From contig JAHFHC010000002.1 of assembly GCA_023247085.1 (NCBI GenBank), positions 24,395 to 88,394 of the forward strand: a DNA stretch of 64,000 nt, given 5' to 3'. Both the position numbers and the translations under genes were made by a program. Below the pieces are notes generated by a model, which did no database searches, had not been told where the DNA came from, and saw nothing but the letters and a program-made list of their open reading frames with translations. Numbering within the stretch: position 1 is the stretch's first letter; the number at the start of each line of letters is the position of its first letter. This stretch comes from Candidatus Micrarchaeota archaeon. Its GTDB lineage: Archaea; Micrarchaeota; Micrarchaeia; Norongarragalinales; UBA8480. Of this stretch, positions 1-64,000 are shown in pieces.

Positions 1-539
1 CTCGGTTTTTCTTCTTCTTTTTCTTCAAACAACAAAGATGGCGCGCCGTACAATCCAGTTAACAAAATTAGCAAACCGTTATTCAAATTTTTACTAAGTA
101 TGATTATTCCAGCTGCACCTGAGAGCATAACGATTAGAATTGCGTATTTGTTTTTTTGAGTTGATAGGAACCACAACAACACGCCAGCTACAGCAACTGG
201 CGCTACATCTCTAATAATTGGGTAAATCGGTGGAGCGATAATTGAAAATATTGGGAATAGTGCTAATGCAACTAGCATTCCAGCAACGCAGTTGAACAGA
301 ATCAATTCTAGGTTTGTGATGCGCTTGAAGCTATTAATGGCAATTGCAATATCTGCGCCTGTTAGCCCGCGTGTTGCTGCTAGTAATTCTAAAGGAAGCC
401 TTGCGAACACAAGGGATACAATGAAAAACGAGCTATTTGTATAATTGAATTTAGTTAGTATTTCAATAATTGTATTTACATGTACAAATGGAATTAGCCC
501 GCTTAAACCAAGTGCGCTTCCAATTATTATGTCACTCAA
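1..539 (-). CDS. Hypothetical multi-pass integral membrane protein. It runs off the window start, so the C-terminus is missing.
   Basis: Minus-strand frame open to position 1. Translation IIIGSALGLSGLIPFVHVN...VAGVLLWFLST...GAAGIIILSKNL is rich in TM helices. No in-frame ATG; a TTG near 539 is the likely start. Absent from the ORF track because it is truncated. Confidence 0.35.
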   Translation of the reverse strand, partial: MSDIIIGSALGLSGLIPFVHVNTIIEILTKFNYTNSSFFIVSLVFARLPLELLAATRGLTGADIAIAINSFKRITNLELILFNCVAGMLVALALFPIFSIIAPPIYPIIRDVAPVAVAGVLLWFLSTQKNKYAILIVMLSGAAGIIILSKNLNNGLLILLTGLYGAPSLLFEEKEEEKP

Positions 540-807
540 TTCGTTTAACAAATAAAGTATTTCGTCCTCCTTTTCTTTCAAAATAGCCAGTTACAATAAC
601 TTGTCCCGTGTGTCTCTTTCCGCCGATTACGTTGATACATGTGCTATCGGCTTTATCACATAGCGTGCCATTAGAGATTCTTCCAGTTGTTGTCACTAAG
701 CCCGTTTGGCCGTTTATGTTTTTTAGTGAGACAAAAGGTTGTTTTGCTGGCAAAAAGTAGGTGATTGTTAGCATGGTAATTACAACAAGGAGCAAAACAA
801 GGCGCAT
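532..807 (-). CDS. Small secreted or membrane-anchored Cys-containing protein (hypothetical)
   Basis: 91-aa ORF with an N-terminal hydrophobic signal-like segment (MRLVLLLVVITMLTITYF) and Cys residues (CDKADSTC). No recognisable family. Confidence 0.3.
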   Translation of the reverse strand: MRLVLLLVVITMLTITYFLPAKQPFVSLKNINGQTGLVTTTGRISNGTLCDKADSTCINVIGGKRHTGQVIVTGYFERKGGRNTLFVKRIE

Positions 808-943
808 ATGCAGTTAACCGAAAACTCATTCTACTGAATGTACGCTCTAAAAATAATAGGGTTAAAAAAAGGAACAAACAGAAAAGGTGCCGAATGTTCA
901 TTTTTTGTCTGGAGTTAGTTTATAGGTTTGCCCGCCTGTTTGG

Positions 944-952
944 TTATAAAAA
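944..952 (+). promoter_or_regulatory. TATA box (TTATAAAAA) about 26 nt upstream of the nurA ATG; implies a leaderless transcript
   Basis: AT-rich TTATAAAAA motif at the archaeal TATA distance from the start codon at 974. Confidence 0.35.
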
Positions 953-973
953 ACTACTCGCCGTAATATCTTA

Positions 974-2029
974 ATGCACTGGTCTTCTAATTCAATTGCG
1001 CGCATTTTAACCAGCATAGGTGAGTTGAAAAAACGCTGTTCAGTACAATGCGATAACTTGAAAAAAGATTCGCTAAACGATGTACCGATAGTTACGAATA
1101 TAGAAAAAACCCAGGCAAATAGCACTTTGGCTGCTGTTGATTCTGGTTTTTCAACCAAACAATTTTTGTCAATGGACGTGATGCTTCTACGCAGCGTGTC
1201 AACCATATTTGCTTATGAAAATGGCAAACTGACTTCAACTGATTATTTTCCAAACAGAGTGCCTGGCATCTCAATTCACTATGGCGTGTTTTCCGATCAA
1301 AGTGAGTCCACTTGTTTTAAATCCCTCACTAGGCTAAATGCAGAAATGTCCTGTGCAGTACAAACTGTAAATGTTTTCAAGCCCTCAATGATTTTAATAG
1401 ACGGTAGCTTGCTTCCGTTGCCAAGCGATAAACCGCCAGAAAACACTTCACTATCTCTACTTTATAGTGAAACAATTGCCCTTTATTCAAATTTGTTTAA
1501 AGTGTGTGCGGAAAATAACTGCGAGTTGGTTGGCGTTTGTAAAGATTCGCGCAGCCAACGGTTATGCAATTTGCTTTCAGAGAACAACAAAGTAGATTTC
1601 CCAATTCCAAATGATGAATTTGTAACTGATTTGCTTCTAGACTCCTTTCAACGTACGTTATGTTTTCCTCACTCGAATGTAAATTCATTGGATAATAGTG
1701 GTGCAGTGGCAGATGTGCATTGGAGTAAATTAGTGAATTGTTTTTATATGAAAGCAGGTGATTCACTGCCATTCAGAGTAGAGTTCCTTTTACCAAATAC
1801 AAATAATGAAAAAGAAAATGATGGAAAAGAAAATTTAGAAAAAGCTGCTTCGCTTATTGCTTCTTCGCTTGCATCATTTTGCTCTCCGCAGTTTGGCTAC
1901 CCGTCTATACTTATAGAAGTTGACATGCGTGCCTCGCTTAAACCCGGAGAAATTTCCACGTTATTCGCTTCGCTTGAACACCAAGCAAACGCATTAATAT
2001 TACGTTCAAATTCAAGACCATTTAGATGA
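974..2029 (+). CDS. nurA: NurA 5'-3' nuclease
   Basis: 351 aa. NurA-like motifs AAVDSGFS and ILIDGSLLP (catalytic Asp motifs). Sits immediately upstream of a HerA-like ATPase. Confidence 0.6.
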   Translation: MHWSSNSIARILTSIGELKKRCSVQCDNLKKDSLNDVPIVTNIEKTQANSTLAAVDSGFSTKQFLSMDVMLLRSVSTIFAYENGKLTSTDYFPNRVPGISIHYGVFSDQSESTCFKSLTRLNAEMSCAVQTVNVFKPSMILIDGSLLPLPSDKPPENTSLSLLYSETIALYSNLFKVCAENNCELVGVCKDSRSQRLCNLLSENNKVDFPIPNDEFVTDLLLDSFQRTLCFPHSNVNSLDNSGAVADVHWSKLVNCFYMKAGDSLPFRVEFLLPNTNNEKENDGKENLEKAASLIASSLASFCSPQFGYPSILIEVDMRASLKPGEISTLFASLEHQANALILRSNSRPFR

Positions 2030-2050
2030 AGGAGTTGCTAAACATTCATT

Positions 2051-3565
2051 ATGCTAGGAACAATAATTTCAAATGAAGAAACGCCCTCTACAAAGGAGTT
2101 TTGCTTTGTGCTTGGACCAGAACGCGTTGTGTCAATTGGCCAGCTAATTAAAGTGCGCTTGTCCCATTCGGCACAATCGGAAAACAACAAAGCTGGTGAA
2201 ATAGTAGCGATTGTAAAGCGAATCACGCGCCAAAACAGGTACTATGAATTTGCCGAGTCAATCTCTCAATATTCAAAAGAAGCCAAGAGCTTTGAAACAA
2301 GCTTTCCAGCAAGAGACTGGGAATATACAACTATCTTTTGTACTATACTTGGCAATTATGTTGAGGGTAATTTAACTCGCTGTGGGTTTCCGCCATCTCC
2401 AGGCGACGCAGTTTTCGATGTTGAACCTGAAGTAACAAAAAAAGTACTTGGAATAACCGACAATGGACTCCTTCTAGGCCACTTGCTTGCAAGTGATTTG
2501 CAGTGCACTGTTGACATTTCGCGTTTACTGCAAAAGCATTTAGCCGTGCTAGGAATGAGCGGGTCTGGCAAAAGCCATTTGGTTAATGTGATAATTGAAG
2601 AGTTGCTTAAACGTGACCCAAATACTGGCAGACTAGCGGTAATTGTGCTTGACCCTCATGGAGACTACGCTGGGTTTTCCCACCCTGCTTCACCTTTTCG
2701 CGAATCAACAATTGTTGTAAAAGGCGATGCAATTCAAATTTCAGCAGCTCATCTATCCGCTTCACTCTTGTCTGAACTAGTCCCTTCGCTAACCGCAGCT
2801 GCAAGAAGAGAATATAGCAAATTATTTGCAAAAGTAAAAGAAGCTTGTGCAAATGAAGGAAAGCCTATTACGCTAGACGAATTGATAACTGCTAGTTATG
2901 AATCAACTAAAACAAACTTGTCAGATGTACTTGATGAAGTTAGCCAATTGAAACTATTTGGCGCATTTGACTCGCCTGGAGTTAACATAGTAAAGCCGGG
3001 CAAACTAGTTGTATTTGACTTATCTAACCTAAACAATCGCGCTAAACAAGTAGTAGCGTGGTTCTTTGGCAGAAAACTATTCAACCAACGCCGTCAAGGC
3101 AATACCCCTCCTTTTGTACTTGTAGTTGAAGAAGCACATTTATTTGCCCGCGAAAAAGCAAAAAGCGAAAACTCAATTTCTAAACCAGTAATCGAGTCAA
3201 TTGCACGCGAAGGACGCAAATTTGGAGCTTGCTTATGCCTAGTTTCACAAAGACCAGTGCAATTAAGCACAACTGCCTTATCGCAGTGCAATAGCTTCAT
3301 AGTAATGCGCGTTACTAATCCGTACGATTTACAACACATTGGCGAAAGCTGTGAAGGAATTGACAAAAATAGCTTAGATGCAATTACAACTCTTCGTCCA
3401 GGCGAAGGTATAGTTATAGGCGAAGCAACTAACTTTCCCACGTTTGTCAAAATCCGGCCAAAATCCACACTCGGCGCATCCAGCGTAAAGTTAGAGGATC
3501 TTGCCAAAGAATTTGAGTCAAAAACAGTTGAACTTAAACCAAGTGACGTGGACGCATTTCTATGA
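2051..3565 (+). CDS. herA: HerA hexameric DNA helicase/translocase
   Basis: 504 aa. Walker A (LGMSGSGKSHLV) and Walker B (VLVVEEAHLF). The size and the NurA neighbour are typical of the archaeal HerA-NurA end-resection module. Confidence 0.75.
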   Translation: MLGTIISNEETPSTKEFCFVLGPERVVSIGQLIKVRLSHSAQSENNKAGEIVAIVKRITRQNRYYEFAESISQYSKEAKSFETSFPARDWEYTTIFCTILGNYVEGNLTRCGFPPSPGDAVFDVEPEVTKKVLGITDNGLLLGHLLASDLQCTVDISRLLQKHLAVLGMSGSGKSHLVNVIIEELLKRDPNTGRLAVIVLDPHGDYAGFSHPASPFRESTIVVKGDAIQISAAHLSASLLSELVPSLTAAARREYSKLFAKVKEACANEGKPITLDELITASYESTKTNLSDVLDEVSQLKLFGAFDSPGVNIVKPGKLVVFDLSNLNNRAKQVVAWFFGRKLFNQRRQGNTPPFVLVVEEAHLFAREKAKSENSISKPVIESIAREGRKFGACLCLVSQRPVQLSTTALSQCNSFIVMRVTNPYDLQHIGESCEGIDKNSLDAITTLRPGEGIVIGEATNFPTFVKIRPKSTLGASSVKLEDLAKEFESKTVELKPSDVDAFL

Positions 3566-3927
3566 CTGAATTCAAAACCCAAAACCAGTTAAATTCACGC
3601 GAATCAAAAAAAGAAATAAGCGCACCAAACAGCAATGACTTGTCATTCGAACAATTCCAAACCCCTACAGAAGTAATCATAATTGCCTATTTACCAAGCA
3701 TTGTAAAAGAAGAAGTTAAACTAGAAGGAAACAGTGAGTCAATCACGCTGAAAATAGTCGGCCCATCTGACTCACGGCAACTAGCTAGAATGGGCTACTA
3801 CAGTCACGAAGTCACCCGCCTCTACGGATTCTCTAAAACCTTCCACTTCACAACGCCAGTTGACCAAACAAGAACAAAAGCAACGTTCAAACACAACGTA
3901 ATGGAAATAAGAATACCAAAAAAGTGA
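3562..3927 (+). CDS. Hsp20/alpha-crystallin-domain small protein
   Basis: 121 aa. The C-terminal pattern ...RLYGFSKTFHFTTPVDQTRTKATFKHNVMEIRIPKK matches the Hsp20 ACD consensus (ER.YG.F.R.F.LP..VD...A.F.NGVLEI.IPK). Its start overlaps the herA stop (ATGA). Confidence 0.45.
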   Translation: MTEFKTQNQLNSRESKKEISAPNSNDLSFEQFQTPTEVIIIAYLPSIVKEEVKLEGNSESITLKIVGPSDSRQLARMGYYSHEVTRLYGFSKTFHFTTPVDQTRTKATFKHNVMEIRIPKK

Positions 3928-3949
3928 AAACAAAAAAGAAGCAACAAAC

Positions 3950-4759
3950 TTATAATTTGGCTCTGTATCTTCCGGGGACAACGTGTTTTAGAAACGTTTG
4001 TTGTGCTTTTGCTAGTGCAGTTTGGTATTTAGTTTTTGGAATCAAGTGCACGTTGCCCTTTCGGTCAACAATTAGAAACGGGTGCGTCTCACGCGCATGC
4101 GCCACGCTGATTGTGTTTCGCCAATCTAAAAATGCAGTCTTTCCCTTTTTAATAATCCTCCCAGTTGCTTCTCGAACTGCAGGTGAACCAGCTTTATACT
4201 GGGCAGCCATAGCGCTCGCTGAAGGTAAAGTCGCTAATGCAGCTCCCAATGGCATACCTTTTTCAATTGATTTAAAAGCAAATGGACCAAATGTTCCACC
4301 TATAATCGCAGCCACTGGCATTGAAACCGCAACCTCAAATGGCAACATGCCGGTTATTCGCTTTTGCCTTGCAGCTAGTAATTCGTTTACTTTTTGCTTT
4401 ACTTCTGAATGTAAATCTTCGTGTTTTATTACTAAACGCTTTGCTTCAAGCGGCGCGCTAAGCACTAAGTTAACTGCATACATTAAATGGTCAAACGCTG
4501 CGTCACCCGAAACGCCCTTGGCAATTTCATTCGCTAGAGTTAAATGTGGCTTCATTCGCTCAGCAGTTGTTTGTTTTAACAAATCACCGAGAGCCTTTAA
4601 TTTCTTATCAGTGATTTTGCCTTCATTGCGTGCAGTGTGAAGCGCAACTTGTAAATCTTTATGAAGCCAGCCATATCGTGGCATTCCAATTGCTTTCAAA
4701 TGAGCTTCAGCAGCAGCTCTTTGCGTTTCTCGATTAACTTTCCCTTCATTTACAGTCAT
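3950..4759 (-). CDS. Hypothetical protein. Its N-terminal motif A-I-G-M-PRYGWL resembles the KK-I-PRYGFL N-domain of the paralog pair at 24342-26749.
   Basis: 269-aa ORF of uniform coding quality. Central Gly/Ala-rich hydrophobic segment (MPVAAIIGGTFGPFAF). No family recognised. Confidence 0.45.
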   Translation of the reverse strand: MTVNEGKVNRETQRAAAEAHLKAIGMPRYGWLHKDLQVALHTARNEGKITDKKLKALGDLLKQTTAERMKPHLTLANEIAKGVSGDAAFDHLMYAVNLVLSAPLEAKRLVIKHEDLHSEVKQKVNELLAARQKRITGMLPFEVAVSMPVAAIIGGTFGPFAFKSIEKGMPLGAALATLPSASAMAAQYKAGSPAVREATGRIIKKGKTAFLDWRNTISVAHARETHPFLIVDRKGNVHLIPKTKYQTALAKAQQTFLKHVVPGRYRAKL

Positions 4760-4878
4760 AAAAACAATTAACTCAACAACTCTTTTATAGCTGACGGTGC
4801 TTCGCTAAATAACAAAATAAAAAAGAAGAAGGAAAAGAAAAAATTTAAAAAAAATAAAAAATGAAGAGAAGTTTATGT

Positions 4879-5253
4879 TTAACTTGCGTGTTTTTCAGCA
4901 AGTGTGCCAACAACTGGCATTAACACTTTTTCTCCTTTGTATGCCTTGTAGCCAACGTATAATGAATATACCCACATTGCTAACCACAATAATGGAACTA
5001 CCGCTAGCCACATTAATGCGCCTAAGAATGAGAGTGCGCCAAATACTAATCCAAGCACCATAACCACTACCCAAGATAATACCCAGTATAGTACCGCTTG
5101 TAAACCGTGAAATTTAGCTGTTAAATCTTCTTTTTGAGTTAGAAACACAAACAATCCTACTATTGGAATTGGATAAGATAACGCCGAGAGCAGCGCATTG
5201 TCTGACTTTGTTGCCATTTTTTTATTACCACCTTTTGAACCTTTCTTTGCCAT
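4879..5253 (-). CDS. Small membrane protein, DUF4870-like
   Basis: 124 aa, basic N-terminus followed by 3-4 TM helices. SALSYPIPIVGLFVFL...KFHGLQAVLYW resembles the DUF4870 signature. Confidence 0.45.
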   Translation of the reverse strand: MAKKGSKGGNKKMATKSDNALLSALSYPIPIVGLFVFLTQKEDLTAKFHGLQAVLYWVLSWVVVMVLGLVFGALSFLGALMWLAVVPLLWLAMWVYSLYVGYKAYKGEKVLMPVVGTLAEKHAS

Positions 5254-5350
5254 TTATTACACCTATTTATTTACCTCTACAGAGGCTAGACAATATCACT
5301 CGTACAGCATATATAAAACCCAGACATGCTGAGGAACTATAAAATACGCC

Positions 5351-5665
5351 TTAGCTTTTTTCTGGCGGTTGCATGTTTGCGTTTAACACTTTGCGGTGTT
5401 CTTCAGAATAAATCTTTACAATTTTGAATTTGCCAATAGTTTTTTCTTCTAAGGGCAGTATCGTAAGTTCTGTAACTTGCGCTTCTCCGCGATAATCCCA
5501 AGTTCCTTTTTGATTATGCGCCAAAAATACTCGTCCAGGCGGTAAACGGTACAATCTTCGCCCATCTTTTTTAAACCAATATTCTTTGTTGATAATAAGC
5601 TCTTTTGGAAAACCTTGTTCAGTTGTAATCTGTAACGTGTCGTTTATGATTAATGGGCTGCCCAT
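5351..5665 (-). CDS. hypothetical protein
   Basis: 104-aa ORF with no recognisable motifs. Confidence 0.3.
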   Translation of the reverse strand: MGSPLIINDTLQITTEQGFPKELIINKEYWFKKDGRRLYRLPPGRVFLAHNQKGTWDYRGEAQVTELTILPLEEKTIGKFKIVKIYSEEHRKVLNANMQPPEKS

Positions 5666-5751
5666 ACAACACTTAAATAGTTTTAGATTTTTAAAGCGTT
5701 TCTTTTTCGCTGTATGCTTGACGTGTTCTTAGGTTTTAACGCAGTGCAAGC

Positions 5752-6447
5752 TTAGCTAGTTCGTTTTATTGTGATTTCGTCTTGTGGCGTTTCTAGTTTT
5801 AGATTTTCTATTATTTTTTCAGCCACTATTGACGGTTGCATGTATTTGTCGAAATCAGTTGGTATCTCTTCGTCGAAGAAATTAGTATGCATTCCGCCTG
5901 GAAAAACCGCTATTACTTTTATGTTGAATGGGGCGGTTTCTTGTCTGATGGACTGTGTAAAGCCCACAAGTGCAAATTTACTAGCAGAGTACGCCGCAAG
6001 GTTTGCTCTTCCAGTAAGGGCGGCGGTTGACAATATATTTATCACAGCACCACTTTTTTGCTTTTTCATATGTTTTAGTGCCGTTCGTGTACCGTTCATA
6101 GTTCCAAAGACATTAGTTTCAAACATGTCTCTTACTCGGCTCATGTCGTTTTCTTCTATTACTCGGTGAGGTATGCGGACGCCTGCGTTGTTGATCCAGA
6201 TATCGACTACTCCGAATTTTTTAACTGCTAAATCGCCGAGTGCTTCAACGTCTTTTTTATTTGCTACATTCGTTTTAAGCGCAACTGCGCCAGTAGCTTC
6301 GGCTATTTGTTTTAGTCCGGATTCATTTCTTGAACCAATAACGAGTTTGGCTCCTTCTTTGGCAAATAGTTTTGAAAGCTCAGCTCCCAGTCCTTTACTT
6401 GCGCCAGTAATTACAACTACTTTTCCATTAAGTTCCATTTGGATCAA
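5752..6447 (-). CDS. Short-chain dehydrogenase/reductase (SDR) family oxidoreductase
   Basis: 231 aa. N-terminal TGASKGLG Rossmann motif, NNAG, and the catalytic YSASK (YxxxK) motif. Confidence 0.85.
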   Translation of the reverse strand: MIQMELNGKVVVITGASKGLGAELSKLFAKEGAKLVIGSRNESGLKQIAEATGAVALKTNVANKKDVEALGDLAVKKFGVVDIWINNAGVRIPHRVIEENDMSRVRDMFETNVFGTMNGTRTALKHMKKQKSGAVINILSTAALTGRANLAAYSASKFALVGFTQSIRQETAPFNIKVIAVFPGGMHTNFFDEEIPTDFDKYMQPSIVAEKIIENLKLETPQDEITIKRTS

Positions 6448-6477
6448 TTTGCTTTAGTGTTTTCTTTTGTGGCTAAC

Positions 6478-6707
6478 GGGGCTACGGGGATTTTCACGAA
6501 ACCCTTTTCTTTTTCGCGAAAAAGAAAAGTCTTTCAACCCCAAAGAAAAAGGCGTTTGCCTCTTCTTTTGGGAGTGAAGGACCTTTTCTTTCGAAGAAAA
6601 GGGCTTTCATTTGAACCCCGATCCTTAGCTGTCTACACTCATCTTGCAGTCGTGTGACCGCGGATGTTCCGCAAGCTAATGTTCTATCCAGGTTATACTA
6701 TAGCCCC
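6478..6707. repeat. Palindromic structured element, copy 1 (terminal inverted repeat GGGGCTA...TAGCCCC; internal CTTTTCTTT/AAAGAAAAG hairpins)
   Basis: Several perfect or near-perfect hairpins, e.g. cttttctttttcgcgaaaaagaaaag and ccttttctttcgaagaaaagg. The termini are reverse complements of each other. Homologous in inverted orientation to 58036-58244 (shared gaaacccttttcttt...aaagaaaag.ctttca). Confidence 0.5.
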
Positions 6708-6884
6708 AAGAAGATTCTTGTTAGTTTTACGTTGTTTTTAGTGTGCTGGCCGCGTGGCGCGTTATTTATTGTGATTGGAAATGTATAAAAGCTTCTTTTG
6801 TCCCTACTTCTCTGCTTTTATCTAGTGCTTTATGAGTGCTTTTTATAAAAGCAATTGATAAATTAGAGGTTTGAAAATTAATTT

Positions 6885-7040
6885 ATGACTATTTGCATGA
6901 CTTGTGGACGCGAAACAGACAAATACGCGGTTTTAAACTGCCCAAATAAAGAATGCCAAGCTAAAATTATTCGCTGTGCTCCTTGCAGGGCTAATGAAAA
7001 TAAGTACGTTTGTGCATCTTGTGCCTTTTCAGGTCCATGA
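6885..7040 (+). CDS. Small zinc-ribbon protein (51 aa, four CxxC-type pairs)
   Basis: Translation MTICMTCGRETDKYAVLNCPNKECQAKIIRCAPCRANENKYVCASCAFSGP. TATA-like TTTATAAAA at about 6843-6851 and GAGGT upstream. The stop overlaps the ribL start (ATGA). Below the ORF-track size cutoff. Confidence 0.45.
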   Translation: MTICMTCGRETDKYAVLNCPNKECQAKIIRCAPCRANENKYVCASCAFSGP

Positions 7041-7465
7041 GCGAACCAAGACTCGTAATGGTATTTGGCACATTTGATTTCCTACACTTGGGGCACGTTT
7101 ATACTTTTCAACAAGCTAAAGCGCTAGGCGACAAGCTCGTTGTAGTGATAAGTCGGGATTCCAGCGTTGAGAAAATAAAAGGCAAATCTCCTTTTTTCTC
7201 TCAAATGGAACGCAAGCAACTAGTTGAATCACTAAAAACAGTAGACGAAGCAGTAATCGGTGATGAAGCGGATTTTTTTGTGCCAGTGCGCGCCTATAAG
7301 CCAGATGTAATTGCGCTTGGCTACGACCAACAAGTAATGTCCGAAACCGACATCCGGCAAAAACTCAATGCAATCGGCCTAACAAAAACCGAAATCGTCA
7401 GGCTAAAGCCATTTCAACACGATAAACACAAGAGTTCAAGTTTAAAAAAATTCTACGGAGTTTGA
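7037..7465 (+). CDS. ribL: FAD synthetase / FMN adenylyltransferase (archaeal RibL, cytidylyltransferase family)
   Basis: MVFGTFDFLHLGHVYTFQQAKALGDKLVVVISRD carries the (H/T)xGH nucleotidyltransferase motif. About 143 aa, typical of archaeal RibL. Start reassigned to the ATG at 7037, inside the longer ORF-track call. Confidence 0.7.
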   Translation: MSEPRLVMVFGTFDFLHLGHVYTFQQAKALGDKLVVVISRDSSVEKIKGKSPFFSQMERKQLVESLKTVDEAVIGDEADFFVPVRAYKPDVIALGYDQQVMSETDIRQKLNAIGLTKTEIVRLKPFQHDKHKSSSLKKFYGV

Positions 7466-7719
7466 TAACTAAAATGGGAAAAGTACTAACTTTATTGAGA
7501 GTCTCAAGCGAAGAAGGCCAAAATTTAAACGAGTTACTTGAAAAACTAAAACAAGTAAGTGGCTATAACACTGGCAAAATCGAAGACTACGTTTTTGGTT
7601 CCAAAATAATCAAAATCTCCTACGTGTGCGAAGATAAAGACGCCGTTGACTTCGAATCAGTTGTAAGCCAAGTACCCGGTGTAGGCGAAGTAAACGTAGA
7701 AGAAGTTGGGCTAATCTGA
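7462..7719 (+). CDS. Translation elongation factor aEF-1 beta
   Basis: About 85 aa. The pattern MGKVLTLLRV...KIISYVCEDKDAVDFESVV...VEEVGLI fits the aEF-1beta family in length and layout. Confidence 0.65.
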   Translation: MITKMGKVLTLLRVSSEEGQNLNELLEKLKQVSGYNTGKIEDYVFGSKIIKISYVCEDKDAVDFESVVSQVPGVGEVNVEEVGLI

Positions 7720-8115
7720 AGATTGCGAGAAGTCTATCTTTTTGAGATTTGGGACGCGGTCAAACGCGTTGTCTGTGCTTATTATTGCGTCGAACTTTTT
7801 AGCATGAATTGCGTGAATTGCATCGGTCGGCGAAAGTGAATACGCTTCTGCTAAAGACACTGCCTCGATTAATGTTTCAGGTTCAAGCGAAATTACTTCA
7901 TCTACTATTTCTTCTACATATCTTACTGCTTCCAGCGTCTTTTCTTTTAAGTTATTGCGATTGAGATAATGCCAGATCTCCAATAACGTTGCAGTTGAGG
8001 TAAAGAACTCGTGTTTACCTGTATTATCTTTGAGGAACTTCTGCGCGCTCAGCTTTAAGTGATCCTTATCTTTGAATCCAGCTAGGAAAATATCAGTGTC
8101 CAAATAAAATTTCAT
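7711..8115 (-). CDS. vapC: PIN-domain toxin (VapC-like)
   Basis: 134 aa. MKFYLDTDIF acidic PIN motif, with further conserved Asp residues (SPTDAIH, TDNAF). Overlaps the upstream AbrB-like gene by 4 nt. Confidence 0.65.
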   Translation of the reverse strand: MKFYLDTDIFLAGFKDKDHLKLSAQKFLKDNTGKHEFFTSTATLLEIWHYLNRNNLKEKTLEAVRYVEEIVDEVISLEPETLIEAVSLAEAYSLSPTDAIHAIHAKKFDAIISTDNAFDRVPNLKKIDFSQSSD

Positions 8116-8372
8116 ATATTGTCCACAAATTCTTTTCTAGCTTCTTCTTTCATTTGGCGCAGTGTCTTCTTATCTGATCCAGGAACGACTATTGAAAATA
8201 AGCCCTTTATCGGGTCTACATTCCTATGCACCGGTTTAAGCGTTATTTTGTTACCCTGTGCCTCTATTAGCACTTCTGTATTCGCCCCGATTCCCACTTC
8301 GTCCCTAACTTTTCTTTCTAGTTGCAGTCTTCCCTTTTCATCAATATTCCCAAAAACGTACATTAATCCCAC
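8112..8372 (-). CDS. vapB: AbrB/SpoVT-family antitoxin (VapB-like)
   Basis: 86 aa. EKGRLQLERKVRDEVGI is a swapped-hairpin AbrB-type DNA-binding motif. Translationally coupled to the PIN gene. Confidence 0.6.
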   Translation of the reverse strand: MGLMYVFGNIDEKGRLQLERKVRDEVGIGANTEVLIEAQGNKITLKPVHRNVDPIKGLFSIVVPGSDKKTLRQMKEEARKEFVDNI

Positions 8373-8527
8373 CTTTCAGTTATTTTCCCACTTTTTATTA
8401 GAAATCCCACTATTTAAAAGCTTTCCCGCTGGCGGAAGGTTGTGGTGCTTTTTCGCTTGGTTTAAGCCCCAAGTATATGCCCCGAGCTTCGCAACCTTTA
8501 AGCGGTTTTCTTCTCCTTATTTTTTAA

Positions 8528-11152
8528 ATGATTACTCGCTTGCGGTTGGTGAACTGGAAGAGCCACGAAAACACCGAGCTCCGCTTTTCCCCTGGAACTA
8601 ACTTGCTAATCGGCTCAATGGGTTCAGGCAAAACGAGTTGTCTTGACGCCATTTGCTTTGCTTTTTTTGGATCCTTTCCCTCCCTCAAAAGCAGACAAGT
8701 TTCCTTACTAGAAGTAGTAATGTCCAGGCCAACCAAAAAGCCAAACGCATTAGTTGAAGTTGAATTCACTGCAAACAACAAAACGTACTTAGTTACGCGT
8801 CTAGTTAATCCAAAAGGAACAGAAGCGTTTCTACGCTGTGAAGGGGCATTAATGGAAGGGCCACAGCCAATTCGAACAACTGAAGCTGTTTCTCGCATTT
8901 TGAAAGTAGACTATGATGTGTTTACTCGTGTGATTTACGGCGAACAAAATAAACTAGACTATTTTTTAACTTTGCAAAGAGGCCAACGCAAAATACAAAT
9001 AGATGAATTACTTGGTATTTCATTGTTTGAAACCGTGCGTCAAAATTGCACTTCGATGATTTCAAAACTAAAAGTTGAAAAAACTAGTTTAGAAAACTTT
9101 CTCAACAGCGTAAACGCACCAGCACTTGAAACTGAAATAACCACATTGCGTTCATCGCTTTCAATTGCAATTAACAACAAAAACGAGCTAGAGAAAAACC
9201 TATTCCTGCTAACAAATGAATTTGAACTAGTTAAAAAGAACCTCGAGTCACTAGAAGAATTGAAAAAAATAAACGAAGAACTCAAAACCCAGCTTGTAAC
9301 TGCTAATGCAGAGGCAAATTCACTTCACACTAGCGCCGTTTCAGTTATGCCTGCTTCACTTGCCTCACTTACACGTGAACAATGCACTTCGCTTCTAGAG
9401 CAATGCGCCCGTGCTTTACAAGAGCGGTTTGACTTAGAACGCCAAATTACTGAATTATCTTCTTCTGCCCAACGTTTTGAAGGCGAAGCCAAAGCCCTGC
9501 TAAACGTAATCGAACAGTTTCCACCAGAAAAACTAAAAGCAGAAATAACTGATTTGTCACGCATATCTGCAGAGTTTCAACTAGCATTACAAGAGTTCAT
9601 TGAACTAGGCAAAAAAGAAAGCGCGATATCCGTACAGTTGAAAAACTTTGAATCTGAAATCAAACAAATTGAAATCAGTTTGCTAAAGTCACGCCAGCTT
9701 TTATTACCCGTTGAAGAAATTAAAAAGAGCTTCGCTTCACTTGAACAACTTGAAGAAAAAATAAGCCAATGCCGTCAAGGGGTTACCCAGTTTGAACGCT
9801 TAGTTGCAACAAAACTAGAAGTTGCAGCTACACTAGAAAAGTCGCTTTTCTTACTTCAACGCGAATACGCTTCTTGCCCAACTTGCGACCAATCAATTAC
9901 AAGCGAAAAAAAAGAGTCGCTAATTCACCAAAAGACAAACGCACTGCAAAATGAAAAAGCAGAATACGCAATTGCAGTTGAAAAATTAGGGTTATTCCAA
10001 CGCGAGTCAAATAAGTTTGATTCAATGCGCGCAAAGTGGGTTGAATCCATTCCAATTGAAGCTAAAATAGCAGAATTACAAGCACGAAGCAATGCGGTTC
10101 AAACCGACTTAACAAATTCACACCAAGAGCTTGAAGCCCTTCGTGCGCTTTCTGCTGTAAGCAAAGCGCGTGTTGATGCATTGCGCATAAAAGCAGATAA
10201 GCTCGAGTCAACCAAACAAAATTTAACTCAGTCTGAAAAAAGTTTAGAAAAACTTGAAGGCGTTAGAAAAGAAATAGCGATTTTTGGAAATGAAATGGCG
10301 AAAAAGCAACTTGCTCTTAGCTCATTTGAAGATAAACGAAAACTAGAGTTAAAGCTTGAAGAAACTCGATCGGCATTAAAAGCATTTGAATTATTTGAAA
10401 AAACCGAATTACTTCATAAAAAGTCAAAAGAATTATCCGCTAAATTGTCTAATTTACAGTTTCAAGAAGGTGAACTCATCACGCTACGCGCTACACATTC
10501 TAGCTTGTTTTCAAAACTCGAATCAATCCGCACGTCACTTGGCCACATTTCAACTGAAGTGAAAGAAAAAACTGAGTTAGTTGCAAAATTAGACGCACAA
10601 TACAGCAAATTAGTGCAAATAAAAAAGAACTGCAGCGAATTAGACAATGGCATACACAATTCTACAATTTTTCAAAATAGTTTATTGGAGACACAAGCTG
10701 AATTACGCGGTGAGCTTATAAGCGCCGTTAATGAAGCAATGCACGAAGTGTGGCAAAACGTCTACCCGTATAAAGATTATTCGTCGTGTAGAGTGTTACC
10801 AACTGAAGATGATTATGCACTTGAAGTGCTTTCTATGGACGGCTGGAAGCCAATTGAACAATGCAGTGGAGGAGAAAAAACTTGTGCTGCTCTTTCATTG
10901 CGTGTTTCACTTGCTATGATACTTGTGCCTAACTTATCGTGGCTAGTTTTAGATGAGCCAACACATAACCTAGACGCGCAAGGCGTTAATTTACTAGCAA
11001 GGGCTTTGCATGATTCTCTACCAACAATAGTAAGACAAACATTTGTAGTAACCCACGACGAAGCACTAAAAGAAGGCGCAAGCGGCGCAGTACACTTCTT
11101 CAACAGAAACAAAGACTTAGGAGAAGCAACGTTGGTTGAAACACTAGCTTAA
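8528..11152 (+). CDS. rad50: Rad50 ATPase (SMC-like DNA double-strand-break repair)
   Basis: 874 aa. N-terminal Walker A (GSMGSGKTS), long coiled coil with a central zinc-hook CPTC, and C-terminal signature/Walker B (LVLDEPTHNLD). Confidence 0.8.
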   Translation: MITRLRLVNWKSHENTELRFSPGTNLLIGSMGSGKTSCLDAICFAFFGSFPSLKSRQVSLLEVVMSRPTKKPNALVEVEFTANNKTYLVTRLVNPKGTEAFLRCEGALMEGPQPIRTTEAVSRILKVDYDVFTRVIYGEQNKLDYFLTLQRGQRKIQIDELLGISLFETVRQNCTSMISKLKVEKTSLENFLNSVNAPALETEITTLRSSLSIAINNKNELEKNLFLLTNEFELVKKNLESLEELKKINEELKTQLVTANAEANSLHTSAVSVMPASLASLTREQCTSLLEQCARALQERFDLERQITELSSSAQRFEGEAKALLNVIEQFPPEKLKAEITDLSRISAEFQLALQEFIELGKKESAISVQLKNFESEIKQIEISLLKSRQLLLPVEEIKKSFASLEQLEEKISQCRQGVTQFERLVATKLEVAATLEKSLFLLQREYASCPTCDQSITSEKKESLIHQKTNALQNEKAEYAIAVEKLGLFQRESNKFDSMRAKWVESIPIEAKIAELQARSNAVQTDLTNSHQELEALRALSAVSKARVDALRIKADKLESTKQNLTQSEKSLEKLEGVRKEIAIFGNEMAKKQLALSSFEDKRKLELKLEETRSALKAFELFEKTELLHKKSKELSAKLSNLQFQEGELITLRATHSSLFSKLESIRTSLGHISTEVKEKTELVAKLDAQYSKLVQIKKNCSELDNGIHNSTIFQNSLLETQAELRGELISAVNEAMHEVWQNVYPYKDYSSCRVLPTEDDYALEVLSMDGWKPIEQCSGGEKTCAALSLRVSLAMILVPNLSWLVLDEPTHNLDAQGVNLLARALHDSLPTIVRQTFVVTHDEALKEGASGAVHFFNRNKDLGEATLVETLA

Positions 11153-11472
11153 GCTCTTGCCTTGATTTTTACCGTTTGTTTTTCAGCAGCACTTTCTCCA
11201 AGCAGTAACTCAAGTTCAATTAATTTTTTCACAACTGGGGTGGCTTCTTCCAATTTGTATAGTTTTGTTTTGCCGAACCGACGTGTTTCTTTCACTATGC
11301 CGAGCTTTTCTATTTTCTTCCAGTTGTTGAACAACGTCACTCGACCAATTCCGCTTCCCTCTGCAATTTGCTGTTTTGAATAATCAAACAGCCTATTCTC
11401 CAATAAAAAATCTACAATTAAGATAACCGGCGTCCTGCCAAAATGTTCCACAAGCACAGATTCATCTTTCAT
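11149..11472 (-). CDS. Winged-helix DNA-binding protein, putative transcriptional regulator
   Basis: 107 aa. IAEGSGIGRVTLFNNWKKIEKLGIV fits a wHTH recognition helix and wing. Confidence 0.4.
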   Translation of the reverse strand: MKDESVLVEHFGRTPVILIVDFLLENRLFDYSKQQIAEGSGIGRVTLFNNWKKIEKLGIVKETRRFGKTKLYKLEEATPVVKKLIELELLLGESAAEKQTVKIKARA

Positions 11473-11596
11473 ATTTGTTCAACGTTTACTAAAATGAACG
11501 TTCAACATATATTAGCTTTGTGGTTCGCGCCGCGTTTGCCTTTTTGTCAATTTTTTTGGCAGGTAAGTTGTTAAATCCTGCTAAATAAATTCCAAA

Positions 11597-11869
11597 ATGT
11601 GTTTTGACCTCAACTTGATAAAAGCGGATATTTTGCACAAGCTGTTCCGTAAGCGAAAGTGGGGTGCGTCGCACACTTCAGTTGACAATCTTCACAAGAG
11701 TTGTCCTTCTCACTTGAAAGGCGAATACAAAGAAGTGGCGCAGCAGCTCATTAGAGAAGGTTTCATTTTATCCAAGCCAACTGGATACGGGCAAGAAGTG
11801 TCACTTAACCCGTTAAAACGCGAAGAAATAATTGCAATCATACGAATTTTTTTTGAAGATTCACTTTAA
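11597..11869 (+). CDS. hypothetical protein (weak call)
   Basis: 90-aa ORF in an otherwise intergenic gap; no motifs. Confidence 0.2.
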   Translation: MCFDLNLIKADILHKLFRKRKWGASHTSVDNLHKSCPSHLKGEYKEVAQQLIREGFILSKPTGYGQEVSLNPLKREEIIAIIRIFFEDSL

Positions 11870-11922
11870 GCTCATGAAAATGTAGCTCTAGTATTTTCGG
11901 CCGTTTTGAAGTGGTTGATTTA

Positions 11923-12777
11923 TCATCTCTTATAACTTGCCGATGGGTTTTGCCAGTAGTCCTTAGTTCTAATTTTATAAAAGCGGCTTAGATCAACTTT
12001 AGTATCGGAACTGCGTTCTAGTATAAGAAAGTAATTTCCGTCAATTGTTGTTTTACCCCTTCCAAGAGCTAGCCTTATTTCTTTAGGCCACCCTATTACC
12101 GTACGCGCTCTCTTTTTTCTAAATTTAATTCCGTTTCTTTCAAGATAATCTTTTACGTGTCTCTCGTGTTTTCCAAGAAAATAGCCTGGCACATGGAGAA
12201 TGGCTTTGCCACCTCTTGCAAGACCATTTGCAATTACTTCCAACGCTTTTGCCTTATCAATTACATAACGCATTGTTTGAAATGCAAAAATTAAGTCTTG
12301 ATCTCTTAACTCAAGCCCTTCAATAATACCAGTTCTTACTTTCACCGTGGGAACGTTTCCCATAATCATTCCAGCTAATGATCCGAAAGTATTTTGTGGT
12401 TGTAGAACGACTGGACCATCCACATCATGTTTTCCAGCGGCGTGGTCAGCTGCACTTTGCGTTAAAGTAATACCATCTAGATTTGCGATTCCGCCTTTAA
12501 AAATTCCCAAAGTTCTTAGCGCGTATCCCCTGCCGCACCCAACTTCAAATACGTTGACTTTTCCCTTCTTACGTTCATACGCTGCATCTACTTCTTTTCT
12601 CAAGTCCATTCCTTTTGGCGGCTGCAAAACAATACTCCTCGTCATATTCCAAGGAGTCTTGCTTTCTTCAATATCTATGTAACTCCTGAGCTTTGCAGCT
12701 ATTTCTCTATGTTCAACAGACTCCGGCTCAACGTGGGGAAAAGCTTTCCTTATCCACTTATGTTCAATCGGCTCCAT
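11923..12777 (-). CDS. Class I SAM-dependent methyltransferase
   Basis: 284 aa. Motif I VFEVGCGRGYAL (GxGxG) with a downstream acidic motif. Confidence 0.6.
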   Translation of the reverse strand: MEPIEHKWIRKAFPHVEPESVEHREIAAKLRSYIDIEESKTPWNMTRSIVLQPPKGMDLRKEVDAAYERKKGKVNVFEVGCGRGYALRTLGIFKGGIANLDGITLTQSAADHAAGKHDVDGPVVLQPQNTFGSLAGMIMGNVPTVKVRTGIIEGLELRDQDLIFAFQTMRYVIDKAKALEVIANGLARGGKAILHVPGYFLGKHERHVKDYLERNGIKFRKKRARTVIGWPKEIRLALGRGKTTIDGNYFLILERSSDTKVDLSRFYKIRTKDYWQNPSASYKR

Positions 12778-12780
12778 TTT

Positions 12781-13314
12781 TTACTTTAGCCTCATGTAAA
12801 CATGGCTCCAGTATTTTCCACGCACTTTTGACCAATTCGGCAGAGTAGCTACATTTTGAAATCCAACTTTTTCGTACAACGCTCGTGCTGGTTTGTTTCC
12901 CGAGAATACAGTTAAGTAAATTATCCTTGGGTGAAGCTTCCTTTTTGCTAATTTAATTAGCTCAACAAGTAGCTTCTTGCCCAGACCTTTTCCACGATAT
13001 TGCCTAGCAATTGAAATTCCGACCATTGCATTGACCCGATCAACGCCCCGTTGCCTAATTGCATCACAAACGCCAATTATTTCTTTGCCTCTCCAAGCAA
13101 CTAGCTTAACCATTTCCCCCTTTAGTATTTTTTCGCGTTTGCCCTTTAGCCACACTTCCTCTTCCTTCATTGAAGGCACCTTATCAACGAGAATAAATGG
13201 TTGCGGTTTCTCTTTAACTATTTTTTCAAAGAAGTCACGAAACTGCTTTGCAGTGGCTTTGCTATCAAGTTCCCTTATCTCAACTTCTTCACCGTTCTTC
13301 AAAACGAACTTCAT
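12781..13314 (-). CDS. GNAT-family N-acetyltransferase
   Basis: 177 aa. Acetyl-CoA binding motif A RQYRGKGLGKKLLVELIKLA. Confidence 0.7.
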   Translation of the reverse strand: MKFVLKNGEEVEIRELDSKATAKQFRDFFEKIVKEKPQPFILVDKVPSMKEEEVWLKGKREKILKGEMVKLVAWRGKEIIGVCDAIRQRGVDRVNAMVGISIARQYRGKGLGKKLLVELIKLAKRKLHPRIIYLTVFSGNKPARALYEKVGFQNVATLPNWSKVRGKYWSHVYMRLK

Positions 13315-14766
13315 CTAGTATTGCCTCGCTATGTAAACTTGTGCGCCTGTTTTACCACAAACGCAGCATTTTCCGCTCACTTTTTTTTCTCCAACTAGTT
13401 CGCCGCGTACTTTGCCGCCTTTTGTAAATGCTTGTAATTCCTGGCTGCATTTCACGCCTTCTTTTTCAGTGGAACAAATGAACGTCTTTGCATAGCACTT
13501 TGCGTCAAGTGCTTTTCCAACTTCTTCTTTTGTCTTTGCTGTTTTCACTTTATCTTCGAGGTCATCTTGTGCTTTTTTCAGTAAATCTTTATCTAGCTTC
13601 GCGCCTGTTTCTTTTACATTGCCAGCCATTTCGCTGAATTTGCAAGTGGTTTTATCTCGGTTATCTCTTCTGACAATCGTTGCTGTTTTTTCTTTTGCTT
13701 CCCTTGCGCCAATTTCAATGCGTAATGGAACCCCTTTGAGTTCCCAGAAATTGTACTTGTAGCCCGGAGTTTTTGTTGAATCGTCAACTTTACACTCTAC
13801 TCCATTTGCTTCAAGCTCTTCTTTTATTTCCATGCAGTATTTTTCAATGTTCTTCTCTTCGCCTGTCTTTGGAATTGGTATGATTATTGTTTGTAGCGGA
13901 GCAAGTGCGAATGGAAATACTAATCCCTTGTTGTCGCCGTGCGTTGCAATTAGGGCTGCCATCATTCTCCATATTCCTGGCCCAAAGCAAGTCGAGTGTG
14001 GCGAGTGTTCTTTTCCATTTTCGTCATTGTACTTAACGTTGAACGCCTTTGTGAAATTAGCACCAAGGTAATGCGTAGTTGCAAATTGGAGTGTTTTTCC
14101 ATCTGGTAGCATTATGTCAGTTGCATAAGTTTCTACTGCACCTGCAAACTTGTCCCATTGTGGGCGCTTGAAAAAGTAAAATGGTAAACACATAACTTCA
14201 GCGCATTTTTCAAGTATTTTTTTATCTTCTTCAACTTGTGCTCTTGCCTCTTTTTCGTTGGCAAATACGTTGTGAGTTTCAATCCACATGAATTCACAGC
14301 CACGCATAAAGGGGTTAGTTTCGCTTTCATTGCGAAAAACTGTGCATGATTGATAGTACTTTATAGGCAAGTCAGAGTGACTTTTTACCCACAAGTTGTA
14401 CATTTGGTAAAATGCAGTTTCACTTGTTGGCCGAAGCGCTAGCCTTCGAGCCATGTCATGTTCTCCTTGTTTTGTTATCCAGTAAACTTCTGGAGTAAAC
14501 CCTTCAGCGTGTTCTTTTTCAACTTCAAAATTATCTTCAGGGATAACTGTTGGAAAAGAAACTGGCTCGTGCCCATATTTTTCCAATTCAGTTTCAAATA
14601 ACTTATAGAGCTTTTTGAAAACCTTCATTGACCACGGCTTATGTACGACAAAGCCTTGCACGTTATAGCGAATGTCTGCCAAGTCTGCGGCGTAGATAAT
14701 TGTGTTATACCAGCTGGAAAAGTCATTTTCTTTATCTTTGTTAAATTCACGTGAACTCATTTGCAT
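13315..14766 (-). CDS. proS: Prolyl-tRNA synthetase (archaeal/eukaryotic type)
   Basis: 483 aa. Class II motifs (FRNE, YYQSCTVFRNE), anticodon-binding region, and a C-terminal zinc-binding tail ending CCVCGKTGAQVYIARQY. Confidence 0.85.
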   Translation of the reverse strand: MQMSSREFNKDKENDFSSWYNTIIYAADLADIRYNVQGFVVHKPWSMKVFKKLYKLFETELEKYGHEPVSFPTVIPEDNFEVEKEHAEGFTPEVYWITKQGEHDMARRLALRPTSETAFYQMYNLWVKSHSDLPIKYYQSCTVFRNESETNPFMRGCEFMWIETHNVFANEKEARAQVEEDKKILEKCAEVMCLPFYFFKRPQWDKFAGAVETYATDIMLPDGKTLQFATTHYLGANFTKAFNVKYNDENGKEHSPHSTCFGPGIWRMMAALIATHGDNKGLVFPFALAPLQTIIIPIPKTGEEKNIEKYCMEIKEELEANGVECKVDDSTKTPGYKYNFWELKGVPLRIEIGAREAKEKTATIVRRDNRDKTTCKFSEMAGNVKETGAKLDKDLLKKAQDDLEDKVKTAKTKEEVGKALDAKCYAKTFICSTEKEGVKCSQELQAFTKGGKVRGELVGEKKVSGKCCVCGKTGAQVYIARQY

Positions 14767-14831
14767 AGTTTATGCTCGTCCTCCTTTTGTTCTTTTATTT
14801 TACTGTACTTTTCTTGGAAATCTGATACGTT

Positions 14832-16241
14832 TTAAATCCACTCTTCTTTTACCAACAAGTATTTAGCCAGTACATTGAGATTGGTTTTACTTACTTTTTT
14901 CACAAGCGATACCTTAGCGCTTTTAGCAGGTACGATAAAATGCGAAGCAATGCCCGTTTTTTCCATTCTCAATAGCTGCTCAGTTATTTTGATAAGTTCA
15001 ATTTCATGTTGTTCAACGTCTATGCACACTTTTTCTCCGTTTAAGTATGGCCCTCGGCTTATTTTTTTACCTTTCAAAAAGCCCACAACGTTTTCGCTAT
15101 GCCAAGCTGGTGGCCCAACGAGTTGCTTTACTTTCGGTAGCTCACTTGACGTAACTTCAAATAACAATTGCCCAGTTGAATAAGAGTCACAGCTTCCAAA
15201 TAAGTGAAAGCCACTTGCTTCTAGTTGCTTGAAAATGTTTTTTTCAGTTCGCTTAAACTGGGGGAATAAAATGTCGTCAACTACATCTGGTTTTTTTAGT
15301 TCAATTAACAAAAACGTTGTGCCGCGTTTAGAGATTATTTTATTCAATATCTTCGCTTTACTTTGACTTGCTAATTGGCTTTTTTCTTTAAAGAAAGCTT
15401 CGCTTGGTTTTTTTACAAACGCTTTTGCTAACAAAATGAACTTTGCTAAACTCTGTGAAGAAATTGCAGCTGCCGCGTTTCTATTGCGGTCAATCACATC
15501 GATTAGTATAATTGACGCATCTTTGAAGCGGTGTAGTAGTTCAACTTTGCCTTGCTTTGTTTCAGAATTCCACGTGCCTTCGTAATCAACTATTATTGGA
15601 GGTAGCCAAATTGCTGCTTCGCGTAGTAAGTTCTCTAAGTCGCCGTACTTTAGCATTAGTTGCTCGCACACTAGGCCAGAGAAGCCGCCGATTTCCACTT
15701 CTGCGCCGTAAATTTGGTTTGTTTTTAAGAGTTTTTTCAAAACCCTGACATCGCGACGCTGGCGTTGCGTTAATTTTTTTTGTAAATAATCCATGTGCAA
15801 TGGCGAGCGGTCAACTGCGCTTTTAATTCCAGTGTTAGGTTCAACTTTAAAGCAGGGGATTACTTCAATTTGGAAACCTGCAACGTTTGATTGAAGGTAA
15901 GGGTGTTCAGCATAGTGCGTTTCCCATTTTGTTTTTACTGCTTTTTTTGCTGCATCAAACGTTTTCTTAACAATAACTTCTTCATTCATCTCGCGAGGAA
16001 ATGCCGCAAACAAGTCGATATCTCGATCCCCGCGTAAACCAGTGTCACGCGCTGCGCTGCCTACAAAAGTAACTTCGACTGTTTTTGGCAAGAATTTTTC
16101 TAAATTCGAAATGACTTCGGCTGCGAATTTCTTCTCTTCTTTTAGCTCCGCTGGAGAAGGTGAAACCTCACCAGCTATTTTAGCAAATACGCGCTCCATT
16201 TCCATATAACTAGAAATACTCTGTGGTTGAATAAAAACCAA
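14832..16241 (-). CDS. cca: CCA-adding tRNA nucleotidyltransferase (archaeal class I)
   Basis: 469 aa. Class I polymerase-beta-type motif GSAARDTGLRGDRDIDLF near the N-terminus. Confidence 0.8.
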   Translation of the reverse strand: MVFIQPQSISSYMEMERVFAKIAGEVSPSPAELKEEKKFAAEVISNLEKFLPKTVEVTFVGSAARDTGLRGDRDIDLFAAFPREMNEEVIVKKTFDAAKKAVKTKWETHYAEHPYLQSNVAGFQIEVIPCFKVEPNTGIKSAVDRSPLHMDYLQKKLTQRQRRDVRVLKKLLKTNQIYGAEVEIGGFSGLVCEQLMLKYGDLENLLREAAIWLPPIIVDYEGTWNSETKQGKVELLHRFKDASIILIDVIDRNRNAAAAISSQSLAKFILLAKAFVKKPSEAFFKEKSQLASQSKAKILNKIISKRGTTFLLIELKKPDVVDDILFPQFKRTEKNIFKQLEASGFHLFGSCDSYSTGQLLFEVTSSELPKVKQLVGPPAWHSENVVGFLKGKKISRGPYLNGEKVCIDVEQHEIELIKITEQLLRMEKTGIASHFIVPAKSAKVSLVKKVSKTNLNVLAKYLLVKEEWI

Positions 16242-16285
16242 GGCGATGGGAGCAATCTACTTATATGTTGCGAGATTAATTAAGT

Positions 16286-16780
16286 TTGATTGCTGTGGTT
16301 TTGATTCGCCGTGCTAAAAAGTCAGATAAGCGCCAATTGTTGGGGCTGTCAAGAGAGTTTCACAATTCAACGCGCTTGAATCGCCGCATTGTATCTGCGA
16401 AATTATTTCAATTACTTGCTCGGGATTTCAAACATTATCATAAAGAAAAAATAGCTAAGTACACTAACGCCGACGAAGATAACGCGACTTTTGTAGCTGA
16501 AGAAAACGGAAAGTTGATTGGGTTTATTTATGGCCGAATAGAAGAAGCCCAAAAAAAGAAGTTAAAGCGAATTGGGTACGTTGCAGATTGGTTTGTGCTT
16601 GAAGGATTTAGGCACAAGGGTATCGGAAGGAGATTGTGGGCTCAACTAATAATTTGGTTTAAGTTAAAGAAATGCGATTGCATTGAACTCAAAGTCTATC
16701 CGGACAACGAACCATCAAAGAAAATATACCGAAAGCTAGGCTTAATTGAAAAAGATATTATAATGGGAAAAAAACTCTGA
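16286..16780 (+). CDS. GNAT-family N-acetyltransferase
   Basis: 164 aa. Motif A FRHKGIGRRLWAQLI. Confidence 0.6.
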   Translation: MIAVVLIRRAKKSDKRQLLGLSREFHNSTRLNRRIVSAKLFQLLARDFKHYHKEKIAKYTNADEDNATFVAEENGKLIGFIYGRIEEAQKKKLKRIGYVADWFVLEGFRHKGIGRRLWAQLIIWFKLKKCDCIELKVYPDNEPSKKIYRKLGLIEKDIIMGKKL

Positions 16781-16817
16781 TTGAGCTTTTCTGATTACTT
16801 TACTTTGATTAGGTCTT

Positions 16818-18803
16818 TTACTTTAATTCTATTCTTATTTTTTCAAGCAAGCTTTTCTTTTTGTTTGACGGCGCTAGCGCGTGTTGAAGCACTTGAACTA
16901 TATTCTCAACTGGCACTATTTCAATTGCCTTGAGTTGCTTTGGTGATAGCACGAGGTCTCCATAGTTAGATTTTGGAATTATGATTGTTTTAATTCCCGC
17001 ATTTATCGCTGCCTCTGCTTTTTGCGTTACGCCGCCAATTGGCAGCACTTCTCCTCTTACGCTAAGCGAGCCAGTCATAGCGATGTTTTGCAAAATCGGT
17101 GCTTCTTCCAATGCTGAGATCACTGCAGTTGCAACACTAATGCTTGCACTATCGCCTTCAACTCCCTCGTAAGTTTGCAAGAACTGCACGTGAATATCAT
17201 AAGAAGAAATATCCTTACCAGTGTGCTTTTTGATAATAGCAGAAACGTTTTCAACTGCTTCTTTTGCAATGCTCCCTAGTTTACCCGTTGCAATGATTCT
17301 GCCTTCTTCTTTGCTTGACGATGGCGCAATTTCAGCAACAATTGGCAAAACAATCCCGCTGTCGCCCATTACTGCCAATCCATTTACTTTGCCTATTTGC
17401 TTGCCGTTTATTGTAAATACTTTATAGTCTTTCTTTTGTTCAAGCATTTGGCTAGCTATTTGTTGTTCTAAAGTCTGTGAAAGCTTCTTAGCTAATTCAA
17501 CGTGCGCTAAAGTTGCATATTTCGCTCCTTCTTGTTGCGCGATATCGCCTGCTGCGCGTATAAGCCCGCCTAATTCGCGCAATTTCAATGTTAATTTTCC
17601 TTTTCGTCCACTTCGCTTTCGTGCTTCGTTTATGATTTCCATAACTGCTTCGCGTTCAAAGTGAGGAATTTTGCCGTCTTTTTTCACTTCTTGCGCAATG
17701 AATTTACAAATCTTCATCCTGTTCTCTTTTGTATCTTGAATACTTTCATCCATGTAAACTTCATAGCCATACCCTCGTATGCGTGAACGCAATGCAGGAT
17801 GCATGTACTTGATGTCGCTGTAATTCCCAGCGGCGATTAATACGAAATCACATGGCACAGCTTGTGTTTTTACTAATGCGCCAGAACTCATTTCGCTTTG
17901 GCCAGTGATTGAATATTTCTTTTCTTGCATAGCTGTTAATAGTTCTTGTTGGCTACGCGCTTTGATTGTTGCAACTTCGTCAACAAACAACACTCCTTTG
18001 TTAGCTCTATGTATTGCTCCAGCTTCAATTCGAAGATGCGCCGGCGTGCCCAATCCTCCCGACTGCAAGGGATCGTGCCTGCAGTCCCCAAGTAGTGCTC
18101 CTGCTCGTGCGCCTGTTGCGTCGACGAACGGTGCTTTTTTCTTGTCGTGGTTATCAACAAGGAGTTTCATTTGCTCGTGTTCCATTCCGGGCATTAGCTT
18201 ACCTTTACCTATTTGCGTTGCAAATGTCAACATCGCGGACATTACAAAGAGTCCAATTAGCAACGCTGCGGTGATTATGTCCCCCAAATGCGGGCGAGCG
18301 TAGAATAATAGGAGGAAAGAAACGAGGATGACAACTGCCATTACTATTAGGTTTACATTGCTGCCTGACATGCGTGCTTTCATTCTGTTCGCTTGAAGCA
18401 TTTTTCGGCCTTCGCCGGCTTTTACTACTTTGATAACTGGGGCATTTTCATCTTCAGAATTTTGGTAAACAAGTATATCTTCAAGAGCTTCAACTGGCAG
18501 CAATTCCGCCATTGCTTGAGCTAACATTGACTTGCCAGTTCCAGGTGAGCCAATTAGTAATACGTTGCGTTTTTGGCTAGAAGCTTTTTTGATTATATTC
18601 ACTGCCCTTTCCTGGCCAATGATTTGGTCAATAACCTTATCCGAAACAGGGATATCCGCAGTAGAATCGAACTTGTCAAAGTCAACTGAATCCGTAGCTT
18701 GAGTTTCTTTAGAAACCTTGCGCGCTTTAGACTTCTTAGTATTCACTTCTTTGATATTCGCTTCTTCGGTACCGTCAGTATCTTGATTATTTTCTGTTGC
18801 CAT
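16818..18803 (-). CDS. lonB: Archaeal membrane-bound Lon protease (LonB)
   Basis: AAA+ Walker [10 protein letters not shown]; two TM helices inserted in the ATPase domain ([17 protein letters not shown]...[12 protein letters not shown]); C-terminal Ser-Lys protease domain. Start placed at the MATENNQ Met (18803) rather than the longer ORF-track start, which would overlap rnz. Confidence 0.8.
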
Positions 18804-18846
18804 ATTGTATATAGCTTTATCAATTTCCTTGTTTAATATTCTTAAC

Positions 18847-19743
18847 ATGATTCGAATAATTGCACTTGGAACAAGCGGGAGCATGCCAACTCCAAAATCT
18901 CCCCCTAGTTGCTTTGCGGTGAAATGGGGCGGCGTTTACTTATTTGACTGCTGCGAAGGCGGGCAACGTCAAATGATGAAGTACAACGTAAGTTTCGCTG
19001 GAATTGACGCCATCTTTCTATCTCACTTACATGCCGATCATTTTGTTGGCATATTTGGCTTATTACACTCAATGAATTTCACTGGCCGTACAAATGCACT
19101 GAAGTTATTCGGACCACGTGGCACAAAAAAACTCTTTTCCTCTATTTTTGCATTGAAAGAATTCACAATGCGATTTCCAATTGAAATACTTGAAGTTGAA
19201 GCATCCAAAAAACCTTTTTTCCAAACTGATTTATTTTCCGTCAAAGCGTTCGACGTAAAGCACAACGCTCCACATTCTCTTGGCTATGTTTTACAAGGGC
19301 TACCTTATCGCCGGTTTGACATGGAAAAATGTAAAAAAGTTGGCGTGCAAGGAAAGGATTTTTCGATATTGCAAGAAAAAGGTGAAGTTATGGCGAACGG
19401 CAAAAAAGTCAAGTATGCAGATGTAACTTACGTACAAGATGGGAAAAAAATCGTTTACACCGGCGACACTGCGCCGTGTAGTTCAATTGCAACAAATGCC
19501 AAAAATGCAGATTTACTTATACACGATGCATGCTTCTTAGAAAAACATAAGGCACACGCCAAACAAAAACTACACTCGACGTGTCTAGATGCTGGGAAAA
19601 ATGCGAAAAAAGCCAAAGTGAAAAAATTACTACTCACGCACTTTTCAAACCGTTACGATGACCAAACCGAATTACTTAAAGAATCCAAAACCGTTTTCGA
19701 AAACAGCGAATTAGCCCAACCCGGATTAGAGATTATGATTTAA
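18847..19743 (+). CDS. rnz: Ribonuclease Z (tRNA 3'-processing endonuclease), MBL fold
   Basis: [16 protein letters not shown] (HxHxDH) metallo-beta-lactamase motif; N-terminus [11 protein letters not shown] typical of RNase Z. Start placed at the internal Met of the listed ORF. Confidence 0.7.
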
Positions 19744-19818
19744 GTATAATCCCTCCTCGCGACAAAGTTTAAGTTCGCCTTTTACCTATAACTCTTCGCT
19801 AATTGGCGATGATTTGAT

Positions 19819-20547
19819 ATGATTCAATGGATTTGTTTTGACTGGGGAGACACGCTAGCGGATATACGTGGAACTTACGAAGAGATGGAACGTGACCATG
19901 GGGTTTACAACACTTTACAGCACTTCGGAATTAAAGTTCAATTAGATGAATTTGATTTAGCATACGCTGAAGTTTCCAAACGCTTTTCAGTTGCACTACG
20001 CGGCAATACTAAGCGTTGGCAAAAAGGCTTCTTCTTCCTTGAGCTTTGTAATCGACTTAACTTTCCAATTACAGAGGAAGAGTCCAGTCGAATGGGTGAT
20101 TATTATAACCAACAATTTATTTCGAAGTTGAAACTGTTGCCCGGCGCTGCTGAGCTAGTTGAATCCCTTGCTAAAAATAATGCAATTCGCCTTGCGCTTA
20201 TTTCAAATGCAAATGGCGAACGTGTACGCAAACAACTTGAGTTCTTCAAGCTAAACACTTATTTCTCAATTGTATTGATTTCAGATGAACTTGGCTACGA
20301 AAAGTCAAGCGTTGAACCATTCAATATATTCTTGCAACTCGCCAAGCAAATGAATCCCGATACAATTCCGAGCCAATGTGTCATGATTGGCGATCGAGCA
20401 GATGAAGATGGCTACGCTAAAAACGCAGGTATGAAAACAATCATAGTAAAGCGGACTCACCGTGCTACATCTAAAGATGATGTTGCTCCAGATTACGTTG
20501 TTGACGATTTATATGATTTGAAAAAACTACTAGTGACCTTGTTATAA
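19819..20547 (+). CDS. HAD-superfamily hydrolase
   Basis: 242 aa. Motif I FDWGDTL (DxxxT); motif III/IV MIGDRADED. Confidence 0.6.
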   Translation: MIQWICFDWGDTLADIRGTYEEMERDHGVYNTLQHFGIKVQLDEFDLAYAEVSKRFSVALRGNTKRWQKGFFFLELCNRLNFPITEEESSRMGDYYNQQFISKLKLLPGAAELVESLAKNNAIRLALISNANGERVRKQLEFFKLNTYFSIVLISDELGYEKSSVEPFNIFLQLAKQMNPDTIPSQCVMIGDRADEDGYAKNAGMKTIIVKRTHRATSKDDVAPDYVVDDLYDLKKLLVTLL

Positions 20548-20600
20548 GGGTTTTAAAACGAAGTTTTCCTATTAATTTTTACTTTTAAGAGGTTATTGTT

Positions 20601-21143
20601 ATGAATAAACAAGAGTTAATCACAACTACGGTAGTATTCCTAATTATTTTTGGCCTAGCATTTAGCTTCACATCTTGGCTCAAAATTCAAAACACAACGC
20701 TGTACGATTTCAAAATAGTTTCCCAAACACCTGCAGTTGATACTCTAAGTCAAATATTTCACCAAAACCGTTCACTTATACTGCGTGAAGAGTTAACAGC
20801 TAAACCATCTAGACAAAATAGCGCCATTGCGTCAATGGCAGCTGAACTCGTTTATGCTTCAACTGCAATGCACGTTCCAGTGTACGTATACGCTACTGTA
20901 AATGGAGTTCCTGTAAATGAAACTTGTAATCTCAACAATTCAAATTGCGGCGCGCCTGACATAATTGTTCGGCCTGAAGCGTCTTCAAACCCATGCAATT
21001 GTATTATACTAAACACTAACAAAACAATGGAAATAAGTGGGTCAATTGATTTCATGCTTCAAAGTGCTGCAAATATACGAAAAGTAGTGTACTTAGCCGC
21101 GTCTCCACTTGAAACACAAGCGCCGGTGAACAAAAGTGAATAA
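20601..21143 (+). CDS. hypothetical membrane-anchored/secreted protein
   Basis: 180 aa. N-terminal TM or signal anchor VVFLIIFGLAFSF. Cys cluster CNLNNSNCG...NPCNC. N-x-T/S sequons. Confidence 0.35.
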   Translation: MNKQELITTTVVFLIIFGLAFSFTSWLKIQNTTLYDFKIVSQTPAVDTLSQIFHQNRSLILREELTAKPSRQNSAIASMAAELVYASTAMHVPVYVYATVNGVPVNETCNLNNSNCGAPDIIVRPEASSNPCNCIILNTNKTMEISGSIDFMLQSAANIRKVVYLAASPLETQAPVNKSE

Positions 21144-22629
21144 ATTGGATAAATCAAATTTATTAGACAAATTAACGCAGAATTTTCAAAGGTTAGACGA
21201 GGTAGCTGAATCAATTGGCGTACCCGCTTCTACATTAGCGAGCATGGTATCTCAACTTGAAGAAGAAAAATCAGTTGAGCTAAAGCGCGAAGAGCGAACA
21301 ATTGTACAACTTACCCCAGAAGGGCAAAATGCATTGAAGGAATTACCAGAAAGAAAATTAGTTTCATCTCTTGTAAACGAAGAAGAAGTTGGAAAATTAC
21401 TTGAACGAACGGGATTACAACCAGTTGCATTGCAGTGGGCAAAGAAAAACAACTGGGTAATGTTGCTTAATGCTGGCGGCAAGACGCTTGTTAAAAAATT
21501 ACCTGAAGCTGGAACAAAAAGCAACCACGAAATTCTTCTTGCTAAATTTTATCATGATCCAATTGTTAAAACAACTGAAGAATTGCGTTGCGCAAAAGAA
21601 TTGCGTGACCGTAAATTAGTAAAGTTACTTGAACAAAAAGTCCTGTTCGTAAAACTAACGGGTACGGGCAAAGTTAGTTCTGCTAAAGCACACCGAAGTA
21701 ATGTAGAATTGATTAGTCAAGTTACGCCGCAAATAGTGAAGTTCGGCACAAACGCGAAGTTGCGTGAATACGACGTGCAAGCAGAAGTGGCAGCAGTTTA
21801 CCCTGGCAAAAAACATCCTTTGCAAATCATGGCTGACCGAATGAGAGACGTACTGGTGGGCATGGGCTTTGAAGAGATGGATGGACCAATTGTTGAAAGC
21901 AGTTTTTGGAATTTTGACGTGCTGTTTATGCCTCAAAATCACCCGAACCGCGACTTAATGGACACGTTTTTCCTCAAGCAGCCAAGCCAAGCAAAAGTTG
22001 AACCTAAATTAGCGGATATTGTAAAACAAGTTCATATTAACGGCTGGAAAACTGGCTCAAAGGGATGCGCTTCACAATGGAGTATCAACGAAGCAGCAAA
22101 ACCAATTCTACGCACACATACAACTTCAACCACTTATCGTTACTTGAACAAAATCGGAACCGGAGAAATAAAATCGCCCGCGCGCTTCTTTTCAATTGCA
22201 AAAGTTTTCCGTAATGAAGCAATTGACCGAACGCATTTACCCGAATTCCACCAAATCGAAGGATTCGTTGCAGCAGATGGCCAAAACCTACGTACTCTAA
22301 TGGGAGTGTTTACTGACTTCTACAAAGAACTCGGCATTTCAAAAATCCGCTTCAAGCCAGTTTTTAACCCATACACTGAGCCTTCAATGGAAATATTCGG
22401 CTACCATGAAGTATTGTCAAAGTGGGTTGAAATTGGAAACTCCGGCATATTTCGTCCAGAGACACTTGCTCCATTTGGAATAAAACAAAACGTATTAGGC
22501 TGGGGCTTAGCGCTTGAACGCGCAGCAATGATTCTATTTGGCGTGGATGACATAAGAAAAGTGGTTGGCGCATCAACAGATTTACAATGGATTCGCGATT
22601 TTCCAGAACTCCCAGAGGTATTGAGATAA
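21136..22629 (+). CDS. pheS: Phenylalanyl-tRNA synthetase alpha subunit (archaeal)
   Basis: 497 aa. Class II motifs FRNEAIDRTHLPEFHQIEG and GWGLALERAAM. Archaeal-length N-terminal extension. Confidence 0.85.
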   Translation: MNKLDKSNLLDKLTQNFQRLDEVAESIGVPASTLASMVSQLEEEKSVELKREERTIVQLTPEGQNALKELPERKLVSSLVNEEEVGKLLERTGLQPVALQWAKKNNWVMLLNAGGKTLVKKLPEAGTKSNHEILLAKFYHDPIVKTTEELRCAKELRDRKLVKLLEQKVLFVKLTGTGKVSSAKAHRSNVELISQVTPQIVKFGTNAKLREYDVQAEVAAVYPGKKHPLQIMADRMRDVLVGMGFEEMDGPIVESSFWNFDVLFMPQNHPNRDLMDTFFLKQPSQAKVEPKLADIVKQVHINGWKTGSKGCASQWSINEAAKPILRTHTTSTTYRYLNKIGTGEIKSPARFFSIAKVFRNEAIDRTHLPEFHQIEGFVAADGQNLRTLMGVFTDFYKELGISKIRFKPVFNPYTEPSMEIFGYHEVLSKWVEIGNSGIFRPETLAPFGIKQNVLGWGLALERAAMILFGVDDIRKVVGASTDLQWIRDFPELPEVLR

Positions 22630-22631
22630 AA

Positions 22632-24293
22632 ATGGTAGTAGTGTCTTTTCCAACAAATCAACTCAAAAAGAAACTAAAACTCAGTGGCGACTTTCAAAAA
22701 ACGCTTTCTGAAACACTATTTAAAATTGGAATGGAACTCGAGTCAATAAATGACGACGAAACCATAATTGACATAGCTGGAGCAGGTAACCGCATTGATG
22801 CAGTTTCACTAGAAGGCCTTGTCAGGATAGTAAATGCATACGTTGGAAACTACGATTTTTATTTTCCAAAAATCACAAAAGGCAAAAACACAATTAATGT
22901 AGACAAAAGCGTAGCCGACATAAGGCCTTACATGGGTAACTTTATTGTGCGCGATATAAACATCGACGATGAGTTACTGACTCGCATAATCAATTACCAA
23001 GAAAAAATTGCCTCTACATTTGGTCGAAACAGAAAAGTAATCGGAATGGGTTTATTCAAATTAACTGAACTAAAGTTTCCACTCCAGTATATTGCCCTTC
23101 CTGCAAAACAAATTAAATTTGCCCCCCTTGGCTTTGAACAAGAAATGACTGGCGATGAGATCCTAAAAAAGCACGATAAAGGCGCCAAATACGGCGACTT
23201 ATTCGCCGGGAAAGATAAGTTACCCATATTGCGCGACGCAAACGGCAAAATCTTAACGATGCCAGGAATAACAAACAGTAATGATCTAGGCCGAGTTGAA
23301 CCAGGAAAACAAGACTTATTCATAGAAGCAACTGGCTCAAATCCAACGATGTTAATTCAATTATTAACCGCATGCGCGCTTGACTTCATTGAACTTGGTG
23401 GCAAAATAGAAAGCTGTACTGTAAATTATAATGGCAAAAAAGTAGAATTTCCGCAATTCACTTTTGATAAATACGTGCTTTCAATAAGTGAAATTGAATC
23501 AAAATTGGGCTTATCCCTCTCGTCACAACAAGCAGTTAAACTACTAAAACAAATGATGTTGCCAGCAACTGCAAAAGGCAACTCCGTTTTAGTCGATGTG
23601 CCTCGCTTTCGCTCTGACGTTGTACATAAAGTAGACGTAATAGAAGATGTTGGCAGAGCTTACGGCTTTGACAATTTTTCTCCCCTTGCTCCAACTCAGT
23701 ATAACTTCGGCAAAAAACACGGCAAGACGATTTTATTTGATTCAATTATAAGTTCATTTGTAGGACTGGGCTTCCAACAAGTTGTCTCCTTGATTTTAAC
23801 CGCTAAAAGTGAAGCAACTACAAAAGCAAATGTTGCGGACAATGGAAAATTTGTCGAATTACACTCAAGCCGGGCACTTGGATTAGATTCATGCCGTCAA
23901 TCTCTTTTACCGGGTTTACTTGCAATAGTAGCAAGTAACAAGGGATATTCTTACCCGCAAAAAATATTCGAAGTTGGAGAATGTCTTGAACTTGACAAAA
24001 ATAATGAAACCGGTGCATCAACCACTTGGAAAACATCTGGGGTTATAGCTGGTGCAAACCTTGGCTTTGCAGATGCAAAAGCAACAATAGAAGCACTTGG
24101 CAGGTGCCTTGATGATTACAAACTAAAAATAGAGCCAATGGAAGACAAGCGATTCATAACGGGCAGGTGCGCAAAAGTAACTGGAAAAACCTTCAGCGGC
24201 TTATTCGGAGAACTTGACCTTCAATTACTCCGCAACCACGGCATAGAAATGCCTTGCACTGCAATGGAAATAGAGCTGAAGCAAAAGAAATAA
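22632..24293 (+). CDS. pheT: Phenylalanyl-tRNA synthetase beta subunit (archaeal)
   Basis: About 553 aa, immediately after pheS. B3/4 and B5-like regions. Start placed at the ATG right after the pheS stop. Confidence 0.75.
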   Translation: MVVVSFPTNQLKKKLKLSGDFQKTLSETLFKIGMELESINDDETIIDIAGAGNRIDAVSLEGLVRIVNAYVGNYDFYFPKITKGKNTINVDKSVADIRPYMGNFIVRDINIDDELLTRIINYQEKIASTFGRNRKVIGMGLFKLTELKFPLQYIALPAKQIKFAPLGFEQEMTGDEILKKHDKGAKYGDLFAGKDKLPILRDANGKILTMPGITNSNDLGRVEPGKQDLFIEATGSNPTMLIQLLTACALDFIELGGKIESCTVNYNGKKVEFPQFTFDKYVLSISEIESKLGLSLSSQQAVKLLKQMMLPATAKGNSVLVDVPRFRSDVVHKVDVIEDVGRAYGFDNFSPLAPTQYNFGKKHGKTILFDSIISSFVGLGFQQVVSLILTAKSEATTKANVADNGKFVELHSSRALGLDSCRQSLLPGLLAIVASNKGYSYPQKIFEVGECLELDKNNETGASTTWKTSGVIAGANLGFADAKATIEALGRCLDDYKLKIEPMEDKRFITGRCAKVTGKTFSGLFGELDLQLLRNHGIEMPCTAMEIELKQKK

Positions 24294-24341
24294 AGTGACA
24301 AACTGCGGAACTTCGTTAACTTTTTTGAAAATCGGATTATC

Positions 24342-25604
24342 TTATTGTGGCGTAGGTGAAGGGCTTTCAAGTTTAGGATGCCACTCTTCCAAAGCGCGTT
24401 TTAAGTCGGCATTATAAGCCTTTCCAGCAAGTAAAATTAATTTGCGTGCCGCAGCTAAATCCGCCCCCTCTAGCCTTCTACCCATAGAAATTGCTTTTGC
24501 ATAATGACGAGCAGCTATTTCAGGATTCCCTGATTTTAATTGCGTGCGTGCGTCTACAATTGCATTTTTCGCTTCCCTTGCCAATCCTTCTTCAGTAGCT
24601 TCGATTTCAATTGGTTTGCTTCCTTTTTTTTCATGTTCTGTTTCAACATTGGCAGTGCCAATGGGACTTGCAGGAGTAATGCCAGCTGCGGCTCCACTTG
24701 TGCTGTTTGGCTCAATAGTGTAGTTAGTCATAATAGCCGCTATTTTATTTTTTTTTACATATGCCCCTAGTTTCTCTTCCCAGTTTTTGCCAGGCATTTT
24801 TACTAATTCAAACAACGGTACGTGTACCGGTCTATTAGAAGTTGTGTCAAGTTTTGCCTCTCCGGTTGTTTCTGGAGTATCACTAACTTCATATTCATCT
24901 TTTGGTGGTTTAGGTTCTACAAATGGGTGAATTGGTACCACTTCTCTTTTACCAAAGTTTCTTAATTCAACTTTAGTAGGTTTAGGCAATTGATTCATGG
25001 CAAATGGTACGCCGAAAGCTAAGAGGCCGCCTAAAGTTAAGGCACCTAATGCATGTCTCACTAGTCCCGGTTTACCTCTCTTTTTTGGTAACAACGCAGA
25101 GGCCGCTCTTAATGCAACTGCTTCTTCTTTTTGCGTTCTAGGTCGCTGCTTCGGCTTTGAAATTTTAGTGGTATCAGGCGCTGGTTTTGACTCTTTTCGA
25201 GTTGGTTTAGGTGCTGTAGGTACTGAAGGTGTTGGCTTTGTTTTCTCTTTGACTGCAACTACTGCGGCTTGCTTCAAAAAGTGGCTCAATGTAGGTGCTT
25301 CAAAATGAGTTTTTAAACTACGTAAAGCTTCTTTAGCATCGGTTCCACTTGTGATTTTTCTTTCATGGTGTCTAATAAGTTCTCCTGTTCTACTCAAAAA
25401 TGCTTCAGTTTTTTTTGCAGTGGTTGCTTCTTTATGCAAACGCGCCATGTGGCTGCCGAGTTCCATTAATCTACTTGCAAACTTAGAATCAGTTTTTGCT
25501 CGTTTTGCAAATTCAGTAAATAGGTGACCTTTACTTGTTTGTAAAAAACCGTAGCGTGGAATTTTCTTTTCCTCGTAAAATCGCTTTGCATCTTCTCTTC
25601 TCAT
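24342..25604 (-). CDS. Single-pass membrane protein, paralog A (conserved N-domain, Pro/Thr-rich linker, TPR-like C-terminus)
   Basis: 420 aa. N-terminus FYEEKKIPRYGFLQTSKGHLFTEFAKR...; one TM helix (ALGALTLGGLLAFGVPFAM); conserved VPLFELVKMPGKNWEEKLGAY; C-terminal helical repeats (AARHYAKAISMGRRLEGADL...). Confidence 0.6.
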   Translation of the reverse strand: MRREDAKRFYEEKKIPRYGFLQTSKGHLFTEFAKRAKTDSKFASRLMELGSHMARLHKEATTAKKTEAFLSRTGELIRHHERKITSGTDAKEALRSLKTHFEAPTLSHFLKQAAVVAVKEKTKPTPSVPTAPKPTRKESKPAPDTTKISKPKQRPRTQKEEAVALRAASALLPKKRGKPGLVRHALGALTLGGLLAFGVPFAMNQLPKPTKVELRNFGKREVVPIHPFVEPKPPKDEYEVSDTPETTGEAKLDTTSNRPVHVPLFELVKMPGKNWEEKLGAYVKKNKIAAIMTNYTIEPNSTSGAAAGITPASPIGTANVETEHEKKGSKPIEIEATEEGLAREAKNAIVDARTQLKSGNPEIAARHYAKAISMGRRLEGADLAAARKLILLAGKAYNADLKRALEEWHPKLESPSPTPQ

Positions 25605-25618
25605 TTTTTATCTAGTAC

Positions 25619-26749
25619 CTATTTTGTTTTTTTAAGTTTTTGTTTTGTTTCTTCAACTTTAGCCGCTGGTTTTTGTAGCAAACGATGCCAGTCTTGCATA
25701 GCATGTTGAATGCTATAGCTTGAATTTGGCTCAGCGATGTTCATCAACGCGTGTGCATGCTCTAAGTCGCTTCCGGTTAATTCTCTACCAAAATAAATTG
25801 CGCGCGTGTAATGTAACGCCGCCATATCGTAGTTTCCTTTATCCCACTGACTGCGTGCTTTGTTTATTGCCATTTCTGCTCGTTCGGTTAATGCTTTTTC
25901 AGTTGGGTCTATATCTGGATTTGTAGTTTCTTTTGGCACATATTTCGTTGACACATCAGTTGTGCCGCTTGCGCTTGCAGTGGTGGGCACTGGTTTGTTT
26001 AAGTCGGCTGTGTTATTTGGAGTTGCAGTTGTGAGCACTACCTCGCTTGGTTCAATTGGTTCCTGCGAATAATCCAATATTGAAGCTTTTACGCCGTTTT
26101 TGCTTGAATACGCTGCGAGTTTATCCGCCCATGTCTTGCCGGGCATTTTTACTATTTTAAACAACGGTACCTCTATTTGTGGCGTGTAAATTGTTGATTC
26201 AATTTGAGGAGGTCTAATTAATTGATTTTCAGGAGTTTTCATTGCTTGGTGCATACCAAATAGTCCACCTGCAATTGCGCTGGCAGTTATTGCTAAGGCG
26301 CCGAATGCGCGCACTAGCCGTTTTGGTTTATTTCTCTGTTGTGGTAAAGCTGCGGTTGGTGTGGCTTTTTCTTGTTTGGCTGGTGTGATTGTTGCAATTG
26401 CTGTTTGTTTTAAGAATTCATTTAATGTGGGTGCTTTAAAGTGTCTATTTAGGCGTCGTAATGCATCTTTAGCATTCGTTCCTTTTGTCATTGTGGTTTC
26501 GTGGTGTTTTACGAGTTCAATTACTTTTTGTTTAAAGAAGTCGGTTTTGTCTGTAGTAGTTGCTTCTTTGTGTAGGCGTGCTATGTGGGCGCCTAGTGCT
26601 GTTAAATCTTTTGAGAATTGTGGGTCAGTCTTTCCTTGTCTTGCAAATTCAGTAAATAGGTGACCTTTACTTGTTTGTAGAAGGCCGTAACGTGGAATTT
26701 TCTTTTCCTCGTAAAACTGCTTTGCTTCGTTTACTTTCATTTTTCTCAA
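25619..26749 (-). CDS. Single-pass membrane protein, paralog B (same architecture as 24342-25604)
   Basis: 376 aa. N-terminus FYEEKKIPRYGLLQTSKGHLFTEFARQ; TM (AFGALAITASAIAGGLFGM); VPLFKIVKMPGKTWADKLAAY; TPR-like C-terminus. The 5' coding DNA is nearly identical to that of paralog A. Confidence 0.6.
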   Translation of the reverse strand: MRKMKVNEAKQFYEEKKIPRYGLLQTSKGHLFTEFARQGKTDPQFSKDLTALGAHIARLHKEATTTDKTDFFKQKVIELVKHHETTMTKGTNAKDALRRLNRHFKAPTLNEFLKQTAIATITPAKQEKATPTAALPQQRNKPKRLVRAFGALAITASAIAGGLFGMHQAMKTPENQLIRPPQIESTIYTPQIEVPLFKIVKMPGKTWADKLAAYSSKNGVKASILDYSQEPIEPSEVVLTTATPNNTADLNKPVPTTASASGTTDVSTKYVPKETTNPDIDPTEKALTERAEMAINKARSQWDKGNYDMAALHYTRAIYFGRELTGSDLEHAHALMNIAEPNSSYSIQHAMQDWHRLLQKPAAKVEETKQKLKKTK

Positions 26750-26755
26750 TAATGT

Positions 26756-28351
26756 TTATACTGTTTCAATTATAATTCCTTCGATTTCAACAACTGGAAA
26801 CTGCTTAGTTTGTTCAAGCGCAAACCCTATTTTGTCTTTACTCGTGCCATATAGCGTATATAGTTTTTGTCCTTTTTTCACTTTGTCGCCAGTTTTCACA
26901 TGTATAATCATTCCAACTGTCTTGTTAGCTGGACAGCCTAATATGCGGCAAACGCGCGAAATCGATTTACTGTCAACATGTTGTACTTTGCCGTCTGTTT
27001 CAGCAACCACGTCACTTGTAATTTTAGAAATTTTAATATCTTTTTCAGTTATATCCGGGTCGCCACCTTGAGCGGCTACAATCTCTTTAAACTTCTGGTA
27101 AACTTTTCCACTGCGCATCTGGTGCAACGCAATCCGGTAACCTTCTTCTTGAGTTGTGCCACGCACCATTCTTAAAACCCTTCCAGCCATAAGGCAAGTT
27201 TTTTCGCAAAGTAACCCGTCGCCGCCTTTTAATACTTTTAGAACTTCTTGCGCTTCTAACCCGGGTCCAATGGCCATGCTGATTGGTTCACTCCCGTCAG
27301 TTATAAGCACTTCAACTTTCATACCTAGTTTTGCACCAAGCGATTGAAAATCTTGAGCTAATTCGCGCGCTTTGTCAACATCAAGTATCTTCGTCCCCCG
27401 GCCAATTGGAATATCAAGCAAAACGTGCGTTGCCCCTTCGCTTTTCTTCTTTGCTAAAATACTTGCTAACAAAAGTGACTTTGGATCCAAACGAAGCGGG
27501 TTACGGATTTTAATCAACTTGTCATCTGCAACAGCCATGTTGACTGCGCCGCCCCACACTAAGCAACCATTAGTCTTCTTCACTACTTTTTTAATGTCTT
27601 GAATAGAAAGCGAAACCGGACAAAACACTTCCATTGTATCTGCTGTTCCAGACGCACTTGAAATCGCCCTAGTGCACGTTTTTGGAATCGTTATGCCGAG
27701 CGAAGCAAGAAGCGGCACAAGCAAAATGCTCACGCGGTCGCCAGCAACTCCTCCAATTGAATGCTCGCTAACGATTATTTTGCCTTTTTCAAACTCAAGC
27801 TTATCTCCAGTTTCATAAATTGCCTTTGTCAAAGCAGTTGTCTCTTCAGTGTCCATCTCATTAGTGTAAACTCCGGTGATAAACGCGGCTAATTCGGCAT
27901 TTGAAAGCTTTTCATCCATTAAATCGCGAATAATAGCGCTGATTTCTTCTTTTGTCAAAGTCTGACCATCGAGTTTGTTTCTAATATAATCGAGACTTTT
28001 TGGCCGTTGAGTTGACTGAATAACCACTTTTTCTCCAGTCTTTACGCCAAGCGCCTGCCCTACTTCTGCCATTAATTCTATTTCGCCAGGCTTAACATAA
28101 TACTTTGAATAATTTACAATTGCAACAATCTCCTTGTTGCGATACTTAACTTTAACTCGGTCTAATAAACTCAAATCAAGCTGTTTTGCCTCCTCTTCAC
28201 TTAACACAACTTCGTTTTGGCCTGCTTCAATATCCAAAACCTTTGCAGTGAGATTCATTGTTTCAAAATTTCCCATGTGTATCATGCCTTTTTCGAACCC
28301 TTGTTGAGGGGTATTGACTTGAGTGTTTTTCTTTGTCTTCAACATAACCAT
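26756..28351 (-). CDS. deoA: AMP phosphorylase / thymidine phosphorylase family (DeoA-type with N-terminal extension)
   Basis: 531 aa. Glycosyltransferase family 3 core (SEHSIGGVAGDRVS, GRGTKILD). The roughly 90-aa N-terminal extension is typical of archaeal AMP phosphorylases. The true start may be an internal Met. Confidence 0.7.
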   Translation of the reverse strand: MVMLKTKKNTQVNTPQQGFEKGMIHMGNFETMNLTAKVLDIEAGQNEVVLSEEEAKQLDLSLLDRVKVKYRNKEIVAIVNYSKYYVKPGEIELMAEVGQALGVKTGEKVVIQSTQRPKSLDYIRNKLDGQTLTKEEISAIIRDLMDEKLSNAELAAFITGVYTNEMDTEETTALTKAIYETGDKLEFEKGKIIVSEHSIGGVAGDRVSILLVPLLASLGITIPKTCTRAISSASGTADTMEVFCPVSLSIQDIKKVVKKTNGCLVWGGAVNMAVADDKLIKIRNPLRLDPKSLLLASILAKKKSEGATHVLLDIPIGRGTKILDVDKARELAQDFQSLGAKLGMKVEVLITDGSEPISMAIGPGLEAQEVLKVLKGGDGLLCEKTCLMAGRVLRMVRGTTQEEGYRIALHQMRSGKVYQKFKEIVAAQGGDPDITEKDIKISKITSDVVAETDGKVQHVDSKSISRVCRILGCPANKTVGMIIHVKTGDKVKKGQKLYTLYGTSKDKIGFALEQTKQFPVVEIEGIIIETV

Positions 28352-28383
28352 TAATAATCTACCGTTAACTCAATACTATCTAG

Positions 28384-28393
28384 AAATTTATTT
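28384..28393 (+). promoter_or_regulatory. TATA-like box (AAATTTATTT) about 24 nt upstream of the ftsZ ATG
   Basis: AT-rich box at the canonical archaeal distance; implies a leaderless ftsZ mRNA. Confidence 0.3.
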
Positions 28394-28412
28394 GTTCCCA
28401 TCGGAGATTTTT

Positions 28413-29507
28413 ATGGATAAACAATACGAAGAACTGCTCGCAAATAGAAACTACGTAATAGAAGAACCAGGCAAAGCGCTGTCAGAAGACGAAAAAGAAA
28501 TCCTTGCCGTACTAGAAGCCAGCCAGCCAAAAATTTACATTGTAGGCACTGGAGGCAGCGGCTGTAACACAGTAAACCGCATGGCTCAAATCGGAATCAA
28601 AGGCGCATACACTGTTGCCATGAATACCGACGCGCAACACTTACTTCGAATAAAAGCCGACAAACGCCTCTTGCTAGGCAAAAAGAAAACAAAAGGCCTT
28701 GGCGCAGGAAGCAACCCCGCAATTGGAGAAGCAGCTGCACAAGAATCACAAGAAGAAATAAAACAAATCCTAGCAAATGCAGATTTAGTATTCATAACCG
28801 GAGGGATGGGTGGAGGAACTGGAACTGGTTCAGCTCATGTAATTTCCAAAATAGCAAAAGACATAGGTGCAATTGCAATTGGGGTTGTCACGCTCCCATT
28901 TTATTCTGAAGGGCCACGCAGAATGCAAAACGCAGCAGACGGCTTAGGAAAACTACAACGCAACGCCGACACTGTAATTTCAATTCCGAACGACAAATTA
29001 CTTCAATTTGTTCCAGATCTGCCACTTAATGCCGCATTCAAAGTAGCGGATAGCATTTTAGTAAATTCAGTTAAAGGAATAACTGAATTAATCACTAAAC
29101 CAGGTTTAGTGAACCTAGACTTTGCAGATATGCGCACAATCCTCGAACACGGCGGAGACGCTGTAATTGGACTTGGAGAAGTGAACAACGACGAGACAAA
29201 AGACCGTTTGTTAATCGCAGCTGAAAAAGCGCTAACCTCTCCATTACTTGATATTGACGTTCGAACCGCAGACCGCGCATTAGTGAACATCACTGGAGGG
29301 TCAAGCATGACTCTAGGCGAAGCAGAAGCAGCTGTTAATGCAATTGCTTCCAAAGTTTCCAAAGACGCTCACATAATTTGGGGCGCAACAATTGACGACA
29401 CAATGGAAAAAGGCGGAGTACGCATTTTAGCTGTACTCGCTGGAATAAAACACAAAAGTGAACCAAGCCAACAAACAGAGGCAAATATAGACCTCGATTT
29501 CGTGTGA
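28413..29507 (+). CDS. ftsZ: Cell division GTPase FtsZ
   Basis: Tubulin signature GGGTGTGSAH; NTDAQHL, IYIVGTGGSGCNTVNRM. Start placed at MDKQYEELL, internal to the longer ORF-track call. Confidence 0.9.
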   Translation: MDKQYEELLANRNYVIEEPGKALSEDEKEILAVLEASQPKIYIVGTGGSGCNTVNRMAQIGIKGAYTVAMNTDAQHLLRIKADKRLLLGKKKTKGLGAGSNPAIGEAAAQESQEEIKQILANADLVFITGGMGGGTGTGSAHVISKIAKDIGAIAIGVVTLPFYSEGPRRMQNAADGLGKLQRNADTVISIPNDKLLQFVPDLPLNAAFKVADSILVNSVKGITELITKPGLVNLDFADMRTILEHGGDAVIGLGEVNNDETKDRLLIAAEKALTSPLLDIDVRTADRALVNITGGSSMTLGEAEAAVNAIASKVSKDAHIIWGATIDDTMEKGGVRILAVLAGIKHKSEPSQQTEANIDLDFV

Positions 29508-29517
29508 TAAAACTACA

Positions 29518-29694
29518 ATGAGTATATTACAACCTGCATTTGACTTCGTTGAACAAAGCAAACGCGTAGTCAACGTAACTCACAAGCCAAAAGACGAAGA
29601 ATTCAGGCAAATGACGCTCATCACTGGCCTCGGACTAGCCGTAATCGGAATAATTGGATTCATAATTTCCATGGTGGCGCATTTCCTAAGATAA
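29518..29694 (+). CDS. secE: Preprotein translocase subunit SecE (Sec61 gamma)
   Basis: 58 aa: MSILQPAFDFVEQSKRVVNVTHKPKDEEFRQMTLITGLGLAVIGIIGFIISMVAHFLR, with a single C-terminal TM. Sits in the conserved position before spt5/rpl11. Below the ORF-track cutoff. Confidence 0.7.
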   Translation: MSILQPAFDFVEQSKRVVNVTHKPKDEEFRQMTLITGLGLAVIGIIGFIISMVAHFLR

Positions 29695-29758
29695 ACGCCA
29701 GTACATTTTTTTATATTTTTTCTACCAAAAACCAAAATTGCAAAAACGTGAAATACAA

Positions 29759-30187
29759 ATGTTATACACCTATCGAGTAACCGCCGGACAAGAAACCATT
29801 GTTTCAGACTTACTACAGAAAAAAATTGAAAAAACCGGTGCACCAATAAAAGCAATAATAGTTGCGCCACGCTTGCGCGGCTACGTACTAGTAGAAGCAC
29901 CAGATGACATAAGCGCCAAGTCAATAATTGCAAATGTCCCACACATTAAAGGCGCATTGCACAAAGCAATGGTAATAGGCGACATCGCAGAATTACTTGA
30001 AAGCAAACCACAAGAAATCATACTTAACAAAGGCGATTTAGTTGAAATCATAGCAGGTGCATTCAAAGGCGAAAAAGCCAAAGTAGTACGCCTCGACCAA
30101 GAAGACGCAACAGTTGAACTAATCGAAGTAGCTGTACCAATTCCAGTAACCATCAAAGTAAACACTTTGAAACTAATGCCAAAATAA
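29759..30187 (+). CDS. spt5: Transcription elongation factor Spt5 (NusG)
   Basis: NGN domain (MLYTYRVTAGQE...) and C-terminal KOW motif (GDLVEIIAGAFKGEKAKVVRLD). TTATATTTT TATA box about 45 nt upstream. Confidence 0.8.
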   Translation: MLYTYRVTAGQETIVSDLLQKKIEKTGAPIKAIIVAPRLRGYVLVEAPDDISAKSIIANVPHIKGALHKAMVIGDIAELLESKPQEIILNKGDLVEIIAGAFKGEKAKVVRLDQEDATVELIEVAVPIPVTIKVNTLKLMPK

Positions 30188-30307
30188 ACTCAACTACGTT
30201 TTAGGTATTTTTGGCCCTCCTGCGAAATCATTATTAATTGTCCATTTCCTACTTACCTAGCTTCTGAGTCTAAAAAAATACGCTTTTAATCTGGAGATGA
30301 AATTTAC

Positions 30308-30805
30308 ATGACTAACAAAATGACCATACCTGCAATGGTAGAAGCAGGCAAAGCAAGCATGGGCCCACCGTTAGGACCTGCGCTCGGCCCTTCTGGAGTA
30401 AACCCCGGTCAAGTGATTGCAGCAATCAACGAAAAAACAAAAGCATTCGCTGGAATGACTGTACCAATCAAAGTTGTTATTGACAAAGATTCCAAAACAT
30501 TTGAAATCGAAGTAGGCACACCCCCAACTTCAAGCTTGATAAAAGGCGAACTCGGCTTAAAAGAGCCAGTTAAAGAAGAAGCTGGAGTAAAAGGCAAAAA
30601 AACAATCGGAAACCTCTCTTTTGACCAAGTGGTTAAAGTTGCACGAATGAAACGCGATTCAACACTTGCAAAAACACTCAAAGCAGGAGCAATGGAAGTA
30701 ATGGGTACGTGCGTTTCACTTGGAGTAACCGTAGAAGGCAAAAAACCACAAGAAGTCCAAGCAGAAGTAAAAGAAGGCAAATGGGATAAACCACTAAAAG
30801 AATAA
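30308..30805 (+). CDS. rpl11: 50S ribosomal protein L11 (uL11)
   Basis: N-terminus MVEAGKASMGPPLGPALGPSGVNPGQV is diagnostic of uL11. Confidence 0.9.
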   Translation: MTNKMTIPAMVEAGKASMGPPLGPALGPSGVNPGQVIAAINEKTKAFAGMTVPIKVVIDKDSKTFEIEVGTPPTSSLIKGELGLKEPVKEEAGVKGKKTIGNLSFDQVVKVARMKRDSTLAKTLKAGAMEVMGTCVSLGVTVEGKKPQEVQAEVKEGKWDKPLKE

Positions 30806-30851
30806 GCTGTGCTTTATTCACAACGCGCTGTGTGTTTATTTTTCGTTTTTT

Positions 30852-32159
30852 TTAAACTTTTTCAACTCCGCCGCCCCAAATTGCTGGTGGCACGTGCGGT
30901 TGCTTTATCACTAGCCGTTTAACAATATGCCTAATGGCTTTGCGTGCGGTTTCTGCTTCTTCATGATGAACTGCTACAAATAGTTTTTTATCTTCTTCAG
31001 GCGTTTCGGGCAAGTAAGTTCTTTCAACTACTTTGCCGCCATCCACAACGCGATACTTTATTTTCTTTTCAAACGAACTAGTTACGTCAACGTAAAATCT
31101 ATGTTCTTTTAACCCAGATCTACGCAATGCCCTTATAATTTTCAAGCGCATTAATGCAAGTTGTGCAGGATTTCTAACTCGGGATTTCAATTGTGTGAAA
31201 TTCGCTGCAAAAACCGGAACATAACTGCTGTGCACGTTGTGTTGTTTGAACAGTGGTTCGGCTTCAGGGATATCGCTTTCGCGTAATTTTTTTTCTGCGA
31301 CATGTTCAATTTCATGTGTTAAATCTCTAACTGTGACGACTTTTTGGTCAATTGCTTTTTGCAAAGCTCTACGTAACAAGTGGCGTGTTAGCATCAAAAA
31401 CGGTTGGCCGTAGAGTTCAGACCAAAATAAGTTTCGATAATCCGAAAATTTGCGAACCGCAGCTTCACCTTCTCTTGTAACACATAATTTTCCTTTATGT
31501 AGCCGCAAATTTTCGATGACTTCTTCAACGTTTCTACCAACGCCAGCTTGTACGTGGGAATACGCGCCGATTTTAAAAGCGTCGCGCTGAAGGTAATCCA
31601 TTCTATCGGCATATTCTGTAATTATTTCGCCCAACCCTTTGCCGCGCATTAATCCAAGCACTTTTTCAAAGTCGAGCCCATGTTTTTTAAGTAAAGCTGG
31701 AACTCCGTTTTCCCTGAGTTTTTTCTCACCAAGTTGCTCGTGATCCATTCCAGTCGATTTCTTTACAATTGGTTCAGAACCATGTGAAAACGCCGAGTGC
31801 CCAACGTCGTGAAGTAAAGCAGCTACGCGCAATTGTTGAATTTGCTTTTGAGATAAGCGTAGCCTTTGCCCTATTCTTCCAGCTAAGTGCATTGCGCCTA
31901 TTGCATGCTGAAGCCGATCATGCGAAGCACTAGTATAATACCCTGACAAATCAGCTTCCATTTGATGTACAAATTGCAATCTAGCCACGCTTGGCACGCC
32001 TAATAGCGATTGCTCTACTTTTGTAAGTGTTATCGAGCCATGAATGGCATCATGAAGCGTGTTATCTTCATCGTCAATTAACTCGTGGCCAATTACAGCT
32101 AAGCCTTCTCTTCGCCATAAATCATTTGGCTCTTTTTTTCTGCGCTTGTTTTCAGCCAT
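30852..32159 (-). CDS. HD-domain phosphohydrolase (dGTPase/dNTP triphosphohydrolase-like)
   Basis: 435 aa. HD motif AALLHDVGHSAFSHGSE, with an upstream His (MHLAGRIGQRL). Confidence 0.6.
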   Translation of the reverse strand: MAENKRRKKEPNDLWRREGLAVIGHELIDDEDNTLHDAIHGSITLTKVEQSLLGVPSVARLQFVHQMEADLSGYYTSASHDRLQHAIGAMHLAGRIGQRLRLSQKQIQQLRVAALLHDVGHSAFSHGSEPIVKKSTGMDHEQLGEKKLRENGVPALLKKHGLDFEKVLGLMRGKGLGEIITEYADRMDYLQRDAFKIGAYSHVQAGVGRNVEEVIENLRLHKGKLCVTREGEAAVRKFSDYRNLFWSELYGQPFLMLTRHLLRRALQKAIDQKVVTVRDLTHEIEHVAEKKLRESDIPEAEPLFKQHNVHSSYVPVFAANFTQLKSRVRNPAQLALMRLKIIRALRRSGLKEHRFYVDVTSSFEKKIKYRVVDGGKVVERTYLPETPEEDKKLFVAVHHEEAETARKAIRHIVKRLVIKQPHVPPAIWGGGVEKV

Positions 32160-32300
32160 GTAGATAGCTACGGCGAAAGCGTTTTAAAGCCGTTCACTTC
32201 TTTTTAATGTTAACTGAGTTGCTTCGCCCGAAGTGACTTTTCTAACAATCGACTATTTTGCTTCGGTGAAATAGAAGGGTTTCAAAAAAGCGTAATTTAT

Positions 32301-32933
32301 ATGGACAAAGGTAAATTGTCAAAAGCTATTCAAACTGCTCTAGAAAAAGGCAAAGGTAAATGTAAGTTTGCCCAAAGCGTAGAAATCGCGGTTAATTTTC
32401 ACGATATTGACTTCAACAAGCCAGAAAATCGTCTTAACTTAGACGTTGTACTTCCTTATGTTCCAAAACAACAAAAAATCGCAATTTTTGCAGACGGCCA
32501 ACTAGCACTTGACGCTAGGACAACGTGCGATAAAACCATTTCGCCAGCTGAAATTGAACAGTACACAAAAGACAAAAAATTACAAAAAGAACTACTTCAA
32601 TACTCGCTAATTTCGTCAACTGCGTTAATGCCTGTTGTTGGAAAAGCACTTGGTCAATTACTAGGTGCACGTGGAAAACTACCGCGGCCAGTTATGCCTG
32701 GAACCAGCTTAAAGGATTTAGTTGACCGAGTAAAGCGCAGCATTTCAGTTAAAACAAAAGGCAAATACTTACCAACTGTACATGCGCTAATTGGAACCGA
32801 GTCAATGTCCAGTGACCAACTACTTGAAAACTTACAAACTATACTTGAAGCAATTGAAAAGAAAATCCCCGAACACCAAATCTCTTCAATATTTATAAAA
32901 ACCACAATGGGGCCAGCTGTAAAGGTGGCTTAG
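32301..32933 (+). CDS. rpl1: 50S ribosomal protein L1 (uL1)
   Basis: 210 aa, conserved position after L11. uL1-like motifs (LPRPVMPGT, KFIKTTMGPAV). Confidence 0.85.
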   Translation: MDKGKLSKAIQTALEKGKGKCKFAQSVEIAVNFHDIDFNKPENRLNLDVVLPYVPKQQKIAIFADGQLALDARTTCDKTISPAEIEQYTKDKKLQKELLQYSLISSTALMPVVGKALGQLLGARGKLPRPVMPGTSLKDLVDRVKRSISVKTKGKYLPTVHALIGTESMSSDQLLENLQTILEAIEKKIPEHQISSIFIKTTMGPAVKVA

Positions 32934-32938
32934 TAAAC

Positions 32939-33766
32939 ATGATTTCCAAACCACAAAAACTTGAAACTGTAAAAAACGTTGGGAAAAAACTCTCCCAGTA
33001 CAAAGTAGTAGCAGTAGCAAGCATCAGTGGGTTAAAATCAAGACAATTTAACGCGATTAAAAAGAAACTCCGCGGCCAAGCAGAACTCATAGTAGCACGA
33101 AAAACACTACTGCAAAAAGCAATTGATAACAGCAAGCCAGAAGTCAAGGGACTAGAAGCACACATGACTGGCGCTGAAATACTAGTTTTATCCAATCTCG
33201 ATGCGTTTAAGTTATACAAATTATTCAAACAAAACAAAACTAAAACAGCTGCTAAAGCAGGTGCAATTGCACCAGCTGACATAGTTATCCCGGCAGGTGA
33301 AACTAACCTTGCGCCGGGTCCAGTGCTCACTGAATTAAAACAAGCGAAACTAGACGCAAAAATCCAAGGGCCAAAAATCGTAATTACAAAAGATGCAGTT
33401 GTAGCAAAAGCGGGTCAGCCAATTTCGCCACAAGTAGCATCAGTACTATCCAAGCTAGGTATTGAGCCACTAGAAGTTGGAATTGAGCTCCAAGCTGCCT
33501 TTGAAGAAGGTACAATTTACCCGGGTGCAATTCTAAACGTTGACGACGAACAAATCCTAGCACAAATCGTGAGTTGCCACCAAAAGGCGGTTAACCTTGC
33601 TGTTAATGCAGAGATCTTCAACAGTGTTTCAATGGAATTATTGTTAATGAAAGCTTCCCGCGAGTCTAAAGCAATCAGTGGGCTCTTCAAGCCAAATGTT
33701 GGTGAAGAACAAAAAGCAGTTCAAACTGAAACTCCAGCAGAAGCACAATCTCCGCCAGTAGCATAG
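32939..33766 (+). CDS. rpl10: 50S ribosomal protein L10 (uL10/P0)
   Basis: 275 aa, conserved position in the L11-L1-L10-L12 cluster. Confidence 0.8.
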
Positions 33767-33867
33767 CGCAGTCGGAATTCTTAATTTTTCTTTTAATTTT
33801 CAAAAAAATAACAACAAACAAAAAAGAGCTTGTAAAACAATCAAAAATAATAAACGGTGAATCAAAA

Positions 33868-34164
33868 ATGGAATATACTTACGCAGCAATGTTGCTTCAC
33901 GCAACTAAACAACCAATCAATGCAGAAAACTTGAAAAAAGTGCTAACCGCAGCAGGCGCAACAGCGGATGAGCTAAAGATCAAGGCACTTGTAACTGCAT
34001 TAGAGGGAGTTAATATTGAAGAAGCAATTGCAAAAGCAGCAGTAGTTGCCGCTCCAGCAGCAGGCGCAGCGCCCGCAGCAGCAAAAGCTGAAGTGAAAGA
34101 CGAAAAAACTGAAGAAAAGAAGGAAGAAGAAGCCGCAGCCGGACTAGCAAGCCTATTCGGCTAA
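33868..34164 (+). CDS. rpl12: 50S ribosomal protein L12 (P1/aL12 stalk protein)
   Basis: 98 aa. Ala/Pro-rich hinge, acidic tail [17 protein letters not shown]. Confidence 0.9.
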
Positions 34165-34168
34165 AAAG

Positions 34169-34230
34169 CCTTTTTTCTTTCCTTTTATTTTCTTTTTTTA
34201 TTTTAATTTTTTTTATTGATTTTTTTCTAT
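34169..34230 (+). terminator. Oligo-T rich tract downstream of rpl12 (putative archaeal intrinsic termination region)
   Basis: Runs of T5-T8 immediately after the rpl12 stop. Confidence 0.3.
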
Positions 34231-34346
34231 TTATTTTTCTTTTAATTCAGTAGCCTTGGCACTAGCGATACATAAAATAAAACTAAAAAAAGAAGTCGAA
34301 CCCGTCCGGTTGTTTTGGGGGCTCGAGTGGGTAAGAAGTGCAAAAT

Positions 34347-34763
34347 TTATCCAGCTGGTTTGGTTTCTGGAGCTGGCATTAGCTTAGCACGTGGCACGTT
34401 AATAGGTGCGCTTACGTTAATTCCAAATGCAAGTAGAGTTCCAATTGCTGAACAAGTGTAAGTCATTGCAGTTAGCAAGTCGCTAGCCATGTTCTCTGGA
34501 AGTTGGCCGGTTTTCTCCCACTGTTCTTTTGCGTTTTTAGCGTCTTTTTCGCTTTCTTCAAATACAATCTCGCCTTCAATTACCATCTTAGCAACATCTG
34601 GCTTGTATGTGACTTCATAAGTATAAGTTACTAACAGCTTAGTTTTATCGAATTTTAATGAGCCGACTCGAATGTTAACTACGGACCCACTGTGAGCCAT
34701 GTCTTTCATTCGTTCTGCGCTGATTTTTTTTACTGTTCCGCCGGTAATCATTTGAAACAACAC
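34347..34763 (-). CDS. hypothetical protein
   Basis: 138-aa ORF; no motifs recognised. Confidence 0.3.
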   Translation of the reverse strand: MLFQMITGGTVKKISAERMKDMAHSGSVVNIRVGSLKFDKTKLLVTYTYEVTYKPDVAKMVIEGEIVFEESEKDAKNAKEQWEKTGQLPENMASDLLTAMTYTCSAIGTLLAFGINVSAPINVPRAKLMPAPETKPAG

Positions 34764-34857
34764 CTCTAGTTAATACGTCTAAATAGTACTATTGCCGATA
34801 AAGGGCTATTAGTATACAATTATAGAAATTAAACTGCTTTTAAAACCGCCGGTTTTT

Positions 34858-35547
34858 TCAAAAGTCAAGCGTTTGGCCAATTTGAAGCACTTTAACTTCA
34901 GCGCGGCCGTTGCCTTGGCTCCGTTTGGCAAAATCGTGTGAATCAACCATTATTTTTTCAAATGTGTTAAAGTGCATTGGCACAACGAACCTAGCTTTAA
35001 TACGTTTAATCGCACTAAGCGCCCCATATATGTCCATTGTGTAAGTGCCGCCAATTGGAATCAAAGCAACGTCTACGTTGATTTGACCCATTTCAAAAAA
35101 GTCATATGTGTCTCCAGCAAAGTAGACACTCTTACCGTTTTTTTCAACAATATATCCAACTGGGTTAATGCTCTGCGGGTGGCGCGCTGGAGTAACTGAA
35201 ACATTAAGCCCATGAAGCGTAAATTCATCTCCAGTTTGCACTGCCATTTTTTGCCTGGGCGAAACATCAGTTAACAATGCGAGAGTTTGATCTGGAGCAA
35301 CAACAGTTGCAAATGTCTTTTGACTAATGCGCGTAACATCATAAGGGTCACAGTGGTCAAAATGCTCGTGGCTGATCATAATAGCATCTGCTTTTCTAAT
35401 AGAGTCAACGTTCTGTATCCCCGGACTTACAAGCCGTTGCATTTGCCTGGGCTTTTGGTCAAACCAAGGGTCAAAGTAGATGATGCTTCCGCCAAGGTTA
35501 ACTTCAAAACTCGCGTGCCCGAGCCAAGTGACGCTTGCCATAAACAA
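34858..35547 (-). CDS. Metallo-beta-lactamase-fold hydrolase
   Basis: 229 aa. ISHEHFDHCD (HxHxDH) motif. Confidence 0.7.
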   Translation of the reverse strand: MFMASVTWLGHASFEVNLGGSIIYFDPWFDQKPRQMQRLVSPGIQNVDSIRKADAIMISHEHFDHCDPYDVTRISQKTFATVVAPDQTLALLTDVSPRQKMAVQTGDEFTLHGLNVSVTPARHPQSINPVGYIVEKNGKSVYFAGDTYDFFEMGQINVDVALIPIGGTYTMDIYGALSAIKRIKARFVVPMHFNTFEKIMVDSHDFAKRSQGNGRAEVKVLQIGQTLDF

Positions 35548-35712
35548 AACAAGGGGGGCAAATACTATTAAAACCTACTTGACTCAACGATATGTGGCAT
35601 AGTCAGTGAAGCATAACTTCCGGAATTCATATTGTGCTCCATTTTTGCGCCTATCCTATTATCCTATTAAAAACTCAAAATACTTAAAATATAAAATTGG
35701 TGAAATTTACAA

Positions 35713-36870
35713 ATGTTAGATAGACAACCAGTAGACAATTCAAGCAGCGAAACAACAACCCAACCAATTGACAAGTCGAATAACAAGCCAAATATTCCAA
35801 TTGCCTTCATAGCTTTCTTAATTATTGCAATAGCGTTCATTTTGTTCAATGTTTACAGCTTTTTAACGCCAGTGAGTCCAATCGCAGGCGCAACAAATGC
35901 GGTTGTTGCAAAACCAATTTTACTTAGCGCCCAGAATTGCGTTAACTGCTTTCCACTTGACCAAGCTGCAACTCAAATCTTTCAAAACTTCGACCGCGTT
36001 TCTTACGCAGATAGCCACGGAAAAGATTTAGTTACTAAGTATTCGATTGCTAAACTTCCAGCGTTAATAATTTTCGACCCTTTAGCTCAATCTAATCCGC
36101 AATTAGCACAATTACTTGTCAAAAAAGGTGACGCGTTTGTCTTGGAAGCACCATCGGCTCCTTTTTACGACATTGCCTCTCAGTCAATAAAAGGAATCGT
36201 AACGCTAACTTCAATCACACCACTTAACTGCAGTAAGTGTACGGCTCCTTCGAATCTTGCTGACGAGTTTAAACAAAACAAAGTCAGCCTCGTATCTCAG
36301 TCGTTCATTGAGGGAAGCGAAAAAGCAAATGAGTTAATAGCTAAATACAATCTGTCTTTCTTACCTGCATTTATTTTAACGCATGATTTGCTTGAATACC
36401 CGACATTTAAACGATCATGGAACACAATGGGTTCAATTGAGCCAGATGGGACACTAGTTATGCGCCTTCCACTTCCGCCGTACAAAAACATCTCAACACA
36501 AAACATCGAAGGACTCGTAAGTGTAACTTACTTAAGCGACACAAGTTGTACGGCATGTTACAATGTTTCTGTTCACCGGGCTGTTTTGAAAGGATTAAAT
36601 GTACATATAGAAAACGAGACTTTTGTTGACGTGAGCTCACCTGAAGGCACCGCGATTTTAGCTAAGTATAATGTAACTGCTGTACCAACTATATTGTTAT
36701 CAAAAGAAGCGAACGTCTACTTTTCCATTAAACAAGTGTGGGCAACAGTTGGCTCAACAGAATCAGATGGCGTTTTTGTATTTCGTAATTTAGCTAAAAC
36801 TCCTGGCTTAGTTTATAAGAATTTGACTACTGGCCAGATTTTAAATTCAACTTCGCCAAGTGCAACTTAA
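35713..36870 (+). CDS. Membrane-anchored protein with three tandem thioredoxin/glutaredoxin-like CxxC modules
   Basis: N-terminal TM (IAFIAFLIIAIAFILF), then three repeats each with CxxC (CVNC, CSKC, CTAC) followed by a ...KY(S/N)(I/L/V)...(L/V)P(A/T)... motif reminiscent of thioredoxin-fold proteins. Confidence 0.45.
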   Translation: MLDRQPVDNSSSETTTQPIDKSNNKPNIPIAFIAFLIIAIAFILFNVYSFLTPVSPIAGATNAVVAKPILLSAQNCVNCFPLDQAATQIFQNFDRVSYADSHGKDLVTKYSIAKLPALIIFDPLAQSNPQLAQLLVKKGDAFVLEAPSAPFYDIASQSIKGIVTLTSITPLNCSKCTAPSNLADEFKQNKVSLVSQSFIEGSEKANELIAKYNLSFLPAFILTHDLLEYPTFKRSWNTMGSIEPDGTLVMRLPLPPYKNISTQNIEGLVSVTYLSDTSCTACYNVSVHRAVLKGLNVHIENETFVDVSSPEGTAILAKYNVTAVPTILLSKEANVYFSIKQVWATVGSTESDGVFVFRNLAKTPGLVYKNLTTGQILNSTSPSAT

Positions 36871-37471
36871 CGTATTCAATTGCGTTTTCTCTTCGAGAAT
36901 CAACTTCGAGCATTGGACAAAGTTGCTTGTAATGCTTTAGCAATGGCTTAGTTTTTTCTTCGTATATAGCTATTCGCCTAGCTATAGTTGTAGCTTCGTC
37001 TTCTTTTCTGTGAACTAATTCGCCCCCGCACACGTCACATGTTCCTGTTTTACGCGGTGGAGAGTACTTCGTGTTAAAAATAGCGTGACACTTTGAACAA
37101 ATAACGCGATTAATAATCCGATCAACAATAGTTGGTTCATCTGCAAACAAGTTTATAACTAAGTCAATTTTCTTATTGCGTTTTGCCAGTAAATCTTCCA
37201 AATCCCCCGCTTGTTTCAAGTTACGAGGATACCCGTCTAATATGACGTCGTCGTTTATTTCCTTTGCAACTAAGGCTAGAGTCTCTTCATCACTCATTAG
37301 TTTACCTGCATCTAAGTCTTCTTTAATTTTTTTTCCAAGTGGAGTGCCAGCTGCAATTTCGCGCCTAAACAAGTCACCAGTAGAAATTTGCCTAGCTACT
37401 TTTTGAGTTTGTAACGCTTGTGCTAACGTGCCCTTTCCCGAACCAGGCGCACCAAGCAAAACCAAAATCAT
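36827..37471 (-). CDS. adk: Adenylate kinase (long, bacterial-type with zinc-binding LID)
   Basis: P-loop LLGAPGSGKGTLAQ; the LID contains CSKC...CDVCGG. The 3' end overlaps the convergent upstream gene by about 44 nt. Confidence 0.85.
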   Translation of the reverse strand: MILVLLGAPGSGKGTLAQALQTQKVARQISTGDLFRREIAAGTPLGKKIKEDLDAGKLMSDEETLALVAKEINDDVILDGYPRNLKQAGDLEDLLAKRNKKIDLVINLFADEPTIVDRIINRVICSKCHAIFNTKYSPPRKTGTCDVCGGELVHRKEDEATTIARRIAIYEEKTKPLLKHYKQLCPMLEVDSRRENAIEYVKLHLAKLNLKSGQ

Positions 37472-37506
37472 TTGTAAACCCTACACCTTTTTATTAACGA
37501 AAAAGC

Positions 37507-37659
37507 GGGCTCGGTGGGATTCGAACCCACGACCCTCTGGTTTCTTCCCTCTAGAGAATAGAGTTAAAAGCCAGATGCTCTAGCCATTTCAGGAACAAAG
37601 AAAAACACGGTTGCGATAATCGCTATCATGCTTCTTTATTCTAGCTGAGCTACAAGCCC
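37507..37659 (-). tRNA. tRNA-Lys (anticodon UUU) with two introns (D-loop and anticodon-loop)
   Basis: Reverse complement reads GGGCTTG-TA-GCTCAGC[approx 57 nt insert]TGGCTAGAGC-A-TCTGG-CTTTTA[approx 23 nt insert]A-CCAGA-GGGTC-GTGGG-TTCGAAT-CCCAC-CGAGCCC. The 7-bp acceptor has one G-U pair, the T-loop is GTTCGAAT-like, and the anticodon loop CTTTTAA gives UUU. CCA is not encoded. Confidence 0.6.
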
Positions 37660-37683
37660 ACGTTAGTTTTTCGGACTGAATCA

Positions 37684-37693
37684 AAATATAAAC
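37684..37693 (-). promoter_or_regulatory. TATA box (TTTATATTT on the minus strand) about 30 nt upstream of the tRNA-Lys 5' end
   Basis: AT-rich box at the canonical archaeal promoter distance from the mature tRNA 5' end at 37659. Confidence 0.4.
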
Positions 37694-37806
37694 TTGCACT
37701 TCGCCCACTCATACTTAATAATCTTGGCGAAATGTAAGGCTATAACAAAGCAGCATTAATTCGGGTGCTTAACTGCTTTGTTTTCTGCTTTGTTATATAA
37801 ACCTGC

Positions 37807-38211
37807 GTGGTTTTGTATTTGGGTAATATGCCAATTGCAGTTGTGTTAGATACGAATTTCCTCTTATTGCCTTTTCAGCGTAAGCTAGATCTAGAAGGGG
37901 AAGTTGAACGATTATTAGAAACCCCGCACTTCTACGTGGTACTTGGCCAGTGCCTTGACGAATTACGCGAAATGGGGTCAAAACAACGCAAATTCTCTCC
38001 AGCCAGCAGAGCAGCTTTAGCCTTAATAGCAAATAAAAAATTTGTAGTTGAACGCGGCTTTCCGGGTCCGCCAGACGATGCAATCCTAAAATATTGCATT
38101 GCAAAAAATGCAATTATGTGCACTGCGGACGCTGCATTGCGCGCCAAGGCTAAAAAAGCGCGAGTTAAGACGATTTATTTACGAGGCAAAAGCCATTTAG
38201 CACTAGCTTAG
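37807..38211 (+). CDS. PIN-domain protein, Fcf1-like (COG1412-type) RNase
   Basis: AVVLDTNFLLLPFQ PIN motif with a second acidic cluster (CTADAAL). Sits in the position commonly conserved next to rpoE/spt4 in archaea. Start may be the internal MPIAVV. Confidence 0.5.
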   Translation: MVLYLGNMPIAVVLDTNFLLLPFQRKLDLEGEVERLLETPHFYVVLGQCLDELREMGSKQRKFSPASRAALALIANKKFVVERGFPGPPDDAILKYCIAKNAIMCTADAALRAKAKKARVKTIYLRGKSHLALA

Positions 38212-38251
38212 CGTTTTTAAAAGATAACTCTATTATGTTTAAGGCGTTGTT

Positions 38252-38539
38252 ATGCCTCTATCAAAGTCACACGAAAATCACTTAGTTGTATTGGAAGCTG
38301 CCGGGGTTCCAAATCATGAGTTATTTAGACCTTATCCAAGAGTAACTGCTGCTTTACACGCATCAGTAACCGTTGATAGCGCTGCGCCTATTGCTGGCTT
38401 TGCTCATCAAATTGGCAGAAGAATAGGTGATATGCCTACAGCAAAACGCGATAAGTTATTAGCTTCAATTGAACGCCGTGCGCTTATACGTCGCAAAGAT
38501 ACAACTCTTTACGATTTATTAGAGAAAGTTAGCGCTTAG
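38252..38539 (+). CDS. hypothetical protein
   Basis: 95-aa ORF between the PIN gene and rpo7; no motifs. Confidence 0.3.
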   Translation: MPLSKSHENHLVVLEAAGVPNHELFRPYPRVTAALHASVTVDSAAPIAGFAHQIGRRIGDMPTAKRDKLLASIERRALIRRKDTTLYDLLEKVSA

Positions 38540-38624
38540 TCATTTTATTTGGTTTTTTATGTATCAAAGCGTTTTTTAATAAGGACTCTCCTATTTTTTT
38601 ACTTATTTTAAGAGGTTTACATGT

Positions 38625-39140
38625 ATGTATCGATTAGTAACTTTCAAAGAAGTAGTTAGAATCCCGCCAAACCATTTTGGAAAAAAAGTGTCAAAAGGCG
38701 CCCTAGATTTGCTTAGAGAGCAATACGAGCGAACAGTTTCCAAACAACATGGCATTGTAATTAGCTTGCACGATGCAAGAATAAAGTCAACTGGCAAAGT
38801 GATTCACGGCGATGGAGCTGTATTTTGCGACGTTGAATTTGATGCATTAGTTTTTACTCCAGTTGCAAACGAAGTTGTTGAAGGTCGGGTATCTGAAATA
38901 GTCGAATTTGGTGCATTTGTGCGGCTTGGACCAATCGATGGCTTAGTGCACGTTTCACAAATAGCAAACGATTACTTTTCATACGATAAAAGAGTAGATG
39001 CCCTCGTTGGCAAAAATTCAAAGAAATCCCTTAAAAAAGGAGAATTAGTTCGCGGTAAAATTGCAACAATCAGTTTGAAAGACACGATTCCCAACAGTAA
39101 AATCGCTTTGACGATGCGCACTGAAGGGCTAAATAAGTGA
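38625..39140 (+). CDS. rpo7: DNA-directed RNA polymerase subunit E' (Rpo7)
   Basis: 171 aa. N-terminal RNP-like domain followed by an S1 domain (GRVSEIVEFGAFVRLGPIDGLVHVSQI). Followed by spt4/rpoE''. Confidence 0.75.
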   Translation: MYRLVTFKEVVRIPPNHFGKKVSKGALDLLREQYERTVSKQHGIVISLHDARIKSTGKVIHGDGAVFCDVEFDALVFTPVANEVVEGRVSEIVEFGAFVRLGPIDGLVHVSQIANDYFSYDKRVDALVGKNSKKSLKKGELVRGKIATISLKDTIPNSKIALTMRTEGLNK

Positions 39141-39147
39141 TGTAGAA

Positions 39148-39336
39148 ATGATGGAAAAAGCATGTAAACAATGTAGGCTAATAGTCGAAGGACCAATTTG
39201 TCCACTGTGTAGTTCAGGTGATCACTTAACCAAAACTTGGGAGGGTCACATTTTCATCGTGAATCCAGAAGGTTCAGAAGTAGCAACTGCGATTGGCGCC
39301 AAAACACCAGGCAGATACGCGCTTAAAATAAAATAA
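39148..39336 (+). CDS. spt4: Spt4 / RNA polymerase subunit E''
   Basis: 62 aa. Zinc ribbon CKQC...CPLC. Conserved position after rpo7. Confidence 0.7.
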   Translation: MMEKACKQCRLIVEGPICPLCSSGDHLTKTWEGHIFIVNPEGSEVATAIGAKTPGRYALKIK

Positions 39337-39376
39337 ATAGAAATAATACAAATACTAAAAAATTTAAAAGAAGTGA

Positions 39377-39685
39377 GTGTCGAAAATCATGAAATTAAAA
39401 ATCCTTTCAAAGAAAAACAACGTGTTGTTCAACCGAACTGAAGTAACTGCCTCGGCAACTGAATTTGAGTCAACCCCTTCGCGCAAAGAATTGCTTGGAG
39501 CTATGGCAACTGAATTAAAGTGTGAGGCAGGTGCATTAGTTCTAGAGCAGATTCACCAGCCGTTTGGCTCTAAAAGCGTTGCAATAAATGCAAAAGTATA
39601 TGATTCTCCAGATGCAGCTGCAAAAGCTGAACCAAAGTTTAAGTTTGAACGCGGTCAAGCAAAAGTACAGCCTAAACCGAGTTAG
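39377..39685 (+). CDS. rps24e: 30S ribosomal protein S24e
   Basis: MKLKILSKKNNVLFNRTEVTASATEFESTPSRKEL matches S24e. Confidence 0.8.
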   Translation: MSKIMKLKILSKKNNVLFNRTEVTASATEFESTPSRKELLGAMATELKCEAGALVLEQIHQPFGSKSVAINAKVYDSPDAAAKAEPKFKFERGQAKVQPKPS

Positions 39686-39718
39686 AGTAAAAAGGTAAAT
39701 TGAGGTAAATTGAAAATT

Positions 39719-39856
39719 ATGGCAAAAGACGCTAAGAAAAAACCAAAAGCATATGTTGTCGGCAAAAACTGTCCAAAATGCGGGCCAGGCAACAAACTAG
39801 CTGGTCATAAAGATCGATTTGGCTGCGGCAAATGCGGTTACTACGAACGCAAATAG
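39719..39856 (+). CDS. rps27ae: 30S ribosomal protein S27ae (zinc ribbon)
   Basis: 45 aa: [45 protein letters not shown] (C4 ribbon). Conserved S24e-S27ae-Kae1 order. Below the ORF-track cutoff. Confidence 0.7.
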
Positions 39857-39939
39857 GATTACAATTCGCTATGGGGTTTATAGTGTTATAAACTCGCCGT
39901 GGCTTTGCTAAATAAACCCGAATAGTTTCTATTAATTAC

Positions 39940-40476
39940 ATGGCCGTACTTGAAGCGCTGCTTTTTTACTTTTTACTCATAGTTGCCACGCTGTTAATTG
40001 CCAAGAGAAAAACTTGGATTCAAACACTAAATTACTTAGGGCTACAAACAAAGAAACCGAACGTAATGCAAATAATGCGCAATGCGGCGATTCTAGTATT
40101 CATCATATTCATCAGCCTTACCGTTCTTTCAATTATATTATCGCTTGTGATTGTGGATGACTCGCAAAAAGTGTCTGCTATAATTTCAACTCTTTCTTTG
40201 CCAGCGATTTTAGTTGCAGTAACAATCGGTCCATTTGCAGAAGAATTATTCTTCAGGGGATGGTTACAAAAAAATATTGGCGTAGTTCTCTCAGCACTTA
40301 TTTTTGCAGGCCTTCACTTTTCATTTGGTTCAATTGCAGAAATATTTGGTGCACTTGTAGCCGGTTTAGTAATTGGCTATTGGGTAAAATACCGGGATTC
40401 AAACCTCTGGCCAGCTATAATAGCCCACGCGGTTTACAATGCAATTAGCATTTTGCTAGTACTGGTGATAAAATGA
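39940..40476 (+). CDS. CPBP-family intramembrane metalloprotease (CAAX protease/Abi-like)
   Basis: 178 aa, multi-TM. Motif 1 EELFFRGW, motif 2 FxxxH (GLHFSFGS), motif 3 HAVYNA. Confidence 0.7.
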   Translation: MAVLEALLFYFLLIVATLLIAKRKTWIQTLNYLGLQTKKPNVMQIMRNAAILVFIIFISLTVLSIILSLVIVDDSQKVSAIISTLSLPAILVAVTIGPFAEELFFRGWLQKNIGVVLSALIFAGLHFSFGSIAEIFGALVAGLVIGYWVKYRDSNLWPAIIAHAVYNAISILLVLVIK

Positions 40477-41531
40477 TTGTACTAGGAATTGAAAGCACAG
40501 CGCATACCTTTTCAGTTGCAATTGTACAGAAAAGCAAGGGACTCAGCAAAACAAGCAAAGCCACAAAGCGCGCTAAAACTAAACGCCAATTGAGTTCGAT
40601 CGAGGTTCTTGCCAATGCTTCAGATAAATACGCATCTACTCTTGAAGGTTACATTCCGCGCAAATTAGCTGATCATCATGCCGAAGCATTTCCAAAACTA
40701 TTGCAACAAGCTCTATCTGATTCAAGCATTTCTTTAAGCGAAATAGATGCAATTGCGTTTTCTCAAGGAAGTGGAATTGGGCACTGTCTTCACGTTGGAT
40801 ACGTGGCTGCAAAAACACTTTCCACTATGCTAAAAATACCGCTTGTGCCAGTTAGCCACAGCATCGGCCACATTGAAATCGGGCGAGAATTCAACTGCGA
40901 AACCAATGACCCGCTCGTAGTTTACGTATCTGGAGGAAACACGCAAATTCTCGGCCTTGATAAAAAAAATTCGAAGTATCATGTATACGGTGAAACAAGT
41001 GACATTGGAATTGGCAATTTCCTCGACGTACTTGGAAGAAAATTGGAGCTAAAGCCATCAGATGCAGTTGGAGTTGTGAATGCAGCGCAACTAGCGAGTA
41101 AATATATTGAAATGCCTTACACGATTCGCGGAATGAACCTAGCTTTTTCAGGTCTCTTAACGTACATTGAAAAAAAACTTATTCCACAAATCGAAACAAA
41201 AAAATTTACAAAAGAAGAAATTGCGTTTTCAAGCCAAGAAACTGCCTTTGCAATGTTATGCGAAGCGGTTGAACGCGCCTTGTGCCACACCAACAAAAAA
41301 GAAATCCTCTTATGTGGTGGAAATGCCCGCAACGCACGCTTGCAAGAAATGCTAAAAGAAATTTGCAGAGAACACAACGTCCACTTCGCTTGCACTTCTT
41401 TTGAATACTCCGGCGACCAAGCTGCAATGATTGGCTTAACTGGAATAAAAATGCTTGAATCAAAATGCCTTCCAAAATATGAGGCTCCAGTGCAGCGTTT
41501 GCGTACTGATTTAACACACGTTTGTTGGTGA
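40473..41531 (+). CDS. kae1: tRNA N6-adenosine threonylcarbamoyltransferase Kae1 (TsaD family)
   Basis: 352 aa. MIVLGIESTAHTFSVAIV N-terminus, metal-binding HSIGHIE, GGNARNARL. ASKHA fold. Confidence 0.85.
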   Translation: MIVLGIESTAHTFSVAIVQKSKGLSKTSKATKRAKTKRQLSSIEVLANASDKYASTLEGYIPRKLADHHAEAFPKLLQQALSDSSISLSEIDAIAFSQGSGIGHCLHVGYVAAKTLSTMLKIPLVPVSHSIGHIEIGREFNCETNDPLVVYVSGGNTQILGLDKKNSKYHVYGETSDIGIGNFLDVLGRKLELKPSDAVGVVNAAQLASKYIEMPYTIRGMNLAFSGLLTYIEKKLIPQIETKKFTKEEIAFSSQETAFAMLCEAVERALCHTNKKEILLCGGNARNARLQEMLKEICREHNVHFACTSFEYSGDQAAMIGLTGIKMLESKCLPKYEAPVQRLRTDLTHVCW

Positions 41532-41675
41532 ATTATTGACCTCAATTTGTCGGTGCTTAGCTGGGAACCTTTTTATTTCTTTTTTTCCCATTCTTATTTA
41601 CCCAAAGAAGCAAAATCGTAATTTAGACAACTAGCGTTTAAGTTTTAGAAGACGCGGTGTAGGTGAAAAAAACGT

Positions 41676-42323
41676 ATGAAAACTAAGCTCTATCAGTTTA
41701 TTTTAAAAGAACGCGAAAAAACAGCGAAAGTACTTGAAAACCTTGCCAATCTCTTGCGAAATGGCGGGGTAGCAGTTATCCCAACTGAAACCTGTTATTC
41801 ACTTGCAATAGATGCTACAAACGACGAAGCCGCACAGAAATTAAACGCCTTAGGTGTAAAACCCGGTTTAACCAATCCAATAATTGTAAGTGACTTGCGT
41901 ATGGCTAACGAATACACTTTGATAAATCCCTTAGCTGAAAAAATATCGCATTCATTTATGCCTGGTCCAGTTACATTGGTTGTTGACTTACTTCCAGAAA
42001 CTAAACTCTCCAAAAACGTGTTCACAGATGGAGCATCCTTTAGAATTTCAAGCAACGTGTTTACACGCGCACTTGCAAGTGAATTAGAAAAACCTATAAC
42101 CGTGTCTATATTGAGTGATTCGCCACCAATTTACAAATTTAAAGACCTCTACGATACGTTCAACACGAAACTAGACGCGATCGTAAGTTCAGGAGACTTG
42201 CCACAAGTAATGCCATCGACTGTAGTAGACGTCAGGTCACCTGTTCCACACCTGGTGCGCCAAGGGCCAGTTCCATTCGACGAAATAATGAACTTAGTTG
42301 CTAAAACCACTGTAGAAGCCTAA
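41676..42323 (+). CDS. L-threonylcarbamoyladenylate synthase (Sua5/YrdC domain only)
   Basis: 215 aa. GGVAVIPTETCYSLAIDATNDEAAQKLNALG is a YrdC-fold signature. Confidence 0.7.
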   Translation: MKTKLYQFILKEREKTAKVLENLANLLRNGGVAVIPTETCYSLAIDATNDEAAQKLNALGVKPGLTNPIIVSDLRMANEYTLINPLAEKISHSFMPGPVTLVVDLLPETKLSKNVFTDGASFRISSNVFTRALASELEKPITVSILSDSPPIYKFKDLYDTFNTKLDAIVSSGDLPQVMPSTVVDVRSPVPHLVRQGPVPFDEIMNLVAKTTVEA

Positions 42324-42401
42324 AAGCACTTCGACACTATTATGATCCGCAATGCTAAAGACATATTCTTATGTATGTGTGGCGTGTAGATAACTCTAGT
42401 T

Positions 42402-43019
42402 ATGCACAAAACACCGAACAACCAAGGCGCAGAAGCCGTTGTAACTAACTGCATTTACTTTAACACTCCAGCCATATCGAAGCGCAGGCTTCCAAAACGC
42501 TATCGCGTGCATTCCCTTGACTCAAAACTACGTTTAGAACGTACTAAAATCGAAGCAAGGATAATGCACCGCGCAAAAGCAACTGGGACAAATTGCCCGC
42601 TTGTATTATCAGTTGACCTTGAACGATGCGAATTAATCGAAACGCGATTAAACGGAGTTAAACTAGTTGACTACCTACAAGATAAAAAAAATCAAAAAAA
42701 TGCCAAACGCATTTTAGCAGATGCCGGCACTCAACTTGCAAAACTTCACCTTGCAAACATAAGCCACGGGGATTCAACTACTTCAAATTTCATGACTGAC
42801 GGCAAAAGTGTTTTCATATTTGATTTTGGCTTATCGCAATTCAATGCAACTGACGAAGAACGCGCCATTGACTTACTCTTATTTTTTAAGTCCGTATCTG
42901 AACTTCAATTCAAGTATTTCATCAAAGGATACGCGGCACAATACGGTGAAAAACAAACCAAGCAATTAATATCAAAGATTCGTGAAATAGAGTCAAGAGC
43001 AAGATACGTGGAGCGTTAA
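42402..43019 (+). CDS. bud32: Bud32 protein kinase (KEOPS subunit, RIO-like atypical kinase)
   Basis: About 205 aa. The RTKIEARIMHRAKATG region is typical of Bud32. Short kinase lacking an activation-loop extension. Adjacent to kae1/sua5. Confidence 0.65.
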   Translation: MHKTPNNQGAEAVVTNCIYFNTPAISKRRLPKRYRVHSLDSKLRLERTKIEARIMHRAKATGTNCPLVLSVDLERCELIETRLNGVKLVDYLQDKKNQKNAKRILADAGTQLAKLHLANISHGDSTTSNFMTDGKSVFIFDFGLSQFNATDEERAIDLLLFFKSVSELQFKYFIKGYAAQYGEKQTKQLISKIREIESRARYVER

Positions 43020-43027
43020 ACACTTCA

Positions 43028-43903
43028 ATGGAATGGTATTTTTTTGCAATAGCCTCTGCAATTGTAACTGCAATTATAGGCGTAACTGAAAAAAAGATTT
43101 TACAACACGAGCATTCGCTTACTTTTTCAGTTACACATGCGCTAATAGCTTTAGTTATTTCACTCCCCTTTTTTATCTACTTTGATTTTTCAACCATTAC
43201 GCCGCAACTCATAATTGCAATATACTTTGCTATGCTTTTAGCTGCAGCTGCGTTTTGGCTTACTGCAAAAGGAGTCAAACATTTAGAACTATCTGTTTCC
43301 AGCCCGCTGACTCTACTTAACTTCATTTTCTTGCCTTTTCTAGCTTTTCTATTCGTAGGAGAACGCTTATCTTTCAAACAAATAGCAGGCGTTTGCCTCA
43401 TACTGTTGGGAGTACTAGCACTAGAGCTAATTGTTCACCGCGGCAAGTTCTTTCCTCACATTAAAACAAAAGGAAAAGAACAATATTTTCTATTTATGCT
43501 AATTGCAGGCTTATTCTATGCAGTTACCGCAATTCTTGATAAGCATCTACTTGCCGCAGTGAATCCATTTACTTATTTATTGCTTGCGCATTTCTTCATT
43601 GCCCTTAATAGCTTATTGTTTTTCGCGTTTTTCGACAAGGAATTCAAGCGAGATTTGAAAAAAATCTTTTCGCAAGACTTAAAAACCACGATTTTTGTAG
43701 CCTTCTTATCCATTATACAAAGGTTAACTTTTGCATTTGCAGCTTCAGCGGCTTACATAAGCATAGCAGTTGCAATTAAGCGCCTTAGCATACTATTCTC
43801 CGCGCTATTAGCTGGCAAACTATTTCACGAAAAAAACATAGTTGAAAAACTAGCGGTTTCAATACTAATGCTAATCGGCGCATTATTACTAGTGTGGCCG
43901 TAG
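43028..43903 (+). CDS. EamA/DMT-family transporter
   Basis: 291 aa with about 10 predicted TM helices in two repeated halves. Confidence 0.6.
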   Translation: MEWYFFAIASAIVTAIIGVTEKKILQHEHSLTFSVTHALIALVISLPFFIYFDFSTITPQLIIAIYFAMLLAAAAFWLTAKGVKHLELSVSSPLTLLNFIFLPFLAFLFVGERLSFKQIAGVCLILLGVLALELIVHRGKFFPHIKTKGKEQYFLFMLIAGLFYAVTAILDKHLLAAVNPFTYLLLAHFFIALNSLLFFAFFDKEFKRDLKKIFSQDLKTTIFVAFLSIIQRLTFAFAASAAYISIAVAIKRLSILFSALLAGKLFHEKNIVEKLAVSILMLIGALLLVWP

Positions 43904-43995
43904 AACTGTTCAAAAACCGCGCTAGCGCTAAAGTTGTTTTTAGAAAAAATTGAAAAAAGGAAGAAAACTCAAAAGAGTAGGGAGTTGGAAAATTC

Positions 43996-44070
43996 CTAAA
44001 GTTCTCCGACTCTTCGTTTCTGCTTGCGCTTCATGCGCTTGCGGCGTTTCTTTACCCATTTCCAGCGCAT
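43996..44070 (-). CDS. rpl41e: 50S ribosomal protein L41e (24 aa, extremely basic)
   Basis: Minus-strand micro-[27 protein letters not shown]. It resembles the L41e consensus [21 protein letters not shown]... Below the ORF-track cutoff. Confidence 0.5.
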
Positions 44071-44178
44071 TCTGCCAGATTTCTTCCATTTTCGCGGTCT
44101 AGAACCCATAAAGTATTGAACCCATTAATTTGAACTAAATTTGCTTAAAACTGAGTGTATTTATTGTGCTGCCAAAGT

Positions 44179-44628
44179 TTATAAGTTGAATTCCTTGGCT
44201 ATTTTCTTCATTGTCTGTACTTGGTTTGAGAATTTAAACAACTTCACTGCTTGCTTCCACGTGACCCACTTAAAAGCGTCATGTTCTTGAACGGGGTTAT
44301 GCTTAAGTGAAACGCGACGCGTTTTACTCTTGACAAGCCAGCCAGTGAAACGCGCGTGCGTGTAACTGTGCTTTTTCTCGTATACTTTTCCAAACTTGAA
44401 CTTTACAACTACTTTGCTTTTGCGAATAACGCTATAGTCTTTTTTTCGAAGGCCAACTTCTTCCCACAATTCTTCAGCTAACGCTTCACGTTCCGTGTGT
44501 CCATCCAAGCCGCCTTTTGGCAACTCCCAACCACGCCAATTAAGTACGCGATGTAATACTAAAACATCCCCTTTCTTATCAAGCACAACTGCGAAGATTC
44601 CACGACGAGTTTTAGATTTTTTTACCAT
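44179..44628 (-). CDS. NUDIX hydrolase
   Basis: 149 aa. Nudix box GGLDGHTEREALAEELWEEVGL. Confidence 0.75.
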   Translation of the reverse strand: MVKKSKTRRGIFAVVLDKKGDVLVLHRVLNWRGWELPKGGLDGHTEREALAEELWEEVGLRKKDYSVIRKSKVVVKFKFGKVYEKKHSYTHARFTGWLVKSKTRRVSLKHNPVQEHDAFKWVTWKQAVKLFKFSNQVQTMKKIAKEFNL

Positions 44629-44861
44629 GAAATACGTAACGATAAATTTTTATTGTTTTGTTCAATTAATTATAGTATATGTCAAAAGTCAACACTTTAA
44701 ATTTGTTGCTAAGTTGCTCTACTTTTGACTTTGCTAATTTTTGGCATTTTTCATCCTAGCATCAGTTAGTTGAAACTTTGTCTGGTTGTTTGCTATGGAA
44801 TTAATTTGTTTAGGTGTACTTTTCTTGCTTTTTCTAGTTGTATGTGGGAAGGAGGTGAAGG

Positions 44862-45518
44862 TTGGTGGCAGTTAAATGCGTGATTTTTGACAATGATGAT
44901 ACGCTCTACTATGCGCCAGGCATAGGGAAAGAGGCAGTTGGTTACATGGTTGAATTTGCTGCAAGTGCTTTAAATATCTCAGTTGAAGACGCGGCGCTTG
45001 AACGTGTTAAAATAAAGCGAAAATATGGCGTTGACTCTACTCCCTTTGCTTTTAACCAAAAGTATGGAATTGATTTTGATGAAATGATAAATTTTGCATA
45101 TTCGCAAATTGAGCTAAAAAAATACGGGATTAGTAAAAATGATAGTTTAATCAAAACGTTGTCTGCATTAAAGGTTCCAAAATTTATATTAACAAATAAC
45201 ACTGCGGAATTCGCTTCACTAATATTGTCTGAATTGGGTGTTGCTAATTTATTTAAGCGCATTTTTGGCTGCCGTGAAGTAGATTTTAAACTTAAACCCG
45301 CGCCTGAAGCATATTTGCGTGTACTTAATTTTGCAAATGTAAATGCAAGTGAAGCGGTTATGGTAGACGATCGAGTTGATTTTCTCTTAGGCGCTGCTCA
45401 GTTGAGGATGCGCACTATATTATTCTCCCGCGACATGAGCTTTCATCCGCTTTGTGGCGTTGATTTTGTGATTCGAGATTTAAAAGAATTGCCGAAGTTA
45501 CTAAGTGAATTGAAATGA
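44862..45518 (+). CDS. HAD-superfamily hydrolase (nucleotidase-like)
   Basis: Motif I VIFDNDDTL, motif IV MVDDRVDFLLGA. Likely TTG/GTG start. Overlaps the next gene by 4 nt. Confidence 0.65.
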   Translation: MVAVKCVIFDNDDTLYYAPGIGKEAVGYMVEFAASALNISVEDAALERVKIKRKYGVDSTPFAFNQKYGIDFDEMINFAYSQIELKKYGISKNDSLIKTLSALKVPKFILTNNTAEFASLILSELGVANLFKRIFGCREVDFKLKPAPEAYLRVLNFANVNASEAVMVDDRVDFLLGAAQLRMRTILFSRDMSFHPLCGVDFVIRDLKELPKLLSELK

Positions 45519-46432
45519 AACGTAAATTAGTGATAATTGATACTGATCCAGGTCACGATGACGCTCTTGCTTTGATGCTTGCATTGCGAAGTAAAAAATT
45601 GCGAGTACTTGCGGTTACTACGGTAGCTGGAAATTCCACCATTCAAAATACGACTCGAAATGCCCGGTTTGTGCTTAAGTTGCTTGACGCGCAAAATATT
45701 CCAATTTATTCGGGCGCTTCAAAACCACTTTGTCGTAAATTAGTGAAGGCAGTTGTACATGGAAAGAATGGTTTATCTGGTTTAAAGTTTAAACAAAAAA
45801 GTAATTTAACCAATAACGCTGCCGAAAAGATAATCTCAATTGTTCAACAAAATGCTGGCGTGACTATAATTACTTTGGGTCCATTGACCAACTTAGCTCA
45901 AGCTATTTTGAAAAAGCCAAGTGTCATGTTGAAAGTGAAGAAATTTGTTATTATGGGTGGTGCGATTAAAGTTCCTGGAAATAAAAGTAGAGTGGCTGAG
46001 TTTAACTTTTTTGTTGATCCAGAGGCCGCGGATATAGTGTTTAAATTTCCAGTTGCAAAGATGCTCATTCCACTCGATGCAGGTAATCCTATTTTCCTAA
46101 AAAACTCGGATTTTCGTAAGATAAGGGGGTCACTGAAAAAACCAATATTGCAGCTTATGAATTCGTATATGGGAAATCTCTATAACTACATAAAGGTAAA
46201 ACGTGCGCTTATATATGACGCATTAGCGGTATATTCACTAATAAAGCCCAGCGCTTGTAGAAAAAAGCGATATAATATTGTAATAGAAACAAAAGGAGAA
46301 GCTACGCGTGGCATGTCAGTTACCGAGCTGAGGCAGTTCAAAAAAACGCTACCAAATGCAACTGTAGTTGAAAAAATTTCAGCAAACGCTTTTAAGCAGG
46401 CGTTTATAAATTCTCTTTCAAAAAGGGGATAA
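45515..46432 (+). CDS. Inosine-uridine preferring nucleoside hydrolase
   Basis: N-terminal fingerprint VIIDTDPGHDDALAL (DxDxxxDD). Confidence 0.85.
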   Translation: MKRKLVIIDTDPGHDDALALMLALRSKKLRVLAVTTVAGNSTIQNTTRNARFVLKLLDAQNIPIYSGASKPLCRKLVKAVVHGKNGLSGLKFKQKSNLTNNAAEKIISIVQQNAGVTIITLGPLTNLAQAILKKPSVMLKVKKFVIMGGAIKVPGNKSRVAEFNFFVDPEAADIVFKFPVAKMLIPLDAGNPIFLKNSDFRKIRGSLKKPILQLMNSYMGNLYNYIKVKRALIYDALAVYSLIKPSACRKKRYNIVIETKGEATRGMSVTELRQFKKTLPNATVVEKISANAFKQAFINSLSKRG

Positions 46433-46435
46433 CCA

Positions 46436-47209
46436 ATGCGTTTGAATTTACATCCATATTCAATTGAAGTTATTGAAAAACCCGGAAGTTTACCCCCTAG
46501 GCGTAGAGAAGTGCTTCTTCGCTCTGTTGTTCGAATAGCACAAGATGCATTTGGAAAAACAACTCGCGAAACCATGGAACGTCGTGTTTTACCGGCAGAT
46601 GAGATTTTGGTAGTAAGGAAGGGGCGTAGGATAATCGGCTACTCTTTAAATAGATATTTTAATTTGCCTACTGGAAGAATGCTTTACCTTTCTGGATCTG
46701 CAGTTGAAAAGCAACATGAAGGAAAAGGGCTTTACGGTGCATTGCGACCACTATCCATTCTATTAGCCTGTAGGGACAATCGTTTTTCACATATTGCGAC
46801 TAGAACCCAAAATCCAATAATATATGCTTCCCTTGCAAAACTTGGTCTTCATCCTATAGAAGGACGAAAAGTGCCAAAAGAAATAAGTACGGCTGCAATA
46901 CACTTAGCAGCTGAAATCAGTCCGGGCAAGGCGTTTGATTCTGCTTCTCTAGTTATAAAACAGGCATTTAGGGGATCAGCAAGTGTAGCTTCTCCAAAGC
47001 ATCACGATGAAAGATTCAATACCTTTGTTTCAACAAGAATAAATGAAGCGCAAGGCGACGCGTTGTTACAAGTGGGAATGCTGGACAGACGGAAAGCCCG
47101 AGTACTTTTCCTAACTGCAGCTGATAAAATAAGCAAAAAAACAGCTATAGACGCACAAAAATTAGTTGAGCGACTCACTGTTGTTGGTAAAAGTGCGTTT
47201 GATTCATAA
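46436..47209 (+). CDS. GNAT-fold acyltransferase-like protein (divergent)
   Basis: 257 aa. VVRKGRRIIGYSLNRYFNLPTGRMLYLSGSAVEKQHEGKGLYGAL...TRTQNP is a motif A/B-like arrangement. Confidence 0.4.
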   Translation: MRLNLHPYSIEVIEKPGSLPPRRREVLLRSVVRIAQDAFGKTTRETMERRVLPADEILVVRKGRRIIGYSLNRYFNLPTGRMLYLSGSAVEKQHEGKGLYGALRPLSILLACRDNRFSHIATRTQNPIIYASLAKLGLHPIEGRKVPKEISTAAIHLAAEISPGKAFDSASLVIKQAFRGSASVASPKHHDERFNTFVSTRINEAQGDALLQVGMLDRRKARVLFLTAADKISKKTAIDAQKLVERLTVVGKSAFDS

Positions 47210-47398
47210 ATGGCCTGCGAAGATATTCAGCGCCACACTATTCCGATAAATGCGTTTTTCGTGATTAGAAAAAAAGTAATTGCTTTTTTGAGCAATAAAT
47301 ATTTAAACTTGCCAACTGGCCTGTTATTCTACCTCGCAGGAACAAGTGTACATGCTGATTACGGGCGCGTTGGACTTTATAGTTTGCTGTCAGGTTAA
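47210..47398 (+). pseudogene. Truncated duplicate of the N-terminal core of 46436-47209
   Basis: 62-aa ORF. NKYLNLPTGLLFYLAGTSVHADYGRVGLYSLL parallels NRYFNLPTGRMLYLSGSAVEKQHEGKGLYGAL of the upstream gene and ends prematurely. Confidence 0.4.
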
Positions 47399-47493
47399 CC
47401 TCGAAAATTGAGGTGGCTTGTTGATGGTTGGTTTAATGGATCTTAGGAAAGCAGAGCAAGCTTTTCTCGCCGCTGCAGGGAAAGTAAGCTCAA

Positions 47494-48576
47494 TTGCCGC
47501 TGGCAAAATCGTTGAACAATTGCGACACTTGTGAAATAAAGGTATTTAATTGCGAGTTTGCTATTATTTCCAATATGCAAGAAGAGTCAATTACGCACAA
47601 GCGAGGAACTAGGCTTCACATTACTGAGCTTGATCCGGAAGATCCAAATTTTGAACACCACGTTGCTGATTCATGGAGAAACATAAAGGCTAGTTATCAG
47701 GAGTATCCCTATGTTGAAGTGGGAGATCCAGTGCATGTTAGGCGAGAAATAGCCGCTGGTCGGCTGAGGACTTTTCTAGTGCGTGAAGATAACCGAGTGG
47801 TTGGAACCGCAGCAATGGTTTCAAATGGTCCAGTCTGGGAATTCGGAAGATTGGCAGTTGACCCGAGCCACCGTGGAAAGGCTTACGGTCAAGCGCTTGT
47901 CTGGCACAGATTATCTGCGGCTGCAGGTGACCCGGTTTATACTACTGCACGCGCAGCTGAACCAGCCACTACGCATAATATCTTCAAGGCGTTTGCAACT
48001 ACGAAGGGCGGAGTGCATATCCTCGGCGTTGCGCCATATGCTTTGGTTAATCACAAACAAGAGTTTTTAATCGAGATGGGCGGAAATCTTGGAAAAGCAT
48101 CTGACTTCCAGCACCCGCGCTTTACCCCTGCAGAATGGGCTTTTCTCGGGCCATTTTTAAAAGGGCGGAGAACGGCATCATTTACTCACGTAAGGCCAAG
48201 CAATGTTAAAATTGGCGACATTGTAAAAGTTTCAGAGCACAGTAAATACGGCGTAGCTGAACCAATTGGAAACAAAGCAATTCGGGATGTAATAACCGCT
48301 GCACGGCGCAACTCGCTTGTAAACTTCTTAATGCTTCGCGTTCCGCTTAGAGACGAGCATTTGCCACTACGTGAAGCTTTGGTGCGTAATGGCTTTATTC
48401 CATCAGCAATTGGACCCAAGGGAAACTATATTATCTATGGCTTAGTCACGAAACCGAAACGCAAGGTAAAGCTAGGTGAAGTTAACCTACCAAGCAGCTT
48501 CGACGAGCCGCACGTTGCGCCAGTTAAAGATGCAATTATGAAAATAGTTGAAGCTTACCACGAGCAGCTAGCGTAA
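47494..48576 (+). CDS. Tandem GNAT-fold acyltransferase-like protein
   Basis: 360 aa (start possibly at the internal MQEES). VREDNRVVGTAAMVSNGPVWEFGRLAVDPSHRGKAYGQAL matches the acetyl-CoA binding motif A. A second GNAT-like half lies in the C-terminus. GC content is noticeably higher than in surrounding genes. Confidence 0.45.
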   Translation: MPLAKSLNNCDTCEIKVFNCEFAIISNMQEESITHKRGTRLHITELDPEDPNFEHHVADSWRNIKASYQEYPYVEVGDPVHVRREIAAGRLRTFLVREDNRVVGTAAMVSNGPVWEFGRLAVDPSHRGKAYGQALVWHRLSAAAGDPVYTTARAAEPATTHNIFKAFATTKGGVHILGVAPYALVNHKQEFLIEMGGNLGKASDFQHPRFTPAEWAFLGPFLKGRRTASFTHVRPSNVKIGDIVKVSEHSKYGVAEPIGNKAIRDVITAARRNSLVNFLMLRVPLRDEHLPLREALVRNGFIPSAIGPKGNYIIYGLVTKPKRKVKLGEVNLPSSFDEPHVAPVKDAIMKIVEAYHEQLA

Positions 48577-48585
48577 CTCGTGCTT

Positions 48586-49683
48586 TCAAATCTTTTTGCA
48601 CAGTTCAGTGTAGAACTGCTCAACTTGTCTCAATTGTTCTAGTTGCATTTTTTCGTCTGGAATGTGTAGTTTCATGTTACCTGCCCCTACGTTTATAGTT
48701 GGAATGCCTGCTTTTGAATAGTATCGCGCGTCGCTTGCGCCGAGCTTGTGCAAGTAGCCCGATATTGGTGTGCCGGTTACTTTTTCCAGCGTTGCCTGCG
48801 CGGTTTTGATAAATTCAGATTTTTCATCGCTAATCCAACCAGGCTCATTTTTTTGTATGTTTAATTTAACACTTTCTGGCAGTAGCTGCGTCAATTTTGC
48901 AGTGAATTTTTCTATTTTGATATCCGCAGGAAGCCTGAAGTCAATTGTTGCCTTGCATTGAAATGGAACTACGTTTTCAGCTGTTCCGCCTGAAATCAAC
49001 GTAGTGTTCATAGTTGGATGTGAAAAAACATATTCGTGATCGTGCGATTTCAGTTTAAACTCTTTTTCAAGCGCAACCAGCGCCGTTGCCATTGTATGCG
49101 CTGCATTTTTTGTATCTTGTGGGTAAGCCGCGTGCCCCCCTTTTCCCTCTGCAGTTAGTTCAATTTGCAACCGCGCCTTGTGTCCAGTTGCTAATTGCAT
49201 TGCAGTCGGCTCGCCGATAACTGCATAGTTTGCAGTTATTCCTTTTGCAATGGTTGCGCCTGTACCATTGTGGCCGCCAACTTCCTCGTCACCAACCGCG
49301 ATTAGTATAATCTCACTGCTTAGGTTTTGTTTTGAAATTGCAATTGCCGTGTTAATCATGGCGGCTAAATTACAAGTCATGTCACATGCACCCAAGCCCC
49401 ATAGTTCCCCTTTTTTCACAACTGGGTCAAACGGGTCAACAGTCCACTGATCAGATGGGGGTACGGTGTCATAGTGACCGTTTAGAATTATCTTTCGACT
49501 ATTTTCTTTTCGGCCTTTAGTTGAGCCTATTACGCTTACAACTCCATTGCTAGAAATTAGTTCAACGTGTAAATCGTTTTTTTCCAAGTAGGTTTTAATT
49601 AAGTCAACTGCCGCACTCTTATCTGCGCTACCTTCATACTTGTGTAGTTTAATTAATTCGCTTGAAAGTTCAATTGTTTTCAT
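48586..49683 (-). CDS. M20-family metallopeptidase/deacylase (ArgE/DapE-like)
   Basis: 365 aa. LNGHYDTVPP, GDEEVGG, GGHAAYPQ motifs. Confidence 0.8.
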   Translation of the reverse strand: MKTIELSSELIKLHKYEGSADKSAAVDLIKTYLEKNDLHVELISSNGVVSVIGSTKGRKENSRKIILNGHYDTVPPSDQWTVDPFDPVVKKGELWGLGACDMTCNLAAMINTAIAISKQNLSSEIILIAVGDEEVGGHNGTGATIAKGITANYAVIGEPTAMQLATGHKARLQIELTAEGKGGHAAYPQDTKNAAHTMATALVALEKEFKLKSHDHEYVFSHPTMNTTLISGGTAENVVPFQCKATIDFRLPADIKIEKFTAKLTQLLPESVKLNIQKNEPGWISDEKSEFIKTAQATLEKVTGTPISGYLHKLGASDARYYSKAGIPTINVGAGNMKLHIPDEKMQLEQLRQVEQFYTELCKKI

Positions 49684-49685
49684 TA

Positions 49686-50252
49686 TTACAACCGTCTTGC
49701 AAAATACTTGCGTTGAGTAATAGTGCTGCTAGCTACGCGCCCAGATCCACTGTGCTCAAATAACATTTTATACCCCATGCTCCTGGCTAGCTTTTCTCTT
49801 GCAGGATGAATTGTGCGCAGTGCAACCGAATCGTAACCTAACTTTTTACCGTATTCGTGCCTTGCCTCTGCAAGTTTTCGACCAATTCCTCTATTTTCAT
49901 GGTCAGGGTGAACTGCTACAAAGTCAAGGTAGTAAGTTTTTCCAAATGGCTTGAATGCAGCTTGGTGTTCTTTTGGCAAGTGCTCTCTTCCCCATTCGCG
50001 CATAAACTCACTAAATGCATGACTTCCACCAACGCCAATCACTTGGCCATTTTCCATAGCTATGAATATTTTCCCGTGTCGTTTTTTGTTATTCTCTCGA
50101 AAAACATTTTCAACAACACTTTCAATTGTCCACGGGTCATTATACATAGAACCGGGTCCGAAACGCTTTACAAATATTGCAGCCGCTTGGCTAGTTAATT
50201 TTCTATTTCGTAAATTCAATGCCTTTACTTCCATTTTCATCAACTTTTCCAC
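49686..50252 (-). CDS. GNAT-family N-acetyltransferase
   Basis: 188 aa. VAVHPDHENRGIGRKLAEA motif A. 3-nt spacing to the downstream M20 gene (operon). Confidence 0.7.
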   Translation of the reverse strand: MEKLMKMEVKALNLRNRKLTSQAAAIFVKRFGPGSMYNDPWTIESVVENVFRENNKKRHGKIFIAMENGQVIGVGGSHAFSEFMREWGREHLPKEHQAAFKPFGKTYYLDFVAVHPDHENRGIGRKLAEARHEYGKKLGYDSVALRTIHPAREKLARSMGYKMLFEHSGSGRVASSTITQRKYFARRL

Positions 50253-50470
50253 AGGGTAAATTCTTTTGCCTTGTTATATTTTTAACTTTTTAACGAAACG
50301 TTTTTATTTAACCCTTTGGACAAATAGTAGGTCATGAAAGTTAACGCTATTGTGGAAATGCTAGTAGCATATACCCTTAGCTTAAGCGCTTTCATTACAA
50401 CCTTCTGGCATATGCTTTTGGGCATTCGAGCCGGGATTTTGAGATAAACTCTTTATAACTTTCTCAAAAG

Positions 50471-51520
50471 GTGCCTGCTATGAATGCTTTAATTATACCT
50501 ACTACTTGCAAGTTGAATTGCGCTGCTAGCGTAGAAAATGCAAAAATTACGTTTGCAGCTTCGCGTGCGGTTTCTTCCCTTAAAGGTATGCAATTGGAAT
50601 CCATAGATAGTTTTGAAGCTGGGCAGTTAGTTGCAGTTAAGGTTGTTAGAAATAACAGCGGAAAACTTATTCGACTAAACGATTTAAGCACTTATGCTCC
50701 CATTGCTGGCGATGTTTTAGTTTGTCTAATTGGTGCAAATGGCTCGTTTAAAATTGAAGTTATAACTGTGCCAACTGCTGTCAATGAATGGGTGGTGGTT
50801 AATCGTGGCGGTTTAGTTGGCCAACCCATGTTTGATGTCGGTGAGTCGAGTTTAGTTGTCAGTTACCTTGGAAACCTTGTCAAAGACAATATGCCGGTTA
50901 AATTAACTGACAAATTGCCTGCAGAATACAAGTTTTATAAGCCAATAATTGCAGTGGTGGGCACTGACACTAATACTGGCAAGACGGTTACGACCGCTAA
51001 AGTGATCAGCGAGCTCAAGCAAATGGGGTTATCTGTAGGTGCTTGCAAATTAACGGGCATATGTGGAGACGATATATTATCTTACAAAGATGCTGGCGCA
51101 GATGAACTCGTTGATTTTACTGATGCGGGTTTACCTTCTACAATTTGTACTGAAGAAACTGCAGTTAATGCCGCATTAAAATGCATATCTAGTTTACAAA
51201 ACAACGACGTTATAGTTGCGGAATTTGGATCTACGTTGATTGGCGGTCACCCTGTGTTATCGATATTGAAAGCTTTTAATTTAAGTAATTTGAAAGTAGT
51301 TGTTTGTTGTTCGGACGTACCTGGAGCAATAGGTGCAATGTTTTTGCTTGCAAGTGGAGCAAATGGCTTGAGGCCTTCACTATTTTCAGGGCTAGTTGCA
51401 AATAGCGAGCTAGCTTGTGCTAAGGTGTTAGAAACTACTGGCGTGCCATGTGCTTCTGCTGCTAAATTCCTTTTGCGTACAATGATTTTTCAAGGTGTTA
51501 CAAATGTTGAATTGTGTTGA
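50471..51520 (+). CDS. DUF1611-like protein: N-terminal CoA-binding-like domain plus BioD/MinD-like P-loop domain
   Basis: 349 aa. P-loop IIAVVGTDTNTGKTVTTAKV resembles the BioD GTDTxVGKT motif. Confidence 0.45.
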   Translation: MPAMNALIIPTTCKLNCAASVENAKITFAASRAVSSLKGMQLESIDSFEAGQLVAVKVVRNNSGKLIRLNDLSTYAPIAGDVLVCLIGANGSFKIEVITVPTAVNEWVVVNRGGLVGQPMFDVGESSLVVSYLGNLVKDNMPVKLTDKLPAEYKFYKPIIAVVGTDTNTGKTVTTAKVISELKQMGLSVGACKLTGICGDDILSYKDAGADELVDFTDAGLPSTICTEETAVNAALKCISSLQNNDVIVAEFGSTLIGGHPVLSILKAFNLSNLKVVVCCSDVPGAIGAMFLLASGANGLRPSLFSGLVANSELACAKVLETTGVPCASAAKFLLRTMIFQGVTNVELC

Positions 51521-52592
51521 ACTTGCTAAGCAACTGGCAGCTATTCCTAGTTTTCAAGGTAATCGTGAGGTTTCTTTGTTTTTGAAAAATTACTTGGAAA
51601 AAGAAGGTATTTCTGTTCAAGTTATTGAAAAAAATAATGTACTGAATGTAGTTGCGCGTACTGGAAAGCGGGACGGCAGATCCCTATTGTTAAACGGTCA
51701 CACTGATACTGTTCCACCTCAACTTGGTTCGCAAATGCCAGTAAGTACAATTCGAGATGGAAAGCTCTTTGGCTTAGGCACCGTTGACATGAAGGCAGGA
51801 GCAGCTGCAATGACTTGCGCTTTTCTTGAACTAGCTAAAAAAGAAACTGAGCTTAATGGCGAAGTGATTTTAGTCCTTGTTGGAGATGAAGAAAATGGCG
51901 GAGCAAATGGAACAAAAGCAACACTAGAGGTGGGGGTTAAAGCAGATTACGTAGTTATAGGCGAACCAACTAATCTTAAAATTTGCCTTGGACAGAAAAG
52001 CGCATTGCAATTAGAAATAAGCGCTAATGGCAACGCACGCCACGCAAGTCGAATAAGGCCAGATGACAATGCAGTGTCTAAAGTTACAAATGTGCTGTAC
52101 TCATTAGAAAAAGCTTTTCCAGTTCCAGTCGGGCCAGATGACTTCTTGTTCAATAAAACAACTATGAATATAGGTACTGTCTTTGGAGGTACTGCTGCAA
52201 ATGTAGTTCCAGATAAATGTACGGCTACTATTGACTTTAGATTTTCTCCATTGTCTTCCAAAGAAGAGTTAACCAATCAAATTATGACTAATTTAAATGA
52301 AGCCATAACTGTAAAAGAGAGGTTTACTGCGCTTGGCTGGTCACTTGATAAAAACACGCCTTATTGTCGTGCGCTTGTTTCTACAATGAAAAAAGTTGGA
52401 ATCAAAGAAGAATTTGTTTACAAATTTGGTTCAAATGATGCTAGATTCTATAATGCAGAAGGTTGCCAAGTCGTTAATATTGGCCCTGGAAATAATTTAC
52501 TTTCACATACGGGCAAAGAAGAAGTCGAAGTAAATCAAATAGAACAAGCTAAGCAAGTATATTTGAAGCTAGCGCAAGAGTTATTAAAATAA
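51495..52592 (+). CDS. M20-family metallopeptidase/deacylase (paralog of 48586-49683)
   Basis: 365 aa. LNGHTDTVPP, VGDEENGG motifs. Overlaps the upstream gene by 26 nt. Confidence 0.8.
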   Translation: MLQMLNCVELAKQLAAIPSFQGNREVSLFLKNYLEKEGISVQVIEKNNVLNVVARTGKRDGRSLLLNGHTDTVPPQLGSQMPVSTIRDGKLFGLGTVDMKAGAAAMTCAFLELAKKETELNGEVILVLVGDEENGGANGTKATLEVGVKADYVVIGEPTNLKICLGQKSALQLEISANGNARHASRIRPDDNAVSKVTNVLYSLEKAFPVPVGPDDFLFNKTTMNIGTVFGGTAANVVPDKCTATIDFRFSPLSSKEELTNQIMTNLNEAITVKERFTALGWSLDKNTPYCRALVSTMKKVGIKEEFVYKFGSNDARFYNAEGCQVVNIGPGNNLLSHTGKEEVEVNQIEQAKQVYLKLAQELLK

Positions 52593-52608
52593 GTCGAGTA
52601 AGTAAATT

Positions 52609-54240
52609 ATGACATCTGTAAAAGTGCCACGAAGGGGATTTGGAAAAATACAATTACTTTCTGCCGAAGCTATGTTTGGACAAAATGGAATTTGGCACGC
52701 AAAAGATACTGCGGAGCTCTCTGCAGCAATGGCTACTCACAAAGATGCACTACAAGAACTTCATCGCCAGCCACACTTATCTCCTGCGGTTAAAGATAAA
52801 TTAACTGAAGCGCTTCGTTATTCTGCTCACGGGCAAGCGATTCCTCCGCATATTGCATCTCAATTAGTTTCAATGCTTAATAGCGCAGCGTTTAGAACAG
52901 CAGGTAGTTCAACTATGCAGTGGACTGCGTGGACAGCTTCAAGAAACCCCAAAGCGCCCGCAATTTCAGTAAAGAAATCTCCAGTTCCGGTGGTGTCTAC
53001 TTTACCGCAAGCAGATGTTTATGTTCAACTTGGTAATAAGCTTTTTAGAACTTTGAGAAGTACAACTCGCAAAGTTTCTTCTGCAGTTGTTGGCGCAATT
53101 GACGAAGCAAGGCGGCGCCATCCAAAAGCAACTGTAGATGAACTTAGAGAACTAGCCGCAACTGTAGCAAGCGAGGGGGTTTTTGCACCTTCTAGAACAA
53201 AAGCTCTTACAAAAGTCGACTACAAATTTGTAAAAGGGCCAAAAGGCAAAGTCCGAGCTGCGATTATAGATGTTAGTTCTGAATTACTTGGGCTTGGTTT
53301 TTCTGATGATATTTTGAAAAGTTATAAATTGCAATCCGGCTTATCTAAGAGTTTAGCTGGTGCATTTTTACAAATAGATGCACAAGAGCGAAAGAAGCTT
53401 CCAAAGAACGTTGCAATTATGGTGCGTGACAACCAACTTGCTGGCCAGTTTAAGGGAGATATTGAATCGCTTAGAGGGCACCTTGAGGCAATACTTAGGG
53501 AACATCACGGCAAAGCCGGTGGAGATGTTGAAGTAAGTGTAGTGCTTCAACCGAATGTTCAAAAACGTGCAGAAAATATCCCGAGAGCCGCAGCGCATGG
53601 CGTTCCGTTTACTGGTTTAAAAGTACAGCGAGTAGGTGATGGTAAAAGCGTTTCTCCTGAATTAATCATACGCTATGGCCGGTTCCCGTTATCTACTGAG
53701 GCAGATGCTGAGCTTGAAAAACAAGGAGTAAAAGTTTTAGATCATAGTGATTTCGTTATTGCTGCAGATAAAACCGTTAATGGCCGCGTCACTAATTTGC
53801 TTAAGCTAGAGCCGATGAGTGCTTCTACTGTTTTTGTACCGCGCAATGCCGTTTCTCAAAATAGTTTGTTTTCAACTGCTTCTGACAAAGAACTTGATGC
53901 AATATTGGAGCGAGCTAAAGTTGAGAATTGGAGCGGGGTAGTAGTTAAACTTCCAACAAAATTAACACTAGGCAAAACTGGCCAAGAGGCAGTCACTGCA
54001 CATTTCGTTAACCCGCATTCGCCCCTTCAAGTAGATGCATTGAGAAAAGCTATTCGAGATATACGTTTTGATGCAAGTGCTGCACCTGACGCTGAAAAGA
54101 AAAAAGCAAAATTAGCATTCGAGGAATTAGCAGTTTCAAGCCTCCCCGAATTAGGTGGCAGGGGTTTAGAACTAAGAACACTTGCAATGCCTAGATTTAA
54201 AGTGTCAAAAATAACCACAATAGTTGAACCTAATCACTAA
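52609..54240 (+). CDS. Large hypothetical soluble protein (no recognisable motifs)
   Basis: 543-aa ORF, last gene of the 50471-54240 operon. No TM segments or known signatures. Confidence 0.4.
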   Translation: MTSVKVPRRGFGKIQLLSAEAMFGQNGIWHAKDTAELSAAMATHKDALQELHRQPHLSPAVKDKLTEALRYSAHGQAIPPHIASQLVSMLNSAAFRTAGSSTMQWTAWTASRNPKAPAISVKKSPVPVVSTLPQADVYVQLGNKLFRTLRSTTRKVSSAVVGAIDEARRRHPKATVDELRELAATVASEGVFAPSRTKALTKVDYKFVKGPKGKVRAAIIDVSSELLGLGFSDDILKSYKLQSGLSKSLAGAFLQIDAQERKKLPKNVAIMVRDNQLAGQFKGDIESLRGHLEAILREHHGKAGGDVEVSVVLQPNVQKRAENIPRAAAHGVPFTGLKVQRVGDGKSVSPELIIRYGRFPLSTEADAELEKQGVKVLDHSDFVIAADKTVNGRVTNLLKLEPMSASTVFVPRNAVSQNSLFSTASDKELDAILERAKVENWSGVVVKLPTKLTLGKTGQEAVTAHFVNPHSPLQVDALRKAIRDIRFDASAAPDAEKKKAKLAFEELAVSSLPELGGRGLELRTLAMPRFKVSKITTIVEPNH

Positions 54241-56311
54241 GAAACATTTTATGTAGGGTAGTATCATTTGTCGATGTTTTTCCGCTTGTAATGCTCTTAA
54301 TTTCTTGTTTAGATCGCTTTGCGTAATCCTCAACGGTCTTTATTCCTGCGTTGTATAGTTTTCTTCCTCGTACTCTTCCAATTCCGCGTATTGTGCAAAT
54401 GTCAAGTAACTCTTCTTTTATTCCGTGTTTTATGCGTCGGCGTAAACGTTTTGCTTCTTGATAAACACTTGTTTGATTTTCAAGAAATGCAAGTTCGCGC
54501 AATGCGTAGCAAAGCCATTCGGCGTTTCGCTTGCGTGTTAGCAGCATTCCTGGTGGGGTTTCAAAATCTGTAAGCATTTGTTCTTCAGTTGCTTCATTAA
54601 TCCAGCCGTTTAGCACTTTAGCTGTTTTGAATTTGTCTAAAGCTTCGGCATCCCACGCTGGAAAATCTTCTAGCAAGTTATACGCGTCGTCCCACAGTGT
54701 TTTTTCTTCACCTTTTTTTACGTATATAAGTGGACGCATTTCAGTTGCTTCACAAATCGCATAAAGATAGTCAATTGTTTGCCTGGGGATTTGTTTTTTG
54801 ATAAACGAGAGGAACTTCGCGCCTGTCAAAGGGTCTATGTATAATTGTGCTATTCGCCTACCAACAGGCGTAGCTGCCAAACGGCCACTTTTTTCTCGAA
54901 TAAAGTCAAACTCTTTTAACTCTCCACAAATGCGGTCAATAACTCCCGCTAGTTGACCGCGGTCACCGTATTGGAACGCGTAGAATGTAGAGTCAAAGAA
55001 CTTGTGTAATTCCTCTATTGTTGAAACATAGTTTGAAGAAATAAGCGAAAGAGAATGAAAGCGAATAGCAGTTTCATTTGCGAGTTTACTGTACAAGTCC
55101 TCTGGTTTTCCGTAAACGTACTTCTCCCACACTTCCCCAACATCTTTTTTACTGCTTAACATAACTCCGATTCCAACATCGTCGTAATTTGGCCTACCGC
55201 TTCTACCTAACATTTGTTGTACTTCCATTGCAGGTATAAATTCTGAAAAGTTGCCATTAAACCGCTTTAAATCTTTTACAATCACCCATGTAGCCGGATA
55301 ATCAATGCCCATTGCAAGTGTAGTTGTACACACAATTGCCTTAATTGTCTTTTCGTGTTTGAACCCATCTTCAATTAATTGACGTTGTTTTGGTGTAATT
55401 CCAGCATGGTGAAACGCAACTCCATTTGCCATGCACGCAGAAAGCTCTTTGCACTGGGTTGTTGGAGTTGGCAACGCTTTCAAGGCGCGTTTACTCATAT
55501 CCGCCAGTTGCGCTTCGTCCCCCTGCTGCAAAAACTTCTTTGTAATTGCGCCAAGTTCACGCGCAGTTGACTCAGCGCCACGCCTGCTAGCTACAAAAAC
55601 CAGCGCTTGCCCATTTTGTTTAAATCGCAATGCGTTTTCCAACACGTCGTGCAATTGTTTTTTATCACTTACTTGAATGCTTGCTAATGCATTGTCTTTA
55701 AACTGCACTTCTTTTTCACTGCTAACCCCAACAATTAACTTCGTTGGTCTATACTCGCTGTAAAACAACTTTGCATTTAGCCACTCGGCCATTTCACTTG
55801 CATTTGGAATAGTTGCGCTTAACCCAAGCAGCTTTTTTTTAGCAAGATGAAGCTTCGTCATAACGACTTCCAGCGTTGCGCCACGTTGATCATCGCCAAT
55901 CAAGTGGCACTCGTCGAACACAACTGCGTTGATTTCCTCCATAAACTGTGGCGAATGTGTCAAAATTGAATCCAGCTTCTCGGAAGTTAAAATCGCAACA
56001 TTGGCGTCACCGATCTTTTCATCATCGCTATCTAACTCTCCAGTTGAAATCCCGACTTTCAATTCAAAAACAGCCAACTTTTTAGTAAATTCATTATACT
56101 TTTCACTTGCCAATGCACGCAACGGAACAACATACAGCGTCTTCTTACCATGTTCAAAATGATTTAAGATCCATAACAACGACACAAGCGTCTTTCCACT
56201 AGCAGTAGGTGAACTAAGCACAGCTCGGTCACTTTCAAATAAACCCTCTTGCGCTACTTTGTTTTGCATTTCGTTTAGCTTAGAATAGCCAAGCTTTGCC
56301 AAATTTTCCAT
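54230..56311 (-). CDS. hel308: Hel308/Hjm-like Ski2-family DNA helicase
   Basis: SF2 motifs: Ia LYVVPLRALASEK, II VFDECHLIGD (DECH), III LGLSATIPNA. C-terminal HhH GIGRVRGRKLYNAGIKT. Confidence 0.8.
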   Translation of the reverse strand: MENLAKLGYSKLNEMQNKVAQEGLFESDRAVLSSPTASGKTLVSLLWILNHFEHGKKTLYVVPLRALASEKYNEFTKKLAVFELKVGISTGELDSDDEKIGDANVAILTSEKLDSILTHSPQFMEEINAVVFDECHLIGDDQRGATLEVVMTKLHLAKKKLLGLSATIPNASEMAEWLNAKLFYSEYRPTKLIVGVSSEKEVQFKDNALASIQVSDKKQLHDVLENALRFKQNGQALVFVASRRGAESTARELGAITKKFLQQGDEAQLADMSKRALKALPTPTTQCKELSACMANGVAFHHAGITPKQRQLIEDGFKHEKTIKAIVCTTTLAMGIDYPATWVIVKDLKRFNGNFSEFIPAMEVQQMLGRSGRPNYDDVGIGVMLSSKKDVGEVWEKYVYGKPEDLYSKLANETAIRFHSLSLISSNYVSTIEELHKFFDSTFYAFQYGDRGQLAGVIDRICGELKEFDFIREKSGRLAATPVGRRIAQLYIDPLTGAKFLSFIKKQIPRQTIDYLYAICEATEMRPLIYVKKGEEKTLWDDAYNLLEDFPAWDAEALDKFKTAKVLNGWINEATEEQMLTDFETPPGMLLTRKRNAEWLCYALRELAFLENQTSVYQEAKRLRRRIKHGIKEELLDICTIRGIGRVRGRKLYNAGIKTVEDYAKRSKQEIKSITSGKTSTNDTTLHKMFLSD

Positions 56312-56751
56312 TATAATAATTTGTCGCGGTAGAGTTTTAGAAAGTATGGCATTGTAGAAATAACTGGTTCTGGCATTGAATTGAGGTCAAACCAGCCAAA
56401 ATCTTCAAACTTGTGCGGCTCTCCGTTTCTCGCTTTTTCCCTATCGACCAGCACTTTGAAATCCAAAGCAACCCAGTGAGTTTTCTTTCCATTATCCACT
56501 CTGTGCACATCTCTATAGCCTAAAAATTCGTACCCAATTACATCTGTGCAGTATTCTTCTTTAATTTCTTTTTTCAAACAATCCTCTATCTTTTGCCCAA
56601 AATCCAGCGCACCGCCGCCAATGTCCCAGCGTCCATGTTCATCTCTACAATTTTGACTACGCTTAGCCATGATGAATTTGCCTTTACCATCGTGACAAAA
56701 GTAAACAATTGCAACGCCAACATAATCAAAACCTTTTTTTGCTTCGCTCAT
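56311..56751 (-). CDS. NUDIX hydrolase (paralog 1)
   Basis: 146 aa. Nudix box GGGALDFGQKIEDCLKKEIKEEYC. Confidence 0.6.
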   Translation of the reverse strand: MSEAKKGFDYVGVAIVYFCHDGKGKFIMAKRSQNCRDEHGRWDIGGGALDFGQKIEDCLKKEIKEEYCTDVIGYEFLGYRDVHRVDNGKKTHWVALDFKVLVDREKARNGEPHKFEDFGWFDLNSMPEPVISTMPYFLKLYRDKLL

Positions 56752-57178
56752 TTTAACTTATCTCCATATTGTTTGAAAAACTTCGGAAACTGAGAATGAA
56801 TATTCTTTGGCAAATTATCGAGCGTAAACCATTTTATTTCGTTGAACTTATGTGGCTCACCATTAGAAACTGTTTTTGGATCAACTAAACACTTAAAGTA
56901 AAGCGCAATCCAATGTGTTTTCTTTCCCTCATGCTCGCGGTGTACATCGCCATAACCAAGAAATTCATGCTTCAAAACTTCTGTGCAATACTCTTCCTTA
57001 ATTTCTTGTTTTAACCGATCAATAATAGCGTCTCCAAACTCAACTGCACCGCCACCAATATCCCAATTGCCATGTTCATCGCGGCAATTCTTGCTGCGTA
57101 ACCCCATCAAAAAACGGCCATTCCCATCATGGCAAAAGAAAGAACTGTAACGCCTACATGATCAAAACCTTTTTGCAT
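56748..57178 (-). pseudogene. NUDIX hydrolase paralog 2, interrupted by a frameshift at a homopolymer
   Basis: The upstream piece MQKGFDHVGVTVLSFAMMGMAVF (57178..57107) and the downstream piece LMGLRSKNCRDEHGNWDIGGG... (57110..56748) align to consecutive parts of paralog 1. The frames meet at an A6 run (57109-57114). A single-base insertion would restore a full-length protein. Confidence 0.5.
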
Positions 57179-57181
57179 AAG

Positions 57182-58036
57182 TCATTCCTTCTTTCTGTTC
57201 TCAATTAAAATTGCTAATTCTTTTTGTTCTTCACTGCTTAACTCCAATTCAATTGGCTTAATTCCACTTTTGTTGACTCTGCATGGCCAAGTTACAAAAA
57301 TCCCATGTTTTGGTTCATAGTAAGAAACTGTAAGAACTTCGCCTTGCGCTGAAAGCAACGCTTCAACAAGCGTGCATATCTCACTAGCTGTACCATAAGT
57401 CGAAGCATTGTATTCGGATAAGTATGTGCTGAAAAAATTCCGGGTGTCATTGATAATTTTATTTTTGTTACTTACTGGTTCTGAAAAAACTGGAATTCCG
57501 CGTTTGCCATGCTCACCAATGAAAGTAGCATCTATAGTTTTTGAGAAATTCTTTCTGTCATTCGAAATTAAGTACTTTAGTCGGTTAACATCAAGCTGCC
57601 CGCCAAATCCAATAAAATTTCCGCTGTCAAGTCCAGTTAAATTTTGCGCCAGGTGAACAGTTCTATCGCAAGGAGTTGTAATTATTATTATCTTGCAAGA
57701 TTTCTTTGGTTTAATTTTAGAAAAAATATCTACAATTATAGGTTTGTTTAACGTCCACAAGCTACTGCCAGAAGGTGCGCCAAATGCCCCCGCAGTTATT
57801 ACAATTATATCTGCATCATTTGCATTTTCGTATTTTCCAACTTGAATTTTATCCGCATTTTGCGGAAAACTTCCAATTAAGTCAAATTTTAGTCCTTCTG
57901 CTTTAGCTAAATTGCGATCTATTAGTGTCAATGCGTTTGTAGGTAGTTTAATTTGTAGGCAAAATGCGGTTGTACTGCCAACTCTTCCAATTCCAATAAT
58001 TGCAATTTTTGTCATTTCAGTTTTCTCTTTTTTCAT
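57182..58036 (-). CDS. mdh: Malate/L-lactate dehydrogenase family (NAD-dependent)
   Basis: IAIIGIGRVGSTTAF Rossmann motif, IVITAG, IIIITTPCD, IGEHG motifs. Confidence 0.75.
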   Translation of the reverse strand: MKKEKTEMTKIAIIGIGRVGSTTAFCLQIKLPTNALTLIDRNLAKAEGLKFDLIGSFPQNADKIQVGKYENANDADIIVITAGAFGAPSGSSLWTLNKPIIVDIFSKIKPKKSCKIIIITTPCDRTVHLAQNLTGLDSGNFIGFGGQLDVNRLKYLISNDRKNFSKTIDATFIGEHGKRGIPVFSEPVSNKNKIINDTRNFFSTYLSEYNASTYGTASEICTLVEALLSAQGEVLTVSYYEPKHGIFVTWPCRVNKSGIKPIELELSSEEQKELAILIENRKKE

Positions 58037-58244
58037 AAAAGAAAGTAGCCCCGAGCGGATTTTCGTTTCTCACAGGTTTTCTTTTCCGTGAGGCTTTTCT
58101 TTTATCAAAAGAAAAGGTTCTTCGAACCGCTGTCAATGGATTCAGAGTCCACTATCCTTGACCATTGTCTAAAATTCTTTCTTTTACACTGAAAGGCTTT
58201 TCTTTCTTTTAAGAAAGAAAAGGGTTTCCTAGACGACGGGGCTA
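58036..58244. repeat. Palindromic structured element, copy 2 (termini TAGCCCCG...CGGGGCTA; inverted orientation relative to copy 1)
   Basis: Nested hairpins ctcacagg..ccgtgag, cttttcttttatcaaaagaaaag, caatgg..ccattg, cttttctttcttttaagaaagaaaag. Shares gaaacccttttcttt...aaagaaaag.ctttca with the reverse complement of 6478-6707. Confidence 0.5.
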
Positions 58245-58381
58245 TTTAGTATGTTTTTGGCCTGTTCAGTTTTAGAAGCTTTTCTCTATAGGGTTATTTT
58301 CTTTGGTTTAGTTTTTTTGCGATTCTAAAAAGCGAAACCCTTATTAATTTATCAGTTGATATATTTATCAAGTGATTAATT

Positions 58382-58672
58382 ATGCAAAGAATGTTACTGG
58401 AATTTAGCCCGAAGAATCTTGATCGATACCCTAGGCTCGATACTGTGCTTATGGTTGAAAAAGAGTTGTTTAGATATAAAAGCGACAAGACTATTACTGA
58501 AATATGGAAATTGTTGCCGAAAAAAACCATGTGGACTACCTTTGTCACTATTCTTGATTACTTAGAGTATTCTGGCAAAATACATTTAGAAGAAGATAAA
58601 ACCATCACCTGGATTTGGGATCCAGCCGGGGTTGCTTCGCTTAATATGAAAAAGAGGTTATTTATTGGATGA
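58382..58672 (+). CDS. Putative antitoxin-like small protein (unclassified)
   Basis: 96 aa. Overlaps the downstream RelE/YoeB-like gene by 4 nt. Confidence 0.3.
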   Translation: MQRMLLEFSPKNLDRYPRLDTVLMVEKELFRYKSDKTITEIWKLLPKKTMWTTFVTILDYLEYSGKIHLEEDKTITWIWDPAGVASLNMKKRLFIG

Positions 58673-59019
58673 GCGATAATCGCGTTAAACACGTTGCTTT
58701 TGTAGATGAAAAACTTCTCGCTACGTTTTCTGAACTTAAAAGTGGAAAATTTGAAGAAAAGCAACTAGTTTCTTACATTGAACGAGCTATTGATGATTTG
58801 AAGGAAAATCCACTAGTTGGCATAGTTGTTCCAATGAAACTTTGTCCTAGAGAATACATCGCTAAATTTAATGTGAATAACTTGCGAAAATATGATTTAC
58901 CAAATGGCTGGCGACTCGTTTATACTTTGAAAGGAAATCAAGTGGAAATTATTTCAGTTATACTTGAATGGTTTAGCCATAAAGAATACGAAAAACGTTT
59001 TGGTTACAGAGTAAGTTAA
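58669..59019 (+). CDS. RelE/YoeB-family toxin-like protein
   Basis: 116 aa. The C-terminal GWRLVYTLKGNQVEIISVILEWFSHKEY matches the RelE/YoeB pattern (hRLVY.V.D..V.I....YHY). Confidence 0.4.
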   Translation: MSDNRVKHVAFVDEKLLATFSELKSGKFEEKQLVSYIERAIDDLKENPLVGIVVPMKLCPREYIAKFNVNNLRKYDLPNGWRLVYTLKGNQVEIISVILEWFSHKEYEKRFGYRVS

Positions 59020-59044
59020 CTTGAATTCCACTCAGTTAATGCGT

Positions 59045-59566
59045 TTACCAAGGCACTTTTTTTAGTTTCGTTGCATGGGCAATGCGGTTAAACAAAATGT
59101 GCAAAAAGAACGTGGCGACAACCACTAATAGGATATCTGTAAACACTAAGTTTACTTTAGTGTTGTAAACTGGATATGCGACAATAAGTGCGATTATTAC
59201 GAATAGTATTTTATCCATAATTGTAGATTCTTGCCCGCTTTTCATTTTTCTTCTTCTTTTTACAAAGCTTCCAATTAAATCTCCAAGCATTGCGCCTAGT
59301 GACAATAGAAATGCCGTTAATATTTTTTCATTAAGCGAGAGTTGCATGAACAATTGTGGGAAAATGGTTATGATTGCTATGCCGGTTATTGTTCCACTTG
59401 TGACGCCAAATAAGAAGCCTATAATTGTTTTGTTTTCTCCAAATATACGTTGTTTATCTTGAAGCTCTTTGCCTAAGTCAATTGGGGTTCTGCCGTTGAA
59501 TATCACTGGCGTGGCATTTGCTACGTAGGCGGGTAAAATGAACAGTAGTAAATCAATTATTTCCAT
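59045..59566 (-). CDS. carS: CDP-archaeol synthase (CarS, DUF46)
   Basis: 173 aa, about 5 TM. N-terminal LPAYVANATPVIFNGRTPIDLGK resembles the CarS signature. Confidence 0.5.
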   Translation of the reverse strand: MEIIDLLLFILPAYVANATPVIFNGRTPIDLGKELQDKQRIFGENKTIIGFLFGVTSGTITGIAIITIFPQLFMQLSLNEKILTAFLLSLGAMLGDLIGSFVKRRRKMKSGQESTIMDKILFVIIALIVAYPVYNTKVNLVFTDILLVVVATFFLHILFNRIAHATKLKKVPW

Positions 59567-59628
59567 GCTAGGTTTAATATTGTGTCACGTTTTATTAAAA
59601 TCTACTTTTTCGGGAGGTTATGCGATAA

Positions 59629-59789
59629 TGACTACAATTAGTGATGAGATTATAAAAAACTGCAGGGAGTGCTTTTTCCAGCAAGGTTATGGGGTTAAAC
59701 TCATTGACCAAAAAGGAAATATACTAGTTTGTCCGCTTGATTCTAGCCATCGATATGCTATTGACGGTGGTTTGCTTAAAAGAGCTTAA
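59629..59789 (+). CDS. Small Cys/His-containing protein (hypothetical)
   Basis: About 53 aa taken from the internal Met of the listed ORF: MTTISDEIIKNCRECFFQQGYGVKLIDQKGNILVCPLDSSHRY (CxxC...C...H). Confidence 0.25.
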
Positions 59790-59883
59790 TTTGCGTTTTT
59801 ACGCTTTGTTTTTTTAATGCTTTGATTTTTTTTAGTTTTGTTTTCGTTTGTTTGAGTTTTTTGTTTTAGTTTAATGCAAGTTT

Positions 59884-60480
59884 ATGTTGAGTGTAAAAAA
59901 TATGGATTTATTATCATTTGGAAAAAAATCAATTGAGCAAATAATGAAAGATGGGGCAAAAAATGAAGCCCAGCTCAAGCAACTTATAAGCGAGGCTTGC
60001 CAGCGTGGTGCAATGCATGCGAAGTTATTCGTAGATGCCCATGGGCCGGATAAAACGGCAACTGAAGATGTTTTAGTTGACCTCATTAGCCAAGTAACTA
60101 AAGAAAAAGGGGTTCTATACTGTAAAGGCGAAATTGAAAGTTCAATAGAGGCAAATGAACTATACACGGCGTTTTCTGAGATTGAAATAGTGACTGTTAA
60201 TTTCAATACTTTAGTTAACCTTGCGCTACGCTATGCTCCTGCGGGTGTTGAGATATTGGAGCCAGATAAGCTTTCTTTAAGCATGAAGGAGTGTCAGGAT
60301 ATATTGCTTGACGCTAGCCAAAGTTCACAAATGTATTCTAAGTTTATTCTAGAGAATTCAATGAATGAAGCGCAAAAAGTTGACTTCGCTGAAAGGATAA
60401 AACGCAAAGCAGAATATGGCGCAAAATTACGCGGCTCAAAGCAAATAGCAGAAGATGGTTCTCGCACTAAAAATCAATAA
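59884..60480 (+). CDS. hypothetical protein
   Basis: 198-aa ORF; no motifs. Confidence 0.35.
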   Translation: MLSVKNMDLLSFGKKSIEQIMKDGAKNEAQLKQLISEACQRGAMHAKLFVDAHGPDKTATEDVLVDLISQVTKEKGVLYCKGEIESSIEANELYTAFSEIEIVTVNFNTLVNLALRYAPAGVEILEPDKLSLSMKECQDILLDASQSSQMYSKFILENSMNEAQKVDFAERIKRKAEYGAKLRGSKQIAEDGSRTKNQ

Positions 60481-60534
60481 CTTATTTGTTCTTTTCTATT
60501 TTTTCTATTCTTTTGCTAAATGGCTTTTGTACTA

Positions 60535-60858
60535 TTAGCATAGTGGCAAGTGTAAATTCCACAAGCGTTTAAACGACTGGCCGTATAGTTTAGAGTTAGT
60601 GACGAAAACAACGTCTCCTGTTTTAGATAGCCTAAAGTGAGTTACATTTTCGGTTGGTTTAAAGTCGCGCATTTCTTCGATAAGCTTTGCGTATTGTTCG
60701 CGAAGCGAGTTTTTTACTTCTAGACTCTTTTCTCGCCTGCTCAATAGCTTCTCTTGTTTGCTTAACCTATGCTGTTCGTGAATGCCTTTGATAATTGCTT
60801 GAACCCTACACGGCAATTCATCATAACGCATTCGACTATTAGCTGGCGTTTCGACCAT
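60535..60858 (-). CDS. hypothetical protein
   Basis: 107-aa ORF, basic/coiled-coil-like; no motifs. Confidence 0.3.
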   Translation of the reverse strand: MVETPANSRMRYDELPCRVQAIIKGIHEQHRLSKQEKLLSRREKSLEVKNSLREQYAKLIEEMRDFKPTENVTHFRLSKTGDVVFVTNSKLYGQSFKRLWNLHLPLC

Positions 60859-61036
60859 TATAGTGCCCCCTGTGCTTTATAAGAATTTTCTGATTAATAA
60901 AGTAAAATGGCTATGTTTTAGTTAAAATAGAGAAAAAAAAGATTTTTTTTATCGCATTGTACTGCTTATTTGGCTTTTGAACAAATGTTTTGTTTTTGCA
61001 GTAAAGTGCCTTTAGCTGATGTTAGGCGTGCAAAAA

Positions 61037-62698
61037 TCATTTCTTGTACATTTCTTCAACTATTGCGCCAAAAGCGGGCCTTGTTATGAGAATGCCCACT
61101 AGTATTCCGATTATTGTAGCTAGTGCGAATCCGCTTATTTCCACTATTCCGGACAATAATAGCGGCATCATTGCAACTATTGCGACTCCGGCTGTTGTGA
61201 ATATAATACTAAATGCTTTGCCTATTTTTTCGCGTAACCCGTATTCGGTTTCCTCTTCATCTTGTTTTTTCTTTGCAAGTACCTCGTCAGTGATTATCAG
61301 CTGGTCATCTACTCCTGTTCCGATAAGGGAAATGATTCCAGCCATTGCAGCTAAGTCTAAATTGCCAATTCTGCCAAGCACTGCTGTTAAAATCAGGATT
61401 TCAATTGAGTTTATCAACACAATCGGTATGCTTAGTTTGTAATCTTTATAGCGTAAAATAATGAGTAACGCAACAATTGCTATTGCTAATAAAGTTGCAA
61501 TTGCGCTGTACGTTAGGAATTGCCTGCCTAGGGCGGGTTCAATTGCAAATGAGCTGCCTACAAGCGCGCTTACTGGTAGCTTGCCTCCGCTGATAACACT
61601 TTTCAATTGCTTTATTTGTGTTAAAGCATAAGATTCTTGTTCTTTACTAGTTGCGCCAAGCGCTGTTCCTGTAATTGAATAAAATTGTGAAATGCTTCCA
61701 CTTGCTAGCCCTTCTGATAATTGCGGGGCTGAAAGTAAGCCAATAGCGCGCCATTCGCTTATCTCGCCACGTATTGTTAACGGAACGATATCAGCGTCTG
61801 TTTTAACAATTACTTTCTTAGTAGTGCTCGAATTAATTGTGTCAGTTGCCCCATTTGCACCTGCGGCGGCTTCAAATCCCGCGGTTTGTAATGTGGATTG
61901 TATTTTTGAAAGTGTGGATTGACTTACAATAACTGTTGTCTTATTACGTAACACTGCAGAAACCGCTGCTGTGTTGTTGCTAGTGGCGCTTGTGAGTTCA
62001 TCGACAAAAATAAGCGCGATATCATTGCCTTCTTTTTTCAAAGCATCTGTTGCTTGCTTTTGGCTAAGTGCGTTGAGTTCACTTCTTTGTAAAATAATCG
62101 CTGCATTTTCTGGTCGGTCTAGAAACATGTATACTGGGTAACGTGCTTTTCCGCGGCCAGCTTCTGAAAATGCCTCAGCCCCCTGTCGAGTAACTGAAAA
62201 ACTAAGTGACCAGCTTGGCGTACCCAGGCTTGCAGGTGTCCCTTCTCCATTTGGCCCACCAACAGCCACTACGCTTTCTCCACTAACCGCTTGTTTGCCA
62301 TCGATAATCCCCTCGAACCGGCCTTGTTCTTGCAAGATTTTCTTTACATTAGCAATTGCAGATTCATCCGCATTTGGCACTTCTACAAGCACTTCTTTTG
62401 ACCCAACTGGCCGTACAATTGCTTGTGACAAGCCATAACTATTAATGCGGGTTTTAAGCGTCTCTACAATTGAATCCATCGTATTAGCGTCGACATTTTT
62501 CTCCAATGAGACTGGAATGCGTACTCCTCCTATGAATTCAATGCCGAGTTTCGCGTCAAAAGTATACGGGTTAGCGTCAGCAAGAAATAGCGCAAAAAAT
62601 GACAATAGCACAGCTAAAATGAGTATTTGAATTTTGTAATTTTCAAGCAACTTTCTATAATTCATTTTGAATTCAATCTTCCTTTTATTTTTTGTCAT
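61037..62698 (-). CDS. secD: Protein-export membrane protein SecD
   Basis: 553 aa. N-terminal TM, large periplasmic-like domain, C-terminal 5-6 TM bundle with GVDDQLIITDEV-type motifs. Immediately downstream of secF. Confidence 0.7.
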   Translation of the reverse strand: MTKNKRKIEFKMNYRKLLENYKIQILILAVLLSFFALFLADANPYTFDAKLGIEFIGGVRIPVSLEKNVDANTMDSIVETLKTRINSYGLSQAIVRPVGSKEVLVEVPNADESAIANVKKILQEQGRFEGIIDGKQAVSGESVVAVGGPNGEGTPASLGTPSWSLSFSVTRQGAEAFSEAGRGKARYPVYMFLDRPENAAIILQRSELNALSQKQATDALKKEGNDIALIFVDELTSATSNNTAAVSAVLRNKTTVIVSQSTLSKIQSTLQTAGFEAAAGANGATDTINSSTTKKVIVKTDADIVPLTIRGEISEWRAIGLLSAPQLSEGLASGSISQFYSITGTALGATSKEQESYALTQIKQLKSVISGGKLPVSALVGSSFAIEPALGRQFLTYSAIATLLAIAIVALLIILRYKDYKLSIPIVLINSIEILILTAVLGRIGNLDLAAMAGIISLIGTGVDDQLIITDEVLAKKKQDEEETEYGLREKIGKAFSIIFTTAGVAIVAMMPLLLSGIVEISGFALATIIGILVGILITRPAFGAIVEEMYKK

Positions 62699-62718
62699 TT
62701 ATCTTTACTTTTCTTCAC

Positions 62719-63837
62719 TTATGTCATTTGTTTGGATTTCTTCTCAGCGTGATTCAATATCAACACTGCGTTTAAACACCACGTTGCAACAAAGTCAACA
62801 CAACTTCCAATAACCGCAACTATGCCTAATTCAAAGTAAACTGGAATTTGTAAATATAGTCCAGCAAGTGCAAGCACTGTAAATGCGCCTATTGAAGTTA
62901 AGTTCATCAACGCTCCAGTTTTAAATGCGCCAAATGCCCGCTTTGCTGGGGTATCTTCCTTGCGTTTTAACACGCGCATAGTTAACATGACGTCAGTGTC
63001 AAGGGAAAACCCAATTAACATCAATAACCCTGCAATTGACGCTAGAGAAAGCGGAATACCAAATAAACTCATTATGCCAATTGTGATCACGATGTCGTTC
63101 ACTGCCCCGCTTATAACCGCTAAACTTGGAATAAGTGACCTAAACACTATGAAAACAACTATTGCTGACAGTAAAAATGAAAATAATAGAATCTCTTGTG
63201 ACTTAACTAAGAAAAATTTGCTTAATGCTGGCCCAACTTCCCTAAACGAATAGCTCTTAATTGATATTTTACTTGAAATAGCAGAAATTATCGCTTTTCT
63301 ATAATCATCTTGACTAGCTCCAAATTTCTCAACAGCTAACTTAACTGCTACGTGGCCTTCGTTTCCAGCATATTCACTTTCAAGCGCCTTCAGTATATCC
63401 CGGCTAATTGAAACTACTTCTGCGTTCAATTCAGCTTGCTTCTCTAAATATGCCTTCACTTCGCCTGTATTTGTCGCTGTAGTTGCATTAACTTCTAATT
63501 CGCGCAATTGAGTGTCTTTAATTTGTAATGCCTTTACTTTTTCTTCCAAGCCAACGAGTTTTTCATTTGACTCAACTTCAATTTCAACCCCTGTTCCGCC
63601 TGGACTGGCAAAAGTGCGAATACTAGAAATTCGTGCAACTTTCTCAACAGCCGACTTTAGCTCAGCAATATCGACATGGTCATTTGTCTGTACACTGAGC
63701 AACACGCCTCCGCGTAAGTCAACTCCCTGCGGAATCCCTCTTACAAAAATAATTGCAAGTGCAGCTAAAAACAATACAATTGGTATAACCGCAAGCCGCT
63801 TGTAGTTCTTCGACTCATACACATTTGGTAAATCCAT
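62719..63837 (-). CDS. secF: Protein-export membrane protein SecF
   Basis: 372 aa. N-terminal TM, extracytoplasmic domain, C-terminal TM bundle (LIGFSLDTDVMLTMRV). Archaeal secF-secD gene order. Confidence 0.7.
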   Translation of the reverse strand: MDLPNVYESKNYKRLAVIPIVLFLAALAIIFVRGIPQGVDLRGGVLLSVQTNDHVDIAELKSAVEKVARISSIRTFASPGGTGVEIEVESNEKLVGLEEKVKALQIKDTQLRELEVNATTATNTGEVKAYLEKQAELNAEVVSISRDILKALESEYAGNEGHVAVKLAVEKFGASQDDYRKAIISAISSKISIKSYSFREVGPALSKFFLVKSQEILLFSFLLSAIVVFIVFRSLIPSLAVISGAVNDIVITIGIMSLFGIPLSLASIAGLLMLIGFSLDTDVMLTMRVLKRKEDTPAKRAFGAFKTGALMNLTSIGAFTVLALAGLYLQIPVYFELGIVAVIGSCVDFVATWCLNAVLILNHAEKKSKQMT

Positions 63838-64000
63838 AAATCTTTAACCGCTAAAACTTTAGAAAAAGCGCTATAATGCTTGTCCACTAAAAATTGAGCA
63901 CGCTATGTATTTTAACCTTTTTGACTTATCCGGACAGAAAGTATAAAACTCGAACTGTTCCAAAAACCATAGCACTGCAGGGATAGCAAAGTTTGGTCAA

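What the first reader, a model, noticed from the sequence alone, without database searches (positions are those of the whole stretch)
6478..6707. Palindromic structured element, copy 1, in a divergent promoter region
- A roughly 230-nt non-coding stretch made of nested hairpins built from CTTTTCTTT/AAAGAAAAG arms.
- It is bounded by GGGGCTA...TAGCCCC termini that can pair with each other.
- A homologous element occurs at 58036-58244 in the opposite orientation.
- Candidate explanations: a MITE-like mobile element, a family of structured ncRNAs, or a protein-binding DNA site.
- It lies between divergently transcribed genes (the SDR, and the zinc-ribbon/ribL pair).
Basis: seen in the sequence. 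Interest (0 to 1): 0.6.

Follow-up and report, generated by a model that had tools for sequence, protein, structure and literature searches.

The report
Hidden multi-intron tRNA genes
The "palindromic element" is an archaeal arginine-tRNA gene split by two introns (its "second copy" is a glutamine-tRNA gene), and its hairpins belong to a conserved intron cassette, seen across many ultrasmall (DPANN) archaea, whose sequence pattern suggests an unusual three-stranded fold.

Summary
Region 6478-6707 is a tRNA-Arg(GCG) gene on the minus strand (6707..6477). It has a canonical 38-nt intron at 37/38 and a 119-nt intron in the T-loop at 59/60. The GGGGCTA/TAGCCCC "termini" are its acceptor stem.

"Copy 2" is a different gene, tRNA-Gln(CUG), also on the minus strand (58243..58046), with introns at 15/16 and 59/60. 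A third hidden gene, tRNA-Lys(UUU), lies at 37659..37506.

- None is found by ARAGORN or Rfam until the introns are removed. All three are then called as clean cloverleaf tRNAs.
- All six junctions form 3-4-3 bulge-helix-bulge motifs.
- Related Micrarchaeota and Aenigmatarchaeota genomes confirm the splice junctions and show introns gained or lost.

This kind of gene is known from ARMAN-2 and Thermoproteales.

What appears undescribed is the hairpin itself. CUUUUCUU(n)/(n)AAGAAAAG plus a downstream purine tract AAAAGAA(n) forms a cassette found in over 100 tRNA introns at three positions, across Micrarchaeota, Aenigmatarchaeota, Woesearchaeota and Pacearchaeota. The third tract is always a mirror copy of the hairpin's purine arm, never a direct repeat, and it covaries with that arm base by base. 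That is the signature of a triple-stranded contact, which remains inferred and untested.

The parts
6477..6707 (-). tRNA-Arg(GCG) gene (pre-tRNA, 231 nt; discriminator G at 6477; no encoded CCA). Exons are 6707-6669, 6630-6610 and 6490-6477.
   Evidence: ARAGORN calls tRNA-Arg(gcg), 74 nt, after in-silico splicing and finds nothing in the unspliced sequence. The syntenic orthologue in L060 has both introns at the same positions and compensatory changes in the acceptor and anticodon stems.
6631..6668 (-). Canonical 37/38 intron of tRNA-Arg (38 nt).
   Evidence: ARAGORN places the intron here. The BHB has central helix UUGC/GUAG and bulges GG|A and AC|A. A homologous intron is present in L060.
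6491..6609 (-). T-loop 59/60 intron of tRNA-Arg (119 nt). It is composite: cassette A (hairpin 6583-6601 plus purine tract 6562-6569), and a second hairpin (6504-6529) whose partner tract (6542-6550) reads as a pyrimidine tract on the tRNA strand.
   Evidence: Strict hBHBh' motif: h CGGGG/CCCCG, H UUCA/UGAA, bulges AA|U and AA|U, h' GAAAGCCC/GGGUUUC. Removing it restores the T-loop UUCAAAU.
6583..6601 (-). Cassette hairpin A: CUUUUCUU-CGA-AAGAAAAG.
6562..6569 (-). Mirror purine tract R3 of cassette A (AAAAGAAG). In this intron it is also paired with the pyrimidine tract at 6542-6550.
6504..6529 (-). Second hairpin: CUUUUCUUUUU-CGCG-AAAAAGAAAAG. Its purine partner tract lies on the opposite strand, so it looks like an inverted, slightly degenerate second cassette.
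   Evidence: read from the sequence
58046..58243 (-). tRNA-Gln(CUG) gene (pre-tRNA, 198 nt; A1-U72, discriminator A). Exons are 58243-58229, 58164-58121 and 58059-58046.
   Evidence: ARAGORN calls tRNA-Gln(ctg), 73 nt, after splicing. The spliced D-arm GUCUAGUGGUCAAGGAU matches the uninterrupted D-arm of tRNA-Gln in L027.
58165..58228 (-). D-loop intron (15/16) of tRNA-Gln, 64 nt, carrying a full cassette (hairpin 58197-58222; R3 AAAAGAAAGAA at 58175-58185).
   Evidence: BHB with H GUCU/AGAC and bulges AG|G and AA|U; the outer helix is weak, so the motif is relaxed. R3 mirrors the arm AAGAAAGAAAAG, including its second G.
58060..58120 (-). T-loop 59/60 intron of tRNA-Gln, 61 nt, carrying a full cassette (hairpin 58094-58116; R3 AAAAGAAAA at 58077-58085, in the loop of a second hairpin CUCACGG/CCUGUGAG).
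   Evidence: BHB with H UUCG/CGAA and bulges AA|G and AA|U. The closest relative of this intron is in L117, Micrarchaeota.
37506..37659 (-). Third hidden gene, tRNA-Lys(UUU). D-loop intron at 37587-37642 (56 nt); canonical 37/38 intron at 37542-37564 (23 nt).
   Evidence: An intact T-arm was spotted. ARAGORN calls tRNA-Lys(ttt), 75 nt, after splicing, and both junctions form BHBs. The syntenic orthologue L096 lacks exactly these 56 nt and instead has a 58-nt 59/60 cassette intron.

Best explanation
The flagged stretch is the gene for tRNA-Arg(GCG) of a Micrarchaeota-like DPANN archaeon, read from the minus strand. Two introns interrupt it, one at the canonical 37/38 site and one in the T-loop at 59/60.

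The 'second copy' is the gene for tRNA-Gln(CUG), interrupted at 15/16 in the D-loop and at 59/60.

Inferred from the known archaeal pathway:
- The primary transcript folds so that each exon-intron junction forms a bulge-helix-bulge motif.
- A broad-specificity splicing endonuclease (EndA) cuts after the second nucleotide of each 3-nt bulge.
- RtcB-type ligase joins the exons, and CCA is added afterwards.

Shown here: the CTTTTCTTT/AAAGAAAAG hairpins are the core of a conserved intron cassette. It has three parts: a pyrimidine arm Y1, a purine arm R2, and 7-16 nt downstream a purine tract R3. The cassette occurs in introns at 15/16, 37/38 and 59/60, in many different tRNAs across several DPANN phyla. 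It is gained and lost between orthologous genes.

Inferred and untested: because R3 is a mirror image of R2 and covaries with the helix (U-A with A, C-G with G), R3 probably lies along the Y1:R2 helix as a third strand. That would give a compact domain that organises the otherwise loose interior of relaxed BHB introns, or stabilises the excised intron.
For: tRNA identity:
- After in-silico removal of the proposed introns, ARAGORN calls tRNA-Arg(gcg), tRNA-Gln(ctg) and tRNA-Lys(ttt), each with a standard cloverleaf, UUCRAAU T-loop, G18G19 and U33.
- The unspliced DNA gives nothing.

Junctions:
- All six have a fully paired 4-bp central helix flanked by 3-nt bulges.

Independent checks from other genomes:
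- L096, which is syntenic and about 75% identical, has tRNA-Lys without exactly the predicted 56 nt.
- L027 tRNA-Gln has the predicted D-arm uninterrupted.
- L060 has tRNA-Arg(GCG) beside zinc-ribbon and RibL genes, with both introns in place and compensatory stem changes.

Cassette family:
About 105 are archaeal MAGs, most of them labelled as DPANN phyla.
- 72 of them give tRNAs of at least 18 isotypes once spliced.
- A reversed-sequence control gave 3 calls against 90 in the real sequences.
- The cassette is also found in 37/38 and D-loop introns.
- The Arg 59/60 cassette is 91% identical over 46 nt to a 37/38 intron of tRNA-Leu in L081 and L085.

Mirror tract:
- AAAAGAA lies within 30 nt of 105 of 120 hairpins, on one strand only.
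- Its length tracks the helix length, Spearman 0.78.
- Where helix length a is not 4, the exact mirror form occurs in 55 of 82 cases and the direct-repeat form in 0 of 82.
- An extra C-G pair is matched by G at the mirrored position in 7 of 9 cases, against 4 of 292 at U-A pairs (Fisher 3e-10).
- Variant cores found without using the pattern change R3 in step, in L043, L047 and L107.

Literature:
- 59/60 introns cut by epsilon2 EndA in ARMAN-2 (PMC3239211).
- Intron families shared between tRNAs in Thermoproteales (PMC4090602).
- Undetected disrupted tRNAs expected in DPANN (PMC5829648).
Against: - There are no transcript data, so splicing is inferred only.
- No EndA or RtcB gene was looked for in the window.
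- tRNA-Arg has an A12-A23 mismatch in its D-stem, although L060 shares it.
- The outer helices of the two D-loop BHBs are weak, so those motifs are relaxed.

Against the third-strand reading specifically:
- From my own knowledge, all-RNA purine-motif triplexes are considered unfavourable.
- In some introns R3 (or its AAAA) is Watson-Crick paired with a downstream U-tract. This is so in the window's Arg intron and in L007, L055 and L115.
- In very short introns such as L044, R3 directly abuts the BHB strand, which strains the geometry.
- The covariation counts are not corrected for shared ancestry.
Confidence: 0.95

Rival explanations
1. The 230-nt unit is a MITE-like DNA transposon with GGGGCTA terminal inverted repeats, present in two copies in the window.
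For: The ends are inverted repeats, the hairpin modules recur, and the cassettes do appear to move between loci.
Against: - The two units share only the roughly 40-50-nt hairpin modules.
- The 7-mers are in opposite order in the second unit.
- There are no target-site duplications (read from the sequence).
- The 'termini' plus internal segments assemble into two different, complete tRNAs.
- Orthologues have different acceptor sequences that remain paired.
Confidence: 0.01
2. These are dead tRNA pseudogenes disrupted by insertions, not spliced functional genes.
For: Standard tRNA finders fail on them, there are no expression data, and no intact isoacceptors could be checked.
Against: - All six insertions are bounded by a precise 3-4-3 BHB.
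- The exons show compensatory stem changes against their orthologues.
- The same insertion sites recur in at least 72 tRNAs of at least 18 isotypes.
- All three tRNA genes found in 64 kb are of this type.
- ARMAN-2 59/60 introns are cleaved in vitro (PMC3239211).
Confidence: 0.03
3. The cassette is conserved only because it descends from one proliferating intron and supplies the inner helix of the BHB. The purine tract R3 makes no tertiary contact. It could instead be a protein site, a DNA-level H-DNA mirror repeat linked to intron mobility, or a site where the nascent RNA's pyrimidine arm binds the DNA duplex.
For: - Near-identical introns sit in different tRNAs of one genome, for example AUK066 loci L014, L031, L039 and L046, which shows recent spread.
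- R3 is sometimes Watson-Crick paired.
- Purine-motif triplexes are well established for DNA but not for RNA (own knowledge).
Against: Common descent alone does not give a mirror repeat, nor repeated concerted changes of helix and R3: lengths 2 to 6 within one genome, extra C-G matched by G, and variant cores. Replication-type processes make direct or inverted repeats, not mirror repeats. A DNA-only reading leaves the in-cis pyrimidine arm unexplained.
Confidence: 0.45
4. The palindromes are operator-like protein-binding sites, or a bidirectional promoter or terminator element, between divergent genes.
For: The position between an SDR gene on the minus strand and a zinc-finger gene on the plus strand, and the perfect palindromes.
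Against: The hairpins always sit inside tRNA introns, at three defined tRNA positions, in over 100 loci with unrelated neighbours. The strand-specific third tract (105 on one strand, 0 on both) argues for a single-stranded reading.
Confidence: 0.01

Closest known systems
Non-canonical BHB introns of Candidatus Micrarchaeum (ARMAN-2) tRNAs, cut by the epsilon2 splicing endonuclease (Fujishima et al. 2011, PMC3239211)
   Same: Same lineage (Micrarchaeota). Introns at 59/60, with several introns per gene. Both strict and relaxed BHB motifs. Many tRNA genes are disrupted.
   Different: The ARMAN-2 examples described are short (13-25 nt), and no conserved intron sequence is reported. Here the introns are 56-119 nt and carry a conserved three-part cassette. 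D-loop positions 15/16 and 17/17a are not in the list of positions given in the review PMC4090602.
Multi-intron tRNA genes and 'large-scale intron transposition' in Thermoproteales (Sugahara 2008; Fujishima 2010, as summarised in PMC4090602)
   Same: [quoted passage not shown] Intron gain is recent and its mechanism unknown.
   Different: A different superphylum. The family here is shared across several DPANN phyla rather than one order, and it has a defined structured core with mirror-repeat covariation.
Triple-helix RNA elements (telomerase and SAM-II type H-pseudoknots, ENE/MALAT1) and purine-motif DNA triplexes or H-DNA (own knowledge)
   Same: A homopyrimidine:homopurine helix plus a third strand whose sequence follows a triplet code. 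The mirror-repeat symmetry is the classic signature of an intramolecular triplex.
   Different: Known natural RNA triplexes use a U-rich third strand (U.A-U). Here the third strand is purine (A with U-A, G with C-G), a code established for DNA rather than RNA. No physical evidence exists.
MITEs
   Same: Short, structured, repeated, non-coding, and apparently mobile.
   Different: There are no TIRs or TSDs. The mobile unit is an intron cassette that must recreate a BHB at its insertion site. The 230-nt unit itself is a gene.

Membership tests
Archaeal tRNA gene with BHB introns | The spliced sequence folds into a cloverleaf with the conserved tRNA nucleotides | tested here: met
   ARAGORN calls Arg(gcg), Gln(ctg) and Lys(ttt) after splicing. 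U8, G18G19, U33 and UUCRAAU are present.
Archaeal tRNA gene with BHB introns | Each exon-intron junction forms a bulge-helix-bulge (3-4-3) or a relaxed hBH/HBh' motif | tested here: met
   6 of 6 junctions have a fully paired 4-bp H and 3-nt bulges. The outer helix is weak at the two D-loop introns.
Archaeal tRNA gene with BHB introns | Orthologues support the exon boundaries and show structure-preserving substitutions | tested here: met
   L096 lacks exactly the 56-nt Lys intron. L027 has the Gln D-arm uninterrupted. L060 shows compensatory changes in tRNA-Arg.
Archaeal tRNA gene with BHB introns | Introns are removed in vivo by EndA and the exons ligated | not testable with these tools
   There are no transcriptome data. 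Cleavage of ARMAN-2 59/60 introns in vitro is reported in PMC3239211.
Archaeal tRNA gene with BHB introns | The genome encodes a broad-specificity EndA (epsilon2, (alpha-beta)2, or alpha4 with an insert) | not tested
   Window ORFs were not screened for EndA. The expectation comes from PMC5829648.
Transposing tRNA-intron families (sensu Fujishima 2010) | Closely similar introns occur in different tRNAs and at different positions, with presence or absence differing between orthologues | tested here: met
   One example is the Arg 59/60 intron against the Leu 37/38 intron, 91% identical over 46 nt.
MITE | Terminal inverted repeats, target-site duplication, and multiple full-length copies | tested here: not met
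   The termini are acceptor stems of two different tRNAs, and no TSD is seen in the sequence.
Any Rfam family (unspliced sequence) | Score at or above the gathering threshold | tested here: not met
   There are only sub-threshold tRNA hits of 13 bits on the minus strand.
Intramolecular triple helix | A homopurine:homopyrimidine helix plus a third strand with mirror symmetry and triplet-code covariation | tested here: met
Intramolecular triple helix | Physical formation of base triples in the RNA | not testable with these tools
   This needs probing, melting, or NMR or crystallography.

The most novel reading that the evidence does not exclude
The CUUUUCUU hairpin plus its mirror purine tract is a self-contained, triple-stranded nucleic-acid module following a purine-motif code (A on U-A, G on C-G). 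It rides inside BHB introns and spreads between tRNA genes and positions across DPANN phyla. A version with the same core sequence, built as an H-type pseudoknot, occurs in over 100 viral contigs. If it forms in RNA, it would be the first natural extended purine-type RNA triplex, and a structural hallmark of a mobile archaeal intron family.
Probability: 0.3. Interest if true: 0.8.

Novelty: new variant of a known kind. Interest (0 to 1): 0.55.

Why it matters
Practical point: all three tRNA genes in this 64-kb window are invisible to ARAGORN and Rfam. tRNA sets of DPANN genomes are therefore undercounted, and completeness or 'missing tRNA' claims for them need intron-aware searches.

Biological points:
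- The data give a clean case of intron turnover between syntenic orthologues.
- They define a conserved cassette that marks tRNA introns across several DPANN phyla. That makes the long-open question of how archaeal tRNA introns spread directly testable.
- If the mirror tract really forms a third strand in RNA, it is a new type of natural RNA tertiary motif.

Tried and rejected
- Rfam on the whole window at gathering threshold and on both regions at E<=10 gave no family, only 13-bit tRNA fragments and meaningless miRNA or PyrR hits on the hairpins.
- ARAGORN on the raw window found 0 genes.
- I considered a permuted or split tRNA for copy 2 because of the swapped 7-mers. I rejected it: there is no T-arm or D-arm outside the unit, and the acceptor is simply AGCCCCG/CGGGGCU.
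- I considered an archaeal replication-origin ORB repeat, K-turn or H/ACA RNA, SRP RNA and RNase P RNA from memory. None fits, and there is no Rfam support.
- An exact look-up of the Rad50-like protein to find the source contig found nothing on record.
- A metagenome scan with a tRNA-Arg exon and intron-1 pattern, meant to collect orthologues without bias, returned only 3 chance hits in GC-rich coding DNA.
- Watson-Crick pairing of R3 with the pyrimidine arm as an alternative helix is rejected. The sequences are parallel-complementary rather than antiparallel, and the direct-repeat form is never seen.
- Literature searches for the motif string and for triplexes in tRNA introns found nothing relevant.
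- Rfam on 12 viral loci and on one motif region found no family covering the viral version.

Full report
**The observation.**
- The window holds exactly four CTTTTCTT...AAGAAAAG hairpins, at 6504-6529, 6583-6601, 58094-58116 and 58197-58222. Shuffled sequence gives none.
- All four GGGGCTA 7-mers of the window lie at the ends of the two flagged regions.
- Both regions fold much better than shuffles on either strand, with z from -5.2 to -7.7.
- The claim of a full-length homologous copy in the opposite orientation does not hold. BLAST finds only the roughly 40-50-nt hairpin modules, and these match on both strands because they are palindromes.
- The 7-mers are in swapped order in the second region.

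**What it is.** The gene content points to an archaeon: a RibL-like cytidylyltransferase, aEF-1beta, an SMC/Rad50-like ATPase and a Hel308-like helicase. Read on the minus strand, region 1 is: GGGGCUA-UA-D-arm-UUAGC-UUGCGG[38 nt]A-GCUAA-GGAU-CGGGG-UUCAAA[119 nt]U-CCCCG-UAGCCCC-G.
- After removing the 119-nt T-loop insert, ARAGORN calls tRNA-Arg(GCG) with a canonical 38-nt intron. The unspliced sequence gives nothing.
- Region 2 becomes tRNA-Gln(CUG) once a 64-nt D-loop insert and a 61-nt T-loop insert are removed. It has the A1-U72 pair and A73 that I recall as typical of archaeal tRNA-Gln.
- A T-arm search found a third hidden gene, tRNA-Lys(UUU), at 37659..37506. It has a 56-nt D-loop intron and a 23-nt canonical intron.
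- Neither ARAGORN nor Rfam detects any of the three in the raw DNA.

**Junctions.** All six introns have a fully paired 4-bp central helix flanked by two 3-nt bulges, with the cut after the second bulge nucleotide.
- The Arg 59/60 intron is a strict hBHBh' motif: CGGGG/CCCCG, UUCA/UGAA, AA|U and AA|U, GAAAGCCC/GGGUUUC.
- The two D-loop introns have weak outer helices, so their motifs are relaxed.

**Independent confirmation from other genomes.**
- The window is syntenic at about 75% nucleotide identity with a Micrarchaeota MAG (JAZDHP01, locus L096) over 32.4-39.3 kb.
- The orthologous tRNA-Lys in L096 lacks exactly the 56 nt I had predicted as the D-loop intron. It carries a 58-nt 59/60 intron that the window gene lacks. 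It also has compensatory changes in the T-stem and acceptor stem.
- L060, another Micrarchaeota MAG, has tRNA-Arg(GCG) beside zinc-ribbon and RibL genes, as in the window. Both introns sit at the same sites, and the acceptor and anticodon stems show compensatory changes.
- An Aenigmatarchaeota tRNA-Gln (L027) has the uninterrupted D-arm GUCUAGUGGCCAAGGAU, which matches my spliced junction.

**How it works.** By analogy with the established archaeal pathway, the BHB motifs are cut by the splicing endonuclease and the exons are joined by RtcB ligase.
- Micrarchaeota are the lineage in which the broad-specificity epsilon2 EndA was found. That enzyme cleaves 59/60 introns in vitro (PMC3239211).
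- DPANN genomes were already suspected of hiding disrupted tRNA genes (PMC5829648).
- Splicing in this organism is inferred, not shown.

**The hairpins are a conserved intron cassette.** I scanned the genome collection for GTTCRAA-N(1-8)-CTTTTCTT-N(0-12)-AAGAAAAG. My rough estimate is about 4 chance hits.
- About 105 of them are archaeal MAGs, most labelled Micrarchaeota, Aenigmatarchaeota, Woesearchaeota, Pacearchaeota or another DPANN group. The 11 or so bacterial hits lack any T-stem context.
- After removing the insert, 72 loci give ARAGORN tRNAs of at least 18 isotypes.
- An unbiased search for any 59/60 insert in these loci gave 90 validated cases, against 3 in reversed-sequence controls.
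- The cassette also occurs in 37/38 introns (L009, L081, L085) and in D-loop introns (L024 and the window's Gln gene).
- The window's Arg 59/60 cassette is 91% identical over 46 nt to the 37/38 intron of a tRNA-Leu in L081 and L085.
- One Aenigmatarchaeota MAG has near-identical introns in four different tRNAs.
- This is the pattern described as intron transposition in Thermoproteales (Fujishima 2010, via PMC4090602), here seen in DPANN.

**A third conserved element.** This element was not part of my search pattern. A purine tract, AAAAGA(b), follows the hairpin after 7-16 nt.
- It is present within 30 nt of 105 of 120 archaeal hairpins, always on one strand only.
- Its length b tracks the inner helix length a, with Spearman 0.78.
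- For a not equal to 4, the exact mirror form A4-G-A(a) occurs in 55 of 82 cases, and the direct-repeat form A(a)-G-A4 in 0 of 82.
- Where the helix has an extra C-G pair, the tract has G at the mirrored position in 7 of 9 cases, against 4 of 292 at U-A pairs (Fisher 3e-10).
- Variant cores found independently of the pattern change in step:
  - CUUUCUUUU/AAAAGAAAG goes with AAAGAAAA.
  - CUUCUUUC/GAAAGAAG goes with AAGAAAG.
- The tract therefore cannot Watson-Crick pair with the pyrimidine arm. It is its parallel complement and the mirror of the purine arm. That is the symmetry and code (A on U-A, G on C-G) of a purine-motif triplex.
- In the archaeal introns the tract usually sits in the loop of a second small hairpin.

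I regard a third-strand contact as the best structural reading, but it is an inference. As far as I know, all-RNA purine triplexes are disfavoured. In some introns the tract is Watson-Crick paired with a U-tract, including the window's composite Arg intron, where a second and apparently inverted cassette supplies it. The counts are not corrected for shared ancestry. A DNA-level mirror repeat (H-DNA), or a role in intron mobility, remains possible.

**Side observation.** The cassette sequence alone matches 107 viral contigs of widely varying GC content, mostly in intergenic regions. There it is built as an H-type pseudoknot, in which the hairpin loop pairs with the segment after the purine tract. 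No Rfam family covers it. I could not identify it.

**Novelty.** Multi-intron tRNA genes with 59/60 introns in Micrarchaeota are known. I found no description of the conserved three-part cassette, its distribution across phyla, or its mirror covariation. The searchable library is incomplete, however. I rate the finding a new variant of a known kind.

**Verdict.**
Its interpretation is partly right: a structured RNA with repeated, mobile-like modules.
It is a tRNA gene, not a MITE, a new ncRNA or a protein site.
- Confidence in the tRNA and intron reading is about 0.95. Confidence that the mirror tract forms a real third strand is about 0.3.

Noticed in passing
window 37506-37659 (-): A third tRNA gene, Lys(UUU), is missed by ARAGORN and Rfam. 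It has a 56-nt D-loop intron whose inner helix is purine-first (GAAUAAAGAA/UUCUUUGUUC) rather than the CUUUUCUU cassette, plus a 23-nt canonical intron. A TATA-like GTTTATATTTTG lies about 30 nt upstream and a T-run follows the 3' end.
   Followed up: yes
L096 6042-6198 (-) versus window 37506-37659: Syntenic orthologous tRNA-Lys genes differ in which introns they carry. The window gene has a D-loop intron and no T-loop intron. L096 has a T-loop cassette intron and no D-loop intron. This is direct evidence of intron turnover at about 75% nucleotide identity.
   Followed up: yes
L118-L224 (IMG/VR viral contigs), e.g. L124 7416-7452, L129 3206-3242, L194 6340-6374 and 10452-10486: The same core sequence (CTTTTCTT..AAGAAAAG..AAAAGAA) recurs in 107 viral contigs with GC from 0.26 to 0.68. 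It is mostly intergenic and sometimes present twice per contig. It is built as an H-type pseudoknot in which the hairpin loop pairs with the segment after the purine tract. No Rfam family covers it, and its function and active strand are unknown.
   Followed up: partly
window 6491-6609 (-): The Arg T-loop intron looks like two cassettes placed head-to-head. The second hairpin (6504-6529) has its purine partner tract on the opposite strand (6542-6550). On the tRNA strand that tract is a pyrimidine tract, and it pairs with the first cassette's purine tract. This suggests a DNA-level inverted duplication or insertion.
   Followed up: partly
window 6708-6745 and 58244-58280 (upstream of the tRNAs, minus strand): Both tRNA-Arg and tRNA-Gln have a CTAAAA(A)C motif about 26-36 nt upstream, which could be a TATA-box variant. 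tRNA-Arg has no T-run before the SDR start about 30 nt downstream, and the malate/lactate dehydrogenase ORF starts within about 10-30 nt of the tRNA-Gln 3' end. Co-transcription with these genes is therefore possible.
   Followed up: no
window 58382-59019 (+), 7711-8372 (-), and 37807-38211 (+): There are small toxin-antitoxin-like pairs next to the tRNA genes. A ParE-family toxin (58669-59019) has an upstream 96-aa partner with no Pfam hit. A PIN-like ORF (7711-8115) has an overlapping 86-aa ORF. A PIN_9 domain protein lies at 37807-38211.
   Followed up: partly
window 56311-57110 (-): Two tandem NUDIX-like ORFs overlap by 4 nt at 56748-56751 and have similar sequences. Only the first was checked against Pfam. 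This is probably a tandem duplication.
   Followed up: no
L082 and L087: After T-loop splicing, ARAGORN labelled two tRNAs 'tRNA-Stop(tta)' and one (L061) 'tRNA-Pyl(cta)'. These may be artefacts of further uncorrected introns, or real suppressor-like tRNAs. They were not examined.
   Followed up: no

Follow-up and report, generated by a model that had tools for sequence, protein, structure and literature searches.

Why do two neighboring archaeal genes, whose products are moderately identical overall, begin with almost the same nucleotides? The question is raised by a pair of genes in a 64-kb stretch of DNA (hereafter, the window, meaning the whole stretch that was analyzed) from a tiny symbiotic archaeon of Candidatus Micrarchaeota. 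Like other DPANN archaea, Micrarchaeota spend their lives attached to host cells, and the majority of the proteins in their envelope have yet to be characterised. For the only Micrarchaeon in culture, it is explicitly stated that the membrane anchoring of the S-layer is unknown (PMC8975820). A preliminary description of the gene pair left two explanations for the shared 5′ end side by side, recent gene conversion or constraint at the nucleotide level, and did not recognise the protein family. We consider our account as a whole, namely tandem orphan paralogues with a bitopic layout, conversion at the 5′ end and a putative adaptor role, to be quite likely.

Tandem paralogues at a conserved locus

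Both of the adjacent minus-strand open reading frames that had been described are present. The upstream paralogue, gene A (25619..26740, minus strand), encodes 373 aa from the ATG at 26740, and its product is identical to the database protein P0001. The downstream paralogue, gene B (24342..25604, minus strand), encodes 420 aa (P0003). The length of 376 aa first given for A holds for an alternative start, the TTG at 26749, but the alignment with B and the orthologues, together with the database entry P0001, led us to prefer the ATG. The two proteins are 37% identical over 431 columns (BLASTP, E 6e-82), and 14 nt separate the stop codon of A from the start of B. A sequence search found no third copy in the 64-kb window. 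A and B are tandem paralogues of an orphan family, and each is predicted to be a single-pass membrane protein with one transmembrane (TM) helix.

The surroundings of the pair are conserved as well. An AMP/thymidine-phosphorylase-like gene (26756..28351, minus strand) immediately precedes A, 15 nt away from its ATG, and is probably co-transcribed with it. This AMP phosphorylase gene is the left neighbor of the family and is kept in five Micrarchaeota loci. The gene for the PheRS beta subunit (22632..24293, plus strand) is convergent with B and is the conserved right neighbor. The order at the family locus is ftsZ, the divergent AMP phosphorylase gene, one or two family genes, and the convergent PheRS beta and alpha genes. 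In the genomes L008 and L011 there is a single family copy at this locus, and L007, L005 and the window have two copies each. Both A and B are under purifying selection, with dN/dS of ~0.2–0.3 between orthologues. The locus represents a conserved, syntenic membrane-protein family under purifying selection.

An orphan family

Neither A and B nor any of their relatives matched a Pfam or NCBIfam model above the cut-off. The sub-threshold family matches in Pfam, NCBIfam and PADLOC (TPR models, Vac_Fusion, SAT, NAGLU_C, CIS_TMP and DUF5600) were judged to be noise. For A, the profiles TPR_7 and TPR_1 gave E values of 0.2–0.3 and 11–12 bits against cut-offs of ~28; the family member P0002 matched TPR_15 with E 0.0057 (16.6 bits against 26.2), and P0005 matched TPR_16 with E 0.046. 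Sequence and profile searches of the PDB with A alone, an N-domain profile and an ectodomain profile returned only designed helical proteins or matches with E of at least 0.003. The PDB match to SXP/RAL-2 (E 0.052) was judged compositional. With Foldseek, the TPR/MIT-like domains gave E values of at least 0.53 and there was no informative fold match. No anti-phage defence profile of PADLOC matched with E below 0.097, a viral contig scan revealed no relative, and JGI metagenomes, scanned twice for patterns from the N-domain and the VPLF block, yielded no match.

The cluster searches recovered five proteins among 5.8 billion clusters and seven among 1.84 billion representatives; one member, P0008, is assigned to Micrarchaeota by NCBI. 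An ectodomain profile run against the 5.8 billion clusters recovered no protein, the known members included. The family is an orphan, very rare and undescribed, and all of the members known so far belong to one subclade of Candidatus Micrarchaeota (DPANN). Given the outcome of the Pfam, NCBIfam, PDB, fold and cluster searches, the preliminary description was justified in not recognising this lineage-restricted family. Across its members, the ectodomains fall into three types, A, B and C, the last of which contains 38-aa repeats, and there are also soluble proteins made of three N-domains. The N-domain is confidently predicted in the structural models and has no detectable relative, which makes the family a candidate for studies of the envelope or the host interface.

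Domain layout and predicted topology

In both A and B, the basic N-domain, which is helical, is followed by a basic linker, a single TM helix, the VPLF..PGK.W block and a small C-domain that is also helical. The common architecture proposed earlier was borne out by the alignment, by the single hydrophobic stretch in each protein, and by the VPLF block and the helical C-terminus. The N-domain of ~115 aa aligns without gaps between A and B. In A (aa 1–118, 26387..26740, minus strand), it has a pI of 9.9, is all-helical and predicted to be cytoplasmic, and is modelled by AF2 with a pLDDT of 93 and a pTM of 0.85. In B (aa 1–118, 25251..25604, minus strand), the part outside the 5′ tract is ~65% identical at the nucleotide level to every other known copy. 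Across all members, the pI ranges from 9.8 to 10.5 for the N-domain and from 10.5 to 12 for the linker. The linker had been described as Pro/Thr-rich; the stretch preceding the TM helix is instead strongly basic and Lys/Arg/Pro-rich (pI 11–12), and while a Ser/Thr-rich spacer does exist, it lies in the ectodomain.

The TM helix spans aa 145–163 of A (AFGALAITASAIAGGLFGM, 26252..26308, minus strand), where the net charge of the flanks is +5 at the N-terminal end and +1 at the C-terminal end, and aa 185–203 of B (ALGALTLGGLLAFGVPFAM, 24996..25052, minus strand), with +5 and +2, respectively. The same asymmetry is found in 8/8 TM-bearing members, with +4 to +5 on the N-terminal side and +1 to +3 on the C-terminal side; their N-termini are hydrophilic, and no signal peptide is predicted in any of the eight. 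The helix is Gly/Ala-rich and moderately hydrophobic (KD 1.55–2.2), and the AF2 confidence is low there. Based on hydropathy and the charge rule, A and B are predicted to be bitopic type-II proteins in the N-in/C-out orientation, and the positive-inside rule places the basic linker in the cytoplasm. The preliminary description had raised the possibility of a surface or cell-contact system; in the predicted topology, approximately half of each protein is indeed outside the cell, but the converted, best-conserved domain is cytoplasmic.

The ectodomain consists of a small strand-helix-strand module (VPLF..PGK.W..K), the Ser/Thr-rich spacer and a short helical domain that is weakly TPR/MIT-like. 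The block with the consensus VPLF(K/E)(I/L)VKMPGK.W..KL.AY occupies aa 191–211 of A (VPLFKIVKMPGKTWADKLAAY, 26108..26170, minus strand), where it forms the core of the confidently modelled module, and aa 262–282 of B (VPLFELVKMPGKNWEEKLGAY, 24759..24821, minus strand). A LysM- or SPOR-like reading of VPLF..PGK.W, which came from the pattern alone, was rejected, as AF2 predicts a strand, a short helix, a helix and a strand, and no profile matched. The C-terminal helical domain of A (aa 281–356, 25673..25900, minus strand; pLDDT ~90) carries the motif AA..Y..AI..G..L.G.DL, and aligns with that of B (aa ~336–412, 24369..24599, minus strand). The C-terminus had been called TPR-like: it is indeed helical in the AF2 models, but all TPR profiles score below the curated thresholds.

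The near-identical 5′ tract

The blastn alignment of A and B contains a tract of 85 nt, of which 79 are identical (92.9%). It covers codons 6–34 of A (26641..26725, minus strand) and 25505..25589 (minus strand) in B, the probable recipient. Within it are two exact runs, one of 39 nt (25505–25543 = 26641–26679) and one of 26 nt (25555–25580 = 26691–26716), both at an offset of 1136. The identical stretches of 37 and 24 nt reported at first are thus real and slightly longer, and the near-identity of the first ~85 nt, despite 37% protein identity, stands. A small patch between the runs is either unconverted or re-mutated, and four of the six differences in the tract are clustered.

Could such a tract be the chance outcome of uneven divergence? 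When the 102 differences were permuted over the 354-nt N-domain, a run of at least 39 nt appeared in 0.02% of the trials, and an 85-nt window with at most six differences never arose. Among the degenerate codons that encode the same amino acid in A and B, the codon itself is identical in 23/26 cases in codons 1–33, as compared to 23/45 in codons 34–118 (Fisher p = 0.0018). By the permutation and synonymous-codon tests, the similarity in the tract exceeds what chance would give. It coincides with the most conserved peptide motif of the family, FYEE..IPRYG.LQT....FTEFA.

Gene conversion between A and B

Gene conversion itself is a well-known process. Our comparison set comprised one close relative, the MAG Ca. 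Micrarchaeota nzgw34 (two assemblies; copies A5 and B5), and three distant genomes. In nt 22–99, A is 92% identical to B and 79% identical to B5; the A–A5 value of 88% covers nt 67–99 only, as the 5′ end of A5 is missing at a contig break. In nt 100–354, the A–B identity is 65%, and A is 87% identical to both A5 and B5. The dS between A and B is 0.30 in codons 8–33, 1.35 in codons 34–118 and 1.6 in the ectodomain, and outside the tract the N-domain of B is as far from all other copies as paralogues are from each other (dS ~1.3). The baseline between orthologues is 0.42–0.63 for PheRS and 0.3–0.4 for A–A5. Inside the tract, the orthologue values are 0.47 (A–A5), 0.48 (A–B5) and 0.49 (B–B5), no lower than the average of the gene and inside the range given by PheRS, and the tract is therefore not explained by a generally low substitution rate.

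The three-sequence informative sites revealed the same change of grouping. In the tract, 13 sites join A with B and five join A with the relative, whereas elsewhere 9 sites support the first grouping and 64 the second (Fisher p = 1.2e-6 for the contrast), and two other outgroups gave a similar outcome. On these comparisons, the interpretation of the 5′ tract as gene conversion between A and B is strongly supported. Of the two explanations originally proposed, conversion is upheld by the switch in grouping and the drop in dS from ~1.35 to 0.30, while nucleotide-level constraint is opposed by the orthologue dS of 0.47–0.49 and the null Rfam result. Given the imperfect identity, with six differences and a dS of 0.30, the event was not very recent or else was patchy. 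B is the probable recipient and A-type sequence the source; this direction follows only from the resemblance of the tract to the A-type relatives (79–88%, against 65% for the rest of B), which is confounded by the protein-level conservation of the motif.

The nzgw34 genome displays a tract of its own. A5 and B5 are 100% identical in codons 23–60 and 93% identical over 356 nt, beyond which the identity is 40–60%, and the dS between them is 0 in codons 23–60 versus 1.64 in the ectodomain. The N-domain of B5 is separated from A by a dS of 0.28, an orthologue distance, and from B by 1.26, a paralogue distance. As judged from these values, the nzgw34 tract of ~350 nt is a separate conversion that homogenised the same 5′ domain. 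With two independent tracts of different length in the same domain, the locus shows that short direct repeats do undergo homologous recombination in these archaea. In the two-copy pair of L007, a more distant genome, no nucleotide similarity between the copies and no conversion were seen. For nzgw34, an exchange of B5 with the type-C copy, which is unlinked, was also considered and dismissed: the dS of 0.10 in codons 8–33 was taken as small-sample noise, as the nucleotide identity of 87% equals that in the rest of the domain.

Our comparisons show that the cytoplasmic N-domain evolves in concert in the window and in the nzgw34 lineage, while the ectodomains, of types A, B and C, diverge. The locus thereby offers a compact and clear-cut case of concerted evolution confined to one domain, in a reduced-genome archaeon. 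There is also a practical side, since the converted repeats break MAG assemblies exactly at this locus and can lead orthology calls astray, as with the nzgw34 orthologue of B, whose N-domain looks "A-like".

Proposed mechanism and function

The tract is best explained as the mark left by non-reciprocal homologous recombination between direct repeats 1136 nt apart. In this event, ~75–85 nt of the B N-domain (codons ~8–33) were probably overwritten with A-type sequence, and the remainder stayed at paralogue divergence. The conserved motif presumably retains enough nucleotide identity to seed recombination, which would account for the site of the tract. The likeness of the N-domains may be driven by selection, or by neutral conversion seeded by the conserved motif.

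With regard to function, we tentatively propose that A and B are putative transmembrane adaptors, in which a common cytoplasmic "handle" might dock one intracellular partner or pair A with B. The differing ectodomains might then each bind something else outside the cell, for example the S-layer, the envelope or the surface of the host, although our confidence in this is low. A more far-reaching version, which we regard as unlikely, is a modular TM receptor/adaptor system of the Micrarchaeota clade, in which recurrent conversion would keep the handle uniform while interchangeable ectodomains diversify for different ligands. If this were true, selection would favor conversion, since a single intracellular partner would have to be bound by every paralogue, the ligands could include the symbiont's own S-layer or host-cell surfaces, and the handle would be a previously unseen fold that also occurs in soluble three-domain arrays.

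Alternative explanations

The tract might instead have been kept without recombination. It coincides with the most constrained peptide motif, in which F9, Y10, P16, R17, Y18, G19, L21, Q22, T23 and F29–A33 are invariant among five close members, and purifying selection plus codon bias could in principle produce codon identity. However, the synonymous identity is raised too, the same motif differs by 12–21% of nucleotides between orthologues, the informative sites switch allegiance at the tract border (p ~1e-6), and E11, E12, K13, K14, I15, K25, G26 and H27 vary in relatives yet are identical in A and B, all of which makes this explanation highly improbable. A nucleotide-level function, whether in mRNA structure, as the target of a regulatory RNA or in translation initiation, would suit a tract at the 5′ end of both mRNAs, and the 85-nt copy in A does fold a little better than its shuffled versions (z = −2.8; 3/200 shuffles as good). 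The B copy, however, folds no better than its shuffles (z = −0.4) and into a different predicted structure, Rfam gave 0 gathering-score matches in the whole 64-kb window, and orthologues diverge normally at the synonymous sites of the tract. Moreover, the identical region in nzgw34 has other boundaries and extends over at least 350 nt, and the L007 pair is without any nucleotide similarity; we consider such a function extremely improbable. As for a collapsed or chimeric repeat created by assembly or binning, both nzgw34 contigs do break within the repeated N-domain, indicating a region that is hard for assemblers. In the window, however, both copies are on one contig, 1136 nt apart, with six copy-specific differences in the tract; the nzgw34 B orthologue has an A-type N-domain in two independent assemblies (ENA k141 and NCBI NODE), and A5 and B5 carry distinct substitutions beyond the exact repeat. 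The probability of an artefact is next to negligible, and gene conversion remains our reading of the tract.

Other roles for the proteins can also be envisaged. In a ToxR/CadC-like topology, A and B would be membrane-tethered regulators, whose basic N-domain and linker bind DNA or RNA upon a signal from the ectodomain. The predicted order of a cytoplasmic N-domain, linker, single TM helix and ectodomain matches that of ToxR/CadC-type proteins, the N-domain and linker are basic in all members, and the soluble three-N-domain proteins are compatible with this role. However, no winged-helix or HTH family matched in Pfam or NCBIfam, and neither an OmpR-type winged helix nor an anti-sigma domain was detected. 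A high pI is common in small AT-rich genomes, and the basic pI is therefore weak evidence for nucleic-acid binding. We regard a regulatory role as quite unlikely. A part in the cell-division or envelope machinery, for example as an FtsZ-linked membrane anchor or spacer with the N-domain contacting the divisome, is suggested by ftsZ lying two genes away and by the order of ftsZ, divergent AMP phosphorylase and family gene, which is kept in the window, L008 and L011; a basic flexible linker beside the membrane also recalls the tethers of division proteins. Against this, the family genes are on the strand opposite ftsZ with a metabolic gene between them, the conserved order may merely reflect the close relatedness of the genomes, and no search revealed similarity to SepF, ZipA, FtsA or CdpB-type proteins. 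Such a role is very unlikely, and we retain the putative adaptor role for A and B.

Comparison with known systems

The ToxR/CadC regulators and the RsgI-type anti-sigma factors have the same order of parts as A and B, but the resemblance is one of layout only, with no sequence or fold relationship, and archaea are without sigma factors. Similarly, the scores against TPR/MIT-like domains (designed CTPR, HcpC/Sel1-like, Tom20 and the Vps4 MIT domain) were all below significance or family cut-offs, and the VPLF..PGK.W strand-helix-strand module that precedes the helical domain of A and B has no counterpart in canonical TPR proteins.

Gene conversion also exchanges sequence within families of surface-protein genes that have a conserved 5′ end and a variable 3′ part, such as Mycoplasma vsp/vlp, Borrelia vls and Neisseria pil. 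There it creates variety in the exposed part, and the 5′ end that stays constant encodes a signal or lipoprotein leader. A and B resemble these systems in that paralogues carry a near-identical 5′ module on divergent extracellular parts, with recombination acting on the shared module. They differ in three respects: their conserved module, ~115 aa long, is a folded domain with a predicted place in the cytoplasm; conversion makes the copies more alike instead of more varied; and the family has a copy number of only two to three, with no silent cassettes seen.

Concerted evolution in prokaryotes has been surveyed (PMC6053082), and domain-restricted concerted evolution was described for mtrA-1 and mtrA-2 in the mtr operons of methanogens (Wang et al. 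2015, PMC4632066). Unlike our orphan family, mtrA has a homogenised domain of known enzymatic function, and its concerted evolution persisted across orders, whereas the tracts in the A/B family are short (~85 nt in the window and ~350 nt in nzgw34) and occur in only two close lineages, with none in L007. Nevertheless, in both cases archaeal paralogues in one operon have a single soluble domain homogenised by gene conversion while the rest, be it the membrane part or other domains, is different, and in both cases the conversion recurs in separate lineages.

Results

Two tandem genes in a conserved locus

Gene B occupies 24342-25604 on the minus strand (ORF, 420 aa), and gene A lies on the same strand. 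The ORF listing begins gene A at TTG 26749 (376 aa), but its start is most likely ATG 26740 (373 aa), the one favoured by database entry P0001 and by alignments with B and every relative. Mechanical ORF calling has probably placed the start too far upstream in three window genes: gene A, PheRS beta, where ATG 22632 (MVVVSF, matching contig L005 of a related genome; listed region 22587-22632) is the most likely start, and FtsZ, where it is most likely ATG 28413 (MDKQYEELL; region 28323-28413). A and B share 37% identity (BLASTP, E 6e-82), and no third family copy was found elsewhere in the 64-kb window. The flanking genes encode FtsZ, an AMP/thymidine phosphorylase-like protein and the two PheRS subunits, alpha and beta, of archaeal type. 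ARAGORN found no tRNA genes in the whole 64-kb window, a result that could be due to chance, given a small genome, or to intron-containing or split tRNAs that escape the tool.

Family members are extremely scarce. Among 5.8 billion protein clusters, a word-indexed search picked up only A, B and three more proteins, five in all, and when 1.84 billion representatives were searched exhaustively with an HMM profile of the N-terminal domain (N-domain), seven proteins matched; two scans of JGI metagenomes and a viral one yielded no member. Among GTDB species-representative genomes, the sole relative is 'Candidatus Micrarchaeota archaeon isolate nzgw34', and the database relative P0008 is assigned to Micrarchaeota by NCBI. 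The protein family appears to be new to description and limited to a Micrarchaeota subclade. The locus order is conserved: ftsZ, a divergent AMP phosphorylase, the family gene or genes, and convergent PheRS beta and alpha. Family genes number one at L008 (P0007) and L011 (P0008), and two at L007 (P0006 and a 447-aa paralogue), at the nzgw34-type locus (L005/L001) and in the window. From these copy numbers across the five loci, a single copy is probably ancestral, and the A/B duplication is older than the split between the window organism and nzgw34. At every locus examined, 10-60 nt separate the AMP phosphorylase homologue (26756-28351 in the window) from the family gene (10 nt at L008 and L011, 15 nt in the window, 60 nt at L007); the arrangement suggests a single transcription unit that couples an orphan membrane protein to an enzyme of nucleotide salvage.

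Protein anatomy and modules

All TM-bearing members have a hydrophilic N-terminus without a signal peptide and a single Gly/Ala-rich hydrophobic stretch. Its flanks differ in net charge (+4 to +5 on the N-terminal side versus +1 to +3 on the C-terminal side), which predicts an N-in/C-out topology. The N-domain is basic in all of them (pI about 10) and is followed by a Lys/Arg/Pro-rich linker (pI 10.5-12). AlphaFold2 models the N-domain as a helical bundle with high confidence (pLDDT 93, pTM 0.85). In the full-length model, the conserved VPLF..PGK.W block of the ectodomain is a strand-helix-strand module and the C-terminus consists of helical hairpins (pLDDT about 90 for each), while confidence is low for the linker, the TM region and the Ser/Thr-rich spacer. 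An ectodomain alignment of seven members has invariant P, F, PG, K, AA, I, G, L and W.

Both A and B are under purifying selection, as judged from a dN/dS of about 0.2-0.3 between orthologues. Between the window and nzgw34, gene B (24342-25604 versus L005:1139-2404) has evolved faster than gene A (dS 0.75-0.78 and dN 0.17-0.24 for B; 0.3-0.4 and about 0.1 for A), and despite this, it is the B ectodomain that is closer to single-copy outgroup proteins (88 versus 51 bits to P0006).

Type C paralogues (P0005, P0004; L003:2321-3700 (= L006), L004:536-1915 and L002:1790-3061) carry an N-domain, linker and TM helix as in A and B, at 84-91% nucleotide identity to A-type copies, and an ectodomain of 38-aa helical repeats, encoded by a 114-nt tandem repeat in 3.4 copies. 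P0005 is present in nzgw34 as well. The type C gene lies downstream of an eS26-like gene, followed in L003 and L004 by a PIN/MazE pair and msrA. Soluble proteins built from three N-domains also exist: two adjacent genes, L012:54-1364 (436 aa) and L012:1398-2768 (456 aa = P0009) on ENA ERZ27276474 k141_5590614, each encode three tandem copies and no TM helix, which makes the N-domain an autonomous module. P0008 (584 aa; L011:6001-7755, GCA_043797485.1), an orthologue at a single-copy locus, has extra TPR-like C-terminal modules on both sides of its VPLF-type block, which suggests module duplication within one gene rather than gene duplication.

Gene conversion in the 5' tract

The preliminary description had reported tandem paralogues with a near-identical 5' tract, which we confirmed; the exact runs that it claimed are present and slightly longer, at 39 nt (25505-25543 = 26641-26679, minus strand) and 26 nt (25555-25580 = 26691-26716, minus strand). 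Both lie within an 85-nt stretch with 79/85 identical positions, while the gap-free N-domain alignment contains 102 differences over 354 nt. When differences were placed randomly, a run of at least 39 nt appeared in 0.02% of permutations, and an 85-nt window with at most 6 differences never did. Degenerate codons for the same residue are identical at 23 of 26 positions in codons 1-33, versus 23 of 45 in codons 34-118 (p = 0.0018). Together, these two tests show that the tract identity is beyond chance.

Over nt 22-99, A is 92% identical to B, 79% to B5 (the nzgw34 orthologue of B) and 88% to A5 (that of A), the last over nt 67-99 only, as the contig end cuts the 5' part of A5, which begins at codon 23. 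Over nt 100-354, the A-B identity is 65%, versus 87% for both A5 and B5, and outside the tract B is only 65-69% identical to every other known N-domain copy. The A-B dS is 0.30 in codons 8-33, 1.35 in codons 34-118 and 1.6 in the ectodomain, against orthologue baselines of 0.42 and 0.63 (PheRS alpha and beta), 0.3-0.4 (A-A5) and 0.75-0.78 (B-B5, downstream of the N-domain). In a three-sequence comparison that includes B5, informative sites grouping A with B versus A with the relative number 13 versus 5 in the tract and 9 versus 64 outside it (Fisher p = 1.2e-6); with the type C sequences C4 and C5 in place of B5, p = 4.6e-6 and 5.9e-4, respectively. These patterns of identity, dS and informative sites are the signature of gene conversion and support the conversion hypothesis of the preliminary description. 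The donor was probably A, since the tract is far more like A-type relatives than is the rest of B. Judged by site pattern, the tract extends from about nt 25 to about nt 100 of each gene; within it, a short differing patch (nt 51-61, codons for RYG-L/F-L) was either left unconverted or has mutated since.

In nzgw34, A5 and B5 are identical over codons 23-60 and 93% identical over 356 nt, into the linker, but only 40-60% beyond. In its N-domain, B5 is as distant from A as an orthologue would be (dS 0.28) but as distant from B, its own orthologue, as a paralogue would be (1.26); in its remaining part it is the orthologue of B. The whole B5 N-domain has thus been replaced by A-type sequence, in an event separate from that in the window. 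Each of the two assemblies available for the nzgw34-type locus breaks in the repeat, within the A orthologue (L005:1-120, L001:1-34), and the end of L005 coincides exactly with the start of the 100%-identical A5/B5 repeat; the converted repeat breaks short-read assemblies. The two copies at the more distant L007 have no nucleotide similarity, which limits concerted evolution to the lineage of the window and nzgw34.

Discussion

The alternative raised in the preliminary description, that nucleotide-level constraint keeps the tract identical, is refuted: orthologue dS within the tract is ordinary (0.47-0.49), the whole 64-kb window has no Rfam match at gathering score, and the two tract copies have different predicted folds, only one of which beats shuffled sequence. 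Pure protein-level constraint does not explain the tract either, as it accounts for neither the synonymous identity nor the way the site pattern switches at the edge of the tract, and A equals B even at residues that vary among relatives. An assembly artefact is excluded as well: the two copies share a contig and each carries differences of its own, and the relative has been assembled twice independently. That gene conversion falls on the N-domain can be explained without selection, because the conserved motif is where the paralogues keep enough identity to recombine.

As for function, none was assigned by any search: Pfam, NCBIfam and PADLOC gave no match above cut-off, the PDB gave no credible match by sequence or profile, and the best Foldseek hits against the PDB were MIT and Tom20-type mini-TPR domains (E 0.53). 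We tentatively propose that A and B could be transmembrane adaptors, in which a helical handle common to both, on the cytoplasmic side, would either dock to a single intracellular partner or join the paralogues as a pair, and the differing ectodomains would bind partners outside the cell. The basic N-domain and linker could instead point to a membrane-tethered nucleic-acid binder, and the synteny with ftsZ to a division- or envelope-associated anchor, both more thinly supported than the adaptor reading.

In profile searches, the A/B family fails to qualify as TPR (no curated threshold reached) or as ToxR-like (no OmpR-type winged helix detected). It is a candidate envelope family, with a layout like that of bitopic type-II receptors, and offers no mechanism-level surprise; the locus presents a tidy case of partial gene conversion in an archaeon with a reduced genome. 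The evolutionary process is of an already known kind: prokaryotic concerted evolution is the subject of a survey (PMC6053082), and among described cases the nearest is that of methanogen mtrA-1 and mtrA-2, in which conversion recurs and is restricted to one domain (PMC4632066).

Follow-up and report, generated by a model that had tools for sequence, protein, structure and literature searches.

A probable functional tRNA-Lys(UUU) gene interrupted in the D-loop and at position 37/38 in a member of the Micrarchaeota

The closest described counterparts of the tRNA gene considered here belong to Candidatus Micrarchaeum acidiphilum (ARMAN-2), an organism in which 56% of the tRNA genes are disrupted (Fujishima et al. 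2011, PMC3239211) and whose three-unit epsilon2 endonuclease cleaves both strict and relaxed forms of the bulge-helix-bulge (BHB) splice motif in vitro (PMC3239211). Reviews count ARMAN-1 and ARMAN-2 among the lineages whose tRNA genes can have several introns, with three per gene as the highest number (PMC4033280, PMC4090602). The positions at which such introns are listed in reviews comprise 20/21, 22/23, 25/26, 29/30, 30/31, 45/46, 53/54, 56/57, 59/60 and 3/4; position 17/17a is absent from this list, which ends with 'etc.' [quoted passage not shown] The incomplete tRNA sets of new DPANN genomes have been taken to point to disrupted genes that have gone undetected (PMC5829648).

The locus described here lies on the minus strand (37659-37506) of the window, i.e. 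the whole 64-kb stretch of DNA that was analysed. A first-pass annotation had proposed at this place a tRNA-Lys(UUU) gene with two introns, in a DPANN-type host. The reading put forward in the present analysis, to which we assign a probability of roughly 0.9, is that of a functional two-intron tRNA-Lys(UUU) gene of a Micrarchaeota (DPANN) host. As to the host, the earlier proposal is borne out by the adjacent adenylate kinase gene: close homologues of its product are confined to uncultured archaea, with Candidatus Micrarchaeota as the best named relatives, and the protein is 96% identical to that of the nearest contig, 'Candidatus Micrarchaeota archaeon isolate nzgw34'. Other markers of an archaeal host encountered in the analysis are ribosomal P0/P1, Rpo7, Spt4, Spt5-NGN, CDP-archaeol synthase, and an archaeal CCA-adding enzyme. 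In this small DPANN genome, the tRNA probably reads AAA (and AAG) codons.

The positions of the exons, introns, pairing elements and flanking signals are collected in Table 1. With the discriminator G73 (at 37506) included, the gene is 154 nt long; the locus and the strand were correctly recognized at the outset, while the length of 153 nt then given stops at C72. From 5' to 3', the predicted pieces measure 17, 56, 22, 23 and 36 nt (exons 17/22/36, introns 56/23). The acceptor stem, GGGCTTG/CGAGCCC, has 7 bp with one G-U, and the T arm reads GTGGG-TTCGAAT-CCCAC; both arms can be read directly in the sequence and are canonical, as had been claimed. The D-stem, GCTC...GAGC, follows U8 A9. Exon 1 ends in AGCT before the 56-nt insertion, and exon 2 opens with TGGCTA and continues with GAGC and A. 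The anticodon stem TCTGG/CCAGA encloses the loop CTTTTAA, the variable region is GGGTC, and CCA is not encoded by the gene. An intron is indeed present in the D-loop, although its size, first estimated at about 57 nt, has to be corrected to 56 nt, and its place can be given as exactly between U17 and U17a. For the intron at 37/38, the estimate of about 23 nt was exact.

After removal of both introns, a valid 75-nt cloverleaf is obtained (-32.5 kcal/mol), which ARAGORN calls tRNA-Lys(ttt), in agreement with the identity first suggested. The predicted spliced junctions are GCUCAGCU↓UGGCUAGAGC in the D-loop and CUUUUA↓ACCAGA at 37/38 (here and below, the arrow marks the splice site). The spliced product retains the conserved nucleotides U8, A14, G18 G19, A21, U33, G53 U54 U55 C56, A58 and C61 as well as G15/C48, and its anticodon loop, CUUUUAA, has 7 nt, with U33, the anticodon UUU, and a purine at 37. 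A split or permuted tRNA gene is ruled out, since all three exons are colinear within the 154 nt. The unspliced precursor folds at -60.9 kcal/mol, as compared with -40.6 +/- 3.9 kcal/mol for shuffled sequences (z = -5.2; none of 200 shuffles equals it).

Table 1. Features of the two-intron tRNA-Lys(UUU) locus and of related processing genes in the window (positions numbered from the first nucleotide of the window).
Feature	Position	Strand	Basis or remark
TATA box TTTATATT	37685..37692	-	-33 to -26 from G1
Exon 1, G1-U17 (acceptor 5' half, U8 A9, D-stem 5' half, A14 G15 C16 U17)	37643..37659	-	Identical in the closest relative (L001)
Intron 1, 56 nt, D-loop 17/17a, AGAAUAAAGAAG...UUUCUUUGUUCCUGAAA	37587..37642	-	BHB rule and intron-less orthologues L007, L021
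Exon 2, U17a-A37 (G18 G19, D-stem 3' half, anticodon stem 5' half, C32 U33 U34 U35 U36 A37)	37565..37586	-	
Anticodon UUU	37568-37566	-	Within exon 2
Intron 2, 23 nt, canonical 37/38, ACUCUAUUCUCUAGAGGGAAGAA	37542..37564	-	BHB in strict register
Exon 3, A38-G73 (anticodon stem 3' half, variable loop GGGUC, T arm, acceptor 3' half, G73)	37506..37541	-	
D-loop BHB helix H, exon side, U12 C13 A14 G15	37645..37648	-	Predicted to pair with intronic CUGA, 37589-37592
D-loop BHB helix H, intron side, CUGA	37589..37592	-	Invariant in the 6 D-intron orthologues found by synteny
Stem h', 5' strand, GAAUAAAGAAG	37631..37641	-	Starts directly after the 5' bulge C U↓A; 11 bp with 37593-37603
Stem h', 3' strand, UUUCUUUGUUC	37593..37603	-	Pairs with GAAUAAAGAAG
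T5 run, likely archaeal oligo-T terminator	37500..37504	-	After G73 and C; putative terminator role
Archaeal class I CCA-adding enzyme	14832..16241	-	TIGR03671, 371.6 bits (cut-off 281.3); Pfam tRNA_NucTransf2, CAA_C
RNase Z, tRNA 3'-trailer endonuclease	18883..19743	+	NF000801, 271.6 bits (cut-off 252)

The splice sites were modelled with the BHB rule (PMC3239211), which comprises two 3-nt bulges, a 4-bp helix between them (helix H), and cleavage after the second nucleotide of each bulge. The BHB proposed at the 37/38 junction is found in strict register: C32 to U35 pair with GAAG (C32-G, U33-A, U34-A, U35-G), the bulges are U36 A37↓A and A A↓A38, the 5-bp anticodon stem serves as helix h, and helix h' has only 2 bp in the strict register, rising to 5 bp if one extra G is allowed. 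A BHB motif can likewise be drawn at the D-loop junction, so that neither of the two outcomes named at the outset as refuting, an invalid cloverleaf after intron removal or a missing BHB at this junction, was obtained. Here, helix h is UAGC/GCUA (4 bp; U8-C11 with G76-A79 in precursor numbering), the 5' bulge is C16 U17↓A (3 nt), and the 3' bulge is AA↓U(G), which has 4 nt or, alternatively, 3 nt with a U-G pair, at the cost of one helix H pair; the last two nucleotides of this 3' bulge (U74, G75; 37586-37585) already belong to exon 2. As modelled, the D-loop BHB of the window is near-strict and slightly relaxed (3-nt bulge, 4-bp helix, 4-nt bulge). It had also been stated that a gene of this kind requires a splicing endonuclease of broad specificity. 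Since the D-loop BHB of the window is close to the strict form, such a requirement is no more than plausible for the lineage, in which relatives have more relaxed motifs. Constraining the precursor to the BHB gives -57.1 kcal/mol, a cost of only 3.8 kcal/mol; the minimum-energy structure obtained without constraints favours instead an extended D-stem from which CUGAAA bulges out (6 nt).

Comparison with related genomes places the gene in a conserved context. The order PIN_9 - tRNA - adenylate kinase is kept at the loci L001, L002, L004/5, L006, L007/8, L015, L020 and L021, and in every one of 8 related Micrarchaeota contigs the same tRNA lies in the gap between PIN_9 and adenylate kinase. In the closest relative, L001, the exons show 0 differences in 75 nt, as against 9 in the 56 nt of intron 1, 7 in the 147 nt of the upstream spacer and 6 in the 34 nt of the downstream spacer. 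In the orthologues L007/L008 and L021 the D-loop intron is missing, and the sequence at this place is GCUCAGCUUGGCUAGAGC / GCTCAGCTTGGCTAGAGC, the exact spliced junction predicted for the window; these intron-less genes are the most direct evidence for the D-loop splice junction. Among the distinct orthologues, the D-loop intron is present in 7 and absent in 2. The 37/38 intron is present throughout the syntenic set, and the T-loop is uninterrupted in the window and in L001 and carries an intron of 46 to about 150 nt in the other orthologues. These T-loop introns form recurring oligo-pyrimidine/oligo-purine hairpins.

The anticodon is UUU in the orthologues; in the more remote Micrarchaeota genes that share the D-loop intron, it is UUU or CUU. 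A pattern scan of genomes gave 10 matches, including 6 further Micrarchaeota-type tRNA-Lys genes (UUU, CUU), the syntenic L015, and 2 matches in bacteria (L012 and L017), which were rejected as chance matches spanning adjacent tRNA genes. A scan of metagenomes with a pattern that did not require CTGA returned only a duplicate of L004. Because the loci L009-L018 came from a pattern in which TCAG...CTGA was obligatory, the conservation of helix H among them is a selection effect and not independent evidence. Automatic exon mapping was used for close orthologues only, being unreliable for the distant L010, L016, L018 and L020.

Scoring covered twelve distinct D-loop introns, 40-66 nt long, in addition to a 32-nt intron in L020, and all of them are inserted at the same site. 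The bodies of these introns are unalignable between relatives; the stem beside the bulges (stem h') is paired, and in the same register, in every one. Over 11 distinct sequences, 5 of the first 6 pairs of stem h' have changed on both sides, and the covariation count gives 23 cells with both-side changes where 8.6 are expected, a score that is reached by none of 500 shuffles. When the register is slid, pairing in stem h' drops to 26-48%. This count gives the same result for the BHB and for the extended D-stem, since the columns that would discriminate between the two models are invariant. The intronic CUGA(A/G)A is itself invariant in the six D-intron orthologues that were found by synteny, independently of any pattern (window, L001, L002, L004, L006 and L020). 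Its invariance favours the BHB, because under the extended D-stem this string would be an unpaired bulge without obvious constraint, and yet it does not vary. In the anticodon-intron BHB, helix H tracks the anticodon, with CUUU facing GAAG or AAAG in the UUU genes, and CUCU facing AGAG in the CUU genes L010 and L016; in 8 of the 10 orthologues that could be used, all of its pairs are intact.

The gene is not called by standard detectors. Default ARAGORN reports no tRNA in the whole window, Rfam at the gathering threshold has no match in it, and an Rfam scan of 37400-37760 at a relaxed E-value recovers the T arm only. Both strands were also searched for an intact T arm accompanied by matching acceptor halves; this returned the target locus and one obvious non-tRNA, but no second credible tRNA in the window. 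Low-threshold ARAGORN matches at 6576-6707, 9110-9223, 23118-23312, 43260-43387, 47868-48036, 48538-48657, 51314-51448 and 58104-58172 lie inside ORFs or have poor folds, and were treated as false positives. In its intron mode (-i), ARAGORN does make a call at the locus, but the gene so called, c[37505,37659], is a tRNA-Leu(taa) whose 62-nt intron is placed at position 31. This output would make the gene a tRNA-Leu(UAA) with a single intron, the second insertion being read as a long variable arm, and it is the evidence in favour of that model. The model, though, needs mismatches in both the D-stem and the anticodon stem, and it puts the anticodon in sequence that belongs to an intron in every orthologue. 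In L007 and L021, which have no D-loop intron, an uninterrupted D-arm is followed by a CTTTTA anticodon loop, and the sequence taken for a variable arm is unconserved between orthologues, against 66-75 identical positions out of 75 in the Lys exons. The orthologue comparison thus contradicts the tRNA-Leu model, and there is hardly any probability left to it.

The lack of a call by standard detectors could also be explained by decay, i.e. by a tRNA-Lys gene that was hit by two insertions and is no longer processed into a working tRNA. Such a pseudogene is very unlikely: its exons would not be expected to match those of L001 exactly next to a D-loop intron and flanks that have diverged, nor does decay agree with the conserved promoter and T-run, with the intact state of all conserved tRNA nucleotides, or with an intron site that Micrarchaeota have retained while compensatory changes took place in the stem at the splice site. 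A different role for the D-loop insert deserves mention, given that some archaeal tRNA introns encode C/D-box guides, e.g. the intron of Haloferax tRNA-Trp. The insert might then carry a small functional RNA of this type, with CUGA as its D box; CUGA, which stands without variation at the 3' end of the intron, agrees with the consensus of a D box, and strings resembling UGAUG occur in some introns (CUGAUGA in L009, UGAUG at the 5' end in L002 and L020, AUGAUAG in the window). CUGA is, however, the complement of the fixed exon UCAG, and is explained in this way by the BHB. It also lies outside the terminal stem h', and not on its inner side, so that no kink-turn with an internal C box would result. 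The C-like strings are conserved neither in position nor in sequence, that of L009 being part of stem h', and no snoRNA or sRNA family matches the locus (37400-37760) in Rfam at a relaxed E-value. A guide RNA in the insert is, like a pseudogene, very unlikely, and the functional two-intron tRNA-Lys(UUU) gene remains the preferred reading.

The TATA box announced at about 30 nt upstream is present at the expected distance, and its TTTATATTT columns are invariant in the 5 aligned loci (window, L001, L002, L004 and L005). A T-run follows the tRNA gene in all orthologues. Transcription, cleavage, the order in which the introns leave, the kind of endonuclease and ligation are all matters of inference, and the pathway proposed is as follows. 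Transcription would be driven by the TATA box, would start at G1 or a few bases before it, and would stop at the T5 run. In the precursor, U12-G15 would leave the D-stem and pair with the 3'-terminal CUGA of the intron, and the 4-bp central helix so formed would be flanked by the bulges C16 U17↓A and A A↓U(G), the 11-bp h' and the 4-bp exon helix U8-C11/G76-A79. At the anticodon, C32-U35 would pair with the intronic GAAG, leaving U36 A37↓A and A A↓A38 as bulges. An archaeal splicing endonuclease would then cut each bulge after its second nucleotide, and a ligase of the RtcB type would join the three exons. Among about 50 window ORFs that were scanned, none matches the tRNA-intron endonuclease families and none matches RtcB ligase. 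The relaxed motifs of relatives would agree with an epsilon2 enzyme bearing the ARMAN-specific loop or with an alpha4 enzyme bearing the L3 insert, whereas the D-loop junctions of L006, L009 and similar loci would be difficult to reconcile with a plain strict-type enzyme. RNase Z would trim the 3' trailer and the CCA-adding enzyme, which is needed because the gene encodes no CCA, would complete the 3' end; both enzymes are encoded in the window (Table 1). The expected product is a tRNA of 75 nt, or 78 nt with CCA.

Genes that are missed in the way of this tRNA-Lys lead to 'incomplete tRNA sets' in DPANN genome bins (PMC5829648), and missed disrupted tRNAs can distort both estimates of completeness and inferences on codon usage. 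In the orthologue series, intron presence and absence is recorded cleanly, in sequence, for three sites of one tRNA gene, and the series offers natural D-loop BHB substrates, ranging from nearly strict to relaxed, which could be used in work on the specificity of Micrarchaeota endonucleases. A bolder proposal, which we regard as possible but doubtful, is that the 17/17a intron is an old, phylum-wide feature of Micrarchaeota tRNA-Lys (UUU and CUU), maybe uncatalogued, and that BHB introns have been gained or lost, recently and precisely, at three sites of this locus. If this were true, the locus would be a natural system for the gain, loss and retention of archaeal tRNA introns, in which it could be asked whether the T-loop introns, with their recurring hairpins, are mobile.

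With respect to known systems, the locus adds a well-supported example to a gene layout already known in Micrarchaeota; it does not represent a new kind of gene, and the current understanding of archaeal tRNA splicing is unchanged by it. The disrupted tRNA genes of ARMAN-2 (PMC3239211; Hirata et al. 2012, PMC3488258; PMC12397907) come from the same phylum and share with the window gene the presence of more than one intron per gene, the occurrence of strict and relaxed BHB forms, and the failure of standard tRNA finders to detect them. The ARMAN-2 examples described in the main text of that report (PMC3239211) are T-loop (53/54, 59/60) and 37/38 introns, and a 17/17a intron in tRNA-Lys is not mentioned there. 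The pre-tRNA-Glu(UUC) of M. kandleri (Kaneta et al. 2018, PMC5829648) has the same layout, with a D-loop and a 37/38 intron, and here too the precursor must refold so that nucleotides of the D-arm join the splice motif. It differs from the window gene in tRNA identity and in lineage, in the position of its D-loop intron (20b/21, instead of 17/17a in the tRNA-Lys) and in its motif, which is of the relaxed HBh' type, whereas the window gene allows both bulges and all three helices to be drawn. The multi-intron tRNA genes of Thermoproteales and other Crenarchaeota (PMC4090602, PMC4033280) have up to three BHB introns, likewise at non-canonical sites that include the D arm and the T loop, and likewise with differences in intron presence between close relatives; these lineages, however, use (alpha-beta)2 endonucleases with a Crenarchaea-specific loop.

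In most relatives, the tRNA-Lys loci contain a third intron, lying in the T loop at approximately positions 56-59 and ranging in length from 33 to about 150 nt; the loci grouped under this observation are L002, L004/L005/L019, L006, L007/L008, L011, L015, L016, L018, L020 and L021. The tRNA-Lys genes of the window and of its closest relative (L001) carry no T-loop intron. Several of the long T-loop introns present repeated oligo-pyrimidine/oligo-purine hairpins (e.g. CTTTTTCTTTTT...AAAAAGAAAAAG), and a GGCGCCACGCCTGGCACC-like core is also found in several of them. The 173-nt anticodon intron of L016 has a CTTTCTTTC...GAAAGAAAG motif that resembles that of the long T-loop introns. The long T-loop introns and the L016 anticodon intron may form a family of related, perhaps mobile, introns.

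Two of these orthologues, L002 and L007, have an extra element upstream of the tRNA (Table). Both copies adopt a common irregular hairpin fold closed by a GNRA tetraloop (GUAA or GCAA), with single-base interruptions at corresponding places and compensatory changes between the two, and each has a folding z of about -2. These hairpins may represent a structured 5' leader. In the window, no such hairpin precedes G1, the first tRNA position.

Features of the window and of two orthologous loci (L002 and L007).
Feature	Position	Strand	Remarks
Upstream element, L002	L002:3695-3732 (approx.)		~35 nt, TATA box to tRNA 5' end
Upstream element, L007	L007:2570-2609 (approx.)		~35 nt, TATA box to tRNA 5' end
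NurA and HerA genes, Rad50/SMC-like ATPase	974-3565 and 8528-11152	+	
Archaeal CCA-adding enzyme	14832-16241	-	<23 kb from tRNA gene
RNase Z	18883-19743	+	<23 kb from tRNA gene
420-aa ORF	24342-25604	-	no Pfam/NCBIfam match
376-aa ORF	25619-26749	-	no Pfam/NCBIfam match
Adenylate kinase	36827-37471	-	adjoins tRNA; bacterial/eukaryotic ADK type with lid domain
Kae1/TsaD, Sua5, small RIO/Bud32-like kinase cluster	40473-43019	+	3-5 kb from tRNA
M20 peptidases, two paralogues	48586-49683 and 51495-52592		
543-aa ORF	52609-54240	+	no Pfam/NCBIfam match

No second tRNA gene was found in window positions 1-64000 by default ARAGORN, Rfam or a T-arm/acceptor scan, none of which would pick up a tRNA gene interrupted in its T loop, as many are in relatives. 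Low-threshold ARAGORN matches elsewhere in the window fell within ORFs or had poor stems and were rejected.

Genes for tRNA processing and modification are also encoded in the window. The RNase Z ORF lacks roughly the first 10 residues of its family profile, and its true start may be further upstream or another start codon may be used. Kae1/TsaD, Sua5 and a Bud32-type kinase direct the formation of t6A at A37, and the substrates of this modification include tRNA-Lys(UUU). The gene cluster is kept in relatives; its closeness to the tRNA-Lys(UUU) gene is probably a coincidence.

Among the remaining genes, the three large ORFs were matched by no Pfam or NCBIfam family at E <= 0.001 (the Pfam cut-off for the 543-aa ORF was 0.0001), and several GNAT acetyltransferases are present. 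Beyond a handful of Micrarchaeota-like sequences, the best matches of the adenylate kinase are bacterial (44-47% identity), and because of this the gene may derive from an old horizontal transfer. NurA, HerA and the Rad50/SMC-like ATPase constitute an archaeal DNA end-resection set.
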